Origin: Candidatus Nomurabacteria bacterium
GTDB taxonomy: Bacteria; Patescibacteriota; Patescibacteriia; Magasanikbacterales; UBA922
Assembly: GCA_020632445.1 (NCBI GenBank)
Contig: JACKFN010000001.1
Coordinates: forward strand, 75,975 to 139,974
DNA: 64,000 nucleotides
Direction: 5' to 3'
Shown: in pieces, positions 1 through 64,000 of the stretch
How the letters are laid out: each line of letters starts with the position of its first letter
Numbering within the stretch: the stretch's first letter is position 1
Program-made: the position numbers and the translations under genes
The notes under the pieces: model-generated
Databases searched by the model: none
The model's input: only the letters and a program-made list of their open reading frames with translations
Told to the model about the DNA's origin: nothing

Positions 1-138
1 CCCCACTTTGGGAAAATTCACTGAATCTCTTGTGAGTGATAGGGTGAAAATAGGTACGACAAAGGCAAGTGCGTACAAAAGCCCACGCGAAATCATGGGC
101 AAAGGTTTAAATTTTGATCTAAAAAGCTTTATCATAAA

Positions 139-1881
139 TCATCGCTCAATAGCAGGTATATCGTCATCGTCGTCTTCTTTCTTTTTTTTCTTTCTTCGGC
201 GTCTTCTTTTTTTCTTTGGCTTATCAGACGCTGACGATGAGTCGACGTCTGTTTTCCCATCCTGGTCGCTAGCACCTTGCTTGTTGGACGATTCACTTTT
301 CTCCTTGTCTTTTTCTTCTTCTGCTACAGGTTTGGAATCAGGTGAAGGAGATGTCGATTTTTTTCGAGTGAATTCTTGGCGGTCAAGTTGGTCTGTCTCA
401 GAATCATCCTGCTTCTTATCCTTCTGCTTTTGTGAGTCATTTAAGATCTTTTGTGCAAGTTCAGATGGAGTAGGCTTCTGAGGAGGGTTGCTCGCAGGGT
501 CTGCGCGCTCTATGGTGATAGTTTCAGATAGCACCTGCTGAGCCGCATCCAAATCTTCTTCGTCATCTTGGTTACTACTCCAACGGGATACCTTGTCCTC
601 CACCTTTTCTCTTGGTTTACCGTAGCGCTCACGTGAAACCTGTATAACCTTCTGCGCACTGCCAGTACGATTAGCAATTGGTGGCAAGGTAGTCGCACTA
701 AATGGCATAGAAGCCACACCGTCAATCATCAACTTCAGAAAAATCTGAAATTTTGCCAAATTGACAATATCCTCTTCTATAAATGTCGGAGCAAATTCTT
801 GTGCAAGAAGCTGTGCATCTGCTCCCCCAACGCGAAAACTCACAATAGTACCGACATTTCCAAACACTGCATCGGCAACGACTTCGTCAAGCTGCGCAAC
901 ATACTGATGTGCCATAATGAGGCTCAAACGATATTTACGAGCTTCAGAGAGGATGTTTGCAAATGAAGGAGTCGCAAAATTCTGAAACTCATCAACATAC
1001 AGAAAAAAATCCTTCCGTTCATGTTCTGGGATATCGACTCGTTCCATGGCAGCAAGTTGAATTTTCGTAACAAGCATACCTCCAAGAAGTCGACTATTAT
1101 CCTCTCCTATTCTTCCTTTGGAAAGATTCATGATGATAATCTTGTTGCTGTCCATGGCCTCTCTTACATCAAACGTCGATTTAACCTGGGCCACCATGTT
1201 TCTGATGACGCTTGCAGACAAAAATTGCCCAATCTTATTTTGGATCGGCGCGACCGCCTCGGTCGCATACTTTTCACTATATCCAGCAAACTCAGTCTTC
1301 CAAAAAGCCTTCACAATTGGATCCTTGAGTACTCCCACGACCCTTTTTCGGTAGTCCTCATCAGCCAAAAGACGGTTAATACCAAGGAGTGTTGACCCAG
1401 GATAATCCAAGAGCGCGAGGAGTGTATTGTTAAGAATATATTCCATTCGAGAAGACCACACATCAGGCCAAATTTTCTTGAATGTTGCCATTAGCCCACT
1501 TGCAATAAGGTGCTTTTGCTTTTCATTTTTGACCTCCAAAACATTGAATCCCATTGGAAACTCAACATCTGCCGGATTGACATAAATAATATCATTGATA
1601 CGCCATGATGGAATGTAGTCAATCATTTTTTCCGCAAAATCTCCATGAGGATCGACAAGTCCTACCCCATGTCCCATGTAGATGTCATGAAGCATCATAT
1701 TCTCCATCATGGTTGACTTTCCCATACCCGTTTTTCCAATGATATACATGTGTCTACGTCTATCATCGGTCTTGATACCAAATTTTCGCATCTGATTGCG
1801 GTAATTGGTAGCAGCAAAAAGAGTCACCTTGTCTTCAGGTGAGCTTGATTGCGATGCTTGTCGAAGCTGTGGAGCAGGCAT
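139..1881 (-). CDS. TraD/VirD4/TrwB-like type IV coupling-protein family ATPase (paralog 1), with a C-terminal low-complexity charged tail
   Basis: Walker A GKTGMGKS and Walker B-like YVDEFQNFA. Collinear similarity to the paralog at 8237..9616. C-terminus carries S-rich, D/E-rich and K/R homopolymer stretches (KKKRRRRRKKKKKEDDDDD). Confidence 0.7.
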   Translation of the reverse strand: MPAPQLRQASQSSSPEDKVTLFAATNYRNQMRKFGIKTDDRRRHMYIIGKTGMGKSTMMENMMLHDIYMGHGVGLVDPHGDFAEKMIDYIPSWRINDIIYVNPADVEFPMGFNVLEVKNEKQKHLIASGLMATFKKIWPDVWSSRMEYILNNTLLALLDYPGSTLLGINRLLADEDYRKRVVGVLKDPIVKAFWKTEFAGYSEKYATEAVAPIQNKIGQFLSASVIRNMVAQVKSTFDVREAMDSNKIIIMNLSKGRIGEDNSRLLGGMLVTKIQLAAMERVDIPEHERKDFFLYVDEFQNFATPSFANILSEARKYRLSLIMAHQYVAQLDEVVADAVFGNVGTIVSFRVGGADAQLLAQEFAPTFIEEDIVNLAKFQIFLKLMIDGVASMPFSATTLPPIANRTGSAQKVIQVSRERYGKPREKVEDKVSRWSSNQDDEEDLDAAQQVLSETITIERADPASNPPQKPTPSELAQKILNDSQKQKDKKQDDSETDQLDRQEFTRKKSTSPSPDSKPVAEEEKDKEKSESSNKQGASDQDGKTDVDSSSASDKPKKKRRRRRKKKKKEDDDDDIPAIER

Positions 1882-1981
1882 TGAATTTTACTATATATTT
1901 GTATCATAACATATTTTGCACAGGTTGACTACACCGCAAAAAGCGCTATACTATAGGCACATAACTCTTAACCGAATACGT

Positions 1982-2560
1982 ATGGAAAATCACCCTATGC
2001 CACTGATTGGTCAAAAGGTAGACGACGTAGAATTTGCTATCTTCCACGAAGGAAGTGACAAAAAAGCCAAGCTTTCCGACTATCAGGGAAAATGGCTTAT
2101 TCTCTTCTTTTACCCAGCAGACTTCACCTTTGTATGCCCCACAGAGCTTGTGGACGTGGCAGAAAGCTATGATCAGTTCAAAGATCTCAATGCTGAAATT
2201 GTATCTGTGAGTACTGATACGGTGTTTGTGCATAAAGCCTGGAAGGATGCATCGCCGACGATTGGAAAGATTAGCTATCCAATGGCTGCAGATCCAACCG
2301 GAAAACTCTGTAGGATGTTTGGTACCTACATTCCTGAAGAAGGGCTTTCATATCGAGGAACATTCATTATTGACCCAGATGGCGTTATCAAGGCTTACGA
2401 AATCCATGACAATAGCATTGGAAGAAGTGCCGAGGAGCTCTTGCGGAAGCTCCGCGCCGCCATCCATGTGCGTGAGAATGGTGGTGAGGTATGTCCTGCA
2501 AGATGGAAGCCGGGAGATGACACGCTGAAGCCTCGAATGGATCTTGTTGGAAAAATCTAA
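1982..2560 (+). CDS. Peroxiredoxin (AhpC/TSA family, 2-Cys type)
   Basis: FTFVCPTEL peroxidatic-Cys motif and conserved Prx spacing. The ORF runs from 1916; I chose the internal ATG at 1982 as start (uncertain; 1997 is also possible). Confidence 0.85.
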   Translation: MENHPMPLIGQKVDDVEFAIFHEGSDKKAKLSDYQGKWLILFFYPADFTFVCPTELVDVAESYDQFKDLNAEIVSVSTDTVFVHKAWKDASPTIGKISYPMAADPTGKLCRMFGTYIPEEGLSYRGTFIIDPDGVIKAYEIHDNSIGRSAEELLRKLRAAIHVRENGGEVCPARWKPGDDTLKPRMDLVGKI

Positions 2561-2636
2561 ACAACGATTTAGCATATAGGGTAATGGGGTATAGAATTTT
2601 CTAAACCCTATCCCCTAAATCCTAACTCCTACTTCT

Positions 2637-3230
2637 ATGTACGAAGCAAAAAATTACGACCACTTGCTTGGGCTTGATGGCTTTTCTGATAAACAGCTCG
2701 AGGCACACTTCAAGCTCTACCAAGGCTATGTGAATAACACCAACACGGTCATTTCAAAAGTTCGAGAATATGTGGATGCAAATGAATTTGGACCAGAGTT
2801 TTCAGAAATCAAGCGCCGATTCGGATGGGAATTTGATGGTATGCGTCTGCATGAGTACTACTTTGATAATTTGACTAATGACAAAGCAGCTCGTGAATTT
2901 GACAAGGACAGTGAGTTTGCCGCAAAGATTAAAGAATGCTATGGATCACTTGAAAATGGTCATACAGAACTTACGGCAACCGCATCTATGCGTGGAATTG
3001 GCTGGGCCATTATGGCATATGACAAAGTCGCTGATCGTATTTTTACCACTTGGGCCAATGAACACGATGCTGGACACCTTGCCGGGGCGGTTCCACTGCT
3101 GGTGATGGATGTGTTTGAACATGCCTATGCCTTCGATTATGGAACCAATAGAAAAGAATACATCGAGGCATTCTATAATGCCACTGATTGGAGCAAGGTG
3201 AAAGAGAGATTTGATGCTGCCAGGAAATAG
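2637..3230 (+). CDS. Fe/Mn superoxide dismutase
   Basis: Fe/Mn-SOD signature DVFEHAYAFDYG (DVWEHAYY-type), HxxxH-containing N-terminal helical domain, and ~197 aa length. Confidence 0.85.
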   Translation: MYEAKNYDHLLGLDGFSDKQLEAHFKLYQGYVNNTNTVISKVREYVDANEFGPEFSEIKRRFGWEFDGMRLHEYYFDNLTNDKAAREFDKDSEFAAKIKECYGSLENGHTELTATASMRGIGWAIMAYDKVADRIFTTWANEHDAGHLAGAVPLLVMDVFEHAYAFDYGTNRKEYIEAFYNATDWSKVKERFDAARK

Positions 3231-3246
3231 TTTCTCAGAAGTGTAT

Positions 3247-3275
3247 AAAAAAAACCGCGATGAGCGGTTTTTTTT
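3247..3275. terminator. Bidirectional rho-independent terminator hairpin between the SOD gene (+) and rpoD (-)
   Basis: AAAAAAAACCGCgatgaGCGGTTTTTTTT: a GC stem flanked by A and T tracts. Confidence 0.7.
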
Positions 3276-3285
3276 ATGATTTACT

Positions 3286-4707
3286 TTAATAGTCCCTAAG
3301 CTTGTTAATCACATCAAATCCCTGAATCTTCTCAAGCGCCTTTGCCTCAATCTGGCGAATACGCTCACGTGTAACGTCAAATTCCTTTCCGACTTCTTCC
3401 AATGTGTGTGTCACACCGTCTGCGAGTCCAAAACGCATCTCAAGAATCTTTTGCTCTCGAGGAGAGAGTTGTGAAATAGCTTCATTGATATATTCCTTGA
3501 GCAGCTGTCTTCCTGCGACCTGTCTTGGTGATACGGTTTTGTTATCCTCAATAAAATCCGAAAGTGGAGAATCGTCGTCATCATCACCAATAGAGGTCTC
3601 AAGTGAAATGGTTTCCTGAGAAATCTTAATAATGTGGTTGATCTTATCAATAGGTTCACCCATTTCCGCAGCAAGCTCCTCAGGGGTCGGATTACGCCCA
3701 AGGTCTTGGAGTAGACGACGGGATATTTGCACGAAGCGATTGATCGTCTCTACCATATGTACCGGAATACGGATTGTACGAGACTGATCAGCCAATGCGC
3801 GCGTAATTGCCTGCCTGATCCACCAGGTAGCATAGGTAGAAAACTTATAGCCACGACGATAGTCAAACTTTTTTACGGCGCGAAACAAACCGACGTTTCC
3901 TTCTTGGATCAAATCAAGCAAGTGCAATTTCTTTCCTACAAATTTCTTGGCGATCGAAACCACCAAACGCAGATTTGCCTCAATCATTTGTTGTTCTGCT
4001 TCCCTATCCCCTCTTTCTTTGCGTTTGGCAAGAGAAACTTCTTCTTCTGCGGTCAAAAGTGGTATTCGGCCAATTTCACGCAAGTACATTTGAATAGAAT
4101 CCTGTGAAAGATTTTTGTAGTCAATACGTACCGCTGACTCAGAATTCTCACTACTGCTCGTGGTCCCAAGTAAGTCAGGGGTTTGCATTCTTGATCCACC
4201 CAAAAGCCCCTCTTTCATTTGCATGATAGAGATACTTGCCCTTGCCATCACATCCAAAAAAGCCTCAAACATCTCTACATAATGTTCGACATGCGGAAAA
4301 ACAGCAAGTACTTCTACTTCTGTCACAAATCCACGAGTGCGACCCTTTTCGATCAAGTGCCACGCTGCCTGTTCATCAGGAGACACCACATGCTCCTTTG
4401 TGGCTACTTTCTTGGGTTCGGTCTTTGATGAGCTCTTGCGAAGACTGGATGCCTTCTTGAGGGCAGCATTCACGCGTGAACGCCCTGTAGACGTCTTACG
4501 CTTCGCTGCTGAGGTGGCTTTTTTTGCTGTTGTTTTACGCACAGCACTGCGTTTCTTTGTTGCTGCCTTTGTTTTTATGGCTGTGACCTTTTTGGCACTT
4601 GCCCGCTTCTTGCTAGCAACTTTCTTTGCTGCGATTTTTCGCGCAGTTGGTTTTTTGACCGCACGCTTTGCGCTGGTCTTCTTGGTTGTCGACTTTTTCG
4701 TCGGCAT
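3286..4707 (-). CDS. rpoD: RNA polymerase primary sigma factor (sigma-70/RpoD) with a ~100-aa Lys/Ala-rich histone-H1-like N-terminal extension
   Basis: Region 2.4 [13 protein letters not shown] and region 4 HTH ([19 protein letters not shown]). Sits directly downstream of dnaG in the classic operon order. The N-terminal extension is made of AKK/KKA/TKK repeats. Confidence 0.9.
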
Positions 4708-4718
4708 GGTATGAATTA

Positions 4719-6494
4719 TCAGTTCAATTGTGAAAATTGTTCTAAAAGTGACTGCAACTTCTGATGGTCGCCTGCTTGCTCAGCCTGAGAAATTTCTTGC
4801 TGCAATTGAGCACGCCTTTGTTTGAGCCAGGTATTTTTGAGCTGCTCGCTAAGACTCCGTATTTCACTACTCGCTTGCGCTTTGCTCAAATGCCCAAAAT
4901 CCAACTCAGCCTTCATGAGTAGGATTTCTACTAAATCAAGTATGTCAGATTGCGGATACTGATGCCGAAATGCCTCGATATCTGCTTGTCCTGCATTATA
5001 CATGGACAGGAGCCTTTCGTAAAGAGGATAAGTAGCCAGCTGCGCCTCAAGTGAAACCAAGAACTCCACAGATCCAGCTTCGGGATACTTTAGGAGTAAG
5101 GCAAAAATGGCCTCCGAAAGCTCATCGGAGCGGGTTCTTTCGGGTCTACTTTCGAGATTTTCCGGTTTGGCCTGAGTTGTAGCTAAAGGTGTTTTGCGAG
5201 TAAGCCTCTTCATGTCTTCCTCCAAAACTTTTATATCTACTGCGAGGAGTGCAGAAAGCTGACTGACCCAATGCGATCTTTCAACCGCATACTGAATTTT
5301 CTGAATTTCAGGGAGAAGCTCATCTGCGGCAGCTTGTTTTTGCTTCGGATCAGAAAGGTTCTTGTCGGAAAACGCCATATCAAAATACCACTGCATAACA
5401 TCCTTGGCATTATCCACACATCTTTGCCAAAGTTCAGGATGCTTTTTTATGACTTCGTCTGGATCTTTTCCATAATCAGGATCAATCTGAATGATCTTGA
5501 CTGACATGCCTGCCTCAAGTGCAATCCCAATAGCTCGCTTGGCAGCAGAAACTCCAGCACTATCTGAATCAAACGAAAAAGCAATATTTTTACTATACCG
5601 TTTGATGAGGTGAATATGTCCCTCGGTAAGAGCTGTGCCGCTGGTTGCAACGACATTTTCGCTTCCATTTTGATGACAACTGATAACATCCGTCTGCCCC
5701 TCTACAAAAATCGCAAGATTTTTTTTCCGTATCGCCTGTTTGGCAAAATGGAGACCAAAAACAACCTGCGACTTGTCGAAAACCAATGTCTGTGGAGTGT
5801 TAATGTACTTCCCGCCAGAGTCCTCGGTTTCAACCAATATACGCGCCGTAAATCCCACGACATCTCCATGTACATTACGAATCGGAAAAATGATTCTCCC
5901 ACGAAACCTGTCATAAAACCCTTTCATTGATTGGCTGCTTGCTCCTTCGCGCTTTATGGTCAGTCCCGATGCAACAAGGTCATCAATGCTGTAGCCTTTT
6001 TTGAGAAGATATTTTGTAAGCAAATCCCACTGATCTACCACAAAGCCTATCTGCCACTTTTCTATGGTTTGATCACTCAATCCTCTTTTTGCCAAGTACT
6101 CACGAGCTGACTTGGCAGCATCAAGCTTGGTGAGAAAATTGTAATAAAAACGTGAAGCTTCAAGATTAATCTCTTTGATTCTATTTTTTTGACTTTTATG
6201 AATGTCCTGCTTGAAATCCGCAAGCTCAACACCTGCCTTTTGTGCAAGGAGCTTGAGTGCCTCAACAAATTCCAACCCCTCTATTTCCTCGACAAAGGTG
6301 AACGCGTCTCCCCCCTTATTACAACCAAAACAATGCCACCTCTGACGATCTCTATTTACCATAAAAGAAGGCGTCTTCTCTCCATGAAATGGACAAAGGC
6401 CTTTGTGGTTGATTCCTGCGGGTTTGAGTTCAATATACTCGCCTATCAGATCAACAATATCGATTTTCTGCTTTATCAGCTGTGTGTCGGACAT
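4719..6494 (-). CDS. dnaG: DNA primase DnaG
   Basis: Zinc ribbon [11 protein letters not shown]...CFGC. Toprim core EGQTDVIS...FDSDSAG. 591 aa, upstream of rpoD on the same strand. Confidence 0.9.
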
Positions 6495-6499
6495 GTCTA

Positions 6500-8233
6500 T
6501 TACTCTTGGTTAATAACCTGAAATTCCATTGCTTTGTCACTCATCAAAAAGCCGTGATAGCACTCACCGCATAAAAATCTTACCTGCTCATGTGGCGTAC
6601 GTGTGTATAGTACTGCGGAACACTTCTCACAGGCACCCCTGCTTGTCCGTATTTCCATCACATCTTTGTATCGCCTTAGTCTCCTCTCAATGGAGTGATC
6701 AGAGGGAAGCGCAATTCCAAATTTCTTATGAAATTCAAACTCTGGCTTTACAATCTGAAATACCCTTCCAGAGCCAGCATCAATGAACTTTTTATCAAGC
6801 ATCTCTTCACGAAAATCTGAAAGTCTTTCTGGAACCTTTTCCAGCGTCTGATTAGAAGACGCTGGCGGCTTGCCTTGATAATAGCGAAGACCCGCCGACT
6901 CCATCTGCGACTTAGTTTTTGGAAAGAAAATTCCAGCATGAGAGATATTATAGGCAATTGGAGAATCTTGCAAGCGAAAAAACTTTCCATACGTCCCCTC
7001 AGCAAGCATCTGGGTTTTGATAGCATCTAATGTCTTCCAGTATTCTTCCTCAGTATACTGCTTATTGAAGATGCAAAACTTCTTGCGCCTGAGGCCCACA
7101 CACCCAAAGCAATTCTCACAATTGCTGCACAGTTCGCAATATTCAACGTTTATACAATTGTCACACGAGAGTGACATCTTGTTTTCAAACCCTTCTGTCA
7201 CGCATGCTGTCAAACAGCTCTTTTCCACATTTGAGCTAGTGGTAACATCAAAACAATCTTTCGCAAAACCAACATCAAAAACATTGTATACCCTCTCAAG
7301 GTCGGTAGCCTCAAAACCAGAAGCATCTTTGCTACTTATCAAATGCTGACCAATAACGTTTTCTGATTGAAAATTTGTATCACCAAGGTGATAGCCCTGC
7401 TTCCAAAATTCTTTCGCTTTCCTGTCCCAATATTCAACAACACTTCTATCACTTAAGTCAATTTTACTTACTATTGACTCATATTCATCTTTTGTAAGTT
7501 GCTGATTGAAAAAACAGTACTCCTTATTCTGGATGTTCACACATCCAAAAACATGTGAACAATTTATACTCCCAAAAGTAAAATAGGCATCAAACAATCC
7601 ACTACTAAACTGCGAAAAAAAGGTATTTGAACACTGAAAAAGTTGAACACCCTCATATGACCACTGCGTCTGTACGACACTCATAACGTCTACGCAATGT
7701 TCACTTTGGATACATAAGTCCGCATACATTACTTCTTCACACTCTAGTCCACCATATGTTGCATAGGAATTTTTGAAAGCAAGCTCATAAATGCTCCACT
7801 GGCTTTTTTCACTCGACGGATCCTGAAGAAGCGGCACGTGCGGTACCCTGTACATAAGATCTCGAATCTGACTGATTATGGACCTACGAGTTGAATACTC
7901 CGCTGCATACTTTTGCGCATCAAAATTATCGCCAAACCAATCTTCTTCGCTTATAAGAGAAATTTCACTTTCAGGATCATACATGGTTACTACAGACTGA
8001 TTTCCAACGAGGATTCGTGAGAACAGCTCAATTCCCCCCATGTAAGCACGCAGACCCATGATTCTTTCGTGTGGGGCAACTTCTGGTAGCGGAACCTTCA
8101 GCATTTTATGCAGATGGTACTCTGCCTCAGAAATTTCAAAAGTGTCCCCACTTTCACTTGAAGTATATTGGCCTGGCAAATGGGTTTCGAAGTACTTATC
8201 AATTTCCCTATCAAAACATGGAGTGTTCGACAT
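6500..8233 (-). CDS. Cysteine-rich protein of unknown function (repeated CxxCxxCxxCxxC and C...KE(Y/F)C(F/I)FN-type motifs, C-terminal zinc-ribbon-like CxxC...CxxC)
   Basis: Long intact ORF of 577 aa, about 6 nt from the dnaG start. Motifs such as CELCSNCENCFGCVGLRRKKFCIFN, CSHVFGCVNIQNKEYCFFN and CEKC...CGEC. No family recognised. Confidence 0.5.
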   Translation of the reverse strand: MSNTPCFDREIDKYFETHLPGQYTSSESGDTFEISEAEYHLHKMLKVPLPEVAPHERIMGLRAYMGGIELFSRILVGNQSVVTMYDPESEISLISEEDWFGDNFDAQKYAAEYSTRRSIISQIRDLMYRVPHVPLLQDPSSEKSQWSIYELAFKNSYATYGGLECEEVMYADLCIQSEHCVDVMSVVQTQWSYEGVQLFQCSNTFFSQFSSGLFDAYFTFGSINCSHVFGCVNIQNKEYCFFNQQLTKDEYESIVSKIDLSDRSVVEYWDRKAKEFWKQGYHLGDTNFQSENVIGQHLISSKDASGFEATDLERVYNVFDVGFAKDCFDVTTSSNVEKSCLTACVTEGFENKMSLSCDNCINVEYCELCSNCENCFGCVGLRRKKFCIFNKQYTEEEYWKTLDAIKTQMLAEGTYGKFFRLQDSPIAYNISHAGIFFPKTKSQMESAGLRYYQGKPPASSNQTLEKVPERLSDFREEMLDKKFIDAGSGRVFQIVKPEFEFHKKFGIALPSDHSIERRLRRYKDVMEIRTSRGACEKCSAVLYTRTPHEQVRFLCGECYHGFLMSDKAMEFQVINQE

Positions 8234-8236
8234 AGA

Positions 8237-9616
8237 TTATAACGGTGCTGGAAGCTCCTCCTGTGAATAAGACTCTCTGTCTTTTGAACCTGCTCGATCT
8301 TCTTGATCAGAAGAAGCAAACATTCTTTTGTTATTATCTATGATACGCTCTGCATTTTCACTATGGCTAAAAGCCTCAACTTGAAGCGATGTCGCACAAA
8401 ATGGACGCAAAGTTTGACCATCAGTGGACATCTTAATGTAGTACTCTCCAAGCCCTAGGTTAAGAAAGTCTGCTGGGGAAAGCTCCGGCTGAAACTCCAT
8501 AGCAATTCTCTGGGCATCTTCTCCACCGAGCCGAAACACGACCATGTTCCCAGTATTTCCAAGTACGGCGTCCATGAGTGTCTTTGGTATTTGACTCAGA
8601 TACTGGTTGGCAATCGTGATATTGATGGCATATTTACGTGATTCAGAAAACAAGGAGATAAAAGACTCCGTGGCAACATTTTGAAATTCATCTGCATAGA
8701 GATAAAACGATTTTCGCTTATCTGTTTCCTCGCTAGCTCTTGCTAGTGCACCTTGCTCAATCATGGTGAGAAAAAAAGATCCAAGCAGTGAAGCATTTTG
8801 TTCGCCGAGTACTCCCTTTGACATATTAATGAACAAAATTTTTCCTTTCGACAGAATATCGGGTATGTGAATCTTGTTTTCGCTTTGTGAAAATATTTCT
8901 CGCAGGAGTGGATCGGCAAAAAAGGCACCAAGTCTGTTTGCAAGCGGAGTTATTGCCTCCTGCTCATATTTCTGGCTAAATCCGGCAAATTCAACGGCAA
9001 AAAACCTTCTGGTCATTTCATCATTGATATTTTCTATAACCATCTGACGATACTTACTGTCAGTTATAATTTGTAAAATGCCGTACAGTGTACCCTGCTC
9101 GTATTCAAGCATTGCGAGCGTGGCAAAACGAAAAAGATGCTCCATGCGAGGCGACCAAGAACTCTGAAATTGTTTTCGAAACACTTCTATGAGGCTCTGA
9201 CACACATGCTGACGCATGTGCGCAGGTACGCTTGCAAATGGGTTAAAAGAAATGGTATAACTGGGCAAAGTGGGATCAATATACACGACATCGTTTACCC
9301 TCTCATTTGGGATGCATTGCATAAGTCCTTTCACCAAATCTCCGTGAGGGTCTACTACCGCCACTCCCTGACCACTCTCAATGTCGCTACGTATCAAATT
9401 CTCCATAAAACATGTCTTCCCCATTCCACTTTTTCCAAGAATATAGGCATGCCTATTTCTATCAGCCCGCTTGAGACCAAACAAATGTCTTGTCTCGTAC
9501 ATACCGCTGACATAAAGCGTCTTGCCAATTGGAGTAGAGTCAACTCCTGATCCGACCGTTCCAGACAGTTGCTCTGGTGGTGGCGGGAGCATAAAAGGAT
9601 ATCGGTCTGTGACCAT
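8237..9616 (-). CDS. TraD/VirD4/TrwB-like type IV coupling-protein family ATPase (paralog 2)
   Basis: Walker A GKSGMGKT and Walker B YADEFQNVA. Collinear with the ORF at 139..1881 through the ATPase core. Confidence 0.7.
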   Translation of the reverse strand: MVTDRYPFMLPPPPEQLSGTVGSGVDSTPIGKTLYVSGMYETRHLFGLKRADRNRHAYILGKSGMGKTCFMENLIRSDIESGQGVAVVDPHGDLVKGLMQCIPNERVNDVVYIDPTLPSYTISFNPFASVPAHMRQHVCQSLIEVFRKQFQSSWSPRMEHLFRFATLAMLEYEQGTLYGILQIITDSKYRQMVIENINDEMTRRFFAVEFAGFSQKYEQEAITPLANRLGAFFADPLLREIFSQSENKIHIPDILSKGKILFINMSKGVLGEQNASLLGSFFLTMIEQGALARASEETDKRKSFYLYADEFQNVATESFISLFSESRKYAINITIANQYLSQIPKTLMDAVLGNTGNMVVFRLGGEDAQRIAMEFQPELSPADFLNLGLGEYYIKMSTDGQTLRPFCATSLQVEAFSHSENAERIIDNNKRMFASSDQEDRAGSKDRESYSQEELPAPL

Positions 9617-9715
9617 ATTATCTAATTTTAGGCATTTTATGGAGTATGCTATAATACCAGCATATCAATTTGACCCTCAATAGTCAACTTGTCATAGAGA
9701 GTAAGATTTGTAAAT

Positions 9716-10138
9716 ATGAGCAACGATCAAAGGCCAAAAGTAGGTATTGGTGTCATGATATTCAAAGATGGAAAGGTCCTTGTGTGTAAACGCAAGGGAG
9801 CACATGGCCAAGGTCAGTATGCCTGGCCCGGAGGCCATCTCGAATACATGGAATCTATCGTAGAATGTGCCAAACGAGAAACACGCGAAGAAGCTGGAAT
9901 AGAAATAGAAAATGTACGGTTCCTGAGACTGATGAATCTCAAAGAATATGCACCAAAACACTACGTCGATATAGCCATGATTGCTGATTGGAAATCGGGT
10001 GAGCCACAAGTATTGGAGCCTGAAAAGTGCGAATTTTGGGGCTGGTATGACCCATGTGAAATTCCACAACCACGCTTTGGCGCACTCGACACGTATCTTG
10101 ATGCACTTGAAACTGGAAATAACTTTTATGATGTTTAG
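9716..10138 (+). CDS. NUDIX hydrolase
   Basis: Nudix box GGHLEYMESIVECAKRETREEAGI (Gx5Ex7REUxEExGU). Confidence 0.85.
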   Translation: MSNDQRPKVGIGVMIFKDGKVLVCKRKGAHGQGQYAWPGGHLEYMESIVECAKRETREEAGIEIENVRFLRLMNLKEYAPKHYVDIAMIADWKSGEPQVLEPEKCEFWGWYDPCEIPQPRFGALDTYLDALETGNNFYDV

Positions 10139-10961
10139 ACCTATGATTCACGAATACTACCAATTTGCACAAAACATCGCACGCGGCGCTGGAGAAGTTA
10201 CGCTCAAATACTTCAAGGGGGATTTTAACGTGTTCACCAAGAGCTCAGCAAGTGATCCTCTTACTGATGCTGATCTTGCATCCAATGACTATCTCACGTC
10301 CGCTATCCAAGAAAACTACCCTGATCATGGCATTATTTCTGAAGAGACGGATGACCTCAATCCTGACGCCGAGTTTGTATGGGTACTCGATCCCATTGAC
10401 GGAACCTACAACTTCTCTACCAGCGTACCTTTGTACGCCGTGCTCGTGGCCCTTCTCAAGAACGGCGAGCCTATTATTGCAGCGCAGTACTACCCTGCTC
10501 TTGATGAAATGTACTGCGCCTACAAAGGTGGAGGTGCGTTTTGGAATGAAAAGCAAATCCACGTGCGAAAAAAACCTGACTTGGATCATAGCTTTGGAAC
10601 CTCGTCCGGAAGATTCAAGCCAAGCGTTTCACATGCGAGGTTTATCTCACAATATTTACTCAGCCAGAAATTTACTTTTGGCCTCAATAATTTCCATTGC
10701 ATGGCCTACGACCAAGCACTTATTGCCAGTGCCCGTCGTGATTGGACTATCCATCAAGGAGCAGCACTTTGGGATTATGTCTCTGGCGCACTCCTATTGC
10801 AAGAAGCAGGTGCAACGGTTACCAATCTTTCAGGTAAACCCTGGAGTATTGAGGATCGTGAGATGCTGGCAGCTCACCCTTCACTTCACCCAAAGCTCCT
10901 TGGAGCCTACCAAGAAAGTCTCAAAGAGTATCGCCACTATACCGATTCAAAAAATACCTAA
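10128..10961 (+). CDS. Inositol monophosphatase/SuhB family protein
   Basis: Motifs WVLDPIDGTYNF and WDYVSGALLLQEAG. The ORF track begins at 9981 in the NUDIX gene; the start was moved to the ATG that overlaps the NUDIX stop (uncertain). Confidence 0.75.
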   Translation: MMFRPMIHEYYQFAQNIARGAGEVTLKYFKGDFNVFTKSSASDPLTDADLASNDYLTSAIQENYPDHGIISEETDDLNPDAEFVWVLDPIDGTYNFSTSVPLYAVLVALLKNGEPIIAAQYYPALDEMYCAYKGGGAFWNEKQIHVRKKPDLDHSFGTSSGRFKPSVSHARFISQYLLSQKFTFGLNNFHCMAYDQALIASARRDWTIHQGAALWDYVSGALLLQEAGATVTNLSGKPWSIEDREMLAAHPSLHPKLLGAYQESLKEYRHYTDSKNT

Positions 10962-11033
10962 CCTGCACGTCGTCATTTGTGGCAGTATGTGGCTCGCATA
11001 ATCGATGCTTGAAATGGCAAGTAAGCTCAAAGC

Positions 11034-12188
11034 TTGACCACGATAGTTGCCATGAGTTCAAAAATTATTAGGCAAAACCTTTCTCTTATTGTTTCGAATA
11101 TGCAAGTTGACAAACTGTATCTAAAACAAATTTCGCTGACCGAATGGTACCGAAATATTGGACACAAAGATGCTGAAAGCATCGATCAAGAGGACTTCAC
11201 CAAACGTGATCGGCTTGCCGTGCTCAGAGAGGTTATTGGTCTTCCGTATGACAAACCATATAAGTTTTGCGCCTCATGTATTGCAGGCAGGGTTCCAAAA
11301 TTTTTGGACTACTTTAATACGCATAAAAGCGATCTGTGCGCTCTTCGCCTTATTCCAAAGGTAGCTGGTCTTGAGAAGCTTCGCATGCGAGGCAAAACGG
11401 TAGAGGGAGCCCTTGAATGGTTCGATAGCCTTGATATCGATCCTTCCAACTATCGCGCAGAAATTGTCCCCCACTCTGATCTTCCACTCTTTGGCACGAT
11501 CTTTGTTGTCACCGAAAATGGCATCTTTGGTGAGATAATTCGCGGTGGTCACCATCAACTCACGCAAGGATTTTATCAGAATCAAAAACCTATTGTCTTT
11601 TCCTACAACTTTTCTGACTGGTCAATGAGTCACGAAGATCAGGAGGTGCTCGAACATCTCAAATACATCGTATCGCTCCTCAAGGTAACCTCCCCAGAAA
11701 AACAACAATACCTTTCTGATCAGCTAAGCTCGACATTTTCTCATGACTACCTCAAGGGATATTTTGAAACCACTTCATCGGTAGAATATCCTCTTTTTTT
11801 TATTGACTATAACCGGATACTTGACAGTACCTTCGCTGAATTTTCTTTTCAGATAAATAAAACAGCCTCCAGATTTTCTGGAAGCTGCGCGTCTCCTGGC
11901 GTTGCCCAGGGAAGAATTCGAATCGTGAGCATTGAAGAAATCCACACCATTGACTTTCGTGAGGGTGAAGTTCTTGCCTGTACTATGACTTCTCCGGATT
12001 ATCTTCCACTTATGCAAAAGGCCAGTGCTATTGTAACTGCGCAGGGTGGAATTCTCTCACACGCCGCAATAGTATCAAGAGAGCTTGCAATACCTTGCAT
12101 CGTAGGCGTTCATGAACTTGATAAACTCAAGGACGGTAGCCACATACACGTCAATGCCACAAATGGGGAAATTTCTCTTCTTAACTAA
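11034..12188 (+). CDS. PEP-utilising-enzyme mobile (phospho-His swivel) domain protein
   Basis: C-terminal GEVLACTMTSPDYLPLMQKASAIVTAQGGILSHAAIVSRELAIPCIVGV matches the PEP-utilizers swivel domain. No family recognised for the N-terminal part. Confidence 0.65.
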   Translation: MTTIVAMSSKIIRQNLSLIVSNMQVDKLYLKQISLTEWYRNIGHKDAESIDQEDFTKRDRLAVLREVIGLPYDKPYKFCASCIAGRVPKFLDYFNTHKSDLCALRLIPKVAGLEKLRMRGKTVEGALEWFDSLDIDPSNYRAEIVPHSDLPLFGTIFVVTENGIFGEIIRGGHHQLTQGFYQNQKPIVFSYNFSDWSMSHEDQEVLEHLKYIVSLLKVTSPEKQQYLSDQLSSTFSHDYLKGYFETTSSVEYPLFFIDYNRILDSTFAEFSFQINKTASRFSGSCASPGVAQGRIRIVSIEEIHTIDFREGEVLACTMTSPDYLPLMQKASAIVTAQGGILSHAAIVSRELAIPCIVGVHELDKLKDGSHIHVNATNGEISLLN

Positions 12189-15100
12189 TTTCTTCCTCTG
12201 CGTAACGATTGTATAGCAACGGAATTACGATAAGTGATGAAACGGTTGAAAACAAGAGCCCAAAGATAATAGAATACGCAAGTGGCCCCCATGTTTCATC
12301 TGAAATAGCAAGCGGTGCCACACCAGCAATGGTAGTAATTGTCGTCAAAAGGATTGGTTGCAACCGCATCTTTGAACCTTCCAAAACAGCGATTGTTTTA
12401 TCCATACCTTCTCGGCGATTCTCGTTAATACGGTCGATAAGAATAATTGCATTGTTCACCACAATACCAGCAAGTGCCACCACACCAATAACGCCAGGAA
12501 AACTTAGTGGCAATCCCACCAAGAAAAGACCCGGGATCACACCGATAAATGCCAGTGGAATAGTAATGAGAATAAAAAGTGGTTGACGATATGACTGGAA
12601 CTGCCATACTAAAAGAGCAGCGATGAGGAAAATTGCCAAAAACATGGCTTTAAACATATCGGAAAAGGACTTGTCAATATCTTCCCTTTCACCACCAAGT
12701 TTTACAACATACCCATCAGGAACGTACACTTCATCCTGTCGCTTTTCAATTTCAGCAAAAATAACCTGTGCTGGAGTGTTTGCAAGTGTTTCAGATGTTA
12801 CCTTTACAATCCTCTGACCATCTTCATGTTGAATCTGTGAACGACTTGACTGTAAGGAATTTTTCGTAAATGCGCTCAGAGGAATATCCCCTTGTGGAGT
12901 CGCAATAGTAATCGCAGAAATCGAATCCAAAGAAATATTGTTTGCCGTAGGATCATCTTCACTCCCTTGTGCCAAATCATATTTCACAAGCACATCGATA
13001 TCTTCCCCATCTTTTCGAACTATCGTTGCGTCAACTCCTGAAACCGCATTTCGCAAAGTCTGCGCTATTTGCAACGTATTTGCTCCATAAAGCTGCGCCT
13101 TGACACGATCAACCGTAAGCACAAATTCTCCTGGAGAATCTTGAATATTGGTCTTTACATTTTTCGTGTTTTCTATTGACTTTACAAGCTCTTCATAGTC
13201 GCCTGCGATACTCTCCAGTACAGCAATGTCGTCACCCTGAATAACAACCTCTACTGGCGCTGCAGATGGCGGACCGTCACTTTGTTGCCACACACGAATT
13301 TTTGCCTTATCAAAATAGGCAAGCTTATCGGTGTATTCATCTACTAAGTCATAACTCTTTGTCTTGCGCAACTTTCCTTGTTCATGCAGTTTAATCACAA
13401 AATGAGCGAGATGTGTAGAGCCAAGTGAACTGTTACTTGAAACACTTCCGTCTCCAGAGCTTGAACCTACATTGGTGACAAAGGATTCTATTCGGGAATC
13501 CTGCACAAGCAAGTCCTCAATCTCTGGCAAAACACTGCTTGTAACATCAAGTGGAGTGCCAAGCGGCTTCTCTACGTCGATAAACATAATGGGAAAATCT
13601 GATGGAGGAAACATATTCACACGAACAATACCCACTCCTACCATAGCAATTGCCCCAACAAATGCCAAAATAAGCCTTCGCCTAAGCTTTTTAGCTTCCT
13701 TTTTATTATACAAAAGTCCAGAGAGTTTTTTTCCGTACCAGTCGTACATCTTCTGAATCTTTTCCTTTTTTCCTGCTTGGACTTTTTGGATTCGACCAAT
13801 GACACCGGAAAACCGTTGCAAAAACTTCCCTTGCTTGCCATCTCGCTGCTTTGGTGGCTTTTCACGGAGCATTCTCGATGCAAGTGTTGTAATAATTCCA
13901 AGCGCAACAAACAAAGAACCAATCAAAACACTACTCACTGTTACCGGAATAGTTTCAATAAACTTTCCCACAATTCCAGAAGAAAGCTTCATTGGTAAAA
14001 ACGCGAACACCGTAGTGAGTACCCCTGCAATAAGCGGAAGTCGGAACTCACGAATAGCCTTTCGGGCAGATTCTTTTGCAGTCAATCCCTCTTTCTTGTT
14101 TACATAAATGGCCTCGGTAATGACAATAGCGCTATCAACGAGTACTCCAAGCGAGAGAATCAAGGAGAACAAAGTCAAAAAGTTCAGGGTATAGCCAAGA
14201 TATGACAAAATAATAAAGCCAACAAAAAAGGTTAATGGAATAGAGAGACCTGCAAGCACTGCCTCCTTTACTCCCAAGAAAAAGTACAAAAGCAAAAAGA
14301 TAAGAATAATGGTCTGTATCCCATTTTTTGTGAGATTTCCAAGATCCCTTTCTATGTAATCAGCATTTTTCAAAATTGGAGCGATGGTGAGATTTTCTGG
14401 CAAGATTGCAGCCTTTTGTACACTCTCTATTTTTGACTCTATCGCCCGTGTTATATCAATAATATTCCCTCCACTGCGCTTAAAAACAAGAAGCGTAATG
14501 GAAGGTTCTGGATCGCTTCCGGAAACGCTCAGCCGAGATTGAGTACTTGCTTTGCTCAGTCCATCAATTACCCTTCCAACATCACTGACAAGTATTGGCG
14601 AGCCTTCTAATTGACGAATCGGCACACTGGCAATATCCTCAACATTCTGAAATCTCCCCTCAAGGCGCAGCGTATAATTGGAAATACCAGTTGTGACCGT
14701 TCCGGCAGGTATATCGGTGTTTGCAGAACGAATAGCACCGGTGACATCAGTAAGAGCCAAACCAAACTCATCAAGTTTTGCCTTGCTTACGATCACCTGA
14801 TATTCACGATCTTGTCCACCGATAATCCGAACGGTACTAACACCTGGAACAGCCTCTATTTCATCCTTAAGCTCTTCTGCAAAGTTTTTTATCTGGACGC
14901 TTGAGTAAGGGCCTGATAGTGCCATGGTCAAAACTGACTGATCTGCTACGGCAATCTGTGTGACGATGGGATCCTCAGCGTCATCAGGAAGATCAATTTT
15001 TGCGTTATCTATAGCATCCTTAAGATCGGCGATTTTTTCGTCGGCGTCAGCGTCGATTTCAAACTGGACGGTAATGCTTGACACTCCATCTTTTGAAACC

Positions 15101-15363
15101 GATGTAAATTCATCTAGCTCGTCGAGACCATTAATCCTATCCTCTATCGGATCAGTGACGAGCTCTTCCACGTCCTGCGCATTTGCTCCCGGATAAACGG
15201 TTGTTACCACAGCGATTGGCACTTCAATTTCAGGAGAAGACTCCTTTGGCATCGACCGAATCGACAAAGTACCCAAGAGGATGACACAAAAAAGCGCTAC
15301 GTACGTAAACTTGTAGTTGTCTATGAAAAATTCCCACAGGTGACTCTTTTTGTCATTACTCAT
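12181..15363 (-). CDS. RND superfamily efflux transporter (AcrB/HAE1-like inner-membrane pump)
   Basis: 1060 aa with two large periplasmic loops alternating with 12 predicted TM segments. Paired with an adaptor gene immediately upstream. Confidence 0.8.
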   Translation of the reverse strand: MSNDKKSHLWEFFIDNYKFTYVALFCVILLGTLSIRSMPKESSPEIEVPIAVVTTVYPGANAQDVEELVTDPIEDRINGLDELDEFTSVSKDGVSSITVQFEIDADADEKIADLKDAIDNAKIDLPDDAEDPIVTQIAVADQSVLTMALSGPYSSVQIKNFAEELKDEIEAVPGVSTVRIIGGQDREYQVIVSKAKLDEFGLALTDVTGAIRSANTDIPAGTVTTGISNYTLRLEGRFQNVEDIASVPIRQLEGSPILVSDVGRVIDGLSKASTQSRLSVSGSDPEPSITLLVFKRSGGNIIDITRAIESKIESVQKAAILPENLTIAPILKNADYIERDLGNLTKNGIQTIILIFLLLYFFLGVKEAVLAGLSIPLTFFVGFIILSYLGYTLNFLTLFSLILSLGVLVDSAIVITEAIYVNKKEGLTAKESARKAIREFRLPLIAGVLTTVFAFLPMKLSSGIVGKFIETIPVTVSSVLIGSLFVALGIITTLASRMLREKPPKQRDGKQGKFLQRFSGVIGRIQKVQAGKKEKIQKMYDWYGKKLSGLLYNKKEAKKLRRRLILAFVGAIAMVGVGIVRVNMFPPSDFPIMFIDVEKPLGTPLDVTSSVLPEIEDLLVQDSRIESFVTNVGSSSGDGSVSSNSSLGSTHLAHFVIKLHEQGKLRKTKSYDLVDEYTDKLAYFDKAKIRVWQQSDGPPSAAPVEVVIQGDDIAVLESIAGDYEELVKSIENTKNVKTNIQDSPGEFVLTVDRVKAQLYGANTLQIAQTLRNAVSGVDATIVRKDGEDIDVLVKYDLAQGSEDDPTANNISLDSISAITIATPQGDIPLSAFTKNSLQSSRSQIQHEDGQRIVKVTSETLANTPAQVIFAEIEKRQDEVYVPDGYVVKLGGEREDIDKSFSDMFKAMFLAIFLIAALLVWQFQSYRQPLFILITIPLAFIGVIPGLFLVGLPLSFPGVIGVVALAGIVVNNAIILIDRINENRREGMDKTIAVLEGSKMRLQPILLTTITTIAGVAPLAISDETWGPLAYSIIFGLLFSTVSSLIVIPLLYNRYAEEEIS

Positions 15364-15364
15364 A

Positions 15365-17116
15365 TTACTGTAGCTGAACAGTTTGTCCGAGTTTTATCGA
15401 TCGGACAGAAGAAAGGATGTTCATGTTTGCATCAATTCCAGAAAGGACTTCCACATCCTCACCAATCACTCTTCCAAGCTCTACTGGAACAGCCTGTGTC
15501 GTCTGATCATCGTCAAGTATGTACACAGAGGCACCATGCGTCGACGTCTTCACTGCCTCAAGAGGCACAAGAAATGTCTGCATCGTCTGCTCACTATTTG
15601 AGCGTATCGTTACATCCATAAACTCACCAATAACATAGCTCACCGAGGTATCACTAAGTGCTATAACCACCTCAACTTTTCTTCGTGTCGGATCAATGCT
15701 AGGTGAAACACGAGTAACCTCTCCGACCTCAGCACCATCGCTCTGACGATACACCTTAGCACCTACCGCAACATAGGCCACATCACTACTACTAATGTAG
15801 GTTTTGAGCTGATACCCCTGTGTATTGACTACAGCAGATACAAGTGCCCCACCGGTTGCAAGATCTCCCACACGAAGTGGCATGGCAGCAACGGTTCCAT
15901 CGATAGGACTCGTGATAATGGTCTTTGCAAGCTGAGCCTGAATGAGAGCGGCGTTTGCTTGAGCTTGTCTCACCCGCGCTTCACTCGCTCTGACATTGAG
16001 CTGCCCCTGCTCTACCATAGACTGCTGACTAAGAATCTGCTCTTGACGAGTGCCGGCCTGCGTAAGCGTAGACTGTTTTATCGCAAGGTCAACCGCGTTT
16101 TGAGCAGCTGTTATGGCATTTTGATTAGCAATTTTTTGTTGATCTATCCTTTGAATGTAATCCTCAATTCGAGTGACGAGTCCATTGAGTGTTGAACGCG
16201 CCGTGTTGATCTGTCCCTTGTAATTATTTCGCTCGGTTTCTCCAAGCCCGATTGCAGCGTCAGTTGCATCAACACTTGCCTCCAAAAAAGGTAAAAATGA
16301 TGCCATATACTTACGCGCTTGCGCCAGATAGAGATAGCGCTGCTGATTGTCGGGAATAAGTGCGTCAATTTCCTGCTTGAATTGATTCATCTTCGTTCGA
16401 GCAAGATGCCTCCCCCACTCAGCATCAATTTTTGCCTGAGAATTATACGAATCAAAGACGAGTCGTGGAAGATCACTTGAATACTCCTGTGTATTACCAA
16501 ACACACTACTAATTTGTCTATTGAGAGCATCATCGGCCGAAATATAAATATCATTGAGAAAGCTCGGAATATCATTGTAAATGTCCTGCAAATCTGCTTT
16601 TGCTTTTTGCTCAGTCACCTTGAGCTGCTTTTGTGCATTCTCCACCTGTGTAAGGGCAATGTCTTTTTCTTCCGAACGGGCACCACTTGTCATCTCGTCA
16701 AGCTTGATCTGTGTTTGGTTTAAGCTTGTTTTTGTCTGCTCTACTCCTATCTGTGCATCTTCTATGCTTGCATAGGCCTGCTGGAGCTGCGCATATAGAT
16801 CCGCGTTGGACAGACGAAGCAAAACCTGACCCCGCTTTACAGGGTCTCCAATTTTGGCACCGATATACTGGACCTGTCCCGTCGCCTGACTACGAAGCTC
16901 TACCTGCTCCAAAGCCTCTAACTCACCGACAACATTGACGGCATCCTGCTCTTTTACGAGGTCAGAGGTAGCAAGAAGGGTCACACGGGGAATTTGTGCT
17001 TCTTCCTGCTTCCCCGTTTGTGCGGAAAGAATTCTGTACCCTGCAAGAATAACGAGCAAAGCTACCACCAAAATGGTAACCAATCTTTTGCGCTCGATTT
17101 TTATGTATTTTCTCAT
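15365..17116 (-). CDS. Efflux RND periplasmic adaptor (membrane-fusion/HlyD-family) protein
   Basis: N-terminal TM anchor, long coiled-coil segments, C-terminal beta-barrel-like region. Its stop abuts the RND gene start. Confidence 0.75.
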   Translation of the reverse strand: MRKYIKIERKRLVTILVVALLVILAGYRILSAQTGKQEEAQIPRVTLLATSDLVKEQDAVNVVGELEALEQVELRSQATGQVQYIGAKIGDPVKRGQVLLRLSNADLYAQLQQAYASIEDAQIGVEQTKTSLNQTQIKLDEMTSGARSEEKDIALTQVENAQKQLKVTEQKAKADLQDIYNDIPSFLNDIYISADDALNRQISSVFGNTQEYSSDLPRLVFDSYNSQAKIDAEWGRHLARTKMNQFKQEIDALIPDNQQRYLYLAQARKYMASFLPFLEASVDATDAAIGLGETERNNYKGQINTARSTLNGLVTRIEDYIQRIDQQKIANQNAITAAQNAVDLAIKQSTLTQAGTRQEQILSQQSMVEQGQLNVRASEARVRQAQANAALIQAQLAKTIITSPIDGTVAAMPLRVGDLATGGALVSAVVNTQGYQLKTYISSSDVAYVAVGAKVYRQSDGAEVGEVTRVSPSIDPTRRKVEVVIALSDTSVSYVIGEFMDVTIRSNSEQTMQTFLVPLEAVKTSTHGASVYILDDDQTTQAVPVELGRVIGEDVEVLSGIDANMNILSSVRSIKLGQTVQLQ

Positions 17117-17232
17117 AAATAGTGGCTTTTTTATGTACGACTAGAGTAGCATAAAATACCACCTTTTCGGCATTGAGTCAAGGTGACATGATAGACGTAG
17201 GTCACATACAAAGAAAAAAGCGCTTCATAGCG

Positions 17233-18438
17233 CTAAATTTTCTTAATGTACTCTTTTTTGACTTTTTCAAACTCTTCCCGATACTGCTCCTTGATCGGGT
17301 CTCCAGGCGGTAACTCAATTTCCAGTGGATTGACAAGTGTCCCATTTTTTTGAATTTCATAATGTAGATGAGGTCCCGTAGAAAAACCGGTAGATCCAAC
17401 ATAGCCAATTATTTGCCCCTGCTTAACATGTACACCATACTTGATCCCAGTTCCATATCTTGATAGGTGCGCGTAGTGGGTTTGGTATATGCCATTATGC
17501 CTGACTTTCACAAAATTCCCGTAGCCCCCATTGTATCCTGCATACACAACGGTTCCATCAGCAGTAGCCATAACCGGCGTACCTATAGGCGCCGCATAAT
17601 CTATGGCCCTATGTGGAGTGGTTTGTTTGGTTACCGGATGAAAACGTGCATAGGTAAATCCTGACGTAATACGAGAATACTTGAGTGGTGCACGCAAAAA
17701 CTGACGAATGGTTGAATTTCCATCTTCATCATAATACCCAGCATTTTCTCCATCATCAAAGTAAAAAACCATGTGCTTATTTCCCATGTTAGTAAAACTG
17801 GCAGCCAAAATTCTGCCCGGGCGTGCCTGCTGTCCCCCGCGTAACCTATCTTCATACACCACAGCAAAACTATCGCCCTCTTGTACCTGTGTAGCAAAGT
17901 CGATATTCCACGCCAGTACCTCTGCCATCTCGAGTATTGTTTCGTCAGTCAAACCTGCTTGCTGACCAGCAACAAACATAGAACTTTCGATATGTGCACT
18001 CACGGCTTTTATTGTTACGTCGTATTCTATTGGTTTTCTCTCTACGGCAAGTACCTGAGGAAAAATTTCAAGATACTCCTCCGTGCTAATATCGTATTGG
18101 ATCTTCTCCAATTTTCCATCAAGAGACAAACCAACAAAGTTTTTTCCGGCCACGATTCTCGTCAAATCATATGTGTCTGCAGTACTAGACACCAATTGGA
18201 GCATTGTACCATAATCAACTCCATAGTATTCCATCACTTTTGCTATGGTATCGCCTGGCTGAACGGTGTATATATCCTTTTGATATTTTGGTGCTTCACT
18301 CTGACCACGTTGCGCAACTTCCTGCTGGGCAAGCACATAATCCCCATCTAACACGTCGCCACTTTCATTATCAGAAAAAAAGAAAAGCCAACCGGCAAAG
18401 CCAGTGGCTACAATGATAATGGTGAGAAGCTTTTTCAT
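17233..18438 (-). CDS. M23 family metallopeptidase with LysM-like N-terminal domain
   Basis: M23 motifs HRAIDYAAPIGTPV and GSTGFSTGPHLHYEI. LysM-like YTVQPGDTIAKVMEYYGVDY. Start placed at MKKLL, which has a GAGGA RBS, instead of 18483. Confidence 0.8.
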   Translation of the reverse strand: MKKLLTIIIVATGFAGWLFFFSDNESGDVLDGDYVLAQQEVAQRGQSEAPKYQKDIYTVQPGDTIAKVMEYYGVDYGTMLQLVSSTADTYDLTRIVAGKNFVGLSLDGKLEKIQYDISTEEYLEIFPQVLAVERKPIEYDVTIKAVSAHIESSMFVAGQQAGLTDETILEMAEVLAWNIDFATQVQEGDSFAVVYEDRLRGGQQARPGRILAASFTNMGNKHMVFYFDDGENAGYYDEDGNSTIRQFLRAPLKYSRITSGFTYARFHPVTKQTTPHRAIDYAAPIGTPVMATADGTVVYAGYNGGYGNFVKVRHNGIYQTHYAHLSRYGTGIKYGVHVKQGQIIGYVGSTGFSTGPHLHYEIQKNGTLVNPLEIELPPGDPIKEQYREEFEKVKKEYIKKI

Positions 18439-18454
18439 GTCCTCAATACTACGG

Positions 18455-19123
18455 TTATTTTTGGGTGTATATATCCAAATCAAATTCCATCATGTCATCA
18501 ATCATCTTATCACCAAGTTCTTTAAAAAACTTTCCAGAGCCATAGGTTATTCCCCAGAGCGTTCTATCCAGCTTAAACTGGGCAGTTGCATGTTCTACCC
18601 CATCCACACTTTCTATCTTTGCTGGAAATTGAATGTTTCTCCTTACATCCTTGATGGAAAGGTCTCCGGAAATGTTTTTTACCCCTTTGAGCCCTGCATC
18701 ACGGACAAGAGTAAAGGCAATTCGTGATGTCGGGAAGTTTACAACATCAAAAAAGTCCTCGTTCTTGAGATGATCATCGAGTGAAGTGACATCGCCGTCT
18801 GTCTTGATCGTATTCATATCCATCACAAACTGTCCGCCAATGAGTATCCCATCAAGATAATAGAGTTCGGCAGCTTGGATATCTACCGTACCGCTATACG
18901 ACGTGTCCCCATAACTCTTTCTTCCGGTCCAACGCACTGTGCTTTTTTCAAGATCTATAGTTTTTGTTACACTACCTTGCGGAATCTGCGCTCGATATTC
19001 CTGAAAAAGTCCCTGCTGCGAAGTATTTAGGACGTCAATATCTACCTGTTTGTCTTTACTGCCACAGCCTCCGACAAGTAACATTCCAATAAGTAATACG
19101 GCAAATGATATCTTCTGTTTCAT
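18455..19123 (-). CDS. YceI-like lipoprotein (polyisoprenoid-binding family)
   Basis: Lipoprotein signal LLVGGCGS. The WTGRK...G...DMNTIKTD...FFDV..FP pattern is typical of YceI. Confidence 0.6.
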   Translation of the reverse strand: MKQKISFAVLLIGMLLVGGCGSKDKQVDIDVLNTSQQGLFQEYRAQIPQGSVTKTIDLEKSTVRWTGRKSYGDTSYSGTVDIQAAELYYLDGILIGGQFVMDMNTIKTDGDVTSLDDHLKNEDFFDVVNFPTSRIAFTLVRDAGLKGVKNISGDLSIKDVRRNIQFPAKIESVDGVEHATAQFKLDRTLWGITYGSGKFFKELGDKMIDDMMEFDLDIYTQK

Positions 19124-19174
19124 ATATATACTTTAAGTAAACATTATAATAGCACAAGAATGACCTCGCGACAA

Positions 19175-19930
19175 CTAAAGGTAATCCAAAATTGCCTCAT
19201 AGTTAATAAAGCCAAAAAGAGAATAGAAAAACTCTATCCACAAAACAAAAGCATCAAACACCATAAACACTCCGAGGACAACCAACAAAATTCCACCCAG
19301 GATACTCACCACGTTTAGAAACCTTTGAAAAGCAGTCATAAACTGAAGTGTTCGAACAATAAGAGCCGCGCTGAGTAGAAAAGGAACGGCAAGACCCAAA
19401 CTAAATATTCCAAGGAGACCCGCGCCAGAAAACAATTGTCCTTTTGTCGCAGCAATAGTAAGAATACTCCCCAAGACAGGTCCGATGCAGGGTGTCCATC
19501 CAAATGCAAACGAAAGACCGAACAAAAAACTACTGTAAGGCTTTCCCGGCTTAAGTCTTTCAAAAAAAAGAAAACTCCTTTTTTTGGTCAAAACGGTGAG
19601 GCCAAGTGCATCAAACGCATGCATAAGATAAAGACCAAAAAAAATGACTACCAAACCAGCAAGACGAGTAAGTATCTCACGATGCATTGCGAGCGCCTGC
19701 CCAAAAAAACCAAAAATGCTTCCCATCAAAACAAAAACCAACGAAAAACCAAAGACGTAAGCAAGTGCATTTTCAAGAATACGCCTTTTGGAAAAGGCAT
19801 TGCCTTTGAGATCTTCTACCGATGCACCAGTAATAAAACTCATGTACGCCGGCAGAAGCGGGAAAGTGCATGGCGCAAAGAAGGTAAATACTCCGGAAAT
19901 AAAGGCAGCGATAAGAAATGGAAATTCCAT
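19175..19930 (-). CDS. ccdA: Cytochrome c-type biogenesis protein CcdA / DsbD-like thiol-disulfide transporter
   Basis: Conserved Cys pair in TM1 (FFAPCTFPLLPAYMSF), second motif WTPCIGPVLGSIL, six TM segments. Confidence 0.8.
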   Translation of the reverse strand: MEFPFLIAAFISGVFTFFAPCTFPLLPAYMSFITGASVEDLKGNAFSKRRILENALAYVFGFSLVFVLMGSIFGFFGQALAMHREILTRLAGLVVIFFGLYLMHAFDALGLTVLTKKRSFLFFERLKPGKPYSSFLFGLSFAFGWTPCIGPVLGSILTIAATKGQLFSGAGLLGIFSLGLAVPFLLSAALIVRTLQFMTAFQRFLNVVSILGGILLVVLGVFMVFDAFVLWIEFFYSLFGFINYEAILDYL

Positions 19931-20024
19931 ACAGACTAATATTATGCATGTACATTGTAGCTCTTTCTTTCACTCCAAACAAGGTGTGAAATTCACACTT
20001 TTTTTGGCACACAAAGCCCCCACG

Positions 20025-20390
20025 TTAGCCAAAGTGGCTTGCGGTACTTTCAAGAAAAGAATTAAGTCCATTTGTTGGCCTGCCTATAGCATATCCCAGC
20101 CACTGCACATGAAGATAAGGAAGGATCCACTCCTCCTCAGGTTCCGTGTGGTCTGGATGCTCATGACTGTGCTGATCATGTGGTTTTTCGAGTGAATAAC
20201 TCCCCTTCTCTCTATGATGCACCTGCTTAGGTACTGGTGAATGACCTACTTTGTGAGACTCATGTCCTGTATCCTCTTTGTGAGAAGGCTGCAACGAAAA
20301 CGACGCACTGAGAAGTTGCGTCGTTATTACGAAGAAAAGTGTTGCGGCAATAATCCTACTGCCTCTGGATTGTCCCATGTTTATTATCAT
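20025..20390 (-). CDS. Secreted histidine-rich small protein (possible metal-binding)
   Basis: Signal-peptide-like N-terminus, then HESHKVGHSPVPKQVHHREK...HDQHSHEHPDH. Adjacent to the cupredoxin and ccdA genes. Confidence 0.45.
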   Translation of the reverse strand: MIINMGQSRGSRIIAATLFFVITTQLLSASFSLQPSHKEDTGHESHKVGHSPVPKQVHHREKGSYSLEKPHDQHSHEHPDHTEPEEEWILPYLHVQWLGYAIGRPTNGLNSFLESTASHFG

Positions 20391-20631
20391 CTTTCTGATA
20401 TTAGGGACTGTTATTGGGTCTATATTATCATACTATCACAATTTTGTCAAGCACAGTTATGCACAAGCTATTTTTTTTACTAAAATTAAACTAATTTTGT
20501 GCTTTCTTCATCTATACACGATAAAAACACCACCCTTGATTCAAGACTTTTCCTCACTCTACCACTATTTGCCAAGCACAAAGAAATCTTGTATATTATG
20601 CATACAAGTATTTATTCTTTAAACATGCTTT

Positions 20632-21216
20632 ATGCAACAAAAAACACTTAACTCAAACTTGCCTCTTTTCCTTTTGGCTATTTCCTTAATTGCCTTGACC
20701 GTACTCTTTGCTGGCTGCACGAAAGCCAAAACTCAGGTTTCTGATACGACTGCTGGGGAGAATATGGAGGTAAACGAAGCTGATGATAGCATGATGAACG
20801 ACGACATGATGAACGACGACATGATGAACGACGACATGATGAACGACGACATGATGGACGACGACATGATGGACGACGACATGATGAACGACGACATGAT
20901 GAACGACGACATGATGGACGACCAAATGCAGACCATCTCGCTCTCAGGGAAAAATTTTGCATTCCTCATGAATGGAGAGGAAAACCCCACCCTTCGTGTC
21001 AAAAAAGGACAAAAAGTCAGCCTTGAATTTGTAAGTGACTCAGGATTTCACGATTTTGTAGTAGATGAGCTTGGTGTAGCGACTGACCGAGTACGTGACG
21101 GTGAAGGATCAACTACTGTTGAATTCACTCCAGAAAAAACAGGAACCTTTGAGTACTACTGTAGTGTGGGAGAGCACCGCGCAAATGGTATGAAGGGAAC
21201 CATCATTGTGGAATAA
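20632..21216 (+). CDS. Lipoprotein with (D-D-M-M-N/D)n Met/Asp-rich repeat region and C-terminal cupredoxin (type-1 copper) domain
   Basis: Lipobox LFAGCT. Nine tandem 15-bp repeats encode MMNDD/MMDDD. C-terminal YYCSVGEHRANGMKG fits the Cys-x-His-x-Met ligand spacing of plastocyanin/amicyanin-type copper sites. Confidence 0.65.
   Translation: MQQKTLNSNLPLFLLAISLIALTVLFAGCTKAKTQVSDTTAGENMEVNEADDSMMNDDMMNDDMMNDDMMNDDMMDDDMMDDDMMNDDMMNDDMMDDQMQTISLSGKNFAFLMNGEENPTLRVKKGQKVSLEFVSDSGFHDFVVDELGVATDRVRDGEGSTTVEFTPEKTGTFEYYCSVGEHRANGMKGTIIVE
20791..20925 (+). repeat. In-frame 15-bp tandem repeat (atgatgaacgacgac, ~9 copies, a/g variants)
   Basis: Directly visible perfect and near-perfect tandem units. 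Encodes the Met/Asp-rich tract of the cupredoxin lipoprotein. Confidence 0.95.
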
Positions 21217-21269
21217 CCCGTTTTTCAACCAAAAACAAAAACACCAGCTGTTGCTGGTGTTTTTTATTC

Positions 21270-22916
21270 TTACTCTATACCACTTCCTTCTTCGTATTGG
21301 GCCAAATCATCGACCTCGAGAATCCTGTCCGTTCGATACCCGAGTCTATCAAAAACTCTCAAGCTCTGTATGTGACGCTTTTGGGTTCTTGAAGGATCCT
21401 GAGGATTCGGCTCAAGTCGGTATACTCGACTATCCCCTTTTGCTTTTATCAGGGTAAATCGAGGATGTCTTGAGGCATCACGAATCTCTTCACCATCGGC
21501 ATACTGACTCAATAAGTCATCAGATACGTCTTCAATCCAATCGTATGAGTAGTTCAATGATTCAAATACACTCCCTGAACGAATCCAATACTTTTTTCCT
21601 CCCTGCAGGAGATACACCTTTGGATCTCCAACCACTTTTACAACCGCACCTTCTCCGGCATTGTATAAACGCCCAAGAGGCATAAATCTAAGACGATCCT
21701 CAGCGATACTGTTTATTCTGTCATCAACCTGGACTTCACCCCAACTCGTGAAGTAGGTAAAGAAGACACGGCTGTTGCGAAATGCTCTTTTGGTACACTG
21801 CTTTGCCGTAGTATCAATGCGTCCATTATCCAATCGCGGCTCTGTTACAAAGTACACAGCAGAGGAAGAGCGAGATTTGTATGCCTTTCCAACCTCCAAA
21901 GGGCAATCAAATGAGATCTCTGGTTGAGGCTGTGCTATAGGCACTGGAGTCAATATAGGCATTGGTGTTGGAACTGGTGTAAATCGTGGAGCAGTCTCAT
22001 ACGCGTCAGCTTCACTCGGCACATCGTCGTTACTTCCCTGATCTGCAGGGGGAAGCCCATCGGCTTCATTTGATTCGGTTGGGCCATCATCCTGGAATGG
22101 TTCAAGCGGTGGTGGCAATTCTTCAGGATCATTTTGCACTGGTGGTGGTGAAGGTGGTGGTTGGTTTCCACTGGCTACGGTATCATACGAGCTACTATGC
22201 AAACTCACATGAGAATACCTGTTGAAACCAACATAGTACTCTCCTATTTGTTGTGAGGCTGCAAATCTATACATCCCATTCCCCACACTCTCAATCTGAA
22301 CCGGTGCCTGCTTGCCTAATCCGGCGTAGGAAACAAAACCGGCATTTCCCACGGTATATACATCAATTTCATGGTAGCCTTGCTGATTTCCCCACTGACT
22401 ATTACTCCAAGGCTGCCCATTTTCATCATATATATACAGCGTTACGGTCTCACCTTGTCCAAATGCACGTGAAGGATAAATTTCTACAAAGGGCTCATTG
22501 CGAACTTGGAACACCTCGGAGGCAAAAAATTCTCCTTCAGGCGTTTGCATTCGAAACCGATAATACCCTGGATCATAAGGAGCTTCAAAAGAATAAGTCC
22601 CATCATCATAGGAGATGATATTATTTTCTGGCAGAAGTATCCGATGTACCCCCCAAACACCGCCTGGATACTGTGGGTTGACTGAAATCTCCACAAACCA
22701 TCCCTCTGGGATTGGCACCGGTTCACTTCTGTTGACGTTTTGACGAACATTTGGCTGCGTGTGCAGTGAAAAATGCATTTGGTGACCAGGTGTCACCTTG
22801 TTGCTTGAGAGTGAAACGGAAGTAATGTTCCCCGTTGCACTCACCTGCTCCGTGGACGAAAGGAGCATGGCAAGCACAAAAATGCTCGCGGCCACGACCC
22901 TAACAATGTGCTTCAT
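21270..22916 (-). CDS. Secreted protein with Pro-rich linker and a C-terminal domain shared with the ORF at 58260..59663
   Basis: Signal peptide. PPPSPPPVQNDPEELPPPLEPF linker. C-terminal ~230 aa align with the other secreted ORF (CPL..KAYKS..SS..YVTE...KRAF.NS..FTYF.SW.EVQ ... DPK.Y...G.K.W ... DP.VYR.EP..DP.R...RHI...F..LG.R.DRILE.D). Confidence 0.6.
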   Translation of the reverse strand: MKHIVRVVAASIFVLAMLLSSTEQVSATGNITSVSLSSNKVTPGHQMHFSLHTQPNVRQNVNRSEPVPIPEGWFVEISVNPQYPGGVWGVHRILLPENNIISYDDGTYSFEAPYDPGYYRFRMQTPEGEFFASEVFQVRNEPFVEIYPSRAFGQGETVTLYIYDENGQPWSNSQWGNQQGYHEIDVYTVGNAGFVSYAGLGKQAPVQIESVGNGMYRFAASQQIGEYYVGFNRYSHVSLHSSSYDTVASGNQPPPSPPPVQNDPEELPPPLEPFQDDGPTESNEADGLPPADQGSNDDVPSEADAYETAPRFTPVPTPMPILTPVPIAQPQPEISFDCPLEVGKAYKSRSSSAVYFVTEPRLDNGRIDTTAKQCTKRAFRNSRVFFTYFTSWGEVQVDDRINSIAEDRLRFMPLGRLYNAGEGAVVKVVGDPKVYLLQGGKKYWIRSGSVFESLNYSYDWIEDVSDDLLSQYADGEEIRDASRHPRFTLIKAKGDSRVYRLEPNPQDPSRTQKRHIQSLRVFDRLGYRTDRILEVDDLAQYEEGSGIE

Positions 22917-23074
22917 AAATATGGCTTACAAATTAGTGTTTTTATTATACCAGAAAATGCTGAGGCGCAACATATATGAAAACATGTATGAATTTGATCC
23001 ACTTTTGTTTACCCTTCATGAGACTTCATGTATACTGCCACTATTGACCTTCTTACTTTTATCCTATAAAGTCT

Positions 23075-24409
23075 ATGTTTGGTCTAAAAAAATTCTCGAT
23101 CCTTGTGCTCATCGCTGTTGTACTCCTATTTGAGCCATACGATCCTTTACTCGCGTACGATGCCTCAAAACCTTGGTACCAAAACTACAGCCACAGTGTC
23201 TCTCAAAAAACTGCTAACCTTGGATCAATGCCAATTGAGGAATTCTATTTACCCATTCTTTTTGGGGTTGATCTTGGTGACTTTGCTCCAAACTTTGGTG
23301 TAGCGCGTGGTGGTGGTTCACGAACACACGAGGGGCAGGACATCATTGCTGCAAATGGAACCCCCATAGTTTCACCGACTTCTGCAGTCGTTACGCACAT
23401 TCACTACGGAGAAAGTGCCGGGAACTCTGTGTATACTGCAAATCCTGGAAATGAAACCTTTGCCTATCTTCACCTCCAGCGTGTAAATCCCAATCTCTCT
23501 GTCGGAGATACGCTGCAAGTAGGAGACCTTCTTGGATATGTTGGCGATACCGGCAACGCCAAGGGTGGTGCCGCACATCTACACTTCGAGGTCTTAAGAA
23601 ATGAACCAACTGATCCATACCCACGCATAACCAAAGAATTTTCGCCTCAGGAAAAAATGTCACTGGTGTGGAGAATGTTTGAAAGCATGACTGAGGCAGA
23701 CAAAAAACACGTCGCCGGTTTTTTGGGAACCGAGTATAGGGAAGACTTCTCACTCGCCCGATCAAGAGGTTACCCATTACCTCCTGAGATTGTTCACGTA
23801 CTCGATAACCCAGATACCTATCTCCAACCACAGCTTGATTTGACTGTAGGTTCGTCTGGCCAGGAGGTTGCCAGGCTTCAACAGCTCCTGATTGACGCCA
23901 ATGCTGGTATTTATGCGCAAGGACTTGCTTCGGTTCGAGCTACGGGCTATTTTGGATCACTTACCTCTTCGGCTCTACTTGAATACCAACTTGCCAAAGG
24001 TATTTCACCTGCAAACGGATACTATGGAAAAGAAACTCGTGACTATCTTGAAGCGCGCTCAGTCAAATCACAGGATCCATTGCCTATCGTTGAAGATTCT
24101 TCTACTGAAGTGGTGCCAAATCAACCTCTGCCAGAAATCCTGATATCACCCAAAACAACATACGACCTGTCGCATATGCCAAATTCTGATTTATCATCAG
24201 GTGATAAGGGGATTGGAGTAACATGGCTCCAAACATTTCTCATTGCACAAGACACTGGTCCACATGCGAAATCTCTTTCTGATGTTGGAGCAACAGGATA
24301 CTTTGGTCAATTAACGACAAAAGCACTCGCCGAATATCAGGCGACACAAAATATCTCACCGGCCATCGGGTACTACGGTCCGCTGACTCGAGCGAGAATA
24401 AAAAAGTAG
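23075..24409 (+). CDS. M23 peptidase with two C-terminal peptidoglycan-binding (PG_binding_1-like) domains
   Basis: HEGQDIIAANGTPIVSP and GNAKGGAAHLHFEV (M23 family). Two copies of the SLS(D)VGATGYFG..T..AL.EYQ PG-binding motif. Confidence 0.8.
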   Translation: MFGLKKFSILVLIAVVLLFEPYDPLLAYDASKPWYQNYSHSVSQKTANLGSMPIEEFYLPILFGVDLGDFAPNFGVARGGGSRTHEGQDIIAANGTPIVSPTSAVVTHIHYGESAGNSVYTANPGNETFAYLHLQRVNPNLSVGDTLQVGDLLGYVGDTGNAKGGAAHLHFEVLRNEPTDPYPRITKEFSPQEKMSLVWRMFESMTEADKKHVAGFLGTEYREDFSLARSRGYPLPPEIVHVLDNPDTYLQPQLDLTVGSSGQEVARLQQLLIDANAGIYAQGLASVRATGYFGSLTSSALLEYQLAKGISPANGYYGKETRDYLEARSVKSQDPLPIVEDSSTEVVPNQPLPEILISPKTTYDLSHMPNSDLSSGDKGIGVTWLQTFLIAQDTGPHAKSLSDVGATGYFGQLTTKALAEYQATQNISPAIGYYGPLTRARIKK

Positions 24410-24430
24410 TCAAGTTTCTACATCCAAAAC

Positions 24431-24455
24431 AAAAACCGGCTTCATGCCGGTTTTG
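24431..24455. terminator. Rho-independent terminator hairpin
   Basis: AAAAACCGGCttcatGCCGGTTTTG, downstream of the M23/PG-binding gene. Confidence 0.6.
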
Positions 24456-24594
24456 TCTCTTATATATCTTCTTCGTAGAGTATTGCACTCTCCTGACTGG
24501 AGATACATATCGCTGATGATCAAGGCTCTCACATGCTCTCCAGCAACCTGAGAGGGATAACACCGTGATTCTTTTTCACTGGTCTGCGCAGCGC

Positions 24595-27500
24595 CTAAAT
24601 TACATCCTCTTGAATTGGCTGTGCAACCTCTACAATATTTACATTGTCGAGTATAAGCTCTCCGTCACGCACAATAAAGAATATCCGTGCTTCTCTTCCG
24701 TCATACTCATCTGGCACTGTAAACTCTCTTTCATATTGTCTCCATTCGTCTGTAGGAGCTATGTTGTGATACTTTTCCTCAAAATCACTATTGTTCCCTC
24801 CAAAGCCAGATATGTGAATGTGTGTTCTGATTCGGTTTCCAGACGCCTTGTAGTCATACGTCAAACGATATGTCTTTCCAGGCACAAAACTGAGATGCTC
24901 AAGAGTCACCCCTGCGTTCTTTCCAAGAGAATCAACATTCATTACAACACTTGATTTTGCATTGTCATAATATTTGTACACAAGATTTGGTGTCCCATAA
25001 TCTCTCCAATTGGCACGTCCAGCCTGTGACATGTCCCCATCCACAAACATGCGTGGTTCTGAAATTTCTTCAATTACAACATTATCAATGTATGCATCAC
25101 CATCTTTCAGGGTAAATACCAAATTTACCGGCCCATCAAGAACCTCTGGAAGGGTAAATTCTCTTACAAGTTCATTCCACTCTTCAAGTGGAAATCCACC
25201 TACAGTTACATTTCTCATGTAACGAACTGCCAGAGCTCCTTGGTAGTCAGCATTTGAACCATTGATCCCAATGCGTTGGGAGAGTACACCTGAGGCAAGC
25301 TGGTAGCGTACTGAGAGCCTATAGCTCTTGCCAGCCTCAAGTGGAAGATTCTTTTGTTGGATTCCGGCATGCTTTCCAAGAGTCTCAAGGTGTAAGCTTG
25401 AAAGCCCTTCATATCGTTCATCAACCGTTTTGGCAGCTACATTAGGATTTCCCCATACTGACCAATTTGCTGTTCCAATACCTTCCATATCACCATCAAC
25501 CACGATTGGCGCAGAAGTCAGATCAACAGGAGTCATATTGACGTTATCGATATACAGCTCTCCGCTTTTTGCACTCACGACAAAGCGGAAATCACTCACA
25601 AAATCCTGCGGAACCGTAAAATATCGCTCATAAATCTCCCAGTTTTCTCCAGTTTTTTCTATTGTTCGGTAACCCACTCCTTCAAAATCTCTATTTGAGT
25701 CTCTTATTCCCAACCGAGTTCTCATTTCACCAGAAAGCAATCGATAGGCAAAGGAAAGTCTATAGGTCTGTCCAGCCTCTACACCAAGATTGGTTTGTTG
25801 CAAACCTGAACCCTTGTCTTCTCCGGTCACCAGATGCAAGCTATGTCCTCCAAAATAAAAACTTGAAGCATCTGTTTTCTCGAGAACTTCTGGTTGACCC
25901 CATGGACGCCAGTTTACCGTACCAATACTTCCAGGAGTATAGTCGTCTGTCTCAAAGTTCCCATCACAGACAATTGGACGACTCACTGGTGCCTGTTCAT
26001 AATAGTTGATCCCACAAACAGTCGCGATTGGCAGGAGTGGCTCAGGATTATTTCCCATAGCCTCTACTACCGCGTTGTAGGCGTTCACGCGCTTGCCAGA
26101 CTTTACCGCTCCAGCAAGTGTGCCGAGGACATCTCCGGTATTCATGATGATCTCCTTGACCTGTAGCCAAGAGAGATCAGAATTCGCTGACCAAACCAAT
26201 CCAGCAACACCACTGACTATAGGAGTAGCCATTGAGGTCCCGGTCTTATAATTGTAATCATCGAGCGTTTCGTCAACAAAATTAGTAATAGCGACAGCAT
26301 CAACCGCACATCCTGCGCCAACCGTTCCATTTTCCGGATTACTATCTGTTTCCCAAACAAAACGTGCTGCAAAATTTTCTGTAAGGTACTGCTCTGGAAT
26401 ATACCCCCTCAGATTCGCATAAGCGAGGTCATTTTCATCAGAATTATTGTCAATCAACTGCTCGTCATACTGTAAAATACGATCAAAGTTTACCCCATCT
26501 CCACTAAATTCCAAACTCATACTATCACGAAAGTATTCTTCCCAAGTATTATCATAGTAATCCGTGTCACAGGCAGTCAAAAAGGAAAACTGCGGAGAAA
26601 TTTGATTTCCAGACAAATCAATAGTAGGAAGGTTCAAAATAGAAACATGATTGTCTCGATAGCTTTCAAGATCATCTCCCATAAGCGCATGACGCAGTTC
26701 GTCAATGGCTCCACCCCCTTGAATGACATTCGTCTGATCAATTCTTTGAAGTTTTTCAATAAAATCACCCGCCACCCATGTATCTTCGGTCGTGTATCCT
26801 GCTGGCAGTTCAGGTCCTTGATCCGCGTGGCCAAGATGCAAGTAATTTCTCCTAAATGTAGGCACGGTTGAAAGAACATAATCTCCTGGTGCTCCAACAT
26901 CAACACTGTTTGCCCCATATTGCGAATATGCTGATCGCACTCCGTCTTCACTCGTTGCAGCAACACAGATGATGTTGTCAAGATCGTAGCTGCAAGGATA
27001 AAAGCCATATTCATCATTGTCATACCCCCAATTTCCTGCTGCGGCAATAAAAAGACCTCCCGATTGTCCAAATCGATTGATAGCATCATAGAGAGATCGT
27101 GAGTAATATCCTCCACCCCAACTCGCATTGATAACTTTTACATTGTTTTGGATGGCAAAATCTATGGCACTGATCACATCACCGACAATAACTCCACTTT
27201 CATCTCCCACACGTAAGGCCATAACCTGAGCGTTCCAATTTACTCCGGCTATTCCCTTTTCATTGTTTCCACCTGCAGCAATAATTCCTGCTACGTGAGT
27301 TCCATGACCGTGTTCATCTCTTGGGTCGTTATCGTTATCTGCAAAGTCCCATCCATGATTTGGACAAACCATGTTATTTCCGAACGCGTCCTTACACCCC
27401 TGAGAGCCGTCCCACATATTTGATGCAAGATCCTCATGAGTAAAGGAAACACCACTATCAAGAACCGCAATAATTGGTCCATCGTGACTTCCCGTTGTTA

Positions 27501-28101
27501 CTGACCATGCCTGTTCGGCACTGATTCCTGCCTCTGCACTATTTAGACCCCATTGCTCACCATAAAAAGTATCGTTTGGCACAACTGGCTCTGCAGTCTC
27601 TTGGTCAAGAAACGAAAATACATAGTTAGGCTCAGCGTACTGAACGCCTGGGTCATTTTTTAGGTTTTCCAAAAGCTCCTGAGTGGTTTGTCCTGCAGTG
27701 GCATGAAGCACCACGAGGTCCGAAGAACCTTGATCCGGTCTCACTTCAAGATTTTGTCCCCAAGTAAGACGTCTTTCCTCCACTTCTCTTCGAGACCCAG
27801 GTTGAAGTTTTACTACGACTTCTCCTTCGACATAGTCTCGTTTCTTATCTTTTTGAGCTTTTTCAAACTCATCACTGACATACTCATGAGTGACTGGCGC
27901 ACCAACAGGGATGTAACGATCCTTTTGGATCGGACCCTCCATCTGCCTATCTAACGATGCTCGAGCAATCTGCACTGGCTGTCTTGGTACGACAACCGTT
28001 TGAGCACGCAAAGTCTGTGCGGTGGCTGGTGTCGCAATAAGCGAAAAAACGGTCATAACAACAGTTATGCCGGAAATCATGCGAAACGCAGGAGTTTTCA
28101 T
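24595..28101 (-). CDS. Secreted subtilisin-like serine protease (S8 family) with N-terminal propeptide and three tandem ~150-aa C-terminal CBM-like jelly-roll repeats
   Basis: Catalytic triad contexts AVLDSGV (Asp), HGTHVAGIIAAGGN (His), GTSMATPIVSGVAGLV (Ser). Signal peptide present. Three repeated WxxWG...GK.YRL...DN modules at the C-terminus. Confidence 0.85.
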   Translation of the reverse strand: MKTPAFRMISGITVVMTVFSLIATPATAQTLRAQTVVVPRQPVQIARASLDRQMEGPIQKDRYIPVGAPVTHEYVSDEFEKAQKDKKRDYVEGEVVVKLQPGSRREVEERRLTWGQNLEVRPDQGSSDLVVLHATAGQTTQELLENLKNDPGVQYAEPNYVFSFLDQETAEPVVPNDTFYGEQWGLNSAEAGISAEQAWSVTTGSHDGPIIAVLDSGVSFTHEDLASNMWDGSQGCKDAFGNNMVCPNHGWDFADNDNDPRDEHGHGTHVAGIIAAGGNNEKGIAGVNWNAQVMALRVGDESGVIVGDVISAIDFAIQNNVKVINASWGGGYYSRSLYDAINRFGQSGGLFIAAAGNWGYDNDEYGFYPCSYDLDNIICVAATSEDGVRSAYSQYGANSVDVGAPGDYVLSTVPTFRRNYLHLGHADQGPELPAGYTTEDTWVAGDFIEKLQRIDQTNVIQGGGAIDELRHALMGDDLESYRDNHVSILNLPTIDLSGNQISPQFSFLTACDTDYYDNTWEEYFRDSMSLEFSGDGVNFDRILQYDEQLIDNNSDENDLAYANLRGYIPEQYLTENFAARFVWETDSNPENGTVGAGCAVDAVAITNFVDETLDDYNYKTGTSMATPIVSGVAGLVWSANSDLSWLQVKEIIMNTGDVLGTLAGAVKSGKRVNAYNAVVEAMGNNPEPLLPIATVCGINYYEQAPVSRPIVCDGNFETDDYTPGSIGTVNWRPWGQPEVLEKTDASSFYFGGHSLHLVTGEDKGSGLQQTNLGVEAGQTYRLSFAYRLLSGEMRTRLGIRDSNRDFEGVGYRTIEKTGENWEIYERYFTVPQDFVSDFRFVVSAKSGELYIDNVNMTPVDLTSAPIVVDGDMEGIGTANWSVWGNPNVAAKTVDERYEGLSSLHLETLGKHAGIQQKNLPLEAGKSYRLSVRYQLASGVLSQRIGINGSNADYQGALAVRYMRNVTVGGFPLEEWNELVREFTLPEVLDGPVNLVFTLKDGDAYIDNVVIEEISEPRMFVDGDMSQAGRANWRDYGTPNLVYKYYDNAKSSVVMNVDSLGKNAGVTLEHLSFVPGKTYRLTYDYKASGNRIRTHIHISGFGGNNSDFEEKYHNIAPTDEWRQYEREFTVPDEYDGREARIFFIVRDGELILDNVNIVEVAQPIQEDVI

Positions 28102-28254
28102 AGAAATAAGGTTATGAATCTAAAAGGCATGAGACCCTCAGCAAGCTTTTATGCAAGTAGATCTTTATACCACAAAATGAGAATTTTGTCAAGTCTTAGC
28201 AAAAAAAAGCTCTCTCTAGGGTAGAACGTTCTTTCCGCAAACGTATTACACCTC

Positions 28255-30261
28255 CTATGAGGCACCACGTGCCTGATAAGCAGTATGCTTCCAAAATCTG
28301 CCTTTTTGAAACTGGAGCTTCTTCCAATTATAGAAGAAATGCAGCTCACAAAGCGTCAAAGGAAGATCTGCCTCAATGGCATTCTTATCAAATCCATCAC
28401 AATCAAGCAATCCGGGAACTCCTGAGATAGATTCCTGCCCATCCTCATTAATATACAGATCAAGATCATGCATACCCAAAAGGTTGGGATATTCCCTCCT
28501 TGCTTCAAAGATAGAGTACCCCTCAAGTGAATGAGACTCGTTTATACCAAGCATGTGCAGCAGTGTTGGTGTAAAATCAACACCATTTGCGCGCGTATAT
28601 ACTTCATTATCAAGCGTCGAAGAAGGAATATATGTCATGAAGACGTTTTGGTCGTAATAACTCAGGTCTAAATCCTCTGGAAATGCCTTTCGTACCGGTT
28701 GGCTTGGAAATGCCGCGTGATCCGCCACCAAAACGAGCATGGAATTTTGTGCTAGATCACTTTTGCGAAAATCGTCCCAAAACTCTCCAAAAGCTTCGTC
28801 TGTTGAATAAAATGTATCAAACACATCATCACTTCCATCATCAAGTCTGTGTCCATCTTTTGGAAAGGCATATGGCGGATGAGTATCAACCGTTGAATAC
28901 ATCATTAAAAATGGTCTTTCGTCATGAGCATGTTGCTGTGCAAACTTAAAAATTTCAGGAAACATCTGATGGTCTGAATACCCCCATGACTTTGCGTCTT
29001 CTTGAATGTATGCTGACATTTCCTGTGTACCAAGGACATCATCTACACCCATATTTACAAACATGCGATTCTTGTTTCCATAATCTTTCTCAACAGAGGT
29101 CATATATCCAGCGTACCCATAACCATGCTGCTTGAGTATTTCTGGCAAGCACTCGAGTCTATGTCCACTAAGAATTCCCTTGGTTTCTATCTCGACGTGA
29201 CTTGTAGTCGGATAGTGCGAGCACAGCAGCGAAAGCAAACCAGTGGCCGTAGGTGTACTTGCATTATAGTAATTGTGAAAGACCGTTACATCTGGATGCT
29301 CTGAAAATCGTTTCATGTTTGGAGTAACATTGCCAATCTCTTGATTGTAAACACTGGTAAGCCGTGAAGAAAATGATTCTAAAAAAAGAATGATAATATT
29401 TGGATGCTGCTTTTGAAATTCTTTTCGGGAAACCTTTGGCAATGCATCTGTGTACATGTCATCTCTACTTATCAAATAAAAATCCTGGTAGTTATAAAAA
29501 ATACCAAATCTTTCAAGTTTTTTTTGAAGTGCTTCTGGAAGCTCGCTATAATCTGAATTGACCTCACTATGATGCACAAACGGTCGAAGGACCAAACGTT
29601 CCGGCAAAGTAAAATACAAATCATATCTCATGACGCATGCTACCAATACGCACAGCGCCGCAACTAAGAAGATCAACTGAGATAAAAACCGGTTTCCCTG
29701 TGAAATAGCTAAAAGGAGCCTATACACCCCCCAAAATGCAACCACAAGTGCAATCGCTGCAGCCATCGGCACAGGCTGAAAAAAACTTTTTGCGATTATT
29801 GCTACTGCTCCGGTCGCATGCGCCATGGCTGTTGGCGTTATATGCAAGCCCGAATAGTATAAGATGAATGCGTCAACGAATAAAACTAAACTACACAGCG
29901 CAAAAAAAGAAACACTCAAGAAAACTTTTAATTTTCTTCTGAAAAAAGGAATAATCTGTAAGGTCAGAAAAAAAATCATCCATACGCTTGAAACTAAGAC
30001 AGAACGTTTTACAAAAATATTATGTATATGACGCGCTTCTTCGTAGACGTAGAATGTATACGAAAAAGCTTGGTACAGACCCACGACAAGAAACACAAAT
30101 CCACCAAGACCGAGTAACCTGGCAAGGGCGACTGCCTGTTCCGGGTATTTTTTTCTCAGAAAAAGGAATTCAAGCAACCCAAAGCTTGCACCTATATACA
30201 GTACCTGTAATAAAGTAAACACGTGATCCAAAAACTCATCAAGAAACATAGAATACTCCAA
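28255..30261 (-). CDS. LtaS/sulfatase-family membrane protein (alkaline-phosphatase-superfamily phosphoglycerol/phosphoethanolamine transferase-like)
   Basis: About 5 N-terminal TM helices followed by an extracellular sulfatase-like domain (YYNASTPTATGLLSLLCSHYP, DTHPPY, LVADHAAF). Confidence 0.7.
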   Translation of the reverse strand: MEYSMFLDEFLDHVFTLLQVLYIGASFGLLEFLFLRKKYPEQAVALARLLGLGGFVFLVVGLYQAFSYTFYVYEEARHIHNIFVKRSVLVSSVWMIFFLTLQIIPFFRRKLKVFLSVSFFALCSLVLFVDAFILYYSGLHITPTAMAHATGAVAIIAKSFFQPVPMAAAIALVVAFWGVYRLLLAISQGNRFLSQLIFLVAALCVLVACVMRYDLYFTLPERLVLRPFVHHSEVNSDYSELPEALQKKLERFGIFYNYQDFYLISRDDMYTDALPKVSRKEFQKQHPNIIILFLESFSSRLTSVYNQEIGNVTPNMKRFSEHPDVTVFHNYYNASTPTATGLLSLLCSHYPTTSHVEIETKGILSGHRLECLPEILKQHGYGYAGYMTSVEKDYGNKNRMFVNMGVDDVLGTQEMSAYIQEDAKSWGYSDHQMFPEIFKFAQQHAHDERPFLMMYSTVDTHPPYAFPKDGHRLDDGSDDVFDTFYSTDEAFGEFWDDFRKSDLAQNSMLVLVADHAAFPSQPVRKAFPEDLDLSYYDQNVFMTYIPSSTLDNEVYTRANGVDFTPTLLHMLGINESHSLEGYSIFEARREYPNLLGMHDLDLYINEDGQESISGVPGLLDCDGFDKNAIEADLPLTLCELHFFYNWKKLQFQKGRFWKHTAYQARGAS

Positions 30262-30389
30262 AGTATAACCTCCTCCTGAAAAAATGGCAACTTAGCTGAA
30301 AACGTATATCACACTATCACGACAAACAAAATCAATAAACAAAAAATACCCATAGGGCATTTTTTGTTTTACACCGTATTACTATACAT

Positions 30390-31658
30390 TTACTTATGCC
30401 ACCTTCCACGACGTCTTTTGTTCCCCCTTGAACCTTTTGATGATCCTCTTGAATGACCGTTTGGTTGACCTCTAAAGGATCTCTGATGACGTCTGTGCTG
30501 TGTTTCTTCGACTGGTGGCTTTTCCCTCTCAGGTGGCAACTCTGGAAGTGCAAGCACAGGAATGGCCTTTCGAATCATCTTTTCTATTCTCCGTATGTCA
30601 GACTTTTCTCCGGGAGTCACAAAAGAAATGGCCTTTCCAAATCTTCCCGCTCGCCCGGTTCTTCCAATTCGGTGTACATAATCTTCAAGGCTATCAGGCA
30701 GATCAAAATTGATAACCAAAGAAATATCTTTCACATCAATACCACGGGCAGCAATATCTGTAGCAACCATTACACGGAACCTGCCCTTGCGAAACCCATC
30801 GAGTGCCATCTCTCGTTGACGCTGTGAACGGTTCCCATGAATTTCCGTTGAAGTATGTCCCATGTTTCGGATGTCACGAGCAATTCTTTTTGCCCCGTGC
30901 TTGGTACGAGAAAAAATGAGGATAGTGTCGCTGCTATACTTTGACAAAAGTGAATCAAGCAAACGCATTTTTTTGTTTTTGAGGACAACAAAAATTTCTT
31001 GCTCAACATTTTCAGCTGAGGTTCCTTCAGGTGCCACCTCAATCCTTAGTGGTAATTTCATAAACTCACTGGCAAGCTTGGAAACTGACTTTGGCATGGT
31101 CGCAGAAAACAAAAGCGTCTGGCGCTGCTGTGGCACGCCTTTCATAATACGTTTTATATTCGGCAAGAAACCAACATCAAGCATTCTGTCAGCCTCATCC
31201 ATGGTGACGATCTTTACATCGCGCAAATGACATGCTCCCTGATTAACCAGATCATCAAGACGCCCTGGTGTTGCTACAATGATATGTGGTTTTTGCTTGA
31301 GTGCTCGCACCTGAGCATTCTGAGAGACACCACCAATGACTGCAACACTTCGCAATCCAAGGGGTCTTCCAATAGCGTCAAGAGAAGCATGCACCTGTCC
31401 TGCAAGTTCTCTTGTTGGAACAAGTACAAGCCCCTGTCCCTTGCCTGAAATAAGCCTTTCAATCATTGGAATACCAAAACCAAGGGTCTTTCCGGTCCCT
31501 GTTTGTGCAATTCCTACTATGTCTTTTCCTTCAAGCGCGTCAGGAATCACCTGATGCTGGATGGGTGTTGGGGATACAAATCCCTTTTGGTTGAGGGCCT
31601 CTAGCAAATTGCGAGAAATCCCAAGGTCGGCAAACCGACCAGTCTTGTTATCTTTCAT
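30390..31658 (-). CDS. DEAD-box ATP-dependent RNA helicase with Arg/Gly-rich C-terminal tail
   Basis: Q-motif region, AQTGTGKT, PTRELA, MDEADRMLD, SAT, HRIGRTGRAGR. C-terminal tail HRRHQRSFRGQPNGHSRGSSKGSRGNKRRRGRWHK. Confidence 0.9.
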   Translation of the reverse strand: MKDNKTGRFADLGISRNLLEALNQKGFVSPTPIQHQVIPDALEGKDIVGIAQTGTGKTLGFGIPMIERLISGKGQGLVLVPTRELAGQVHASLDAIGRPLGLRSVAVIGGVSQNAQVRALKQKPHIIVATPGRLDDLVNQGACHLRDVKIVTMDEADRMLDVGFLPNIKRIMKGVPQQRQTLLFSATMPKSVSKLASEFMKLPLRIEVAPEGTSAENVEQEIFVVLKNKKMRLLDSLLSKYSSDTILIFSRTKHGAKRIARDIRNMGHTSTEIHGNRSQRQREMALDGFRKGRFRVMVATDIAARGIDVKDISLVINFDLPDSLEDYVHRIGRTGRAGRFGKAISFVTPGEKSDIRRIEKMIRKAIPVLALPELPPEREKPPVEETQHRRHQRSFRGQPNGHSRGSSKGSRGNKRRRGRWHK

Positions 31659-31851
31659 AAAAAAAAGTATGACCCGATTATTCTTGAAGTCATACTTTTG
31701 ACATAAAAGATTCGAGCCGCCCGAAAGTCACACAATGACTGTGGGCATATAAATGAATACTGTATACTAACACGTCCAAGGAACTTTGTCAAGTATAGGC
31801 TTATCTTGCACAAAGGCCCCAAAAGTATTTAGGGCCTTCATCTACAAAAAG

Positions 31852-32892
31852 TTATCCTCTCCAGATTCTCTTCCCAGCCTTCCAGCCGTACTTTGCCACG
31901 AGTAATAGAATCAGTAGGTAAAGCGCATACTGAATAATCAAGAGCAGTATGGTTACAAGACCAATCGTGAGATCCTGACCGACCTGATTGATATTGCGAA
32001 CAAAATCTTGGACGGCAAACTTCCAGGAATCCTTTAGATCTTGCGTGTCGACGTATTTATTTTCAACCACATTCACAAAGAAATATGTATACTCCAATCG
32101 ATCAAGCTGTTCTGCTTTTGCCCTAAGAAGCTGATCAAGCTGAGCACTAACGACAATTCTTTCTTGCGTAAGGCGCTCAATGGTCTTTACTTTACTATCA
32201 ATAATACTAGCAAGCGCGTCCGCGTTTCTTGATGCGTGAGCGACTTCTGTAATGTCTTCATAGGCAGTAATTGCCTGTTCAAGTGTACTTTCTATTGTTT
32301 CCTGTTTCCGTTCGAGAATTTCCTGTTGGCTTGTAAAATCCTCGAGGAGTCCCTTTATCGTGTACGTACTTTCAGAGAGGTCTCGTACATGCAAATCATT
32401 GATACGGGCCAAAATTTCATCACTGACATCTTTCTTTACCTTAAACGTGTATGAACATCCACGCTCATATTCATCGGCATTTTCAAAGATAACATCGGCA
32501 CGTGATTTAAGCTCTGCAACTTTACCGCACGTTTCCTGAGCATTTCTCGTCTCAATATAGGCATTGTACCTCTTCACCTCATATTCTTCTGAATCGTCTC
32601 CCACAGGAGAACCTGGCATAGGTGGCTGTGGAGCAATGTTGCGAGCAGAAAGCGCAACCCCTTCCCCTCCCATTCCAAATGCGCTTTCTTCCATAGCCAT
32701 GTCTCCGGCATATGATGGCATGATAGCGGGCGCACCACCAGACATTTGTGCACTCATCTTTGCAAACGGAGAGGGTGCATTCCCAAAAAACATGCGAGTT
32801 AAAAAGGCAATCACGACTACGACTACGACTACAAGTCCAACCCCCCTCCAAAAAAGTCGAGCATTCAAATTCATTTGTTTGAAAAAATCCAT
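31852..32892 (-). CDS. Membrane-anchored coiled-coil protein, unknown function
   Basis: N-terminal TM helix, central coiled-coil-like segment, C-terminal TM helix. No motif recognised. Confidence 0.45.
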   Translation of the reverse strand: MDFFKQMNLNARLFWRGVGLVVVVVVVIAFLTRMFFGNAPSPFAKMSAQMSGGAPAIMPSYAGDMAMEESAFGMGGEGVALSARNIAPQPPMPGSPVGDDSEEYEVKRYNAYIETRNAQETCGKVAELKSRADVIFENADEYERGCSYTFKVKKDVSDEILARINDLHVRDLSESTYTIKGLLEDFTSQQEILERKQETIESTLEQAITAYEDITEVAHASRNADALASIIDSKVKTIERLTQERIVVSAQLDQLLRAKAEQLDRLEYTYFFVNVVENKYVDTQDLKDSWKFAVQDFVRNINQVGQDLTIGLVTILLLIIQYALYLLILLLVAKYGWKAGKRIWRG

Positions 32893-32969
32893 ATGATTAA
32901 AGTTAATTTCCTCCTCAATGGCAGTATATCACTGCAGGGTGCATGTTACAATATGAGCTCTGAGCAAAA

Positions 32970-33608
32970 CTACGTCCTTACCGATCGATACACCCCCCAA
33001 ACAAACGAGGTACATACATGTATCCCCAAGAGAATACTCACAGGATACTGATATTGAAAAACATACAGCGGAAAAATAATCAACAAAAATAACGCGATGG
33101 TGATACTACAAGATAGGACCAAAAAAAGCATATCGTCCCCAAAAAAACTCTCCAGCATATTTTTTCGGTATTCTCTTTTCCAGTAGTTTTTTAAAAAAGG
33201 GGTTACTCTCCTTTTCCATTCGGCTTTTTGTTTCCTGATGCGTGCAATCTGCTTCTTGTAAGAAAGGAATACATCAGTACACAATATACTTGAAAACGTA
33301 ATAGCCCATGAAACCACTATCACAAAAACCACAGACGAAAATCCTGACATGAAAAACACAATGAGTAGATTTACTATCCATAGAAAAAAATGTTTTCCAT
33401 AATGGTGCTGAGAAAACTTTTTCCACTCATGAGGTACATATATAAGACTCAACACTACGAGCATATACACAAAAAGCTCCATATGTCGTGTTGAAAACTG
33501 AAAAAGCAAACTCACAAAGAAAACTGGAAGCAAAAAAAAGAAAGCTATATACAACAGAAAGAAAATCGCTTTTGATGTTTTGTGTGAATAGAGAGTATTT
33601 TCTGACAT
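32970..33608 (-). CDS. Polytopic membrane protein, unknown function
   Basis: Multiple hydrophobic helices. No motif recognised. Confidence 0.4.
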   Translation of the reverse strand: MSENTLYSHKTSKAIFFLLYIAFFFLLPVFFVSLLFQFSTRHMELFVYMLVVLSLIYVPHEWKKFSQHHYGKHFFLWIVNLLIVFFMSGFSSVVFVIVVSWAITFSSILCTDVFLSYKKQIARIRKQKAEWKRRVTPFLKNYWKREYRKNMLESFFGDDMLFLVLSCSITIALFLLIIFPLYVFQYQYPVSILLGIHVCTSFVWGVYRSVRT

Positions 33609-33644
33609 GATATAGTTTTGTTTTCTTTCTGAACAACCTCTAAA

Positions 33645-34544
33645 TTATACAACCAAAAATCTATGATACGTATACAAAAATGTACAAAAGAAAATTGGAA
33701 TAAAAAACCACATCGGAAACTCAGGTACTGAAGCTCCAGAGACCGCTTCACCTGCAGCTAAGGCATCGACATCTGCACTTGACAAAGCACGATCATAGAC
33801 GAGTACATGATCGATCAAACCGCTTGCATATAAGTTAGAATTTGAAGCTGCACCTACACGAAATTCATTACTACCAGATGCGTTATATGATGAAGCATTT
33901 GTATATGTACCGACTGAAGTACCATTAATATAGTATTCAACCTCACCACTTCTTTGAACGGCGACCAAATGATACCAAGTATTTGTTGTGAGCTGACTTA
34001 TTACCACACGTTGATCGGCAACTCAATACTTTGAGATGTTTATCACATACTGACCACCGACTTGTTCATACTGAAACGCATACCCGGCAGATGAAGGAGT
34101 TCCCTTTGCGACAAAAACCCATGAAGCTTCTGGTCCTGGAGCTCCATCTGGACGAAACCACAAACTAATAGAAAAAGGACCATCCTCTACTTCCAAGATA
34201 CTTTGATCTCCCATAGTGACATAGTCGGTACTACCATTAAAATCAAGAGAACGAACATTTGTGACCTCAAGGGTTGGGACGGTCGTAGAGATGTCTGGAG
34301 TGCCAACGAAACTACCATTGTTTCCATGTCCAGACGAATCATATGATATGGTCCCACTCACTTCATCGAACTTCCAATATCCAACGAGAGCATCTTCAAG
34401 GGCAGCATCTACTTTAGGGACGTATACTGTGCCTGCACACAAGACACAAAAGAGGAGAAAAAGAAAAAAATGCCCTACCCATATGCTAGCTAAGCAATTT
34501 TCACCCCGGGGCTTGATTTTTTTCAATGACATATGAAATCTCAA
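33645..34544 (-). pseudogene. LamG/concanavalin-A-like lectin domain secreted protein interrupted by a single in-frame TGA (two ORFs 34023..34544 and 33645..34007 in the same frame)
   Basis: Both halves carry LamG_3-like sequence (GTISYDSSGHGNNGSF...LDFNGSTDYV ... WYHLVAVQRSGEVEYYINGT...GLIDHVLVYDRALS). Reading through the TGA gives ...INISKY*VADQRVVISQ... with no frame change. Confidence 0.6.
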
Positions 34545-34769
34545 CAGCGCAATTGTATAGATATTTTACTAAATATTTCTACAATTATCAATGAAAGACA
34601 AGAGACTGTGTCACTCATAATGTTTTTCTACTTGCTGCATTCATTTTTCAGTTTATTAATAGAGAAAAATATTGAAGCTTGAGAGAATTGCCACTGGAAC
34701 GAACCCTAAATCTTCCTCTTGACAAATGCTTAAAATTGTGCTATATTTGCTTAATAATAACGTATCTCT

Positions 34770-35375
34770 ATGAAATTTACTCCCTCAAAAAATTACCTTT
34801 TCCTTCTTCCGCTTGTAATGATTTCCTCAGGATGTTATATAAGCATTGGAACAGGGTCTCAACCTGAAAACCCAACCATGCCCGAAAAGGAAACCACTGC
34901 TGTCCAAGAAAATTTGCAAAATGAGGAGCACAAACCAATGCAAGACACTGATCAAAGTGAAGCTTCAGTTGTCACTGATTCCTTTAGTGACTCTCCAGAA
35001 GAACAAATCATTTATACTGAACCATCAGAGCCGACAGAATCTACTACAGCTCACAAACCCCAAGAAAAACCAGAAATACAGGTATCGTCACGAAAAGTAG
35101 AATTCATAGTCAAAGATGAAATGGGACAAGAGCTATTTGATGTATTCACCATTGCATTTGTTGATGCTGAGGGGAAGCAAATAAGAAAGTTCCCATATGG
35201 TGACAAAAGGATCACTTTTGATGGAATTAAACCAGGAACATACACTATTTCTGCCGGTGCTCTTACGCATCCTGGAGAATCGAGTAGTACATATGCAAGT
35301 CAATCCTTTGAATTGACACTCTCTGATAACACATATGATACTGAAGTGGTAACTATCATTGCCAAAAAGAAATAG
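34770..35375 (+). CDS. Lipoprotein with C-terminal small beta-sandwich-like domain, unknown function
   Basis: Signal plus lipobox (VMISSGCY). Acidic low-complexity linker. C-terminal KVEFIVKDEMGQ...GTYTISAG region. Confidence 0.5.
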   Translation: MKFTPSKNYLFLLPLVMISSGCYISIGTGSQPENPTMPEKETTAVQENLQNEEHKPMQDTDQSEASVVTDSFSDSPEEQIIYTEPSEPTESTTAHKPQEKPEIQVSSRKVEFIVKDEMGQELFDVFTIAFVDAEGKQIRKFPYGDKRITFDGIKPGTYTISAGALTHPGESSSTYASQSFELTLSDNTYDTEVVTIIAKKK

Positions 35376-35665
35376 AGTTCTCCTTGTACGTTAAAAAGTA
35401 CCCTACGGGGTATTTTTTTGTTCACGTCTTTTAGATACTCCACTTTCCACATCTTCAGTTTACATTTGCCTCTTCTTCTTTCGGTGATGCCGAACCTTTT
35501 TGAATTCTTTATAGTCTGCACTTACCTGCTTACTTCCAAAAAAATTTTTCATGGGCTTTCGTTTCAATTATTGTACGGAACTTGTGTATGCCGGTCCATC
35601 AATCATTGACAAGTCAGTTTTTTTATGCTTAGATGTAGCCTAGACACCCAGCGGAGGACTACGCC

Positions 35666-36022
35666 ATGTACCACATCGGTTACCAAGACCACCTCGAACT
35701 GTGGCACCTACTGTACTCGGGCTACTTGCTCTGGATCATAGGCCTGCAGTTTTTCTTTTTGTTGGCATCCAGTCCAGAACCGATGGATCTTCTCGGCCAG
35801 ATGAAGCAAAGTACTTTGGGTCGCATCCTCATGGTCTGGATTGGTCTTTCGCTCATTGGGGCGGGGTTGTACTGGTACATGTTGCCGGCAGTGCCCCTTC
35901 TAATCATTTCATTTGGTGCACCACTGGGCGCAGTGGTCATCGCAGTCATCTATACGATGTTTGTCTTCATCACAAGCGCCAAACTCCTCATGGAACGTTA
36001 CGCGCCACAATCAAGCCCCTAG
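35666..36022 (+). CDS. Small membrane protein (3 TM), GC-elevated (~52%) single-gene unit with its own TTGACA promoter and terminator
   Basis: Promoter-like TTGACAagtcagtttttttatgcTTAGAT and RBS GGAGG upstream. The 3' flank CCCACCAGCAAACTCCACAATTATTTTTA resembles the cargo 3' junctions of the 51.5-57.7 kb array. Terminator at 36096..36123. Confidence 0.5.
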   Translation: MYHIGYQDHLELWHLLYSGYLLWIIGLQFFFLLASSPEPMDLLGQMKQSTLGRILMVWIGLSLIGAGLYWYMLPAVPLLIISFGAPLGAVVIAVIYTMFVFITSAKLLMERYAPQSSP

Positions 36023-36095
36023 AAACCCACCACTCGTAGCTGTGCCCACCAGCAAACTCCACAATTATTTTTATCTGACAGAGATAATTGAGATC

Positions 36096-36123
36096 AAAAA
36101 AACACCTACTGCGGTGTTTTTTT
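36096..36123 (+). terminator. Rho-independent terminator
   Basis: AAAAAAACACCtactgcGGTGTTTTTTTG. Confidence 0.65.
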
Positions 36124-36236
36124 GTACTTGCTCCCCACAATTCCTCTTTTCGGAACTGTTTGGAGTTTATTTGGATGTCGTGGGAGTTGAGGGAAAATTA
36201 TTGAAGTTTGAGAAAGTGGCGCCACTGGCGTCCTAA

Positions 36237-36725
36237 TTACGATGGAATAATCTTGTCTGTAATATATTTAAAACAATCATGTTCCTCTCTTTTTGTATCA
36301 CTAAAGTATTTATCATGGATAGCACTCAAAAAAATGGAATATGATTTGTTGATTGAGTTTAATATAAGACCAACGTTCCACGCAACCTTTTCAGACAATC
36401 TATCCTTTGTAATATGCTGTAAATGTTTGTTAATTTTTTTCTTAATAGTATCTGGTATACTTGTACAAATTGAATTAATTTTCAAACCATTAATGCCACA
36501 AAAATCAAATGCAAACAAGTCCGAATCGTTTTTTTTACTTTTTGCTTCAAAAAAATCAATCAAATTTCTAGCATGTACCAAAAATGCCTCTAGCTTCATC
36601 CTTCTTAGCTGTTCTTCATCAGTAATGAGTGGAACACAACAGTTAAGCTGTTTCACCTCATAAAACACCAAATCAAACTCATTTCTAGCTATTACAGGAA
36701 CATTTATGCAAAATACTTCATCCAT
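36237..36725 (-). CDS. Hypothetical protein encoded in a markedly AT-rich segment
   Basis: 162-aa ORF. Local GC is visibly lower than the flanks. No motif recognised. Confidence 0.4.
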   Translation of the reverse strand: MDEVFCINVPVIARNEFDLVFYEVKQLNCCVPLITDEEQLRRMKLEAFLVHARNLIDFFEAKSKKNDSDLFAFDFCGINGLKINSICTSIPDTIKKKINKHLQHITKDRLSEKVAWNVGLILNSINKSYSIFLSAIHDKYFSDTKREEHDCFKYITDKIIPS

Positions 36726-36738
36726 AATATTTACCTAC

Positions 36739-37842
36739 TTACCACTGAGAACCTTTCTTCACCTTAAACTCGCCCTTTCCTTCAGAACGCCTCACCAGAT
36801 CCTCCATTCTAAACTGGCCCAAATATACTTCAACAGCCTCCATAGCCAACACCTGTACATCACCAAGCCCATTTTTTTCAAGCATAGCCTGCACGTCTTG
36901 CATGTGTTTTATTGGAACAATAATGGCTTTGATATCCTCAGGTTTCACAACATCCTCACCTCTAGCCTCATGCACGCCCAGAACCAGCATATCGCTATCT
37001 GCCGTCACATCTGTTTTATTGATGCATAATACCGCTCCCCAATTTCCTTCAATCTCTGACTTCATATCGAGCTGCGCATTAAATCCTTTCTGCTCACTTC
37101 CTTGCGCAGTAAATGATGTGAGCCATTTTTGAAAACGCTCACTCCTATCAAAACCTTCTGCATCACGCTTGCGCTTCATCTCCATCATTTGCTTCTTTTC
37201 TTTTTTTACTCGCCGAGCTGTGTCAAGTAAATTTCCAGCCTCACCAAACTCACGCTTGATAGAATCATACACAAAAAATGGAAAGTAATTGTTGGGATCA
37301 CCAAGTTGCCATTGTGGTTGATCACTCTCAGTCATGTATTTTGAAGCGTACCATTTAGAATAGAAGTAACTTTCAGTGAGTGATACAAAATCATCATCCC
37401 TTGTTGGGTGCCAAATATCTTTGTGAGGCTGCAAACCGTCATGTAGCACACTTTCAAGAATCTCCACGGGTTCATCTTGCTTATTCTCGTCAGGAATCTC
37501 TGTATCATCCTTTTTTTCGTACTTTTCTCCAGAATACTTCAGCCTCCCCGTACCATGAAAATAATAGTCATGCTTGAGCCCCTCCTCTGGAGTACCAAAA
37601 AAATCTACAAGCTTATCTCGCTGGAGCTCGAGCATTTTTTGAACCCCAGCTGAAGGGTAACCCTGCTCGCTCAAAAAACGGGCGACTTTTTGTTCAAGCC
37701 TGCCGGGTGTTCTCACTTCCCACATTCTGCGTTTAAATTTACGCATTTCTTCCTTGGGCGAAGGGTAGTGCCTTTCAATTTCGTCTATAGGTGGAATGGT
37801 TCTCCCCATTTCTAAAAAATTTCTCATATTTTGAAGTTTCAA
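36739..37842 (-). CDS. Hypothetical protein (367 aa), unknown function
   Basis: Intact ORF in tandem with the 36237..36725 ORF. No motif recognised. Confidence 0.45.
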   Translation of the reverse strand: MKLQNMRNFLEMGRTIPPIDEIERHYPSPKEEMRKFKRRMWEVRTPGRLEQKVARFLSEQGYPSAGVQKMLELQRDKLVDFFGTPEEGLKHDYYFHGTGRLKYSGEKYEKKDDTEIPDENKQDEPVEILESVLHDGLQPHKDIWHPTRDDDFVSLTESYFYSKWYASKYMTESDQPQWQLGDPNNYFPFFVYDSIKREFGEAGNLLDTARRVKKEKKQMMEMKRKRDAEGFDRSERFQKWLTSFTAQGSEQKGFNAQLDMKSEIEGNWGAVLCINKTDVTADSDMLVLGVHEARGEDVVKPEDIKAIIVPIKHMQDVQAMLEKNGLGDVQVLAMEAVEVYLGQFRMEDLVRRSEGKGEFKVKKGSQW

Positions 37843-37870
37843 TTATTATACCTAAATAGCTACTGAAATC

Positions 37871-37899
37871 AAAAAAACACCTTTCATGGTGTTTTTTTG
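37871..37899. terminator. Rho-independent terminator hairpin
   Basis: AAAAAAACACCtttcatGGTGTTTTTTTG. Confidence 0.6.
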
Positions 37900-38041
37900 T
37901 ACAATGCTCGGCGGGTGGGCGCTGCGCTATATGAACTCGGCACTTCGTGTCCTCTTGGGAAAACCTTCGGGTTTTCCCAACCTTTCCTCTAAATGTAAGG
38001 GGACCCCCCTTACCATCCCCCGTTCAAATCCCACCCTAATC

Positions 38042-38066
38042 AAAAAAAGCCCAAAGGGCTTTTTTA
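38042..38066. terminator. Bidirectional terminator hairpin immediately 3' of the intron-containing tRNA
   Basis: AAAAAAAGCCCaaaGGGCTTTTTT. Confidence 0.65.
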
Positions 38067-38071
38067 TCTGC

Positions 38072-38444
38072 TCGGCGGGTGGGATTTGAACCCACGACCA
38101 ATTGGTTACACGTTCTCCCCCATTTTCATAAGGGCGTGGACTATATCATCACCCGCGAATACCAGATCTTGCCTGGACGCTAGGGTGCAAGGCGCTTCGC
38201 CTCCCAAGGCATAAAGCCCTGAAAGACTACTCCCGTACAGTTTCTCGAACGAATCGAGATCAACATGGGATAGTCTCTGAACCTTTCCAGATTATCATTT
38301 ATTCGATTCTCTGGACTTGGCTGCTGATTACCCGTCAGATTTCTCTGGTGTGGGCTTCCAGCAATTCACCTTGTTTTGCACCTAAGAATTACTTCTTAGG
38401 GCTGCAATTTACAGCCAACTGCTCTACCACTGAGCTACCGCCGA
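38072..38444 (-). tRNA. tRNA (probably Asn, anticodon GUU) interrupted in the anticodon loop by a ~302-nt group-I-like intron
   Basis: 5' exon (38411-38444, minus strand): TCGGCGG-TA-GCTCAGTGGTAGAGC-A-GTTGG-CTGT. 3' exon (38072-38108): TAA-CCAAT-TGGTC-GTGGGTTCAAATCCCAC-CCGCCGA-G. The halves restore a complete cloverleaf with a 7-bp acceptor stem pairing across the gap. The intron (38109..38410) starts after a U that closes a P1-like helix (exon GGCUGU paired with downstream GCAGCC, ending in a U.G wobble). The intron ends in G. Confidence 0.6.
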
Positions 38445-38636
38445 ATGTGGTAATATTGTTTATTCGTACCTTTAGCTTCGCGTTTTACTCCCGCTTGCGG
38501 GACTACCACGCAGCTACCGCCGAATTACATCAAATATACGATCTTCTCATATATTGCTGCGCTCAAGTATACACTCTTTGCCTCCTTTTGTCAAGAAAAA
38601 CATGATGCGCGCTCTAGAGTGCATTTCATGCTTCTC

Positions 38637-39677
38637 TCACTCACTTTTGAGCGCCAATTGTCCACAAGCTGCATTGATGTCATCACCCATGGTTTTGCGC
38701 TGTGTCACATCAATATCATAGCCTCGAAGAATTTCCTTGAACCTCTCTACCCTCTCCTTTCCAGAACGTGTGTACTTCTTTCCGCTTACGGGATTGAGCG
38801 GGATAACATTTACCTTGGTAACAGCCGTCTTTTTTACATACTGGCCAAGTTCATGCGCAAGCTCCTCGGTATCATTTACTCCATCAATGAGTGTATATTC
38901 AAACGTAAGATGGTGCATACGATTTCCGAGCGTCGATTGGTACTCGTGTGACCACTGCGCTAGACGCTTTATAAACTCGGGCACGGTTGTTGGCACGATT
39001 TCTTCACGTTTCTTTTGATCCGCACTGTGAAGGGAAATCGCAATTCTCACTGGTGGCCAGTCTGGATCGGACAACAGTTTTTTGAGCTGAGGCAAAATTC
39101 CAACAGTTGAAACAACAATCTTCGTTGGTCCAATGTCCGTATAATCAAGCCATGTGTGAATTGCCTCTTTTACATTTTCATAGTTAGCCAGAGGCTCACC
39201 CATCCCCATAAATACCACGTTGGAAATTCTTTGTGGAAAATCAGGATGCTCTAGCAAAAATCCCTTCCAAAATCGATACTGATCAATAATCTCATCAGCC
39301 CCCATGCTTCTTTTGAGACCCATGGTTCCTGTCGCACAAAAATTACAACGCATGGCACACCCAATCTGTGAGGAAACACATATGGTCCACTGCCCTTTTG
39401 AATTTGCCATCAAAACAGTCTCAAAGTATTTCTTGTCTGCAGTCTCCAAGACGGCTTTAAACGTATCTTCATTTTTACTTTGATAGAGTGAATGTTTCTT
39501 CACACTCATCCAAGGGACATGCTCCTCAAGCTTGCTGCGCATATCCAGTGGCAAAGTTGACACCTCAGACCAAACCGCAATATTTGTATCAAAAGAAGCA
39601 CGATCAATCTGCTTGAGTCGAAACGATGGACTCCCATCAAAAAGTTCCTGTATTTGCGCCTTGCGACTTTTGTACAT
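38637..39677 (-). CDS. rlmN: Radical-SAM 23S rRNA/tRNA adenine-C2 methyltransferase RlmN (RlmN/Cfr family)
   Basis: CxxxCxxC cluster GCAMRCNFCATG, MGMGEPLANY and the second conserved Cys region. 346 aa. Confidence 0.85.
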   Translation of the reverse strand: MYKSRKAQIQELFDGSPSFRLKQIDRASFDTNIAVWSEVSTLPLDMRSKLEEHVPWMSVKKHSLYQSKNEDTFKAVLETADKKYFETVLMANSKGQWTICVSSQIGCAMRCNFCATGTMGLKRSMGADEIIDQYRFWKGFLLEHPDFPQRISNVVFMGMGEPLANYENVKEAIHTWLDYTDIGPTKIVVSTVGILPQLKKLLSDPDWPPVRIAISLHSADQKKREEIVPTTVPEFIKRLAQWSHEYQSTLGNRMHHLTFEYTLIDGVNDTEELAHELGQYVKKTAVTKVNVIPLNPVSGKKYTRSGKERVERFKEILRGYDIDVTQRKTMGDDINAACGQLALKSE

Positions 39678-39750
39678 ATATACTTTTTGGTTTGAAAAGC
39701 TTTCACAGATTGTGAAAGCTTTTGAATATCTTTTTGTACTGATTCTACGG

Positions 39751-40116
39751 CTACATCATTTTATGGCAGCTTCGATATGAAAGAGCGAGGATGATCATAA
39801 ACGCAAAAGGTAGAATCAATCCCACACCAAATCCGTCGACCACCCAGATGCTTACAAATGCTGAAATAAAATCAATTCCAAACCCCGCATATGCCCACTC
39901 TTTGAAACGCTTTGGGACAGAAGGAATAATCAAAACAAGTGAACCGATAACTTTGAAGATCGCAAGCATTACTCCAAAATAGTCTGGGTACCCAAGATGT
40001 CGTATCCCCTCTTTTGCCATTTCACTTTGCGAAGTGAAGGCTACAAGCACTCCTTCAAACAAAAAAATAATCGTTGTTGTTATCCAAAAAACTATTTTGT
40101 CTTTTTTTAACTTCAT
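39751..40116 (-). CDS. DoxX-like small membrane protein
   Basis: Four hydrophobic helices and ~120 aa; the pattern resembles DoxX/SURF4 family proteins. Confidence 0.45.
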   Translation of the reverse strand: MKLKKDKIVFWITTTIIFLFEGVLVAFTSQSEMAKEGIRHLGYPDYFGVMLAIFKVIGSLVLIIPSVPKRFKEWAYAGFGIDFISAFVSIWVVDGFGVGLILPFAFMIILALSYRSCHKMM

Positions 40117-40131
40117 AGCACTTAGCGCGAA

Positions 40132-40596
40132 TTAAATATCAAAATAGTCGATAGCAGTGGTCTGGACGTCTCCACAATTAGCAACATCCGGATTTGGTGT
40201 CCACTGACCACAACCTGAGTAATTTGTAGTCACTCGAATCCACAAGGTTGTAGAAGGCGTATACATCGTTGATGTTGGGGCATCCATATAGCAAATATAA
40301 CTCTCTGATGAATCTACAACATCAAAGTGTGAACAACCGAAATTTCTGTTCCAATTCGCTGGCGGATTATTTGGATCCTCTGTCAACTTATAGTAGAGAG
40401 CTGTATATTCACCGTATGCGTCACTGGTATTTACGGTCCACAAAACTTTAAAGGTTTCTGTAGGAAACACCATGGTCTTACTTACCCAAAATGGATTTAT
40501 CCACTCATAAACAGAGGCAAAAACGGGCCCAATGGTCACGGCGAAACCAAAGACCAATAAAAACGCAAATCGCAAAAAACCAACTCTTTTCTTCAT
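40132..40596 (-). CDS. Secreted hypothetical protein
   Basis: Signal peptide (MKKRVGFLRFAFLLVFGFAVTIGPVFA), Cys-containing C-terminal region. No motif recognised. Confidence 0.45.
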   Translation of the reverse strand: MKKRVGFLRFAFLLVFGFAVTIGPVFASVYEWINPFWVSKTMVFPTETFKVLWTVNTSDAYGEYTALYYKLTEDPNNPPANWNRNFGCSHFDVVDSSESYICYMDAPTSTMYTPSTTLWIRVTTNYSGCGQWTPNPDVANCGDVQTTAIDYFDI

Positions 40597-40618
40597 ACGT
40601 ATGTAAATTGTAATTATG

Positions 40619-40689
40619 CTCGGGGACAGGGATTCGAACCCCGATAGCCAGGACCAAAACCTGGAGTCCTACCATTAGACGATCCCCGA
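40619..40689 (-). tRNA. tRNA-Gln (anticodon UUG)
   Basis: Minus-strand TCGGGGA-TC-GTCTAATGGTAGGAC-T-CCAGG-TTTTGGT-CCTGG-CTATC-CGGGGTTCGAATCCCTG-TCCCCGA-G. Anticodon loop UUUUGGU reads UUG. T-loop TTCGAAT. Confidence 0.85.
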
Positions 40690-40802
40690 ATGTTGCTTCG
40701 GAGCTAACCGTGATATTCCCCTCTCTTTGATGCCAGGAATATTACTGCCAGTTTATCCGCCTTGGGCGGATCCCCGAATATGATTTCTTAACAAACCTCG
40801 AC

Positions 40803-41711
40803 TTACGTTCTCAGATATCTTCTCATCGCAAGAGTTGCAGAGAAGATCGTGAGCACCAATACGGCTGCTGTTTGGGAAGAAAGTAGGAAGAGTATATTAG
40901 AATTGTAGTAATTTGTCAAGAAGTCTGCCTGGTGCCATATAAGCCCCCAGTAAGGATCAAACCGTGACCAAATAAACATCACTAAATAACTAGTAACCGC
41001 AATAGATATTACGGTAAAGAAGATACTCTGGACAATATAAGGCCCTTTGACAAACCAGTCAGTTGCTCCCACAAGCTTTTTGATGCTAATTTCTTCTCTT
41101 TGTGTATAAATGGCCACTCGGATAGTATTGAAGATGATAATAAAAGCAATAAGCCCAAACATGATTGCAAGTGACAATGAAACCCTTTCAACACGCTCGG
41201 TGATATTGCGAATATTTTCTATAGCTGCCTGTGTGTCACCAAAAGTTTGTGCATCAATGATATCTTGATACTCTGGAATATCAATGGCAGTAATGATGTT
41301 TTCGTAATCTTCTGGATTGTTCGTCTTTACGATAAGCGTAGCGCCAAGTGGATTCTCTCCTAACTCATCAAGAGACGCCAGAATTTCATGATTTGCTGCA
41401 TGCTGGGTACGAAATTCTTCAAGTACCTGATCAGGTGTTTTAAAAGTCGTTTGTTCTACTTCAGGAAAAGACTGCACAAAACCAACGATCTCGGAAATGT
41501 GTTCGTCACTTGCTGTGTGCGAAAAATAAATACTAATGTTGATTTGATCTTCAACCATTTCGATGGCATGCTGACCCACAACCCGAAATGCAATGAGCGC
41601 ATTAACAGAAAGCAACATCAACACCAATGTCAAAATGGTCATGAATGATAAAGAAAAGTTTCGAAAAAAATCTTGTATGGCAAATTTGATGACACGGAAA
41701 AAAGAAAGCAT
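40803..41711 (-). CDS. ftsX: Cell-division ABC transporter permease FtsX
   Basis: Four-TM FtsX topology with a large extracytoplasmic loop. Immediately downstream of ftsE with stop and start adjacent. Confidence 0.8.
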   Translation of the reverse strand: MLSFFRVIKFAIQDFFRNFSLSFMTILTLVLMLLSVNALIAFRVVGQHAIEMVEDQINISIYFSHTASDEHISEIVGFVQSFPEVEQTTFKTPDQVLEEFRTQHAANHEILASLDELGENPLGATLIVKTNNPEDYENIITAIDIPEYQDIIDAQTFGDTQAAIENIRNITERVERVSLSLAIMFGLIAFIIIFNTIRVAIYTQREEISIKKLVGATDWFVKGPYIVQSIFFTVISIAVTSYLVMFIWSRFDPYWGLIWHQADFLTNYYNSNILFLLSSQTAAVLVLTIFSATLAMRRYLRT

Positions 41712-41712
41712 A

Positions 41713-42411
41713 CTAAAGTCGATATTTTCCTGACTGCTGATCAGAAACAATCTGACCACCATGAATAGTAATTACGCGCTTGCGTAGGTGATTTACTACG
41801 TCTTTATTGTGAGTAACCAGCAAGATAGTCGTACCAAAGTCATTAATCTTGCTGAGAATATCAATAATCTCCTGCGTATTGATAGCGTCCAAATTTCCTG
41901 TAGGCTCATCGGCGACAATAATTTTGGGCCTGTGTACCAGAGACCTTGCAATGACAACACGTTGCTGTTCTCCTCCAGAGAGTTGGTGTGGGTACCGACT
42001 CATCTTGTCTTGCAAACCGACGATCTCAATAACCTCCGGGACAACCTCTCGTATACGAAACGGTGACTCTCCAGCAACCTGAAGAGCAAATGCCACATTT
42101 TCGTAAACGGTTTTTTTCGCAAGAAGTTTAAAATCCTGAAAAATCACTCCGATCTGCCTACGCAGGAGCGGTACATCTCTACGAGACACTCGTGTGATAT
42201 CCCAATCACCTATTTTTACTCGACCAGAACTGGCACGTTCTTCTGCAATGAGAAGCTTTACGAGTGTGGTCTTACCACTTCCACTTTGACCGACAATAGA
42301 AACCATTTCCCCCGGTTCAATAAAAAGTGACACATCTTCCAGTGCAACACTTTTTCGGTTATATTTTTTGCTCACTGATTCGAGTGAAATCATATGGCAG
42401 TAGTATACCAC
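41713..42411 (-). CDS. ftsE: Cell-division ABC transporter ATP-binding protein FtsE
   Basis: Walker [14 protein letters not shown] signature LSGGEQQRV, Walker [14 protein letters not shown]-loop. Confidence 0.9.
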
Positions 42412-42435
42412 ATTTCTTTTGCTGAAGAAACCAAT

Positions 42436-44802
42436 TTATCCCTCTTTCAAAATACGCACAACCCCATTTTCAGCATCTATCTCGATCTCATCTCCATCAC
42501 GCAAGATTTGCGTAGCATGCTTGGTGCCAACGACGCATGGCTTACGCAATTCGCGAGCTACGATAGCCGCGTGAGAAGTGACTCCCCCAACATCCGTGAC
42601 AAATCCAATAGCCCGAATCATAGCGGGCAGTAGTTGTGGGCTCGTTGCCGTTGATACGAGTATGTCACCTTCTTTTACCTTTTCATTATGTTGGGGTCCA
42701 AAAACCAGCCTTACTTTTCCCCTCACCAATCCCTGATAAGCGGTTTGTCCTCTGAGCGTTTGCTGATCCTCAAGTTCTACGCGCTGTAAAGTCTTTCCCA
42801 AGAATGCCGCGACTTGTTGACCGTAGATTACCTTATAGTGTCCATCTTCACTCTGGGGTACAAGTAAGCAATGTTTGTGTCGACTTTCAAGATCTTCTGG
42901 CAGTGATTTCTTGTCACTAGCGATCTCTAAAATTTCATGAGCAGACATAACCCCGATCAAATACGCCTGACTTCCCCAGAGCTGCGCAAGTCTTTTTGCG
43001 ATAAGGTTTACGACTACGTTGAGATTTTGTCTTGAATCAGCGCGCAAAGATTTTATAAAAACAATGTCTTGTGATACTTCAAAGTACCGCCGTTCCTGAT
43101 CAGTGAGCTGAAGTTCATCCATCAATTCAGCGGCGCTTGCAGTGATATCACGGTCGTCTTGATTCAATGCATGCTTTTTTGTTTCTCGAAGCTGCAAAGT
43201 GGTAAGACCTTCTCCAATATACCCCTGATCGAGCCAAAAGTACTGGTCACAAAGCTCTTCGTCAGAAAGGCCACTTTTTACAATATCCATTCTCGCCTTT
43301 TCTGTCAGACTCGGTTCGGTCGGACTTCCCAGCACGTGCGAGTACCAATGTGTTGGATGTACAAGGTTTTTTCTTTCATTTATCACATCCATAAGCTTTT
43401 GTGAGATCAGCCCGGTGATGTCTGCCCATGCCACAATGGTACCATACGCAACACAGTCAGCTTGTAGCCTACGGATATGTTGCAGTAGATCTGCGAGTTG
43501 GTGCTGATCATACGTATCGATCTGCTTGCGGTGTTCCTCGGCGCACTGTCGCATGGCACTGCAACTCTCGATGGTGTTTTGCCTCAGTGAATTGAGCAGC
43601 TCTGGTCTTTCGAGTAATGCACTTGCCGCAATCTTTACAAATTTTTCTATAGGCGCAGCAAGCACATAGGTATTGAGCGTCGAACCCTGAATCATCTCTT
43701 CAAACATCCGTGGCACAGGGATACCAATTTGCTGCTCAATCATAGGATCTTTCATCCCACACCATGTCATCTCCAAAGTCAAAAACGAACAATCAACATC
43801 CTGATTTCCAAGCATAAATGCATGGCACCAATTTTTTGGTATGCCAAGTGAGTCCTCATCGACTGGTCTAAGAGTAGTAATCGGACGACTTTGCACAATA
43901 AAAAAAGAACCATTTTCATATGCCCACTCAATGTCGCAGGGAAAGCCATAATGTTCTTCAATACGCACGACGATTTCTGAAAGAACAAGGATAGCCTCTT
44001 TAGAAAGGACTTGCTTTTCTCCAAAAGAAATATCTAGCCATTCACTGTCTCCGCCTTCCTTGCGATAAAGGCCCCTGCTCTGAGACTTCACATCGATACT
44101 CAAAATGCGCAAAGGATTTTTCTGTATAACGTATCCATCTGGGGTAATTTGACCAGACACTATTGCTTCTCCCAAACCAAAACCAGCCTCTATAATAATT
44201 TCATTTTCATTCTGCGTTACCGGGTGAACTGAAAAAGCAACTCCAGACTTTTCGCTATTGACCATCTTTTGAATTACCACAGCTACGGATATACTTTGGC
44301 CATTTAAATTATGTTGAAAACGATAGGAAATGGCCCGTGGGCTAAACAAGGATGCCCAGCACTTTTTTACATTTTCCAAAACTGACTCCTCTGTAGTGTT
44401 CAGATAACTTTCAAGTTGCCCCGCCCATGCCGCAGCCGAAGAATCTTCTGCAGTAGCAGAAGAACGCACTGCCACATACTGCGCATCCAGAGCCCGAAAC
44501 GCTTCCATGATGGCTTGCTGCAATTCACTTGACATTTCGTGATCCAAAATGAGCTGCTGAATTTTCTGTGATGCTTGCAGCACTTCCTTTTCATCTGGAT
44601 TATCGCCTAGTGCAAGATGTTTTTCGATCTGATCTGATAAACCACCATCAACAAGAAAAGCTTCAAACGCACTTGTCAAAACCACAAAGCCGTCTGGAAC
44701 CGGAATACCTGACTGAATCATTTCTCCCAGTGAGGCCCCTTTACCACCCCCCACAGAAACATCATTCTTATTAAGCTGTAAAAATTTTTTGATATATGTC
44801 AT
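42436..44802 (-). CDS. PEP synthase / rifampicin-phosphotransferase-like PEP-utilising enzyme (N-terminal ATP-grasp PPDK_N-like domain, C-terminal phospho-His swivel domain)
   Basis: N-terminal GGKGASLGEM (PPDK_N). C-terminal TDVGGVTSHAAIVARELRKPCVVGT swivel domain at the extreme C-terminus. No TIM-barrel PEP-binding domain follows. Confidence 0.7.
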   Translation of the reverse strand: MTYIKKFLQLNKNDVSVGGGKGASLGEMIQSGIPVPDGFVVLTSAFEAFLVDGGLSDQIEKHLALGDNPDEKEVLQASQKIQQLILDHEMSSELQQAIMEAFRALDAQYVAVRSSATAEDSSAAAWAGQLESYLNTTEESVLENVKKCWASLFSPRAISYRFQHNLNGQSISVAVVIQKMVNSEKSGVAFSVHPVTQNENEIIIEAGFGLGEAIVSGQITPDGYVIQKNPLRILSIDVKSQSRGLYRKEGGDSEWLDISFGEKQVLSKEAILVLSEIVVRIEEHYGFPCDIEWAYENGSFFIVQSRPITTLRPVDEDSLGIPKNWCHAFMLGNQDVDCSFLTLEMTWCGMKDPMIEQQIGIPVPRMFEEMIQGSTLNTYVLAAPIEKFVKIAASALLERPELLNSLRQNTIESCSAMRQCAEEHRKQIDTYDQHQLADLLQHIRRLQADCVAYGTIVAWADITGLISQKLMDVINERKNLVHPTHWYSHVLGSPTEPSLTEKARMDIVKSGLSDEELCDQYFWLDQGYIGEGLTTLQLRETKKHALNQDDRDITASAAELMDELQLTDQERRYFEVSQDIVFIKSLRADSRQNLNVVVNLIAKRLAQLWGSQAYLIGVMSAHEILEIASDKKSLPEDLESRHKHCLLVPQSEDGHYKVIYGQQVAAFLGKTLQRVELEDQQTLRGQTAYQGLVRGKVRLVFGPQHNEKVKEGDILVSTATSPQLLPAMIRAIGFVTDVGGVTSHAAIVARELRKPCVVGTKHATQILRDGDEIEIDAENGVVRILKEG

Positions 44803-44882
44803 AGGTTTTTCTTTCTCGTATAATAACAGTATGCAGAAATTTTTCCAAATAAAATACTGCCAAAGGCAGCGTTCTATATACT

Positions 44883-44958
44883 TGGAGCCGATAGTCGGAT
44901 TTGAACCGACGACCTCTTCCTTACGAAGGAATTGCTCTACCAGCTGAGCTATATCGGC
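44883..44958 (-). tRNA. tRNA-Thr (anticodon CGU), CCA encoded
   Basis: Minus-strand GCCGATA-TA-GCTCAGCTGGTAGAGC-A-ATTCC-TTCGTAA-GGAAG-AGGTC-GTCGGTTCAAATCCGAC-TATCGGC-T-CCA. Confidence 0.85.
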
Positions 44959-45024
44959 GTAACCTCCCTATTTAACCAAAAAACGCAGGCTTTTTCAACC
45001 TGCGTTTTTGAAGTTATCCTCAGC

Positions 45025-46290
45025 TTACTGGTCCATCGGCTCCAAATCGACTCCTACTGGAGTAAACTCTGGCTCTGGGTACATCTCTGCAACTAAGTCA
45101 GTGGTGTATCCATCTTCAGTAACCATAGCATCAATCTCTTCTCTTCTATCCATGGCAAGCAAAATGTCGTTTTTGATTCTCTCAAACGGATTGCTTTCAC
45201 TGACGCTTACGCGAACACGCGCATCTAGAAGGACATTATCCAGATAGTATTTGAAATCAGGCACGCGACGACGATCATCAACACGGACAATATGATATCC
45301 AAAGTCAGATTCTACCAGTCCATCATGGAGCTCCCCTACCTTGGTTGAAAATACCGCATCCTCGAATGGAGCCACCATGACTCCTGGTCCAAACCAGTCA
45401 AGGTCACCACCAATATCTTTGGTTCCATCTTCTCCAAACTGCTCTGCCATCGCAGCAAAATCCTCTCCGTCACGAATTCTTTGCAAAACTCCCTCTGCCT
45501 TTTCGCGAATAGCTGTTCTTTCCTCTTCAGTTGCTTCAGGATCTACCTTAAACAAAATATGTCTTGCTCTTCTTTCTTCACGGGTATAGGTCTGTGCCTG
45601 CTCTGACTCACCGGTCATAAAAGCCTCGACGATTTTTTGTTCAAGGATGCCAGGTCTGAGTACTCGATCAACATACTGATCAAACGTCCAACCGTAAAGT
45701 TCTTCAAGTTCAGTATTTGCCGCTTCGATACCACCAACCTGTGCAAGCGCTGCTTCCTTTTGAGTGTTTAACTCCTCCTCCGTTACGGAAACATCAAAGA
45801 CATCAGCCAAAGAATGGATCTTTCTATTCACCAGTTGCTGTGACAAAATAATATCTCGGATAGTGTCGTCATCTGCACTTCCATACTGCATAGCAAATGC
45901 ATCTGGGTTCCCCTGCGCTAATTTCTTCAACCCATTAAAATGCGCCAAATACTCGTCATAAGGGAACACCTCGTTATCTATGGCGGCGGCAGAGATGCCA
46001 AACAATTTTGTCGTCTGAATAACGAAAGGAGTTTGAGAACCCTGTCTTACCTGTGACTTCAAAAACATGCCAAGTCCGATAAGTACGAAGATAATGACAA
46101 TGATAAATCCAATTACCAGCATTTTTACTGGTGATTTACTCTTTGTTGGCTTAGCAGCAGCCATATCTTTTGGCTCATTCATTTTTTCGCCAAGATCCTT
46201 GCCTGCATGTGCCTGTGCTTTTTCCACCGGCTTTACCTCTTGTGCAGAATCTGCTTTTTTCTGCTTCTCCTCGCTTTTGTGTTCACTCAT
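45025..46290 (-). CDS. Membrane-anchored parvulin-type peptidyl-prolyl cis-trans isomerase (PrsA/SurA-like)
   Basis: PpiC/rotamase core ARHILFKV...GGDLDWFGPGVMVAPFEDAVF...FGYHIVRV. N-terminal TM anchor and long chaperone-like region. Confidence 0.75.
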   Translation of the reverse strand: MSEHKSEEKQKKADSAQEVKPVEKAQAHAGKDLGEKMNEPKDMAAAKPTKSKSPVKMLVIGFIIVIIFVLIGLGMFLKSQVRQGSQTPFVIQTTKLFGISAAAIDNEVFPYDEYLAHFNGLKKLAQGNPDAFAMQYGSADDDTIRDIILSQQLVNRKIHSLADVFDVSVTEEELNTQKEAALAQVGGIEAANTELEELYGWTFDQYVDRVLRPGILEQKIVEAFMTGESEQAQTYTREERRARHILFKVDPEATEEERTAIREKAEGVLQRIRDGEDFAAMAEQFGEDGTKDIGGDLDWFGPGVMVAPFEDAVFSTKVGELHDGLVESDFGYHIVRVDDRRRVPDFKYYLDNVLLDARVRVSVSESNPFERIKNDILLAMDRREEIDAMVTEDGYTTDLVAEMYPEPEFTPVGVDLEPMDQ

Positions 46291-46307
46291 AAAACGTGAT
46301 ACTAGAA

Positions 46308-46691
46308 TTATTTATGAAAAAAATATCGAAACCATTTTTTGGGATTGGAAAGCTTGTCATCTTTTATTTCTACCTGCTGTCCAACTTCTTTGTAATCGGT
46401 CATAAACGCTACACGCTCGCCTGGCTTTTTCATATTCATCTCGCTACGAGCCTTCTCCTCTACAAATTCATCACTCATGACATACTTGAGTATCTCAAGT
46501 GACTCGAGTTTTTTTTGCTCCATGCTCTCAATTTCCTGCTCGATACGAGTAATCTCCTTCTTGACCAAGTAATTCTTGTAGTAAGCGCGAGTATACCCAA
46601 TTGCCAAGAAAAGTGCAATAGCTAGTAAAACAAAAAGCGCAGACTTTGACTGAAAAAGTTTTGATGACATAAGTTTATTCCGCCTGCTCAT
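46308..46691 (-). CDS. ftsB: Septum formation initiator (FtsB/DivIC family)
   Basis: Single TM followed by a coiled coil (EITRIEQEIESMEQKKLESLEIL) and ~127 aa, typical of FtsB/DivIC. Confidence 0.6.
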   Translation of the reverse strand: MSRRNKLMSSKLFQSKSALFVLLAIALFLAIGYTRAYYKNYLVKKEITRIEQEIESMEQKKLESLEILKYVMSDEFVEEKARSEMNMKKPGERVAFMTDYKEVGQQVEIKDDKLSNPKKWFRYFFHK

Positions 46692-48072
46692 AGGTTTCTA
46701 TTGCGCCGCGAGCAATGTCACGATCGTCCCACGGAATGAGTGTACCCTTAACGACCATCGCCTGCTCCGACCCCTTTCCGGTGATGAGCACTACATCACC
46801 TGCTTTTGCCATATGGATAGCTTTGGTGATAGCCATCTTTCTATCCAGGACAGAAAACAAGTCCTTATCTAATGTTTTGCCGCCCTCCTGGCATGCCGAC
46901 ACCACGTCGTCAATGATGGCTTGCGGATCGTCGTCGTACGGGTCCTCGTCAGTGATTATACAAATGTCCGCGTGCTTTGCGACAAATTTTCCTACCGTAA
47001 ACCTTCTTTCAATATCTCTTCCCCCACCGGTAGACCCAAAAACATGTATCACCCTCTTTGGTCCCATGAGCTCAACAACTTTGTACAAAGCCTCTATAGC
47101 GATAGGTTCAAATGCATAGTCAACAATTACTTGAAAACCATAATCACTTGCCTGAGAAATAAGCTCTATTCTTCCCGGCACACCTCGAAATGCCTGCACA
47201 CTTTTTTGTATTTTTTCATAAGACACTCCGAGCGCTCGCGCAATACTTATAGCAGACAAGATGTTCATTACATTATACTCTCCATACATATGTGCTTTCA
47301 TTTCATACCCATCAACTTGAAAAGCTATTCCCTCTGGCGCGATGGAAATGTCATCGGCCCCAACCACAAGATCAAAATCAATGGTTTGAATTTCCTTTTC
47401 TTTGTCGAGGCGAAGAAAAACACCCTTTTCGTCAAAGGAAAACTGCAAAAAATCAGAAGCATGTTCGCTGTTTCCGTTTGCAATGCCAATCTTTGGAATG
47501 ATATCTTTCCAATGAGGATGCTTGAATGCAAGAGTCTTGGCGGCTTTACGCTTGCCGTTTGCAATGTAGCGAAAAATATCCAGCTTTGCTTTTTTATAGT
47601 TTTCAAAGCTTCCATGATGCTCGATATGCTCTGGATACAAATTGGTATAGAGAACAATATCATAGTTGATAAAACGGTGGCGATGCTGTAATACTCCCTC
47701 AGAAGTTGTCTCAACAATAGCAATCTGGCACCCCTTATCAACCATCTCACGCAGATACTTTTGTATCTGCGCTCTTCCGAGCATGGTCATCTTTTGGTCA
47801 TTTAACTTATTTTCTCCTGCAATAGAAAAGTCTATGGTAGAAAGTGAACCAACCACAAATCCAGAACTCTCAAGAAGCTGACGCAAAAGTGCTACGGTAC
47901 TTGACTTTCCACTCGTCCCAGTAATACCAACGACCAAAAGTTCTTCGGAAGGTTTACCATACTTACGGGCACCCAACCAACCATAAAAAAAGTGCTGGAT
48001 ATTCCAAATCGGTTCAGGAAGAATTTTTTTTAAAAATTTTTTGACTTTTTGTATCATAATACTGGAGAACAA
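46675..48072 (-). CDS. Mur ligase family protein (MurE/MurF-like UDP-N-acetylmuramoyl-peptide ligase)
   Basis: P-loop VVGITGTSGKSST. Mur-ligase middle and C-terminal domain pattern (DYAFEP in place of DYAHNP). Cannot decide between MurE and MurF from the sequence alone. Confidence 0.7.
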   Translation of the reverse strand: MFSSIMIQKVKKFLKKILPEPIWNIQHFFYGWLGARKYGKPSEELLVVGITGTSGKSSTVALLRQLLESSGFVVGSLSTIDFSIAGENKLNDQKMTMLGRAQIQKYLREMVDKGCQIAIVETTSEGVLQHRHRFINYDIVLYTNLYPEHIEHHGSFENYKKAKLDIFRYIANGKRKAAKTLAFKHPHWKDIIPKIGIANGNSEHASDFLQFSFDEKGVFLRLDKEKEIQTIDFDLVVGADDISIAPEGIAFQVDGYEMKAHMYGEYNVMNILSAISIARALGVSYEKIQKSVQAFRGVPGRIELISQASDYGFQVIVDYAFEPIAIEALYKVVELMGPKRVIHVFGSTGGGRDIERRFTVGKFVAKHADICIITDEDPYDDDPQAIIDDVVSACQEGGKTLDKDLFSVLDRKMAITKAIHMAKAGDVVLITGKGSEQAMVVKGTLIPWDDRDIARGAIETYEQAE

Positions 48073-48167
48073 GACGTTCTCTAGAGATTAGTATACCGCG
48101 GGCACTAAGAATGTGCAAGATTAGACATTTTTGAATTCTGACGACTCGTCCAATGATCCCTACAATG

Positions 48168-48746
48168 TTACTTTTCTCCTCTTAAGGATAACTCATACGC
48201 AACAATCTCAAGTTTGTGCATAGCACCTCGAGCCTGGTCGGCCTTTGTTCGAAGGTATTTGGTAAAATCAAACTCCGTAATCTCACCGATGATAGCTTGT
48301 GCCTGCTCAACACATCGCTTCACAGTTTCATGATCTTTATCCGTCGCAGCCTTGATAGAAAACCGATACAGTTCACCAGGTAAATCACACAAACCTGCCA
48401 AAAAAACATCGTCCGCCACCTGCAATGTTTTTGGCTTTGAAAGTTTTTGACCGTTTGCAAATTGATAAAATAATATTGATTCAACAATCTCTTCTACAGC
48501 CGCTTGGTAAGAACCTTCGTTGTGGATCTGCGGGTACTTTTTGTACTTTTTGTGAAGCTCCAGAATATACTTTTCTGCTTCCATGATTTTTGCTTTTGCT
48601 TCCCCCATATTTCCACGATGAGTTTCAAAAATCGCACGTTTGGCGTGGTGAAGCGCATCTCCAGCATGCTTGATCACATCACGACGAACAAGTGCATAGG
48701 TATGAAATTCTTTTCGTACTTTTTTGAAGTAATTTTTATCTATCAT
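48168..48746 (-). CDS. Hypothetical all-helical cytoplasmic protein (translin-like length and composition; uncertain)
   Basis: 192-aa ORF overlapping the start of the P-type ATPase gene by 4 nt. No diagnostic motif recognised. Confidence 0.4.
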   Translation of the reverse strand: MIDKNYFKKVRKEFHTYALVRRDVIKHAGDALHHAKRAIFETHRGNMGEAKAKIMEAEKYILELHKKYKKYPQIHNEGSYQAAVEEIVESILFYQFANGQKLSKPKTLQVADDVFLAGLCDLPGELYRFSIKAATDKDHETVKRCVEQAQAIIGEITEFDFTKYLRTKADQARGAMHKLEIVAYELSLRGEK

Positions 48747-51355
48747 ATCTGTTGTCTTCTTTGCTTGGTTAAATAAAGCATTTTAATAAATTCAATAACA
48801 ATGATATTTACCACTCCCATAAAACACAAAATAATCCAATCTTGCAGAGAAAGCGGCACCAGGTGCAGCAAATTAGCAACATGCGGAATATATATTGCCG
48901 CGAGCAGAAGACCAAAACTGACAATTCTGGCAATATTGAGGTACATATTATCGAGGTGAAAAACCTCCCAAACGTAGTAACGCATGCTTCTGATGGAAAA
49001 TATATAGAAGAATGAAAGTGCCCCGAGTCCTGCAAACACCATGGTTCTCGCATAAGCAATTTCAAAACCAACATGAGTAAGATACGCAAACAAAGCAAAT
49101 AGCAATCCAGAAGAAAAAATTGTTACGGCTATGGCCATCGCCTTCATCTCTGAATCAAATATATTTGTGTCTTTTTTTCGAGGTGGATCAGTCATGTTTT
49201 CCTTGTCGCCCTTATCAAACGCAAGTGCCATGGTTGGAAACGTCTCCTGTATGATGTTGGTCCAAAGTATTTGTGCTGGCAAGAGTGCAAGCGGCAGACC
49301 AGATACAATGCTTGCTATGATAAGCAAAACTTCAGTAAAACTCCCACTAAGCAAGTATAATATTACCTTCTTGAGATTTTGGTAAATTCTTCGCCCCTCC
49401 GACACCGCAGCCACAATGGTAGAAAAACTGTCATCAAGCAAAACCATGTCAGCAGTTTCCTTAGCAACATCTGTACCTGAACCTACCGCAACACCTATAT
49501 CGGCACCTTTAAGCGCAGGGGCGTCGTTGACACCATCACCGGTCATCGCCACTACTTCACCTGTTTTTTGTAGTGCTTGTACAATGCGTACTTTATGCCT
49601 TGGCTCAACTCTGGCAAAAACATGGAAATTTCCAATTTTCTCCTCTAACTCTTGGTCTGACATAGCATCGAGCTGCTTACCTTCACAAATGTTCACGGCT
49701 TGATGCTCTATCCCAAGCTGCTGCGCAATATGGACAGCCGTACGCATATGATCTCCTGTTATCATAATAACCCTTATCCCCGCATTCTGAGCAGTCGCAA
49801 GTGTGCTTTTCACGTCGCTACGAAGCGGATCTTCAATAACTGCCAAACCGATGCACTCGCACTCTTTTACATCATCTTCAATGCGTGATGAGCCGGTAGC
49901 TTTCTTTGCAAATGCCAAAATGCGATATCCTTGTTGTGCATATTTTTGAGCAGCGTCAAATAAAACTTTGGTTCTCTCGTTTTGTATACATCGCTCCATC
50001 ACTCTCTCTGGAGCACCTTTAAGATACAGCATGTTTTCTTTTTCCCCCTTTATAAGGGTAAACATACATTTCTTCGCACTTGAAAATGGTACCTCATCAA
50101 GACGGAGTGACGACTTTCGCAGTGCCTCAACGTCAACTCCACGTATCTGCGCTGCATGAATAAGAGCAATTTCTGTCGTGTCTCCAACAAAACGCCAGTC
50201 AGTCTCATCGGCTCTAGGGTTTTCCAAGCTTGCATTACTGCAAAGAATTCCGGCATTAATAATATCGGTATCTTGATCGATAGTTTTTCCTGTTTCATCA
50301 ATATAATAAGCAACACGCATTTTTGCCTGTGTGAGGGTGCCTGTTTTATCTGTACAAATAACGCTCACACTCCCAAGTGTTTCCGCCGCCAATAAACGTC
50401 GCACGAGGGCTTTACGTTTGAGGATTCTTTGCATTCCTATTGCCAAAATAACAGTAAGGGAAATGGCTAACCCTTCTGGAATGGCTGCCACCGCGATAGC
50501 GATTGCTGTTTCAAACAACAAAAAAATTGAATAGTTCACACTCGGCAAAAGTTGTCCAAGAACAAGGATACTTATAGCGACTCCAACCACAATTATTCCA
50601 ATAGTTTTGCTCAGGCGCGTAAGCTGTATCTGTAATGGTGTTTGATCATCGTTGGTGGATTGTACGAGTTGTGCAATTTTTCCAAGTTCTGTGTGAACCC
50701 CTGTTGCTGTAACTACTACCTGCGCCTCCCCTGCTGTGGCTGTTGTCCCACGAAAAACCATATTGTGCATATCCCCTATACTTACTTCACCAGAAATAGC
50801 TTCTACTGTTTTTTCAGATGGTTCAGACTCTCCAGTCAAAACCGATTCATCTACAAAAAATACTTTTGAGTCAACAACTCGTCCGTCGACAGGAACCTTA
50901 TCACCCGATGAAAGAAAAAGTATATCACCTGGTACGACCAATTCGGATGGAATTGACTTTTTTACGCCATCACGCAAAACCACAGCTGTGAGTTTTACCA
51001 TTGACTGGAGCTTTTTGAGAGACTCATTCGCTTTAAATTCTTGAAAAAAACCAATGGTGATATTTAAAAAAACCGTTACAAATATAATGACAGCATCGGC
51101 GAACTCATGTAAGACAAAACTTACAACCCCAGCGGCTAAAAGAATTAAAATAAGTGGACTTTTAATCTGGTTCCACAAAAGTTGCAAAATCAAAAAACGA
51201 CTTTCCTTTTTTGGAAGTGCGTTTGCTCCATGCTGCTCGAGACTATGCTGAGCAACTCGGCTATGAAGCCCAATGGTCAATGATGACTTAAAGTGAGCTA
51301 CAATTTCATCGGTTGTCTTTTGGTAGAACTTCATGACTTGACTTTTTGTCACCAT
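48743..51355 (-). CDS. P-type cation-transporting ATPase (type IIA/IIB, Ca2+-ATPase-like)
   Basis: Phosphorylation site ICTDKTGTLT, nucleotide-binding MITGDH, hinge AMTGDGVNDAPALKGADIG. 10 TM segments; 870 aa. Confidence 0.9.
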   Translation of the reverse strand: MVTKSQVMKFYQKTTDEIVAHFKSSLTIGLHSRVAQHSLEQHGANALPKKESRFLILQLLWNQIKSPLILILLAAGVVSFVLHEFADAVIIFVTVFLNITIGFFQEFKANESLKKLQSMVKLTAVVLRDGVKKSIPSELVVPGDILFLSSGDKVPVDGRVVDSKVFFVDESVLTGESEPSEKTVEAISGEVSIGDMHNMVFRGTTATAGEAQVVVTATGVHTELGKIAQLVQSTNDDQTPLQIQLTRLSKTIGIIVVGVAISILVLGQLLPSVNYSIFLLFETAIAIAVAAIPEGLAISLTVILAIGMQRILKRKALVRRLLAAETLGSVSVICTDKTGTLTQAKMRVAYYIDETGKTIDQDTDIINAGILCSNASLENPRADETDWRFVGDTTEIALIHAAQIRGVDVEALRKSSLRLDEVPFSSAKKCMFTLIKGEKENMLYLKGAPERVMERCIQNERTKVLFDAAQKYAQQGYRILAFAKKATGSSRIEDDVKECECIGLAVIEDPLRSDVKSTLATAQNAGIRVIMITGDHMRTAVHIAQQLGIEHQAVNICEGKQLDAMSDQELEEKIGNFHVFARVEPRHKVRIVQALQKTGEVVAMTGDGVNDAPALKGADIGVAVGSGTDVAKETADMVLLDDSFSTIVAAVSEGRRIYQNLKKVILYLLSGSFTEVLLIIASIVSGLPLALLPAQILWTNIIQETFPTMALAFDKGDKENMTDPPRKKDTNIFDSEMKAMAIAVTIFSSGLLFALFAYLTHVGFEIAYARTMVFAGLGALSFFYIFSIRSMRYYVWEVFHLDNMYLNIARIVSFGLLLAAIYIPHVANLLHLVPLSLQDWIILCFMGVVNIIVIEFIKMLYLTKQRRQQI

Positions 51356-51396
51356 TAGTATATCATATTGAGGTCAAAATCAAAGTATCTGTTATG

Positions 51397-51468
51397 ACCC
51401 TGTAGCTCAGCTGGTAGAGCAGCAGCCTTTTAAGCTGACGGTCCTGGGTTCGAGCCCCAGCGGGGTCA
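51397..51468 (+). tRNA. tRNA-Lys (anticodon UUU)
   Basis: GACCCTG-TA-GCTCAGCTGGTAGAGC-A-GCAGC-CTTTTAA-GCTGA-CGGTC-CTGGGTTCGAGCCCCAG-CGGGGTC-A. Confidence 0.85.
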
Positions 51469-51474
51469 CATAAT

Positions 51475-51505
51475 AAAAAACTCCTTATTTTAGAGGAGTT
51501 TTTTT
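51475..51505 (+). terminator. Rho-independent terminator just 3' of tRNA-Lys
   Basis: AAAAAACTCCTtattttaGAGGAGTTTTTTT. It resembles the terminator at the end of each repB copy. Confidence 0.7.
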
Positions 51506-51545
51506 GTAGTTGAGTGCGCCCGTTGTCCACTGTCTCGAACACTGC

Positions 51546-51613
51546 AACAAAAAAATACCGCTTTCACAGTATTCCTCTTTTTCCAACTACTTCTACGTTG
51601 TAAAAATGATTGG
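51546..51613. repeat. repA copy 1 (conserved cassette 3' module; contains the terminator for minus-strand cargo)
   Basis: caacaaaaaaataccgctttcacagtattcctctttttccaactacttctacgttgtaaaaatgattgg. Near-identical copies at 52785..52853 and 54961..55030. On the minus strand it reads CCAATCATTTTTAC...GGAATACTGtgaaagCAGTATTTTTTT, a hairpin followed by a T-tract. Confidence 0.85.
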
Positions 51614-51641
51614 AGTAGTTTGGTGGGGGTGGGTTGTTGGT

Positions 51642-51962
51642 TCAGCGCGGCTTGTACGTCTCCCAGTTCGAGGCGATGAAGCCACTGAGACCGTGACGGT
51701 CGTCGATTCGGCCGTGTACCGCGAAGCGGTCTGCATCACCTGCGACTACACCGCTCGTCCCTTCAGGGACTTCGCAGCCCTCGAAGCTCCATGACCTAGG
51801 ACGGTCAACAGCACGCGCGACCTGCAGGATGTTGACCCTCACGGCTCCACGGTTGGTGTAGATCGTTATGGTCTCTTCCGCACGCATGGAGCGGATTAGA
51901 GCGTCAATGCCGACAGATCCATCACCCTCAATCTCAGCAGTGATGCTTTCTCCCACGATCAT
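51642..51962 (-). CDS. Cargo ORF 1: small GC-rich (~58%) protein of unknown function
   Basis: Composition clearly departs from the flanks. Start placed at MIVGESIT; a GTG three codons downstream has a GGAG RBS and is also possible. The upstream part of the longer track ORF is encoded by the conserved repB leader and is shared with cargo 2 in another frame. Confidence 0.55.
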   Translation of the reverse strand: MIVGESITAEIEGDGSVGIDALIRSMRAEETITIYTNRGAVRVNILQVARAVDRPRSWSFEGCEVPEGTSGVVAGDADRFAVHGRIDDRHGLSGFIASNWETYKPR

Positions 51963-51984
51963 CTCCACGAGCCGTTTGCATCTT

Positions 51985-52220
51985 TGTGGGCTGCTGGCGA
52001 ATGCCTGCAAACCATCCCACGTAGAACGAAATAACATATCACAAAAAAGACCTTTTGTCAAGGCCTTCTTTCTACTATTTACCTAATTTTAAACAAAAAC
52101 AGCTCTATTTTCCTCAAATATCCCTCCCATTTCCACTATCCCCCGCTCCAATGTGTTCCAGCATAAAACCCACTGGCTCACATAATCAGAAAAACCTCTA
52201 AAATTAGAGGTTTTTTGTTC
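51985..52220. repeat. repB copy 1 (~235 bp module). Read on the minus strand: terminator, ~150-nt conserved segment, TTGACA/TATGTT promoter, 47-nt conserved leader
   Basis: ~90% identical to 53548..53786. A partial third copy lies at 57589..57668. The minus strand carries the promoter cTTGACAaaaggtcttttttgtgaTATGTTat and the leader ttcgttctacgtgggatggtttgcaggcattcgccagcagcccacaa. Confidence 0.85.
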
Positions 52221-52231
52221 CGCCGATTTTC

Positions 52232-52735
52232 TTAGAGCTGCACAATCAGCTTATTTATGAGTGGGGAAAAATGATCCTTATAACGATCTTGCAATTCATT
52301 CATTTTCCAATCACTGCCTGTTACAAAACCGCGGCACGTAGCTTCCCCACAACAACGCTCCCAACTTGAATGATATTCAGGATCTGCTTGAAATAATTCA
52401 TAATCTACGGTCAGTTCTTCTCCTACACTTACGGCCCTTTTAGCTACCAATGTATAGGCATCACCCATCCACAGATTTGAGTCACATGAATGATTTACAA
52501 AATACCCAGTGTCTTTTCCTCTTTCCTCTATACTATACAAATCACTATCCCACTGCATGACAAGCAAGCCCTTTTTCTGAAATTCAATAGCACCTTTCTT
52601 GTTAGTATAGTTTCCACCCCAAATAATTACCTTTTCTCCCTCTTTTATATCTTCATGGGCAAATATTCCCTTTCCAGCAATGCCACTATCAAAAACTTTA
52701 ACTTTTGGGTTTTTCCAGTCTTGTTTTTTATCCAT
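52232..52735 (-). CDS. SET-domain protein (putative protein-lysine methyltransferase)
   Basis: SET hallmark FVNHSCDSN (NHSCxPN), ELTVDY (ELxxDY), and post-SET-like Cys cluster CCGEATC. Host-like AT-rich composition. Confidence 0.75.
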   Translation of the reverse strand: MDKKQDWKNPKVKVFDSGIAGKGIFAHEDIKEGEKVIIWGGNYTNKKGAIEFQKKGLLVMQWDSDLYSIEERGKDTGYFVNHSCDSNLWMGDAYTLVAKRAVSVGEELTVDYELFQADPEYHSSWERCCGEATCRGFVTGSDWKMNELQDRYKDHFSPLINKLIVQL

Positions 52736-52784
52736 AATATAAACTGCAACACTCTTAGTTTACCTTAGATAGGCAAAATTTCAA

Positions 52785-52853
52785 GCACAAAAAAATACTG
52801 CTTTCACAGTATTTCTTTTTTTCCAACTATTTCTACGAAGGTAAAAATGATTG
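52785..52853. repeat. repA copy 2
   Basis: aaaaaaatactgctttcacagtatttctttttttccaactatttctacgaaggtaaaaatgattggg. Upstream extension agtttaccttagataggcaaaatttcaagcac is also shared with copy 3. Confidence 0.85.
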
Positions 52854-52925
52854 GGAATTCTTGGGCGCCTGTGGGTGGTCGGCGCCCGTTGGGGGTGTGG
52901 TGGGATGCGCAGCTTCAGCGCGAGG

Positions 52926-53519
52926 TCACTTGACGGTCGCGTGCGTCCGCCAGAACTCCACGCTGCGCGCGTAGGCGTCGCGGTCGAGGGGCTGGCCGCT
53001 GCCGCCCTCCTCGCGACCGAGCGCGTTGCGCATCATGGTGATGGGGGGCATGGGCGACTCGGCCGCCTGGAGCTCCGCGTTGACGCTCACGATGCCCCAG
53101 TTGGCGTCGGGCACGTCGGGCTCGCCCTCGGGGAACTTCTTGGCCTCCGCCTCCAGCGCCTCGCGCGTGTAGAGGACCAGGTCCAGGTGCGTGGCCCGCG
53201 GCGCCTCGACGCCCTCGAGCCAGCGGACCATCACGGGGAGCTCGCCCTCGCGGCGCGCGACGTAGTCGGTGCGCAGCGCGTGGCGGTTCTCGTCCGTGAT
53301 GGGCGCGATGCCCGCGAGGGTGTCCGACTCGTTCACCAGGAAGAGGTGCTTGCAGAACGGGGCGTACCCGTCGACCAGCTCCGCCCCCGCGGCGAGCGCC
53401 TCGTTGGCCAGCTCCACGAGCTGCTCGGGCGTCAAGCCCACGACTCGGGTGCCCGCGAACTCGGGATCGAAGTGGCGGCCCTGGGCGAATCGGGTGATGT
53501 CGATCTCTCGGCTGCTCAT
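52926..53519 (-). CDS. Cargo ORF 2: GC-rich (~68-70%) protein of unknown function (197 aa)
   Basis: Start MSSREIDITRF, preceded by GGAGAAG RBS, just downstream of the conserved repB promoter and leader. Codon usage and GC unlike the host genes. No motif recognised. Confidence 0.6.
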   Translation of the reverse strand: MSSREIDITRFAQGRHFDPEFAGTRVVGLTPEQLVELANEALAAGAELVDGYAPFCKHLFLVNESDTLAGIAPITDENRHALRTDYVARREGELPVMVRWLEGVEAPRATHLDLVLYTREALEAEAKKFPEGEPDVPDANWGIVSVNAELQAAESPMPPITMMRNALGREEGGSGQPLDRDAYARSVEFWRTHATVK

Positions 53520-53547
53520 CGGTTCTTCTCCGAATGAGGTGATGTCC

Positions 53548-53786
53548 TTGTGGGCCGCTGGCGAATGCCTGCAAACCATCCCACGTAGAACGAAGTAATA
53601 TAACACAAAAAAAGCCTCTTGTCAAGGCCTTCTTTCTACTATTTACCTAATTTTAAACAAAAAATGCCATGTTTTTCCTCAAATATCCCTCCCATATACA
53701 CTATCCCACGCTCCACAGTGTTCCAGCATAAACCCCATTGGCTCACATAGTCAGAAAAACCTCTAAATTTAGAGGTTTTTTGTTGT
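53548..53786. repeat. repB copy 2
   Basis: See repB copy 1. Minus-strand promoter cTTGACAagaggctttttttgtgtTATATTact. Confidence 0.85.
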
Positions 53787-53823
53787 TCTTTTTTTGTTAT
53801 TGGTACCTAAGCTGGAACACTTA

Positions 53824-54912
53824 CTACCTCTTATCCATTCTTGGAATTTCTCTTTCTTTCCTCATTTCCGAAAGCCTTTCACTTTCACGAAGTAACTCCC
53901 CTTTTGTTTCACCACGTAAGTTGGAATCTGCCAACATACGCATTTCATCTTTATCGCTGGAACGAGACAGCACGTAATTCGCCTTGATCATAATTTGCTG
54001 AAAGTCAGGCACACATCGCAGCCTTAACCACTCAGAGTTCGGTGGTTCTGTCATCTGATCGGCAAAGAAAACAATAGTATTGGGCGCATATTCTTGTATC
54101 CACTGCACCACCTTACTTTCTGAATTCAGCGGCTGCTCATGTGGTAAATCAAACAAAACTATGGCATCCACAATATCCGCTGCAGCCTTTAATTTGGCTT
54201 GTATAGAATCACTCATTTCAGAACAAACTCCAATAGGCAATATGTCTTTCTCCACGAGAGGATTAAATTCTACCTCCATTCCTTCAGTTTCCTCATAAAG
54301 CTTATCTTCTTCAACAGATATCTCACCTCTATACAATGTAGCAATTGGCTGTTCAGTTACACCATCCATTGCATCAACATCTGAAGCTGAAAACTTTCTT
54401 GTATGCACTGCTCGAAAAAGCTTTCCTGCAAAACAAACAGTTACTTCATTAATAGAAGGAATTTCGTTTCCTGACTGTGCTGCAACTTCAATAGCATCCA
54501 AAAGATTTCGTGGGCCATCTGATTCCTCTTCGACAGCTGGTATCATACTCCCTGTAAAGACTACAGGCCCTTTCAAACCTTGCAATTCATAACTCAATGC
54601 TCCCGCTGAAGGTCCCATGGTATCTGTACCAAAGACAACCACAATTCCGTCATAATTTTGCTGTTCCTTTGATATCCGATCACCCAAAAGTTGATAAAGC
54701 TCAATGTTTGCATCTGATGAATCAATAAACTTGTCGTTCAACTTAAACTCTGACCAATCTACCCGATATAGCAACTCTTCTAGACCTGGTATGTTCTGTT
54801 GTAGCATCTCCATGGATCCAGGCTTTAGACCACCCTTCAGATTCGTAGGCACCATACCAATGGTTCCACCTGTATATAGTACAAGAATCTTTCTTTCGCT
54901 TGCTTGTTTCAT
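53824..54912 (-). CDS. L-asparaginase family protein (type I / GatD-like) with basic C-terminal tail
   Basis: N-terminal ILVLYTGGTIGM motif, GIVVVFGTDTM second motif. 362 aa. Host-like composition. Confidence 0.75.
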   Translation of the reverse strand: MKQASERKILVLYTGGTIGMVPTNLKGGLKPGSMEMLQQNIPGLEELLYRVDWSEFKLNDKFIDSSDANIELYQLLGDRISKEQQNYDGIVVVFGTDTMGPSAGALSYELQGLKGPVVFTGSMIPAVEEESDGPRNLLDAIEVAAQSGNEIPSINEVTVCFAGKLFRAVHTRKFSASDVDAMDGVTEQPIATLYRGEISVEEDKLYEETEGMEVEFNPLVEKDILPIGVCSEMSDSIQAKLKAAADIVDAIVLFDLPHEQPLNSESKVVQWIQEYAPNTIVFFADQMTEPPNSEWLRLRCVPDFQQIMIKANYVLSRSSDKDEMRMLADSNLRGETKGELLRESERLSEMRKEREIPRMDKR

Positions 54913-54960
54913 AGTTTTTAGTCACTATATCCAGTTTACCCTACACAGCTAAAATATCAA

Positions 54961-55030
54961 GTGACAAAAAAATACTGCTTTCACAGTATTTCTTTTTTTC
55001 CAATTATTTCTACATTGTAAAAATGATTAG
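54961..55030. repeat. repA copy 3 (upstream extension from 54933)
   Basis: gtgacaaaaaaatactgctttcacagtatttctttttttccaattatttctacattgtaaaaatgattag. Confidence 0.85.
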
Positions 55031-55075
55031 GAACTTGTCGAGGCTGGGTGGATCAGCCCCTGACGTTGGTAGGTT

Positions 55076-55807
55076 TTAGGTGGGTGGGTTCAGCATGGCA
55101 AGGGCGTTCTTGGCGGCATCCTTGCGAGCTTCTTTTCTGGAGAGCCCAGTTCCGATGGCGTAGAAGGTGCTCCCAACGTAGACCGCTTCCGTATAGGTGC
55201 GCTCATGGTCAGGACCTTCTTCAGAAACAAGGCTGTAGGTAGGAGTTGGCTTCCCAAGCCCCTGAATTTGCTCCTGAAAGATACTCACGAAGTCAGTGTA
55301 ACTACGGTCGAAGATCCTCTGCAGGCGCGGAAGGATCATCTCAAGTACGAACGACTGGGCTGCCATCAGTCCACGATCCTGATAGATGGCACCAACCACT
55401 GCCTCAAGAACATCAGCGAACAACTTGGTCGTCCGCTCTAGATTTCGTACGTCCTTACGTTGCCCGCGAGACATTCGCACGTAGTTGATGATACCCAGCT
55501 CCACGGTCACCTCAGAGAGTGCCCTACCACACACAAGGCCCGAACGAAGCTTGGTAAGTTCACCCTCCGTCTTGTCACTATGGTTTCGAACGAGAAAATC
55601 CGTAACCACGAGCTCAATGACCGCGTCACCAAGAAATTCAAGAAGCTCGTAGTGTCCAAGCTCCCTTGCCGCCCTGTGCTCGTTGACGTAGGAGCGGTGA
55701 GTGAGCGCCTTCAGGAGAAGCTTCCTGTCGTGGAACTCGATGCCAAGGAGTTTACGAAGCTGCGAGAAGTAGTCTTCAGCTCGCATCTTCGTCCACCTCA
55801 TCATCAC
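55076..55807 (-). CDS. rnc: Ribonuclease III (in GC-elevated cargo block 3)
   Basis: RNase III signature HRSYVNEH...ELLEFLGDAV, catalytic DVLEAVVGAIY, C-terminal dsRBD (LSRKEARKDAAKNALAML). ~55-57% GC against a ~40% background. Confidence 0.8.
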   Translation of the reverse strand: MMMRWTKMRAEDYFSQLRKLLGIEFHDRKLLLKALTHRSYVNEHRAARELGHYELLEFLGDAVIELVVTDFLVRNHSDKTEGELTKLRSGLVCGRALSEVTVELGIINYVRMSRGQRKDVRNLERTTKLFADVLEAVVGAIYQDRGLMAAQSFVLEMILPRLQRIFDRSYTDFVSIFQEQIQGLGKPTPTYSLVSEEGPDHERTYTEAVYVGSTFYAIGTGLSRKEARKDAAKNALAMLNPPT

Positions 55808-57380
55808 TCAGATCGGGTCGATTGACCTGCTCCCATCGGACGTTGAGGTCGCACCGAATTTCGAAGAGGTCCTTCTTGAACTCTTCGTCCTCCCGAGCGA
55901 GCTCGAGAGCCTCGGACTTCGCACGCTTGAACCACGCCACGCTCCTACGGCACTCCCGCGCCAGGATCGGGTACTGGGGATCCCAATGACCACCAGTGTA
56001 GCCGAGGGACAACAGTACGTATGCAAGCATCGCTCTAGATACGACAGCTGAAACCCTGCGCCCCTCCATCTCGTTGGTACTGACTCCGTAGTAGAGACAG
56101 ACTTCTTCCATGATGAGGCGTGCTGACAGGGCCCTCCTGTGATCGATGGGCCTACGAGGCTTCTCGGGAAGCACCTGGACAGAAGATGCCCCCACCTTAC
56201 GCGGCTTGGCCTTCGGAGTCGGAACATCAGCGATGAACCCACCGATTTCCGCTTCGTCGTCCATGTCATCTGGCCCCTCTGTCTCTTCAGCGAACAGAGA
56301 TTCCAAAAGACCCGAGCTACGAAGCTTCTTAATGGCGGCAGCCTCACGTTGGCGAATTCTCTCACTTGTCACGCCGAAGGTGCTACCAATCTCCGTGAGG
56401 GTCCTTTGGCCCTTACCATCGAGGCCAAAACGCATCATGATAACTCGCCGTTCTACCTCAATGAGCCCCACCTCGTCGAATAGCTTCCTGATGGCTAAAC
56501 GCGCGAAGACACGATCCTCGAGACTGCTCTTGTCAACATCCCAAGGGGAACCAACTTGTGGCTGAAGACCACCTTCGCCTTCTGCGTCGAGTGACAGGGC
56601 ATCTTCGACACGGGGGCCATCCTCACCGCTTTTATCCCTACCGAACGCATTGTGGATCTCAAGAACTCGAGAACGCTGCCACCTAACTGCAGAGAGAACG
56701 TTTGCCAGCTCATTTCCCTTTGGATCCCAACCCAACATCACTGCCACCTCTTCGCCCGTAGGCCAGACACCGTGCTCCTTCCTGAATACACGTTGAGCGT
56801 TCACGAACTGAAAGAGGGAGGACCAGAGGTGAACGGGAACCCGAACGAGCCCAGAGTTGTAGACGGCACGAGTTACCTTCTGACGAATCCAGTGGTAGGC
56901 GTAGGTGCTGAACTGGTGCCCCTTGTCAGGATCGAACTTTCGAGCTGCAGTGAGCATCCCGATAGCTCCCTCTTGGGCGAAGTCTTCCAGGTCGTATGCA
57001 GGATCGAACTCAGGGTTCTCCACCAGATACCTGCACCTCCTGGTGACGAAACGCCACACGAGCCGCATATTCTCCTCAAAAACCCCCTCGAGGGCTTCGG
57101 CGTCACCACCGAGGTAATGCACCACATCGTTCGTGAGCCTGGTGCCTCCACTGATACCACCGCCACTATACCGCTTCTCTGGAATCGTATCACCCTTCAG
57201 AACGAGCCCGTACTCAGCGAGCTTCTTACGGACGAACCCCAGACGCCGCCTGGTGATTCCATTCCGCTTCGCACCGTCGAGAGTCTCGTTGGCCAGATCC
57301 CCCAGCGTGTGATACCCCATCTGCTTGAAGTCCTGGACCTGCTTCGGCCTGAACCCTGCGTCGGCAAGGCTCAGCTTCAT
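55776..57380 (-). CDS. Sigma-70-family-like multidomain DNA-binding protein (cargo block 3) with extra N- and C-terminal HTH-like domains
   Basis: Region 2-like STYAYHWIRQKVTRAVYNSGLVRVPVHLW. Region 4-like LTEIGSTFGVTSERIRQREAAAIKKLR. N-terminus resembles an RNAP alpha-CTD HhH (LADAGFRPKQVQDFKQMGYHTLGDL...GITRRRLGFVRKKLAEYGL). C-terminus resembles DnaA domain IV (EVCLYYGVSTNEMEGRRVSAVVSRAMLAYVLLSLGYTGG). Start chosen at MKLSLAD. The terminal-domain identities are weak. Confidence 0.55.
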   Translation of the reverse strand: MKLSLADAGFRPKQVQDFKQMGYHTLGDLANETLDGAKRNGITRRRLGFVRKKLAEYGLVLKGDTIPEKRYSGGGISGGTRLTNDVVHYLGGDAEALEGVFEENMRLVWRFVTRRCRYLVENPEFDPAYDLEDFAQEGAIGMLTAARKFDPDKGHQFSTYAYHWIRQKVTRAVYNSGLVRVPVHLWSSLFQFVNAQRVFRKEHGVWPTGEEVAVMLGWDPKGNELANVLSAVRWQRSRVLEIHNAFGRDKSGEDGPRVEDALSLDAEGEGGLQPQVGSPWDVDKSSLEDRVFARLAIRKLFDEVGLIEVERRVIMMRFGLDGKGQRTLTEIGSTFGVTSERIRQREAAAIKKLRSSGLLESLFAEETEGPDDMDDEAEIGGFIADVPTPKAKPRKVGASSVQVLPEKPRRPIDHRRALSARLIMEEVCLYYGVSTNEMEGRRVSAVVSRAMLAYVLLSLGYTGGHWDPQYPILARECRRSVAWFKRAKSEALELAREDEEFKKDLFEIRCDLNVRWEQVNRPDLSDDEVDEDAS

Positions 57381-57588
57381 CGCTGTTTGCTTATCTCGCA
57401 CTCTCTTGACCTTTCATCCTTAGTATCCACTGAGTTGAAGACAACGAAAAGTGCTACATTTCAAAGAACTCCACATTCATGAGTGGTAATTCACCATAGC
57501 TTAAAGTTATGAAAAAGTCAATATTTTTCTTCTAATCTAAGTGCAAAAAACGCTTAATTTACTGGTAACCACTACAAAATTACATAAT

Positions 57589-57668
57589 CCTTGCTCCAAA
57601 GTGTTCCAGCATAGACTCCACTGGCTCACAGTTTTAAAAACTCCCTATTTTAGAAACATTTTTTTCTT
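57589..57668. repeat. repB partial copy 3 (only the terminator and the first ~60 nt of the conserved segment)
   Basis: ccttgctccaaagtgttccagcatagactccactggctcacagttttaaaaactccctattttagaaacattttttt aligns to the right-hand end of repB copies 1 and 2. Confidence 0.7.
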
Positions 57669-57735
57669 AATTCTTGACTCACAATAATTATCACGTTACA
57701 TTTATATACAGCGTCAGAATATTTCACATTTTTAT

Positions 57736-58194
57736 ATGAATAAGGCTTCATGCCTGGTTTGCTCTCGTATAGAAAGCATTCATAGTAATAAAAATCCCTA
57801 TTACGTTACGGAGCTTCCATCAGGATATGTAGTACTTGGTGACCATCAGTTATTTAAGGGATATTCACTTTTGCTTCTGAAAAATCATGTCCAAGAGCTT
57901 CATGAACTCATTGACAACGACCGAAGACAGTTTCTCGAAGATATGAGCCTACTTGGAAAAGCAATCAATAATGCTTTTTCCCCCGAAAAAATAAACTACG
58001 AACTTCTAGGAAACTCAGCAAATCACTTACACTGGCATATTTTTCCAAGACATAAGAATGATCCTCGGCCACAAGGACCTGTTTGGGCAATAGACAAAGC
58101 GATAAGATATAGCGAAGAATATATTCCCAAGACAAAAACACTTCAAGATCTAAAAAATGCTCTTCTTTCTGAAATAAACAAGCTTAAAAGCTGA
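57736..58194 (+). CDS. HIT (histidine triad) family hydrolase
   Basis: Histidine triad HLHWHIFPR (HxHxHxx). ~150 aa. Confidence 0.8.
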   Translation: MNKASCLVCSRIESIHSNKNPYYVTELPSGYVVLGDHQLFKGYSLLLLKNHVQELHELIDNDRRQFLEDMSLLGKAINNAFSPEKINYELLGNSANHLHWHIFPRHKNDPRPQGPVWAIDKAIRYSEEYIPKTKTLQDLKNALLSEINKLKS

Positions 58195-58259
58195 CTTCGT
58201 AAAAAAACTTCCCTACAGGGAAGTTTTTTTGTTTTTTGCCAACACTTCAAATGGTACTC

Positions 58260-59663
58260 CTAACTTCCCATTTCGACAGAATTTATTATCTCGTCTAACA
58301 CTCGCTCCGGCTTAGATGGGCTGTTTTGGCTATAATTACCGACAAAAAGATACCAACCCTTATCATTTTTTGTTACATAAACTTCCTTTGTCTTGTACTG
58401 GCTTTCACCAATACCCGTCCCAGGCTCAACGATAAGCAATGCGTAGCGTCCAAGACTCTCATTTTCATGAAAAACCACATCAGAATCATCAGTTATACCA
58501 TATACTTCTCTATACTCTTTTACAATGTCCTCGAGCGTTGCAGCTTTCATTTCGTTGAAATATCCAGCCGATTCTGATGAAGCCTCACCATTATCTGACA
58601 ACCTATCAAATATTTGATCAACTTCGTCATAATTGAAGAAAATAGTTTCATATGACACCGTACTGTTTTCCAAAGTCTGATGGCTAGGCCAAAATACAAT
58701 TCTTGTTCCAAACAAACTTTCAAAATTAGGAACAAATGCAAAATTGAAATCTCTTGGAAACTGAAATGTCAAACCATATTTAGGTTCAATATGCGTAAAA
58801 TAATCATCATTATAATTGGTTTTGTTTAACCTTTCCACCTCCTGCGATACATCAATCGTATATAAATCACCCGCTGACCGTATTGGTTGTCCTATTGGCA
58901 GGAAAACAAAAGGATCGACCATATTTACCTCCAGGGTTACACCTGGTTCCACAATGGTGACAGGATTACTGTCAATTTCTAAAATTCTATCCATTCTAAA
59001 ACCAAGATCAGCAAAAACGTCCGCATCGACAATATGGCGAAGCACTTTTCTCCTCGGATCATCTCTGTCAGGTTCAATTCTATACACTTTTGGATCATTC
59101 TTCTTCTTGACGAGAGAAAAATATGGTTGAGAAAAAACACCAACTCCATTAAAGAAGCCAACTTCAGAGGTATCTATTCGTATAGACTTACCTGTTTGGT
59201 ACTTATCCAACATACGCTGATCAACATCTTCTACCCAATCCCACTTATACCCAAGTTGCTGATATGCTGAGGAGCTTTCTACCCAATGTTTTTCTTTTCC
59301 AAGGACAACATATATCTTCGGGTCATTGGTAGTCTTTACTACAGCACCGTATCGAGGATCAAATAAAGGACCATATGGGAGAAAACCCAATTGATCATCC
59401 GGTACATTATTCAGACTCTCTTGGGTAACCTGTTGCACTTCACTCCATGATTCAAAGTACGTGAAGTAAATTTTCGAATTTTTAAACGCTCTTTTCGTAC
59501 AATTCTCGGTAACATACCAAACGGATGAGGATTGGCTACTCTTATACGCTTTTTGCTCCTGCAATGGACATCCTATTGCATCTGCTGGGGCAAAAAGTAG
59601 CAGAGAAAACAAAGCAAGCGGAAGGAAACTAAAAAATTTCTTCATAGTGTGATTTAAAATCAT
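58260..59663 (-). CDS. Secreted protein; N-terminal domain paralogous to the C-terminal domain of the ORF at 21270..22916
   Basis: Signal peptide. The first ~230 mature residues are collinear with the other secreted protein (CPL..KAYKS, KRAF.NS..FTYF.SW.EVQ, DPK.Y, DP.VYR.EP, RHI, LG.R.DRILE.D). Confidence 0.6.
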   Translation of the reverse strand: MILNHTMKKFFSFLPLALFSLLLFAPADAIGCPLQEQKAYKSSQSSSVWYVTENCTKRAFKNSKIYFTYFESWSEVQQVTQESLNNVPDDQLGFLPYGPLFDPRYGAVVKTTNDPKIYVVLGKEKHWVESSSAYQQLGYKWDWVEDVDQRMLDKYQTGKSIRIDTSEVGFFNGVGVFSQPYFSLVKKKNDPKVYRIEPDRDDPRRKVLRHIVDADVFADLGFRMDRILEIDSNPVTIVEPGVTLEVNMVDPFVFLPIGQPIRSAGDLYTIDVSQEVERLNKTNYNDDYFTHIEPKYGLTFQFPRDFNFAFVPNFESLFGTRIVFWPSHQTLENSTVSYETIFFNYDEVDQIFDRLSDNGEASSESAGYFNEMKAATLEDIVKEYREVYGITDDSDVVFHENESLGRYALLIVEPGTGIGESQYKTKEVYVTKNDKGWYLFVGNYSQNSPSKPERVLDEIINSVEMGS

Positions 59664-59694
59664 TTAATTAACATGTTATGCATCTAAATAGCCT

Positions 59695-60279
59695 TTACTC
59701 ATAATCTTCCTCATATGATGACCCTTTTGAACACAAATCTATCAAAAACTTAATATCCTCATCATTCTCAACTCGTAATTCACGAATTTCCTCACCACTA
59801 TCATCGTGAACACTTATTCGCCAACATTCACAAGAATAATCAGGATATATAGTATATTCCAATCCACCATCTGTAAATGTTAGAAAATGATACTCATCAT
59901 AATCAGCATACAAGACACGAGCATCTTGCGCTAATTTTTGCTTAAAATATGGTGACAAATCACTTTGAGATATCTGCTCAATAAACTCCAAATCATCATA
60001 GTCATCAACCCCGTGTGTATATACAACCTCTCCGCTCGAATCAGAAACTGACACCTCCCAATCATCGGATTCGCCCTTTGAAAATACATACGTGTACTCT
60101 CCCACTTGAACCTTCACATTCCTTTCGAACATAACATATGTGTATTCAATTTCCCGCTTCTCTTGAAGAACCGACTTTAATGAATCTGGAATTCTTCCAT
60201 CGACAAATCGCAAAAAACTCGGTTGCCTCGAATCGCTCTGTTCAGCTGCTAATCTTCTCGTTATAAAATCTTCACCCAT
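59695..60279 (-). CDS. Acidic hypothetical protein
   Basis: 194-aa ORF rich in D/E/Y. No motif recognised. Confidence 0.4.
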   Translation of the reverse strand: MGEDFITRRLAAEQSDSRQPSFLRFVDGRIPDSLKSVLQEKREIEYTYVMFERNVKVQVGEYTYVFSKGESDDWEVSVSDSSGEVVYTHGVDDYDDLEFIEQISQSDLSPYFKQKLAQDARVLYADYDEYHFLTFTDGGLEYTIYPDYSCECWRISVHDDSGEEIRELRVENDEDIKFLIDLCSKGSSYEEDYE

Positions 60280-60315
60280 ATTATAAATTCAATTCTATTT
60301 TAGTAAAAATATCTT

Positions 60316-60789
60316 TCACACAAGCGTAGGCCAGATATACTCTACCACAAACCCTCCCCAATACATCGCGATTCCAGAAACCAGACAAAGCAACACCGTC
60401 CAAACAGGTAGCCACTGAATATGTGACTGTTTGTAAAATGCTTCAACGGCAAATATCACCACAAGCACTTCAAGAAGTCCAATAACCGCATCAAGTAATC
60501 CAAATGGAAGTGGTTGTCCAACATAGGGGGCATTCCATATACGTGTCATGTACCACGTCACGGCAACTCCTCCATGCAAAATCATCCCCAGCCAAAACAT
60601 GGGATGCGATTGTTTTTCATGAAAAAAATGTCCCCAGATAAGTTGCGCAGCACCCACGAAAATAAAAAGCATCGCCATAGGACGGACATTCCAATGCAAT
60701 GAGCTCGCAAAAAATAGATGCAGCAGTGCAACCGTTGCGCCGGCATAAAAAGTATACTGGCTATAGCGCTCTTGATGGAAAAGTGGCAT
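60316..60789 (-). CDS. Small membrane protein (4 TM), unknown function
   Basis: Hydrophobic helices, several His and Trp. No motif recognised. Confidence 0.4.
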   Translation of the reverse strand: MPLFHQERYSQYTFYAGATVALLHLFFASSLHWNVRPMAMLFIFVGAAQLIWGHFFHEKQSHPMFWLGMILHGGVAVTWYMTRIWNAPYVGQPLPFGLLDAVIGLLEVLVVIFAVEAFYKQSHIQWLPVWTVLLCLVSGIAMYWGGFVVEYIWPTLV

Positions 60790-60840
60790 ATAAAATAAGA
60801 TGATTTGTCATTTTCTGTAGTATACCCTATTTTCTCCTAC

Positions 60841-60892
60841 AAAAAAACCCGTTTGAGCTTCCTTGCCGTGCAAAGAAACTCAAACGGGTTCC
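60841..60892 (-). terminator. Rho-independent terminator downstream of GC-rich island 4
   Basis: Minus strand: AACCCGTTTGAGtttctttgcacggcaaggaagCTCAAACGGGTTTTTTT. Confidence 0.65.
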
Positions 60893-61082
60893 GGAAGCGG
60901 TGAGGCTCCCGGCTTTGGTGGCGCACTCGGTCGCCCCCTCAGGTGGGTGTTGCTTGGACACGGAGTCCTGCATCACTCACAACCCTCCTCGACGCCGATC
61001 CTGGCTCACGGTGGCAGGTGAACCTACCGGTCCATGGATACCAGGATGGCGATCGAGGTTCGCGCCGACGAAGCGGACGCGA

Positions 61083-61487
61083 TCAGCGGGTCGCCGCGGT
61101 CGCCTCGATCAGGCACTGGGCCACGTAGGCCGCGTAGGTGCCGTTGTCGACGTGGTAGCCCGGCCCGGCGAACTTCGCCGTGATGGCGTTGGGGCCGGCC
61201 ATGGCCGCGTCCACCAACACCTTGTGGGCCCCGTTGATGGAACCGCCGGCGATCTTGCCGATGACCGAACCCTTGCTGAGGCCCGTCTGCCCCGCGATCA
61301 TGTTGGCGGTCTGGTCGAGCGTGACCGCGGCCGCCGTCGTCACCGCGGTGATCGCCGCCGCGTTGCGGTCGAAGTTCTCGTCGGGGACGTCGAGCGTGAT
61401 CACCACCTGGGTGGTGAACTTCACCCCCACGTTCGGGTTCTCGGTGGCCTGCTGCAGGTACTGCGTGAACTTGTCCATGGTCTTCAT
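61083..61487 (-). CDS. GC-rich (~62%) small protein of unknown function (island 4) with a long structured 5' leader
   Basis: Start MKTMDKFTQ, preceded by GGGGGA RBS. Ala/Thr/Gly-rich. Composition foreign to the flanking murG and membrane-protein genes. Confidence 0.55.
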   Translation of the reverse strand: MKTMDKFTQYLQQATENPNVGVKFTTQVVITLDVPDENFDRNAAAITAVTTAAAVTLDQTANMIAGQTGLSKGSVIGKIAGGSINGAHKVLVDAAMAGPNAITAKFAGPGYHVDNGTYAAYVAQCLIEATAATR

Positions 61488-61675
61488 GTGTCCCCCTCTG
61501 AGGGTGTTCCAGCCTCCGAAAGCCGGATTCGTAAGTTCCTCCCGACCAAGGAGGGTGCGCTGCTGCCCGAAGGCTGCATCGGAATACGCACTAAAGCTTT
61601 GTATCTGTCTACCCGTAGGCACACAGATACAAAGCTTCTCTAGGGTTGTGTGTAAATTGTAAAAAGCAATGCCAC

Positions 61676-61704
61676 AATTCTACTCAAAGATCCCAATTTT
61701 GTCA
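61676..61704 (-). promoter_or_regulatory. Sigma-70-type promoter for the island-4 gene
   Basis: Minus strand TTGACAaaattgggatctttgagTAGAAT, ~190 nt upstream of the start codon. Confidence 0.5.
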
Positions 61705-62020
61705 ACCTCTCTGTCCACACGGACTCAAAAAAATCGCTCCATTGCCATAACTTGACAAGCTCATCTTTTCATGTTACGGTAATTATAGAGAGTTAATTCT
61801 TAACAGACTCTATGACAGATCTGAAAACTCTTGCTTCTGGTTCATACGGCTACAGGCAGAGATAGGCAGCCAGATTGTTCCGGCACGCCTGTAGTCGGTG
61901 TTACTGGATTCACATTTCCTTTGTATTGACGTACAATAAAACCCTGACCAAACATCAGGGTTTTGTTTTTTTAATTTCCCTATACCACTTTCTTTTCACT
62001 CTTTTATTCTTCTCTTACTT

Positions 62021-63094
62021 TTACTTTTGAAGTCTCTGCACAACCTGCATCACCTCTTCATCTTGTGCAATACGAAAATGCTTAACCAATCTCTGCGTCA
62101 TACCCATTCTTTTTTCTGGAATAGTGAGTATTTCACGAATCTTCCCTCCAAGTTGATTCCCGTCAGAGAGCTCTTGGTCCAACATCTCTACAGCGCCTTG
62201 CTCATAAAGATTCACGACATTACTCACCTGATGACCAGGCAATGGTACTATGATACTTGGCTTTTGGAGCGCAGCAATTTCTGTGAGTGTTCCAAACCCC
62301 CCTCTTGCAACGATCACGTCCGCAGCAGCAAGTGCGTGCTTCATATCGCCACTGAGAAATTCAACAGGATGATAAAACGGAAAAACTTTTTGTGCATTAT
62401 CAACAAACTTCCCCCACTTTCCCTTTCCAGTCAGGTGAAGTATCTGGCAAACTCCTTGCAAGTGTGGAAGCGCCTGAACAATAAGCTCATTGATTTTCGC
62501 AGATCCTGTTCCTCCACCAGTGACGAGCACCAGTGGAAGCTGCTTATCAAGTCCAAATGCTTGCAAAGCCATATCCCGATTTCCGTCATATATCCCCTTT
62601 CGAACCGGGTTTCCAAGATGTATCACTTTCTTTTTGGGAAATTTTAGGACATTGGCCTCAAGTGCTACCGTTACCACTTTTGCCAGGGGTGCCATTATTC
62701 TATTTGCCAGACCAATCTTTACATCCTGCTGATGTACCCAGCATGGGATTCCAAAAAACCAGGCTATGATGTGAAGCGGAACCGAATTGTATCCCCCGGC
62801 GGTTATGCACATATCCGGCTTAAACCTCCAGATAATTTTTACTGCTTGGAACAAACCAGCAATGCTTCGGAATATATCAGCGATATTCAAAATCGAAAAG
62901 TATCTACGCAACTTTCCGGCTGAAATGCTTTCAAACTTAATTCCTACAGATTCAACCAAGTCGAGTTCCGGGCCATTATGCGTACCCACAAACAAAAACT
63001 CAGCATCCTTTTGATGCTCGGCAATTATTTGTGAAAAGGCAATGAGTGGAGTCACCGGCCCAAGAGTTCCTCCCCCGGAAAGAATGATCTTCAT
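62021..63094 (-). CDS. murG: UDP-N-acetylglucosamine:N-acetylmuramyl-(pentapeptide)-PP-undecaprenol GlcNAc transferase MurG
   Basis: N-terminal MKIILSGGGTLGPVTP (GGGTGGH-type). Glycosyltransferase-28 fold. Directly downstream of ftsW, the conserved dcw order. Confidence 0.85.
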   Translation of the reverse strand: MKIILSGGGTLGPVTPLIAFSQIIAEHQKDAEFLFVGTHNGPELDLVESVGIKFESISAGKLRRYFSILNIADIFRSIAGLFQAVKIIWRFKPDMCITAGGYNSVPLHIIAWFFGIPCWVHQQDVKIGLANRIMAPLAKVVTVALEANVLKFPKKKVIHLGNPVRKGIYDGNRDMALQAFGLDKQLPLVLVTGGGTGSAKINELIVQALPHLQGVCQILHLTGKGKWGKFVDNAQKVFPFYHPVEFLSGDMKHALAAADVIVARGGFGTLTEIAALQKPSIIVPLPGHQVSNVVNLYEQGAVEMLDQELSDGNQLGGKIREILTIPEKRMGMTQRLVKHFRIAQDEEVMQVVQRLQK

Positions 63095-63097
63095 ACG

Positions 63098-63991
63098 CTA
63101 AGTATTTCGATGCTTACTCACACTTGTCAAGAGACCAACGGCCGCCATAGAGATCATAAGTGCAGTTCCACCATGGCTCACAAATGGCAAAGGTACCCCG
63201 GTAATTGGCAAAATACCAATCATTGCACCGATGTTCAAAAATGACTGAATAAAAAACCATGTCGTAATTCCAACGACAATCAACCGACCAAAATTGTCTG
63301 TCGACTGCTTGGCAAGTCGGAGACATCGAAGCACAATAAATACCAACAGCAAAACAAATGCCGCCGCAAAGAAAAATCCCATTTCTTCAGCAAAAACCGC
63401 AAAAATACTGTCAGAGTGCACTTCTGGCAAATACTGAAACTTTTGTCTTGATTGTCCAAACCCCTGACCAAAAAGTCCACCACTACCAACCGCCAAGAGT
63501 GCCTGGTTAATATGATATCCAATTCCTAGTGGATCAAGCTCTGGATGCAAAAAAGTCATAAACCGCGCAACACGATACGGAGCATTAAGAATCATAAGCG
63601 CAAGTCCCGCAGCACCCACTCCTGCAAGCATACCAAGATGTGCATACCTCGCTCCTGCGACCCACAACATGGTAAATATCATTGCCAAAAAAATGGCAAG
63701 AGTTCCTGTGTCCGGCTGAATCACCAAAAGGAGTACCGGCCCAAGAGTAAACAAAAACGCTGGCAATAAGCCAGACTTTAGATTCATGACATGCTTGTCT
63801 ATGGCAGCTAAATAGGCCGCAAAAAAAAGAACAAAACCAAGTTTTGCAAGTTCTGCTGGTTGCAATGTATATCCGAATATACTGATCCAGCTCCTTGCTC
63901 CGTTGATAGTAAGACCGACTCCAGGCACAAATACGAGAAGTAAAAGACCAATGCAGGCCGCATAAATGTACCACATATACTTGTACCACAT
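63098..63991 (-). CDS. ftsW: SEDS-family peptidoglycan glycosyltransferase FtsW/RodA (N-terminally truncated by the window edge)
   Basis: Polytopic membrane protein with conserved SEDS segments (GARSWI, QPAELAKL, PDTGT...). Upstream of murG. The ORF continues beyond 64000. Confidence 0.75.
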   Translation of the reverse strand: MWYKYMWYIYAACIGLLLLVFVPGVGLTINGARSWISIFGYTLQPAELAKLGFVLFFAAYLAAIDKHVMNLKSGLLPAFLFTLGPVLLLVIQPDTGTLAIFLAMIFTMLWVAGARYAHLGMLAGVGAAGLALMILNAPYRVARFMTFLHPELDPLGIGYHINQALLAVGSGGLFGQGFGQSRQKFQYLPEVHSDSIFAVFAEEMGFFFAAAFVLLLVFIVLRCLRLAKQSTDNFGRLIVVGITTWFFIQSFLNIGAMIGILPITGVPLPFVSHGGTALMISMAAVGLLTSVSKHRNT

Positions 63992-64000
63992 TCGATAGTC

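What the first reader, a model, noticed from the sequence alone, without database searches (positions are those of the whole stretch)
55076..57401. Cargo block 3: RNase III plus an unusual sigma-70-like protein with alpha-CTD-like and DnaA-domain-IV-like ends
The largest GC-shifted insertion carries two genes.
- A canonical rnc (ELLEFLGDAV, dsRBD).
- A 535-aa protein with sigma region 2/3-like and region 4 HTH segments, flanked by extra N- and C-terminal HTH-like domains (alpha-CTD-like and DnaA-domain-IV-like; weak).

Its 5' region replaces the conserved repB promoter/leader with a different TTGACT-17-TATGGT promoter.

A foreign sigma-like regulator and a dsRNA nuclease delivered as cargo could be phage- or plasmid-derived regulatory or defence genes. 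The three-domain fusion does not match any standard sigma architecture.
Basis: partly seen in the sequence, partly recalled or inferred. Interest (0 to 1): 0.55.

Follow-up and report, generated by a model that had tools for sequence, protein, structure and literature searches.

The report
Foreign three-domain sigma factor plus RNase III
A small bacterium of the candidate phyla radiation has picked up a two-gene unit: an ordinary double-stranded-RNA nuclease and a one-of-a-kind RNA polymerase sigma factor that seems to carry two extra DNA-binding domains. It is an unusual variant of a known protein kind, seen so far only in this organism.

Summary
Window 55076-57401 (- strand) is a GC-shifted block: GC3 is 0.62-0.64, against 0.29-0.41 in host genes. 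It has its own TTGACT-17-TATGGT promoter and two overlapping genes.

- **rnc:** a textbook RNase III. It scores 217 bits on TIGR02191 (cutoff 166), with intact catalytic residues and a dsRBD.
- **Sigma core:** the 534/541-aa protein has a real but very diverged sigma-70 core. Regions 2 and 4 are significant and region 3 is weak. It is 34-39% identical to RpoDs.
- **N-terminus:** it is alpha-CTD-like. hhalign gives 93% probability with score 37.8, against a maximum of 14.7 in 200 shuffles. phmmer hits the B. subtilis alpha-CTD in PDB at E=0.025. Pfam itself reports nothing.
- **C-terminus:** it is weakly DnaA-domain-IV-like by four converging sub-threshold tests.
- **Rarity:** an exhaustive search of 1.84 billion proteins finds no relative of the C-terminal domain.

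The host is a Magasanikbacteria-like CPR bacterium. It has its own dnaG-rpoD in the window. The closest genome lacks this block at the syntenic site. The block sits in a tRNA-Lys-linked array of promoter/terminator-flanked foreign cassettes.

The most likely reading is an acquired alternative sigma plus RNA-processing operon. It is a new variant of a known kind. No defence or phage link was found.

The parts
57493..57521 (-). Cargo-specific sigma-70-type promoter-like site, TTGACT-17-TATGGT. It stands where cargos 1 and 2 have the shared repB promoter and leader.
   Evidence: Promoter scan gives 9/12 matches. The flank alignment shows divergence from cargos 1 and 2 here.
55776..57401 (-). Sigma-70-family gene, 541 aa from the GTG at 57401 and 534 aa from the ATG at 57380. 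It is an orphan three-part architecture.
   Evidence: ORF list; Pfam; PDB phmmer to SigA and RpoS structures at E down to 4e-29; the only close database match is itself.
57189..57371 (-). N-terminal alpha-CTD-like (helix-hairpin-helix) domain, residues about 11-71 of the 541-aa numbering.
   Evidence: phmmer against PDB hits B. subtilis RNAP alpha-CTD 1z3e_B, 3ihq_B and 3gfk_B at E=0.025-0.035 across the whole domain. hhalign gives 93% probability and score 37.8, against a maximum of 14.7 in 200 shuffles. Pfam PF03118 is not reported.
56307..57113 (-). Sigma core, residues about 97-365. It has a degenerate region 1.2, then regions 2.1-2.4, 3.0 and 4.1-4.2. There is a 13-aa insertion in region 2 and a long acidic, disordered region 3.2 linker.
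   Evidence: Pfam r2 and r4. The alignment with host RpoD, E. coli sigma70 and Saccharibacteria RpoD shows 34-39% identity, against 58-60% among true RpoDs. Invariant columns are listed. AF2 pLDDT is 75-96 in regions 2 and 4.
56127..56306 (-). Acidic, proline- and lysine-rich linker predicted to be disordered (residues about 366-425).
   Evidence: AF2 pLDDT is below 50 for model residues 363-421. No family hit.
55848..56126 (-). C-terminal helical domain with weak DnaA-domain-IV-like (HTH) similarity, residues about 426-518. It is an orphan by sequence.
   Evidence: Pfam Bac_DnaA_C E=0.065. hhalign covers 87 columns at 25-59% probability, score 24.7-29.3 against a shuffle maximum of 19.5. The top three Foldseek PDB hits are DnaA domain IV (1j1v_A, 3pvp_B, 3pvp_A) at E=0.16-0.54. 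BFVD top hits are phage 'DnaA C-terminal' proteins. Exhaustive phmmer finds no relative.
55076..55807 (-). rnc, a class-1 RNase III with a dsRBD. It overlaps the sigma stop codon. The probable start is the ATG at 55786.
   Evidence: Pfam. TIGR02191 scores 217.5 bits, above the 166.25 cutoff. The ELLEFLGD and DVLEAVVG catalytic motifs are read directly from the translation. The nearest relatives are CPR housekeeping rnc genes.
54964..55028 (-). repA, the shared 3' flank of all three cargo blocks. It holds an AT-rich hairpin and an intrinsic terminator (ATACTGTGAAAGCAGTAT followed by T7).
   Evidence: Three copies in the window, at 51547, 52787 and 54964. Two more copies lie in the related MAG.
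57553..57680 (+). Degenerate copy of the tRNA-Lys 3' part plus its terminator. It bounds the cargo block on its promoter side.
   Evidence: It aligns colinearly with tRNA-Lys 51396-51469 plus terminator and with four other such copies. The 30-nt core occurs three times, against 0 expected.

Best explanation
A horizontally acquired, self-contained two-gene operon sits in a variable, tRNA-Lys-linked cassette region of a Magasanikbacteria-like CPR chromosome.

**Gene 1: an alternative sigma-70-family factor.**
- Its core (regions 2, 3.0 and 4) keeps the residues that are invariant in the 46 aligned sigma-core homologues (RpoD-type, best hits). It should therefore still dock on core RNA polymerase and read -10 and -35-type elements.
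- Changes at W433H, R584S and E458S (E. coli numbering) suggest altered specificity.
- Region 1.1 is replaced by an alpha-CTD-like helix-hairpin-helix domain.
- A roughly 100-residue DnaA-domain-IV-like helix-turn-helix domain hangs from region 4 on a disordered acidic linker.
- My inference is that the two add-on domains give the holoenzyme extra DNA contacts. One would read an UP-element-like site and the other a more distant operator-like site. The factor could then pick out a small private promoter set without separate activators.

**Gene 2: a catalytically intact RNase III.** It is translationally coupled to gene 1. It would process or degrade double-stranded or structured RNA made when this sigma is active.

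**What is shown.** Foreign composition, gene integrity, domain identities (strong for the sigma core and RNase III, moderate for alpha-CTD-like, weak for DnaA-IV-like), own promoter and terminator, and absence from the sister genome.

**What is inferred.** Core-polymerase binding, DNA binding by the extra domains, the target promoters and the RNase III substrates.
For: **Composition and location.**
- GC3 is 0.62-0.64 against 0.29-0.41 in host genes.
- The block is absent from the syntenic site of MAG PCWN01000007.1.
- Independent Logan contigs span both junctions.

**Sigma core.**
- Pfam r2 and r4 are significant.
- PDB SigA and RpoS hits reach E=4e-29.
- 69 columns are invariant across 47 sequences including this one: NMRLV, QEG, KFDPDKG, FSTYA, WIRQ, PVH, RFG and ERIRQ.

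**N-terminal domain.** It resembles alpha-CTD. Basic residues sit at the positions aligned to E. coli alpha R265 and K298. This is read from the alignment using residue roles recalled from memory.

**C-terminal domain.** Four weak but concordant tests point to DnaA domain IV.

**RNase III.** It scores above the equivalog cutoff.

**Operon features.** There is a promoter, a repA terminator and overlapping stop and start codons.

**An extra sigma, not a replacement.** The host has its own dnaG-rpoD in the window.
Against: - There is no functional or expression evidence.
- The protein is a singleton, found only in this organism. No conservation supports function or purifying selection.
- Pfam does not report the alpha-CTD family at all. 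The DnaA_C hit is well below threshold.
- The DnaA DNA-contact motif (RDHTTV) is not conserved; the aligned stretch here reads CRRSVAW.
- AF2 models of both terminal domains have low confidence: pLDDT is 32-87 for the N-terminus and 45-73 for the C-terminus.
- No candidate regulon accompanies the operon.
Confidence: 0.55

Rival explanations
1. A stranded remnant of a mobile element, such as a CPR phage, plasmid or island. The sigma once drove the element's own promoters and the RNase III processed its transcripts. The rest of the element has been lost, so the pair is now functionless or decaying cargo.
For: - The sigma core is far more diverged than any RpoD, at 34-39% against 58-60%. Conserved positions are altered and region 3.2 is long and disordered.
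- The protein is an orphan.
- No other element genes, integrase or target genes lie nearby.
- BFVD matches show that stand-alone DnaA-C-like proteins are common in phages.
Against: - Both ORFs are long and intact, and the catalytic and core-binding residues are preserved.
- The block has its own good promoter and terminator.
- No phage relatives were found in INPHARED or IMG/VR beyond generic sigma cores.
- PHROGs gives only generic sigma and RNase III families.
Confidence: 0.2
2. The terminal extensions are regulatory rather than DNA-binding. The C-terminal domain on its flexible acidic linker would fold back on regions 2 and 4 as an in-cis anti-sigma-like module, as in ECF sigma factors with C-terminal extensions. 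The N-terminal domain would substitute for the autoinhibitory region 1.1.
For: - C-terminal extensions that regulate sigma activity are documented for several ECF groups (PMC7826278, found).
- The linker is acidic, like region 1.1. This is read directly from the sequence.
- The DnaA DNA-contact residues are not conserved in the alignment.
- The domain-family similarities are sub-threshold.
Against: - The core is group-1/2-like, not ECF.
- The N-terminal domain aligns over the full alpha-CTD with basic residues at DNA-contact positions.
- The top fold and profile matches for the C-terminus are all DNA-binding DnaA domains.
Confidence: 0.15
3. An anti-phage defence or abortive-infection module. 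The sigma-like protein would sense infection and the RNase III would act as effector. Alternatively it could be a fragment of an MZA-type system.
For: - MzaA is the best NCBIfam and PADLOC model for the sigma protein.
- The block lies in a variable island beside other foreign genes.
Against: - The MzaA score is 137 bits against a cutoff of 800, and the match covers only the sigma core.
- The host housekeeping RpoD scores 328 bits on the same model.
- No MzaB-E or any other PADLOC family hits rnc or the neighbouring cargos.
- The rnc is of the housekeeping type.
Confidence: 0.05
4. An assembly chimera or contaminating DNA from a higher-GC organism, joined to the CPR contig at repeats.
For: - The composition jumps sharply exactly at repeated flanks.
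- Logan contigs end at those repeats.
Against: - One Logan contig (L001) runs continuously through host HIT gene, promoter, sigma, rnc and repA. A second contig from another run agrees at 100%.
- The same flank architecture, with a GC-rich cargo-1 homologue, exists in an independently assembled MAG from another project.
- The flanks supply a promoter and a terminator in the correct orientation.
Confidence: 0.03

Closest known systems
Group 1/2 sigma-70 factors (SigA/RpoD, RpoS)
   Same: Regions 2.1-2.4, 3.0 and 4.1-4.2 align continuously with solved SigA and RpoS structures at E down to 4e-29. The core-binding and -10/-35 recognition motifs are largely retained.
   Different: - There is no region 1.1, and region 1.2 is degenerate.
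- Identity to RpoDs is only 34-39%.
- All RpoD and RpoS equivalog models score far below cutoff, for example 119 bits against 555.
- Region 2 has an insertion and region 3.2 is expanded and disordered.
- It carries N- and C-terminal extra domains, seen in none of the 120 best hits.
RNA polymerase alpha-subunit C-terminal domain (alpha-CTD, Pfam PF03118)
   Same: The N-terminal 60 residues align over the entire alpha-CTD helix-hairpin-helix domain. The score is far above shuffled and cross controls.
   Different: - Here it is fused to the N-terminus of a sigma factor rather than tethered to the alpha N-terminal domain.
- Pfam does not report the family, and pairwise BLAST finds nothing.
- I know of no described sigma with such a domain, and a literature search found none.
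DnaA domain IV / stand-alone phage DnaA-C-terminal HTH proteins (Pfam PF08299)
   Same: - It is the top sub-threshold Pfam hit.
- hhalign aligns about 87 columns, covering nearly the whole domain.
- It gives the top Foldseek hits in PDB and in the viral library.
- The helix order is the same.
   Different: - Every score is below significance.
- The DnaA-box contact motif is not conserved.
- No AAA+ module is present.
- An exhaustive sequence search retrieves no DnaA at E<=0.001.
GafA, the activator of the Rhodobacter gene transfer agent
   Same: It is a described precedent for one polypeptide combining a DnaA-like DNA-binding domain with a sigma-factor-like DNA-binding domain that acts on RNA polymerase (PMC9638019).
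   Different: - GafA has the DnaA-like domain at its N-terminus and only a region-4-like segment.
- It works through the omega subunit and is not a full sigma.
- No sequence relationship to this protein was tested or seen.
Bacterial class-1 RNase III (rnc)
   Same: Full-length match above the equivalog cutoff, with the catalytic signature and a single dsRBD. It is 44-48% identical to CPR housekeeping rnc genes.
   Different: - Its genomic context differs. The closest relatives sit in an L32, NusB-NUDIX, rnc, SMC neighbourhood.
- This copy is coupled to a sigma gene inside a foreign cassette.
tRNA-linked genomic islands and integron-like cassette arrays
   Same: - The region lies next to tRNA-Lys.
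- It is punctuated by degenerate copies of the tRNA 3' end plus terminator.
- It holds serial, compositionally foreign single-gene units with shared flanks.
   Different: - No integrase or IntI was found among the window ORFs I scanned with Pfam: about 55 ORFs, including all the main non-overlapping ones of at least 120 aa.
- The flanks are a promoter-leader and a terminator rather than attC sites.
- Host-composition genes are interleaved with the cargos.

Membership tests
Sigma-70 family | Region 2 (core binding, -10 recognition) | tested here: met
   Pfam Sigma70_r2 at 2.1e-14 and 53.5 bits, above the cutoff of 24. QEG, KFDPDKG, FSTYA and WIRQ are invariant with the 46 aligned homologues.
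Sigma-70 family | Region 4 (-35 recognition HTH) | tested here: met
   Pfam Sigma70_r4 at 6.6e-12 and 45.2 bits, above the cutoff of 24.1. The ERIRQ motif is retained.
Sigma-70 family | Region 3 | tested here: inconclusive
   Pfam Sigma70_r3 scores 13.4-15.6 bits against a cutoff of 25.3. However, PDB alignments run continuously through region 3.0, and the PVH motif is retained.
Sigma-70 family | Binds core RNA polymerase and directs promoter-specific initiation | not testable with these tools
   This needs biochemistry.
Primary (group 1) sigma RpoD/SigA | Regions 1.1 and 1.2 present, and a full-length match to RpoD equivalog models | tested here: not met
   There are no PF03979 or PF00140 hits. 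RpoD models score 116-128 bits against cutoffs of 354-572. The host RpoD at 3286-4707 scores 444-458 bits on the full-length RpoD models, itself below their 555-572 cutoffs.
ECF (group 4) sigma | Only regions 2 and 4, about 170-220 aa, with best matches to ECF groups | tested here: not met
   The best matches are all group 1/2 sigmas and include region 3.0. The TIGR02937 hit is to a superfamily model that the host RpoD also hits.
MzaA (sigma-like protein of the MZA defence system) | Full-length match above the curated cutoff, and neighbouring mzaB-E genes | tested here: not met
   It scores 137 bits against a cutoff of 800, and only over the sigma core. The host RpoD scores 328 bits on the same model. 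No other PADLOC hits lie nearby.
RNA polymerase alpha-CTD (PF03118) | Profile match to the family | tested here: inconclusive
   Pfam reports nothing at E<=10. phmmer against PDB hits B. subtilis alpha-CTD at E=0.025. The fold-level likeness is supported, but family membership is not established.
DnaA domain IV (PF08299 Bac_DnaA_C) | Profile match above the gathering score | tested here: not met
   13.7 bits against a cutoff of 31.5, at E=0.065.
DnaA domain IV (PF08299 Bac_DnaA_C) | Same fold and helix order (remote similarity) | tested here: inconclusive
   hhalign scores 24.7-29.3, above all 200 shuffles. The Foldseek top three in PDB and 6 of the top 10 in BFVD are DnaA C-terminal domains, but with E>=0.13 and on a model of pLDDT 52.
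DnaA domain IV (PF08299 Bac_DnaA_C) | Conserved DnaA-box contact residues (basic loop R399, and the DHTTV helix) | tested here: not met
   The stretch aligned to RDHTTV reads CRRSVAW. The residue roles come from general knowledge of 1J1V.
Class-1 RNase III | Signature ExLEFLGD, second acidic pair DxxE, one dsRBD, and an equivalog score | tested here: met
   ELLEFLGD and DVLEAVVG appear in the translation. dsrm scores 1.1e-13. TIGR02191 scores 217.5 bits, above 166.25.
tRNA-linked integrative island | Adjacent tRNA gene and direct repeats derived from its 3' end | tested here: met
   tRNA-Lys lies at 51396-51469. Three degenerate copies of the tRNA-Lys 3' part plus terminator are in the window and two in the MAG.
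tRNA-linked integrative island | Integrase or recombinase gene | tested here: not met
   No integrase, recombinase or transposase family was found among the roughly 55 window ORFs I scanned with Pfam, which include all the main non-overlapping ORFs of at least 120 aa. One could lie outside the window.

The most novel reading that the evidence does not exclude
The protein would be the first example of a 'self-sufficient' sigma factor. It would carry its own UP-element reader (an alpha-CTD-like domain) and an extra DnaA-type operator reader. It would be shipped together with RNase III as a portable transcription-plus-RNA-processing module.

The vehicle would be a previously undescribed gene-capture system of CPR bacteria. 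In it, foreign genes are dropped between a standard promoter-leader and a standard terminator, and each unit is bounded by a degenerate copy of the tRNA-Lys 3' end.
Probability: 0.12. Interest if true: 0.8.

Novelty: new variant of a known kind. Interest (0 to 1): 0.5.

Why it matters
- **Sigma architecture.** Sigma factors are normally helped to promoters by separate parts of RNA polymerase (alpha-CTD) or by separate activators. A sigma with such DNA-reading modules built in would be a new way to specify promoters. It would also be a compact part for synthetic biology.
- **CPR biology.** CPR bacteria have tiny genomes and few regulators. An acquired extra sigma plus RNase III shows how they may gain regulatory capacity.
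- **Gene acquisition.** The surrounding cassette array hints at an organised route for taking up and expressing foreign genes in these episymbionts.
- **Caveat.** All of this rests on one sequence from one organism and on weak similarity for the C-terminal domain.

Tried and rejected
- **N-terminal homologue search.** The word-indexed search found no candidates.
- **C-terminal homologue search.** The exhaustive HMMER search of 1.84 billion representatives found only the protein itself and one repetitive false match. No alignment could therefore be built to improve the structure models.
- **BLASTP and tblastn.** Comparing the terminal domains with E. coli and B. subtilis alpha-CTD and DnaA-IV gave nothing. 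The similarity is visible only at profile level.
- **PDB phmmer of the C-terminus.** It gave only spurious capsid hits at E about 2.
- **Phage and virus searches.** Phage tblastn, IMG/VR, PHROGs and PADLOC returned generic sigma and RNase III matches only. I rejected a phage or defence origin as unsupported.
- **Repeat searches in collections.** The repA motif has no hits in viral contigs. The genome and metagenome scans returned a single related genome, recorded twice.
- **RNA structure.** I looked for an RNase III autoregulatory hairpin in the 5' UTR of the operon and in the shared leader of cargos 1 and 2. Folding energies are no better than shuffles, with z-scores of -0.3 to +0.7.
- **Second rnc or sigma in the window.** Only the host rpoD was found.
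- **Literature.** Searches found no described sigma with an alpha-CTD-like or DnaA-like domain, and nothing on the source samples.


Full report
**1. What is in the sequence**

Window 55076-57401 holds two overlapping ORFs on the - strand.
- The first is a 541-aa ORF at 55776-57401, or 534 aa from the ATG at 57380.
- The second is a 243-aa ORF at 55076-55807. An independent gene call starts it at the ATG at 55786, giving 236 aa.

The block is 52-60% GC, and its flanks are 32-41% GC. GC3 is 0.64 and 0.62, against 0.29-0.41 for eight neighbouring host-type genes.

A TTGACT-17-TATGGT promoter-like site lies at 57521-57493. Downstream of rnc is a 65-nt element (54964-55028) containing an intrinsic terminator. 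That element recurs at 51547 and 52787.

Two Logan contigs from runs SRR12358675 and SRR12358676 match window 54964-58168 and 55211-57651 at 100% identity. They link the block to the host HIT gene in an independent assembly.

**2. The host**

- A 30-nt motif from the upstream flank hits one species in 185,579 genomes. It is a Candidatus Magasanikbacteria MAG, PCWN01000007.1. The metagenome scan returned the same genome again.
- That genome is syntenic with window 46-55 kb at 66-87% identity.
- The window itself carries a canonical dnaG-rpoD pair at 4719-6494 and 3286-4707, and also murG and ftsW. It is therefore chromosomal DNA of a CPR bacterium with its own primary sigma.
- The cargo sigma core is only 29.5% (tblastn) to 34% identical to that host RpoD.

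**3. RNase III**

The 243-aa protein is an ordinary class-1 RNase III.
- Pfam gives Ribonucleas_3_3 at 4e-32 and dsrm at 1e-13.
- NCBIfam TIGR02191 scores 217.5 bits against a cutoff of 166.25.
- The ELLEFLGD and DVLEAVVG acidic motifs are intact.
- Its nearest named relatives are rnc genes of other CPR lineages (Moranbacteria, Uhrbacteria, Kaiserbacteria, Paceibacterota) at 44-48% identity.
- In two of the closest relatives, rnc sits in a housekeeping neighbourhood. NusB-NUDIX lies just upstream in both, and the longer contig also shows L32 and SMC. No sigma gene is present.

**4. The sigma core**

- Pfam regions 2 and 4 are significant. Region 3 is sub-threshold.
- phmmer against PDB aligns residues about 97-365 with solved SigA, RpoD and RpoS chains at E down to 4e-29.
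- In an alignment with 46 sigma-core homologues from the first search (RpoD-type, Saccharibacteria among those named), 69 columns are invariant including this protein. These cover regions 2.1-2.4, 3.0 and 4.1-4.2.
- The core is nevertheless an outlier. It is 34-39% identical to host, Saccharibacteria and E. coli RpoD. Those three are 58-60% identical to each other.
- It lacks region 1.1 and has only a trace of region 1.2.
- It has a 13-residue insertion in region 2.
- In place of the sigma finger it has an expanded acidic linker that AF2 predicts to be disordered.
- Reading with E. coli numbering from general knowledge, W433 is H, E458 is S and R584 is S.
- All RpoD and RpoS equivalog models score far below cutoff.
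- It is therefore a sigma-70-family protein. It is not a primary sigma and not an ECF sigma.

**5. The N-terminal domain**

- Pfam reports nothing, even at E<=10. BLASTP against E. coli alpha-CTD finds nothing useful.
- phmmer against all PDB sequences returns B. subtilis alpha-CTD (1z3e_B, 3ihq_B, 3gfk_B) at E=0.025-0.035. The alignment covers residues 12-64 and nearly the whole 73-residue domain.
hhalign against that alignment gives 93% probability over 61 columns.
- In my local rerun the score is 37.8. The maximum over 200 shuffles is 14.7. The reversed sequence scores 10.2, and this alpha-CTD alignment run against the C-terminal domain scores 9.7.
- The similarity starts upstream of the start codon chosen by the automatic Logan gene call. 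This favours the longer ORF.
- I regard an alpha-CTD-like helix-hairpin-helix fold as moderately well supported. Family membership is not established.

**6. The C-terminal domain**

- An exhaustive phmmer of residues 400-532 against 1.84 billion representatives finds only the protein itself. The domain is an orphan by sequence.
- Four weak tests point the same way.
  - Bac_DnaA_C is the top Pfam hit, at E=0.065.
Probability is 25-59%, and the score of 24.7-29.3 is above all 200 shuffles (maximum 19.5).
  - Foldseek of a low-confidence AF2 model (pLDDT 52) against 350,542 PDB chains ranks DnaA domain IV first, second and third: 1j1v_A, 3pvp_B and 3pvp_A at E=0.16-0.54.
  - The same model against viral structures puts 'DnaA C-terminal' phage proteins at six of the top ten places.
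- No single result is significant, and the DnaA-box contact motif is not conserved. The call is 'probably a diverged DnaA-IV-type HTH', at about two in three.

**7. Context**

The block is the third of three GC-rich units on the - strand next to tRNA-Lys (51396-51469).
- Each unit has the same 3' element.
- Units 1 and 2 share a roughly 250-nt 5' element with a near-consensus promoter and a leader.
- Unit 3 keeps only the distal part of that element.
- That distal part aligns colinearly with the 3' part of tRNA-Lys plus its terminator.
- The MAG has the unit-1 homologue and another small GC-rich gene between the same flanks.
- In the MAG the SET and asparaginase genes are 28 nt apart. There is no unit 2 between them, and different genes lie where unit 3 sits in the window.
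- No integrase was found among the roughly 55 window ORFs I scanned with Pfam, which include all the main non-overlapping ORFs of at least 120 aa.

**8. Interpretation**

- The simplest reading is an acquired operon encoding an alternative sigma with two accessory DNA-binding modules, together with RNase III.
- The donor was probably another CPR lineage or one of its mobile elements with about 55% GC. This is an inference.
- I infer that the extra domains add promoter-proximal and distal DNA contacts. I infer that RNase III handles the resulting transcripts. Neither inference is shown.
- A described precedent for combining a DnaA-like and a sigma-like DNA-binding domain in a polymerase-directed activator is GafA (PMC9638019).
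- Alternatives are a stranded mobile-element remnant, regulatory rather than DNA-binding extensions (compare ECF C-terminal extensions, PMC7826278), a defence module, or a chimera.
  - The defence reading has no support.
  - The chimera reading is contradicted.

**9. Verdict**

- The phage, plasmid or defence gloss is not supported.
- The RNase III is ordinary.
- The sigma is a real singleton with an architecture that I could not find described.
- I file it as a new variant of a known kind and score its interest at 0.5. The limits are that it is one sequence, has no functional data and has weak evidence for the C-terminal domain.

Noticed in passing
window 51540-57680; MAG loci L003 7235-7355 and L004 1745-2900: The window holds an array of three self-contained 'expression cassettes' next to tRNA-Lys. 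Each has four parts in order: a terminator plus a degenerate copy of the tRNA-Lys 3' end; a promoter and leader; a GC-rich foreign gene; and a hairpin plus terminator. Host-composition genes (SET, asparaginase) are interleaved. Cargo 1 is an unknown 104-aa protein, and cargo 2 is DUF3228 at 72% GC with GC3 of 0.97. The related MAG has the same flanks around partly different cargo. This may be an organised gene-capture site. No integrase was found in the window.
   Followed up: partly
window 52736-53823 versus L003 6684-6714: Cargo unit 2 with all its flanks is an insertion, relative to the MAG, into the 28-nt spacer between the asparaginase and SET genes. A possible 12-14-nt direct repeat, TAAG(A)GTGTT(C/G)CAG, sits at both junctions. 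It could be a target-site duplication or chance.
   Followed up: partly
window 51993-52024 and 53557-53588; L004 1957-1990: The shared 5' leader of cargos 1 and 2 contains a small hairpin, GCAGGC-AUUC-GCCAGC. The MAG copy carries a compensatory G-C to A-U change. Overall folding energy is unexceptional.
   Followed up: partly
window 60890-61640: A fourth GC-rich block reaches up to 70% GC. Its gene is at 61083-61487 on the - strand, encodes 134 aa and has GC3 of 0.98. It matches no family in Pfam, NCBIfam, PADLOC or PHROGs. Its flanks differ from the other three blocks, including a 20-bp perfect-ish hairpin at 61594-61637.
   Followed up: partly
window 38117-38422 (- strand): A group I intron (Rfam RF00028, 94.9 bits, full-length model) lies between a radical-SAM ORF (38637-39677) and an unannotated 367-aa ORF (36739-37842). 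No rRNA was detected in the window, so its host gene is unclear.
   Followed up: no
L003 3667-3975 and L004 2520-2810: The related MAG encodes two paralogous small GC-rich proteins of about 96-102 aa. One lies inside the tRNA-Lys cassette array. The other lies 6 kb away with its own, different promoter and terminator.
   Followed up: no
window 61780-61975: An intergenic stretch of about 190 nt upstream of murG ends in a clear terminator hairpin, AAACCCTGACCAAACATCAGGGTTTTGTTTTTTT. It has no ORF and no Rfam hit at gathering threshold. It may be a small RNA.
   Followed up: no
window 139-1881 and 8237-9616 (- strand): Two TrwB/TraG-type coupling-protein-like ATPases flank the dnaG-rpoD region. 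They may be relevant to DNA uptake or transfer in this CPR bacterium.
   Followed up: no
sigma protein residues 11-24 (window about 57330-57371): The motif SLADAGFRPKQVQD resembles the repeated unit of PDB 5i8l_A, which is labelled lysozyme. The summed E is 0.0019, but each repeat alone is not significant. This is probably chance.
   Followed up: no
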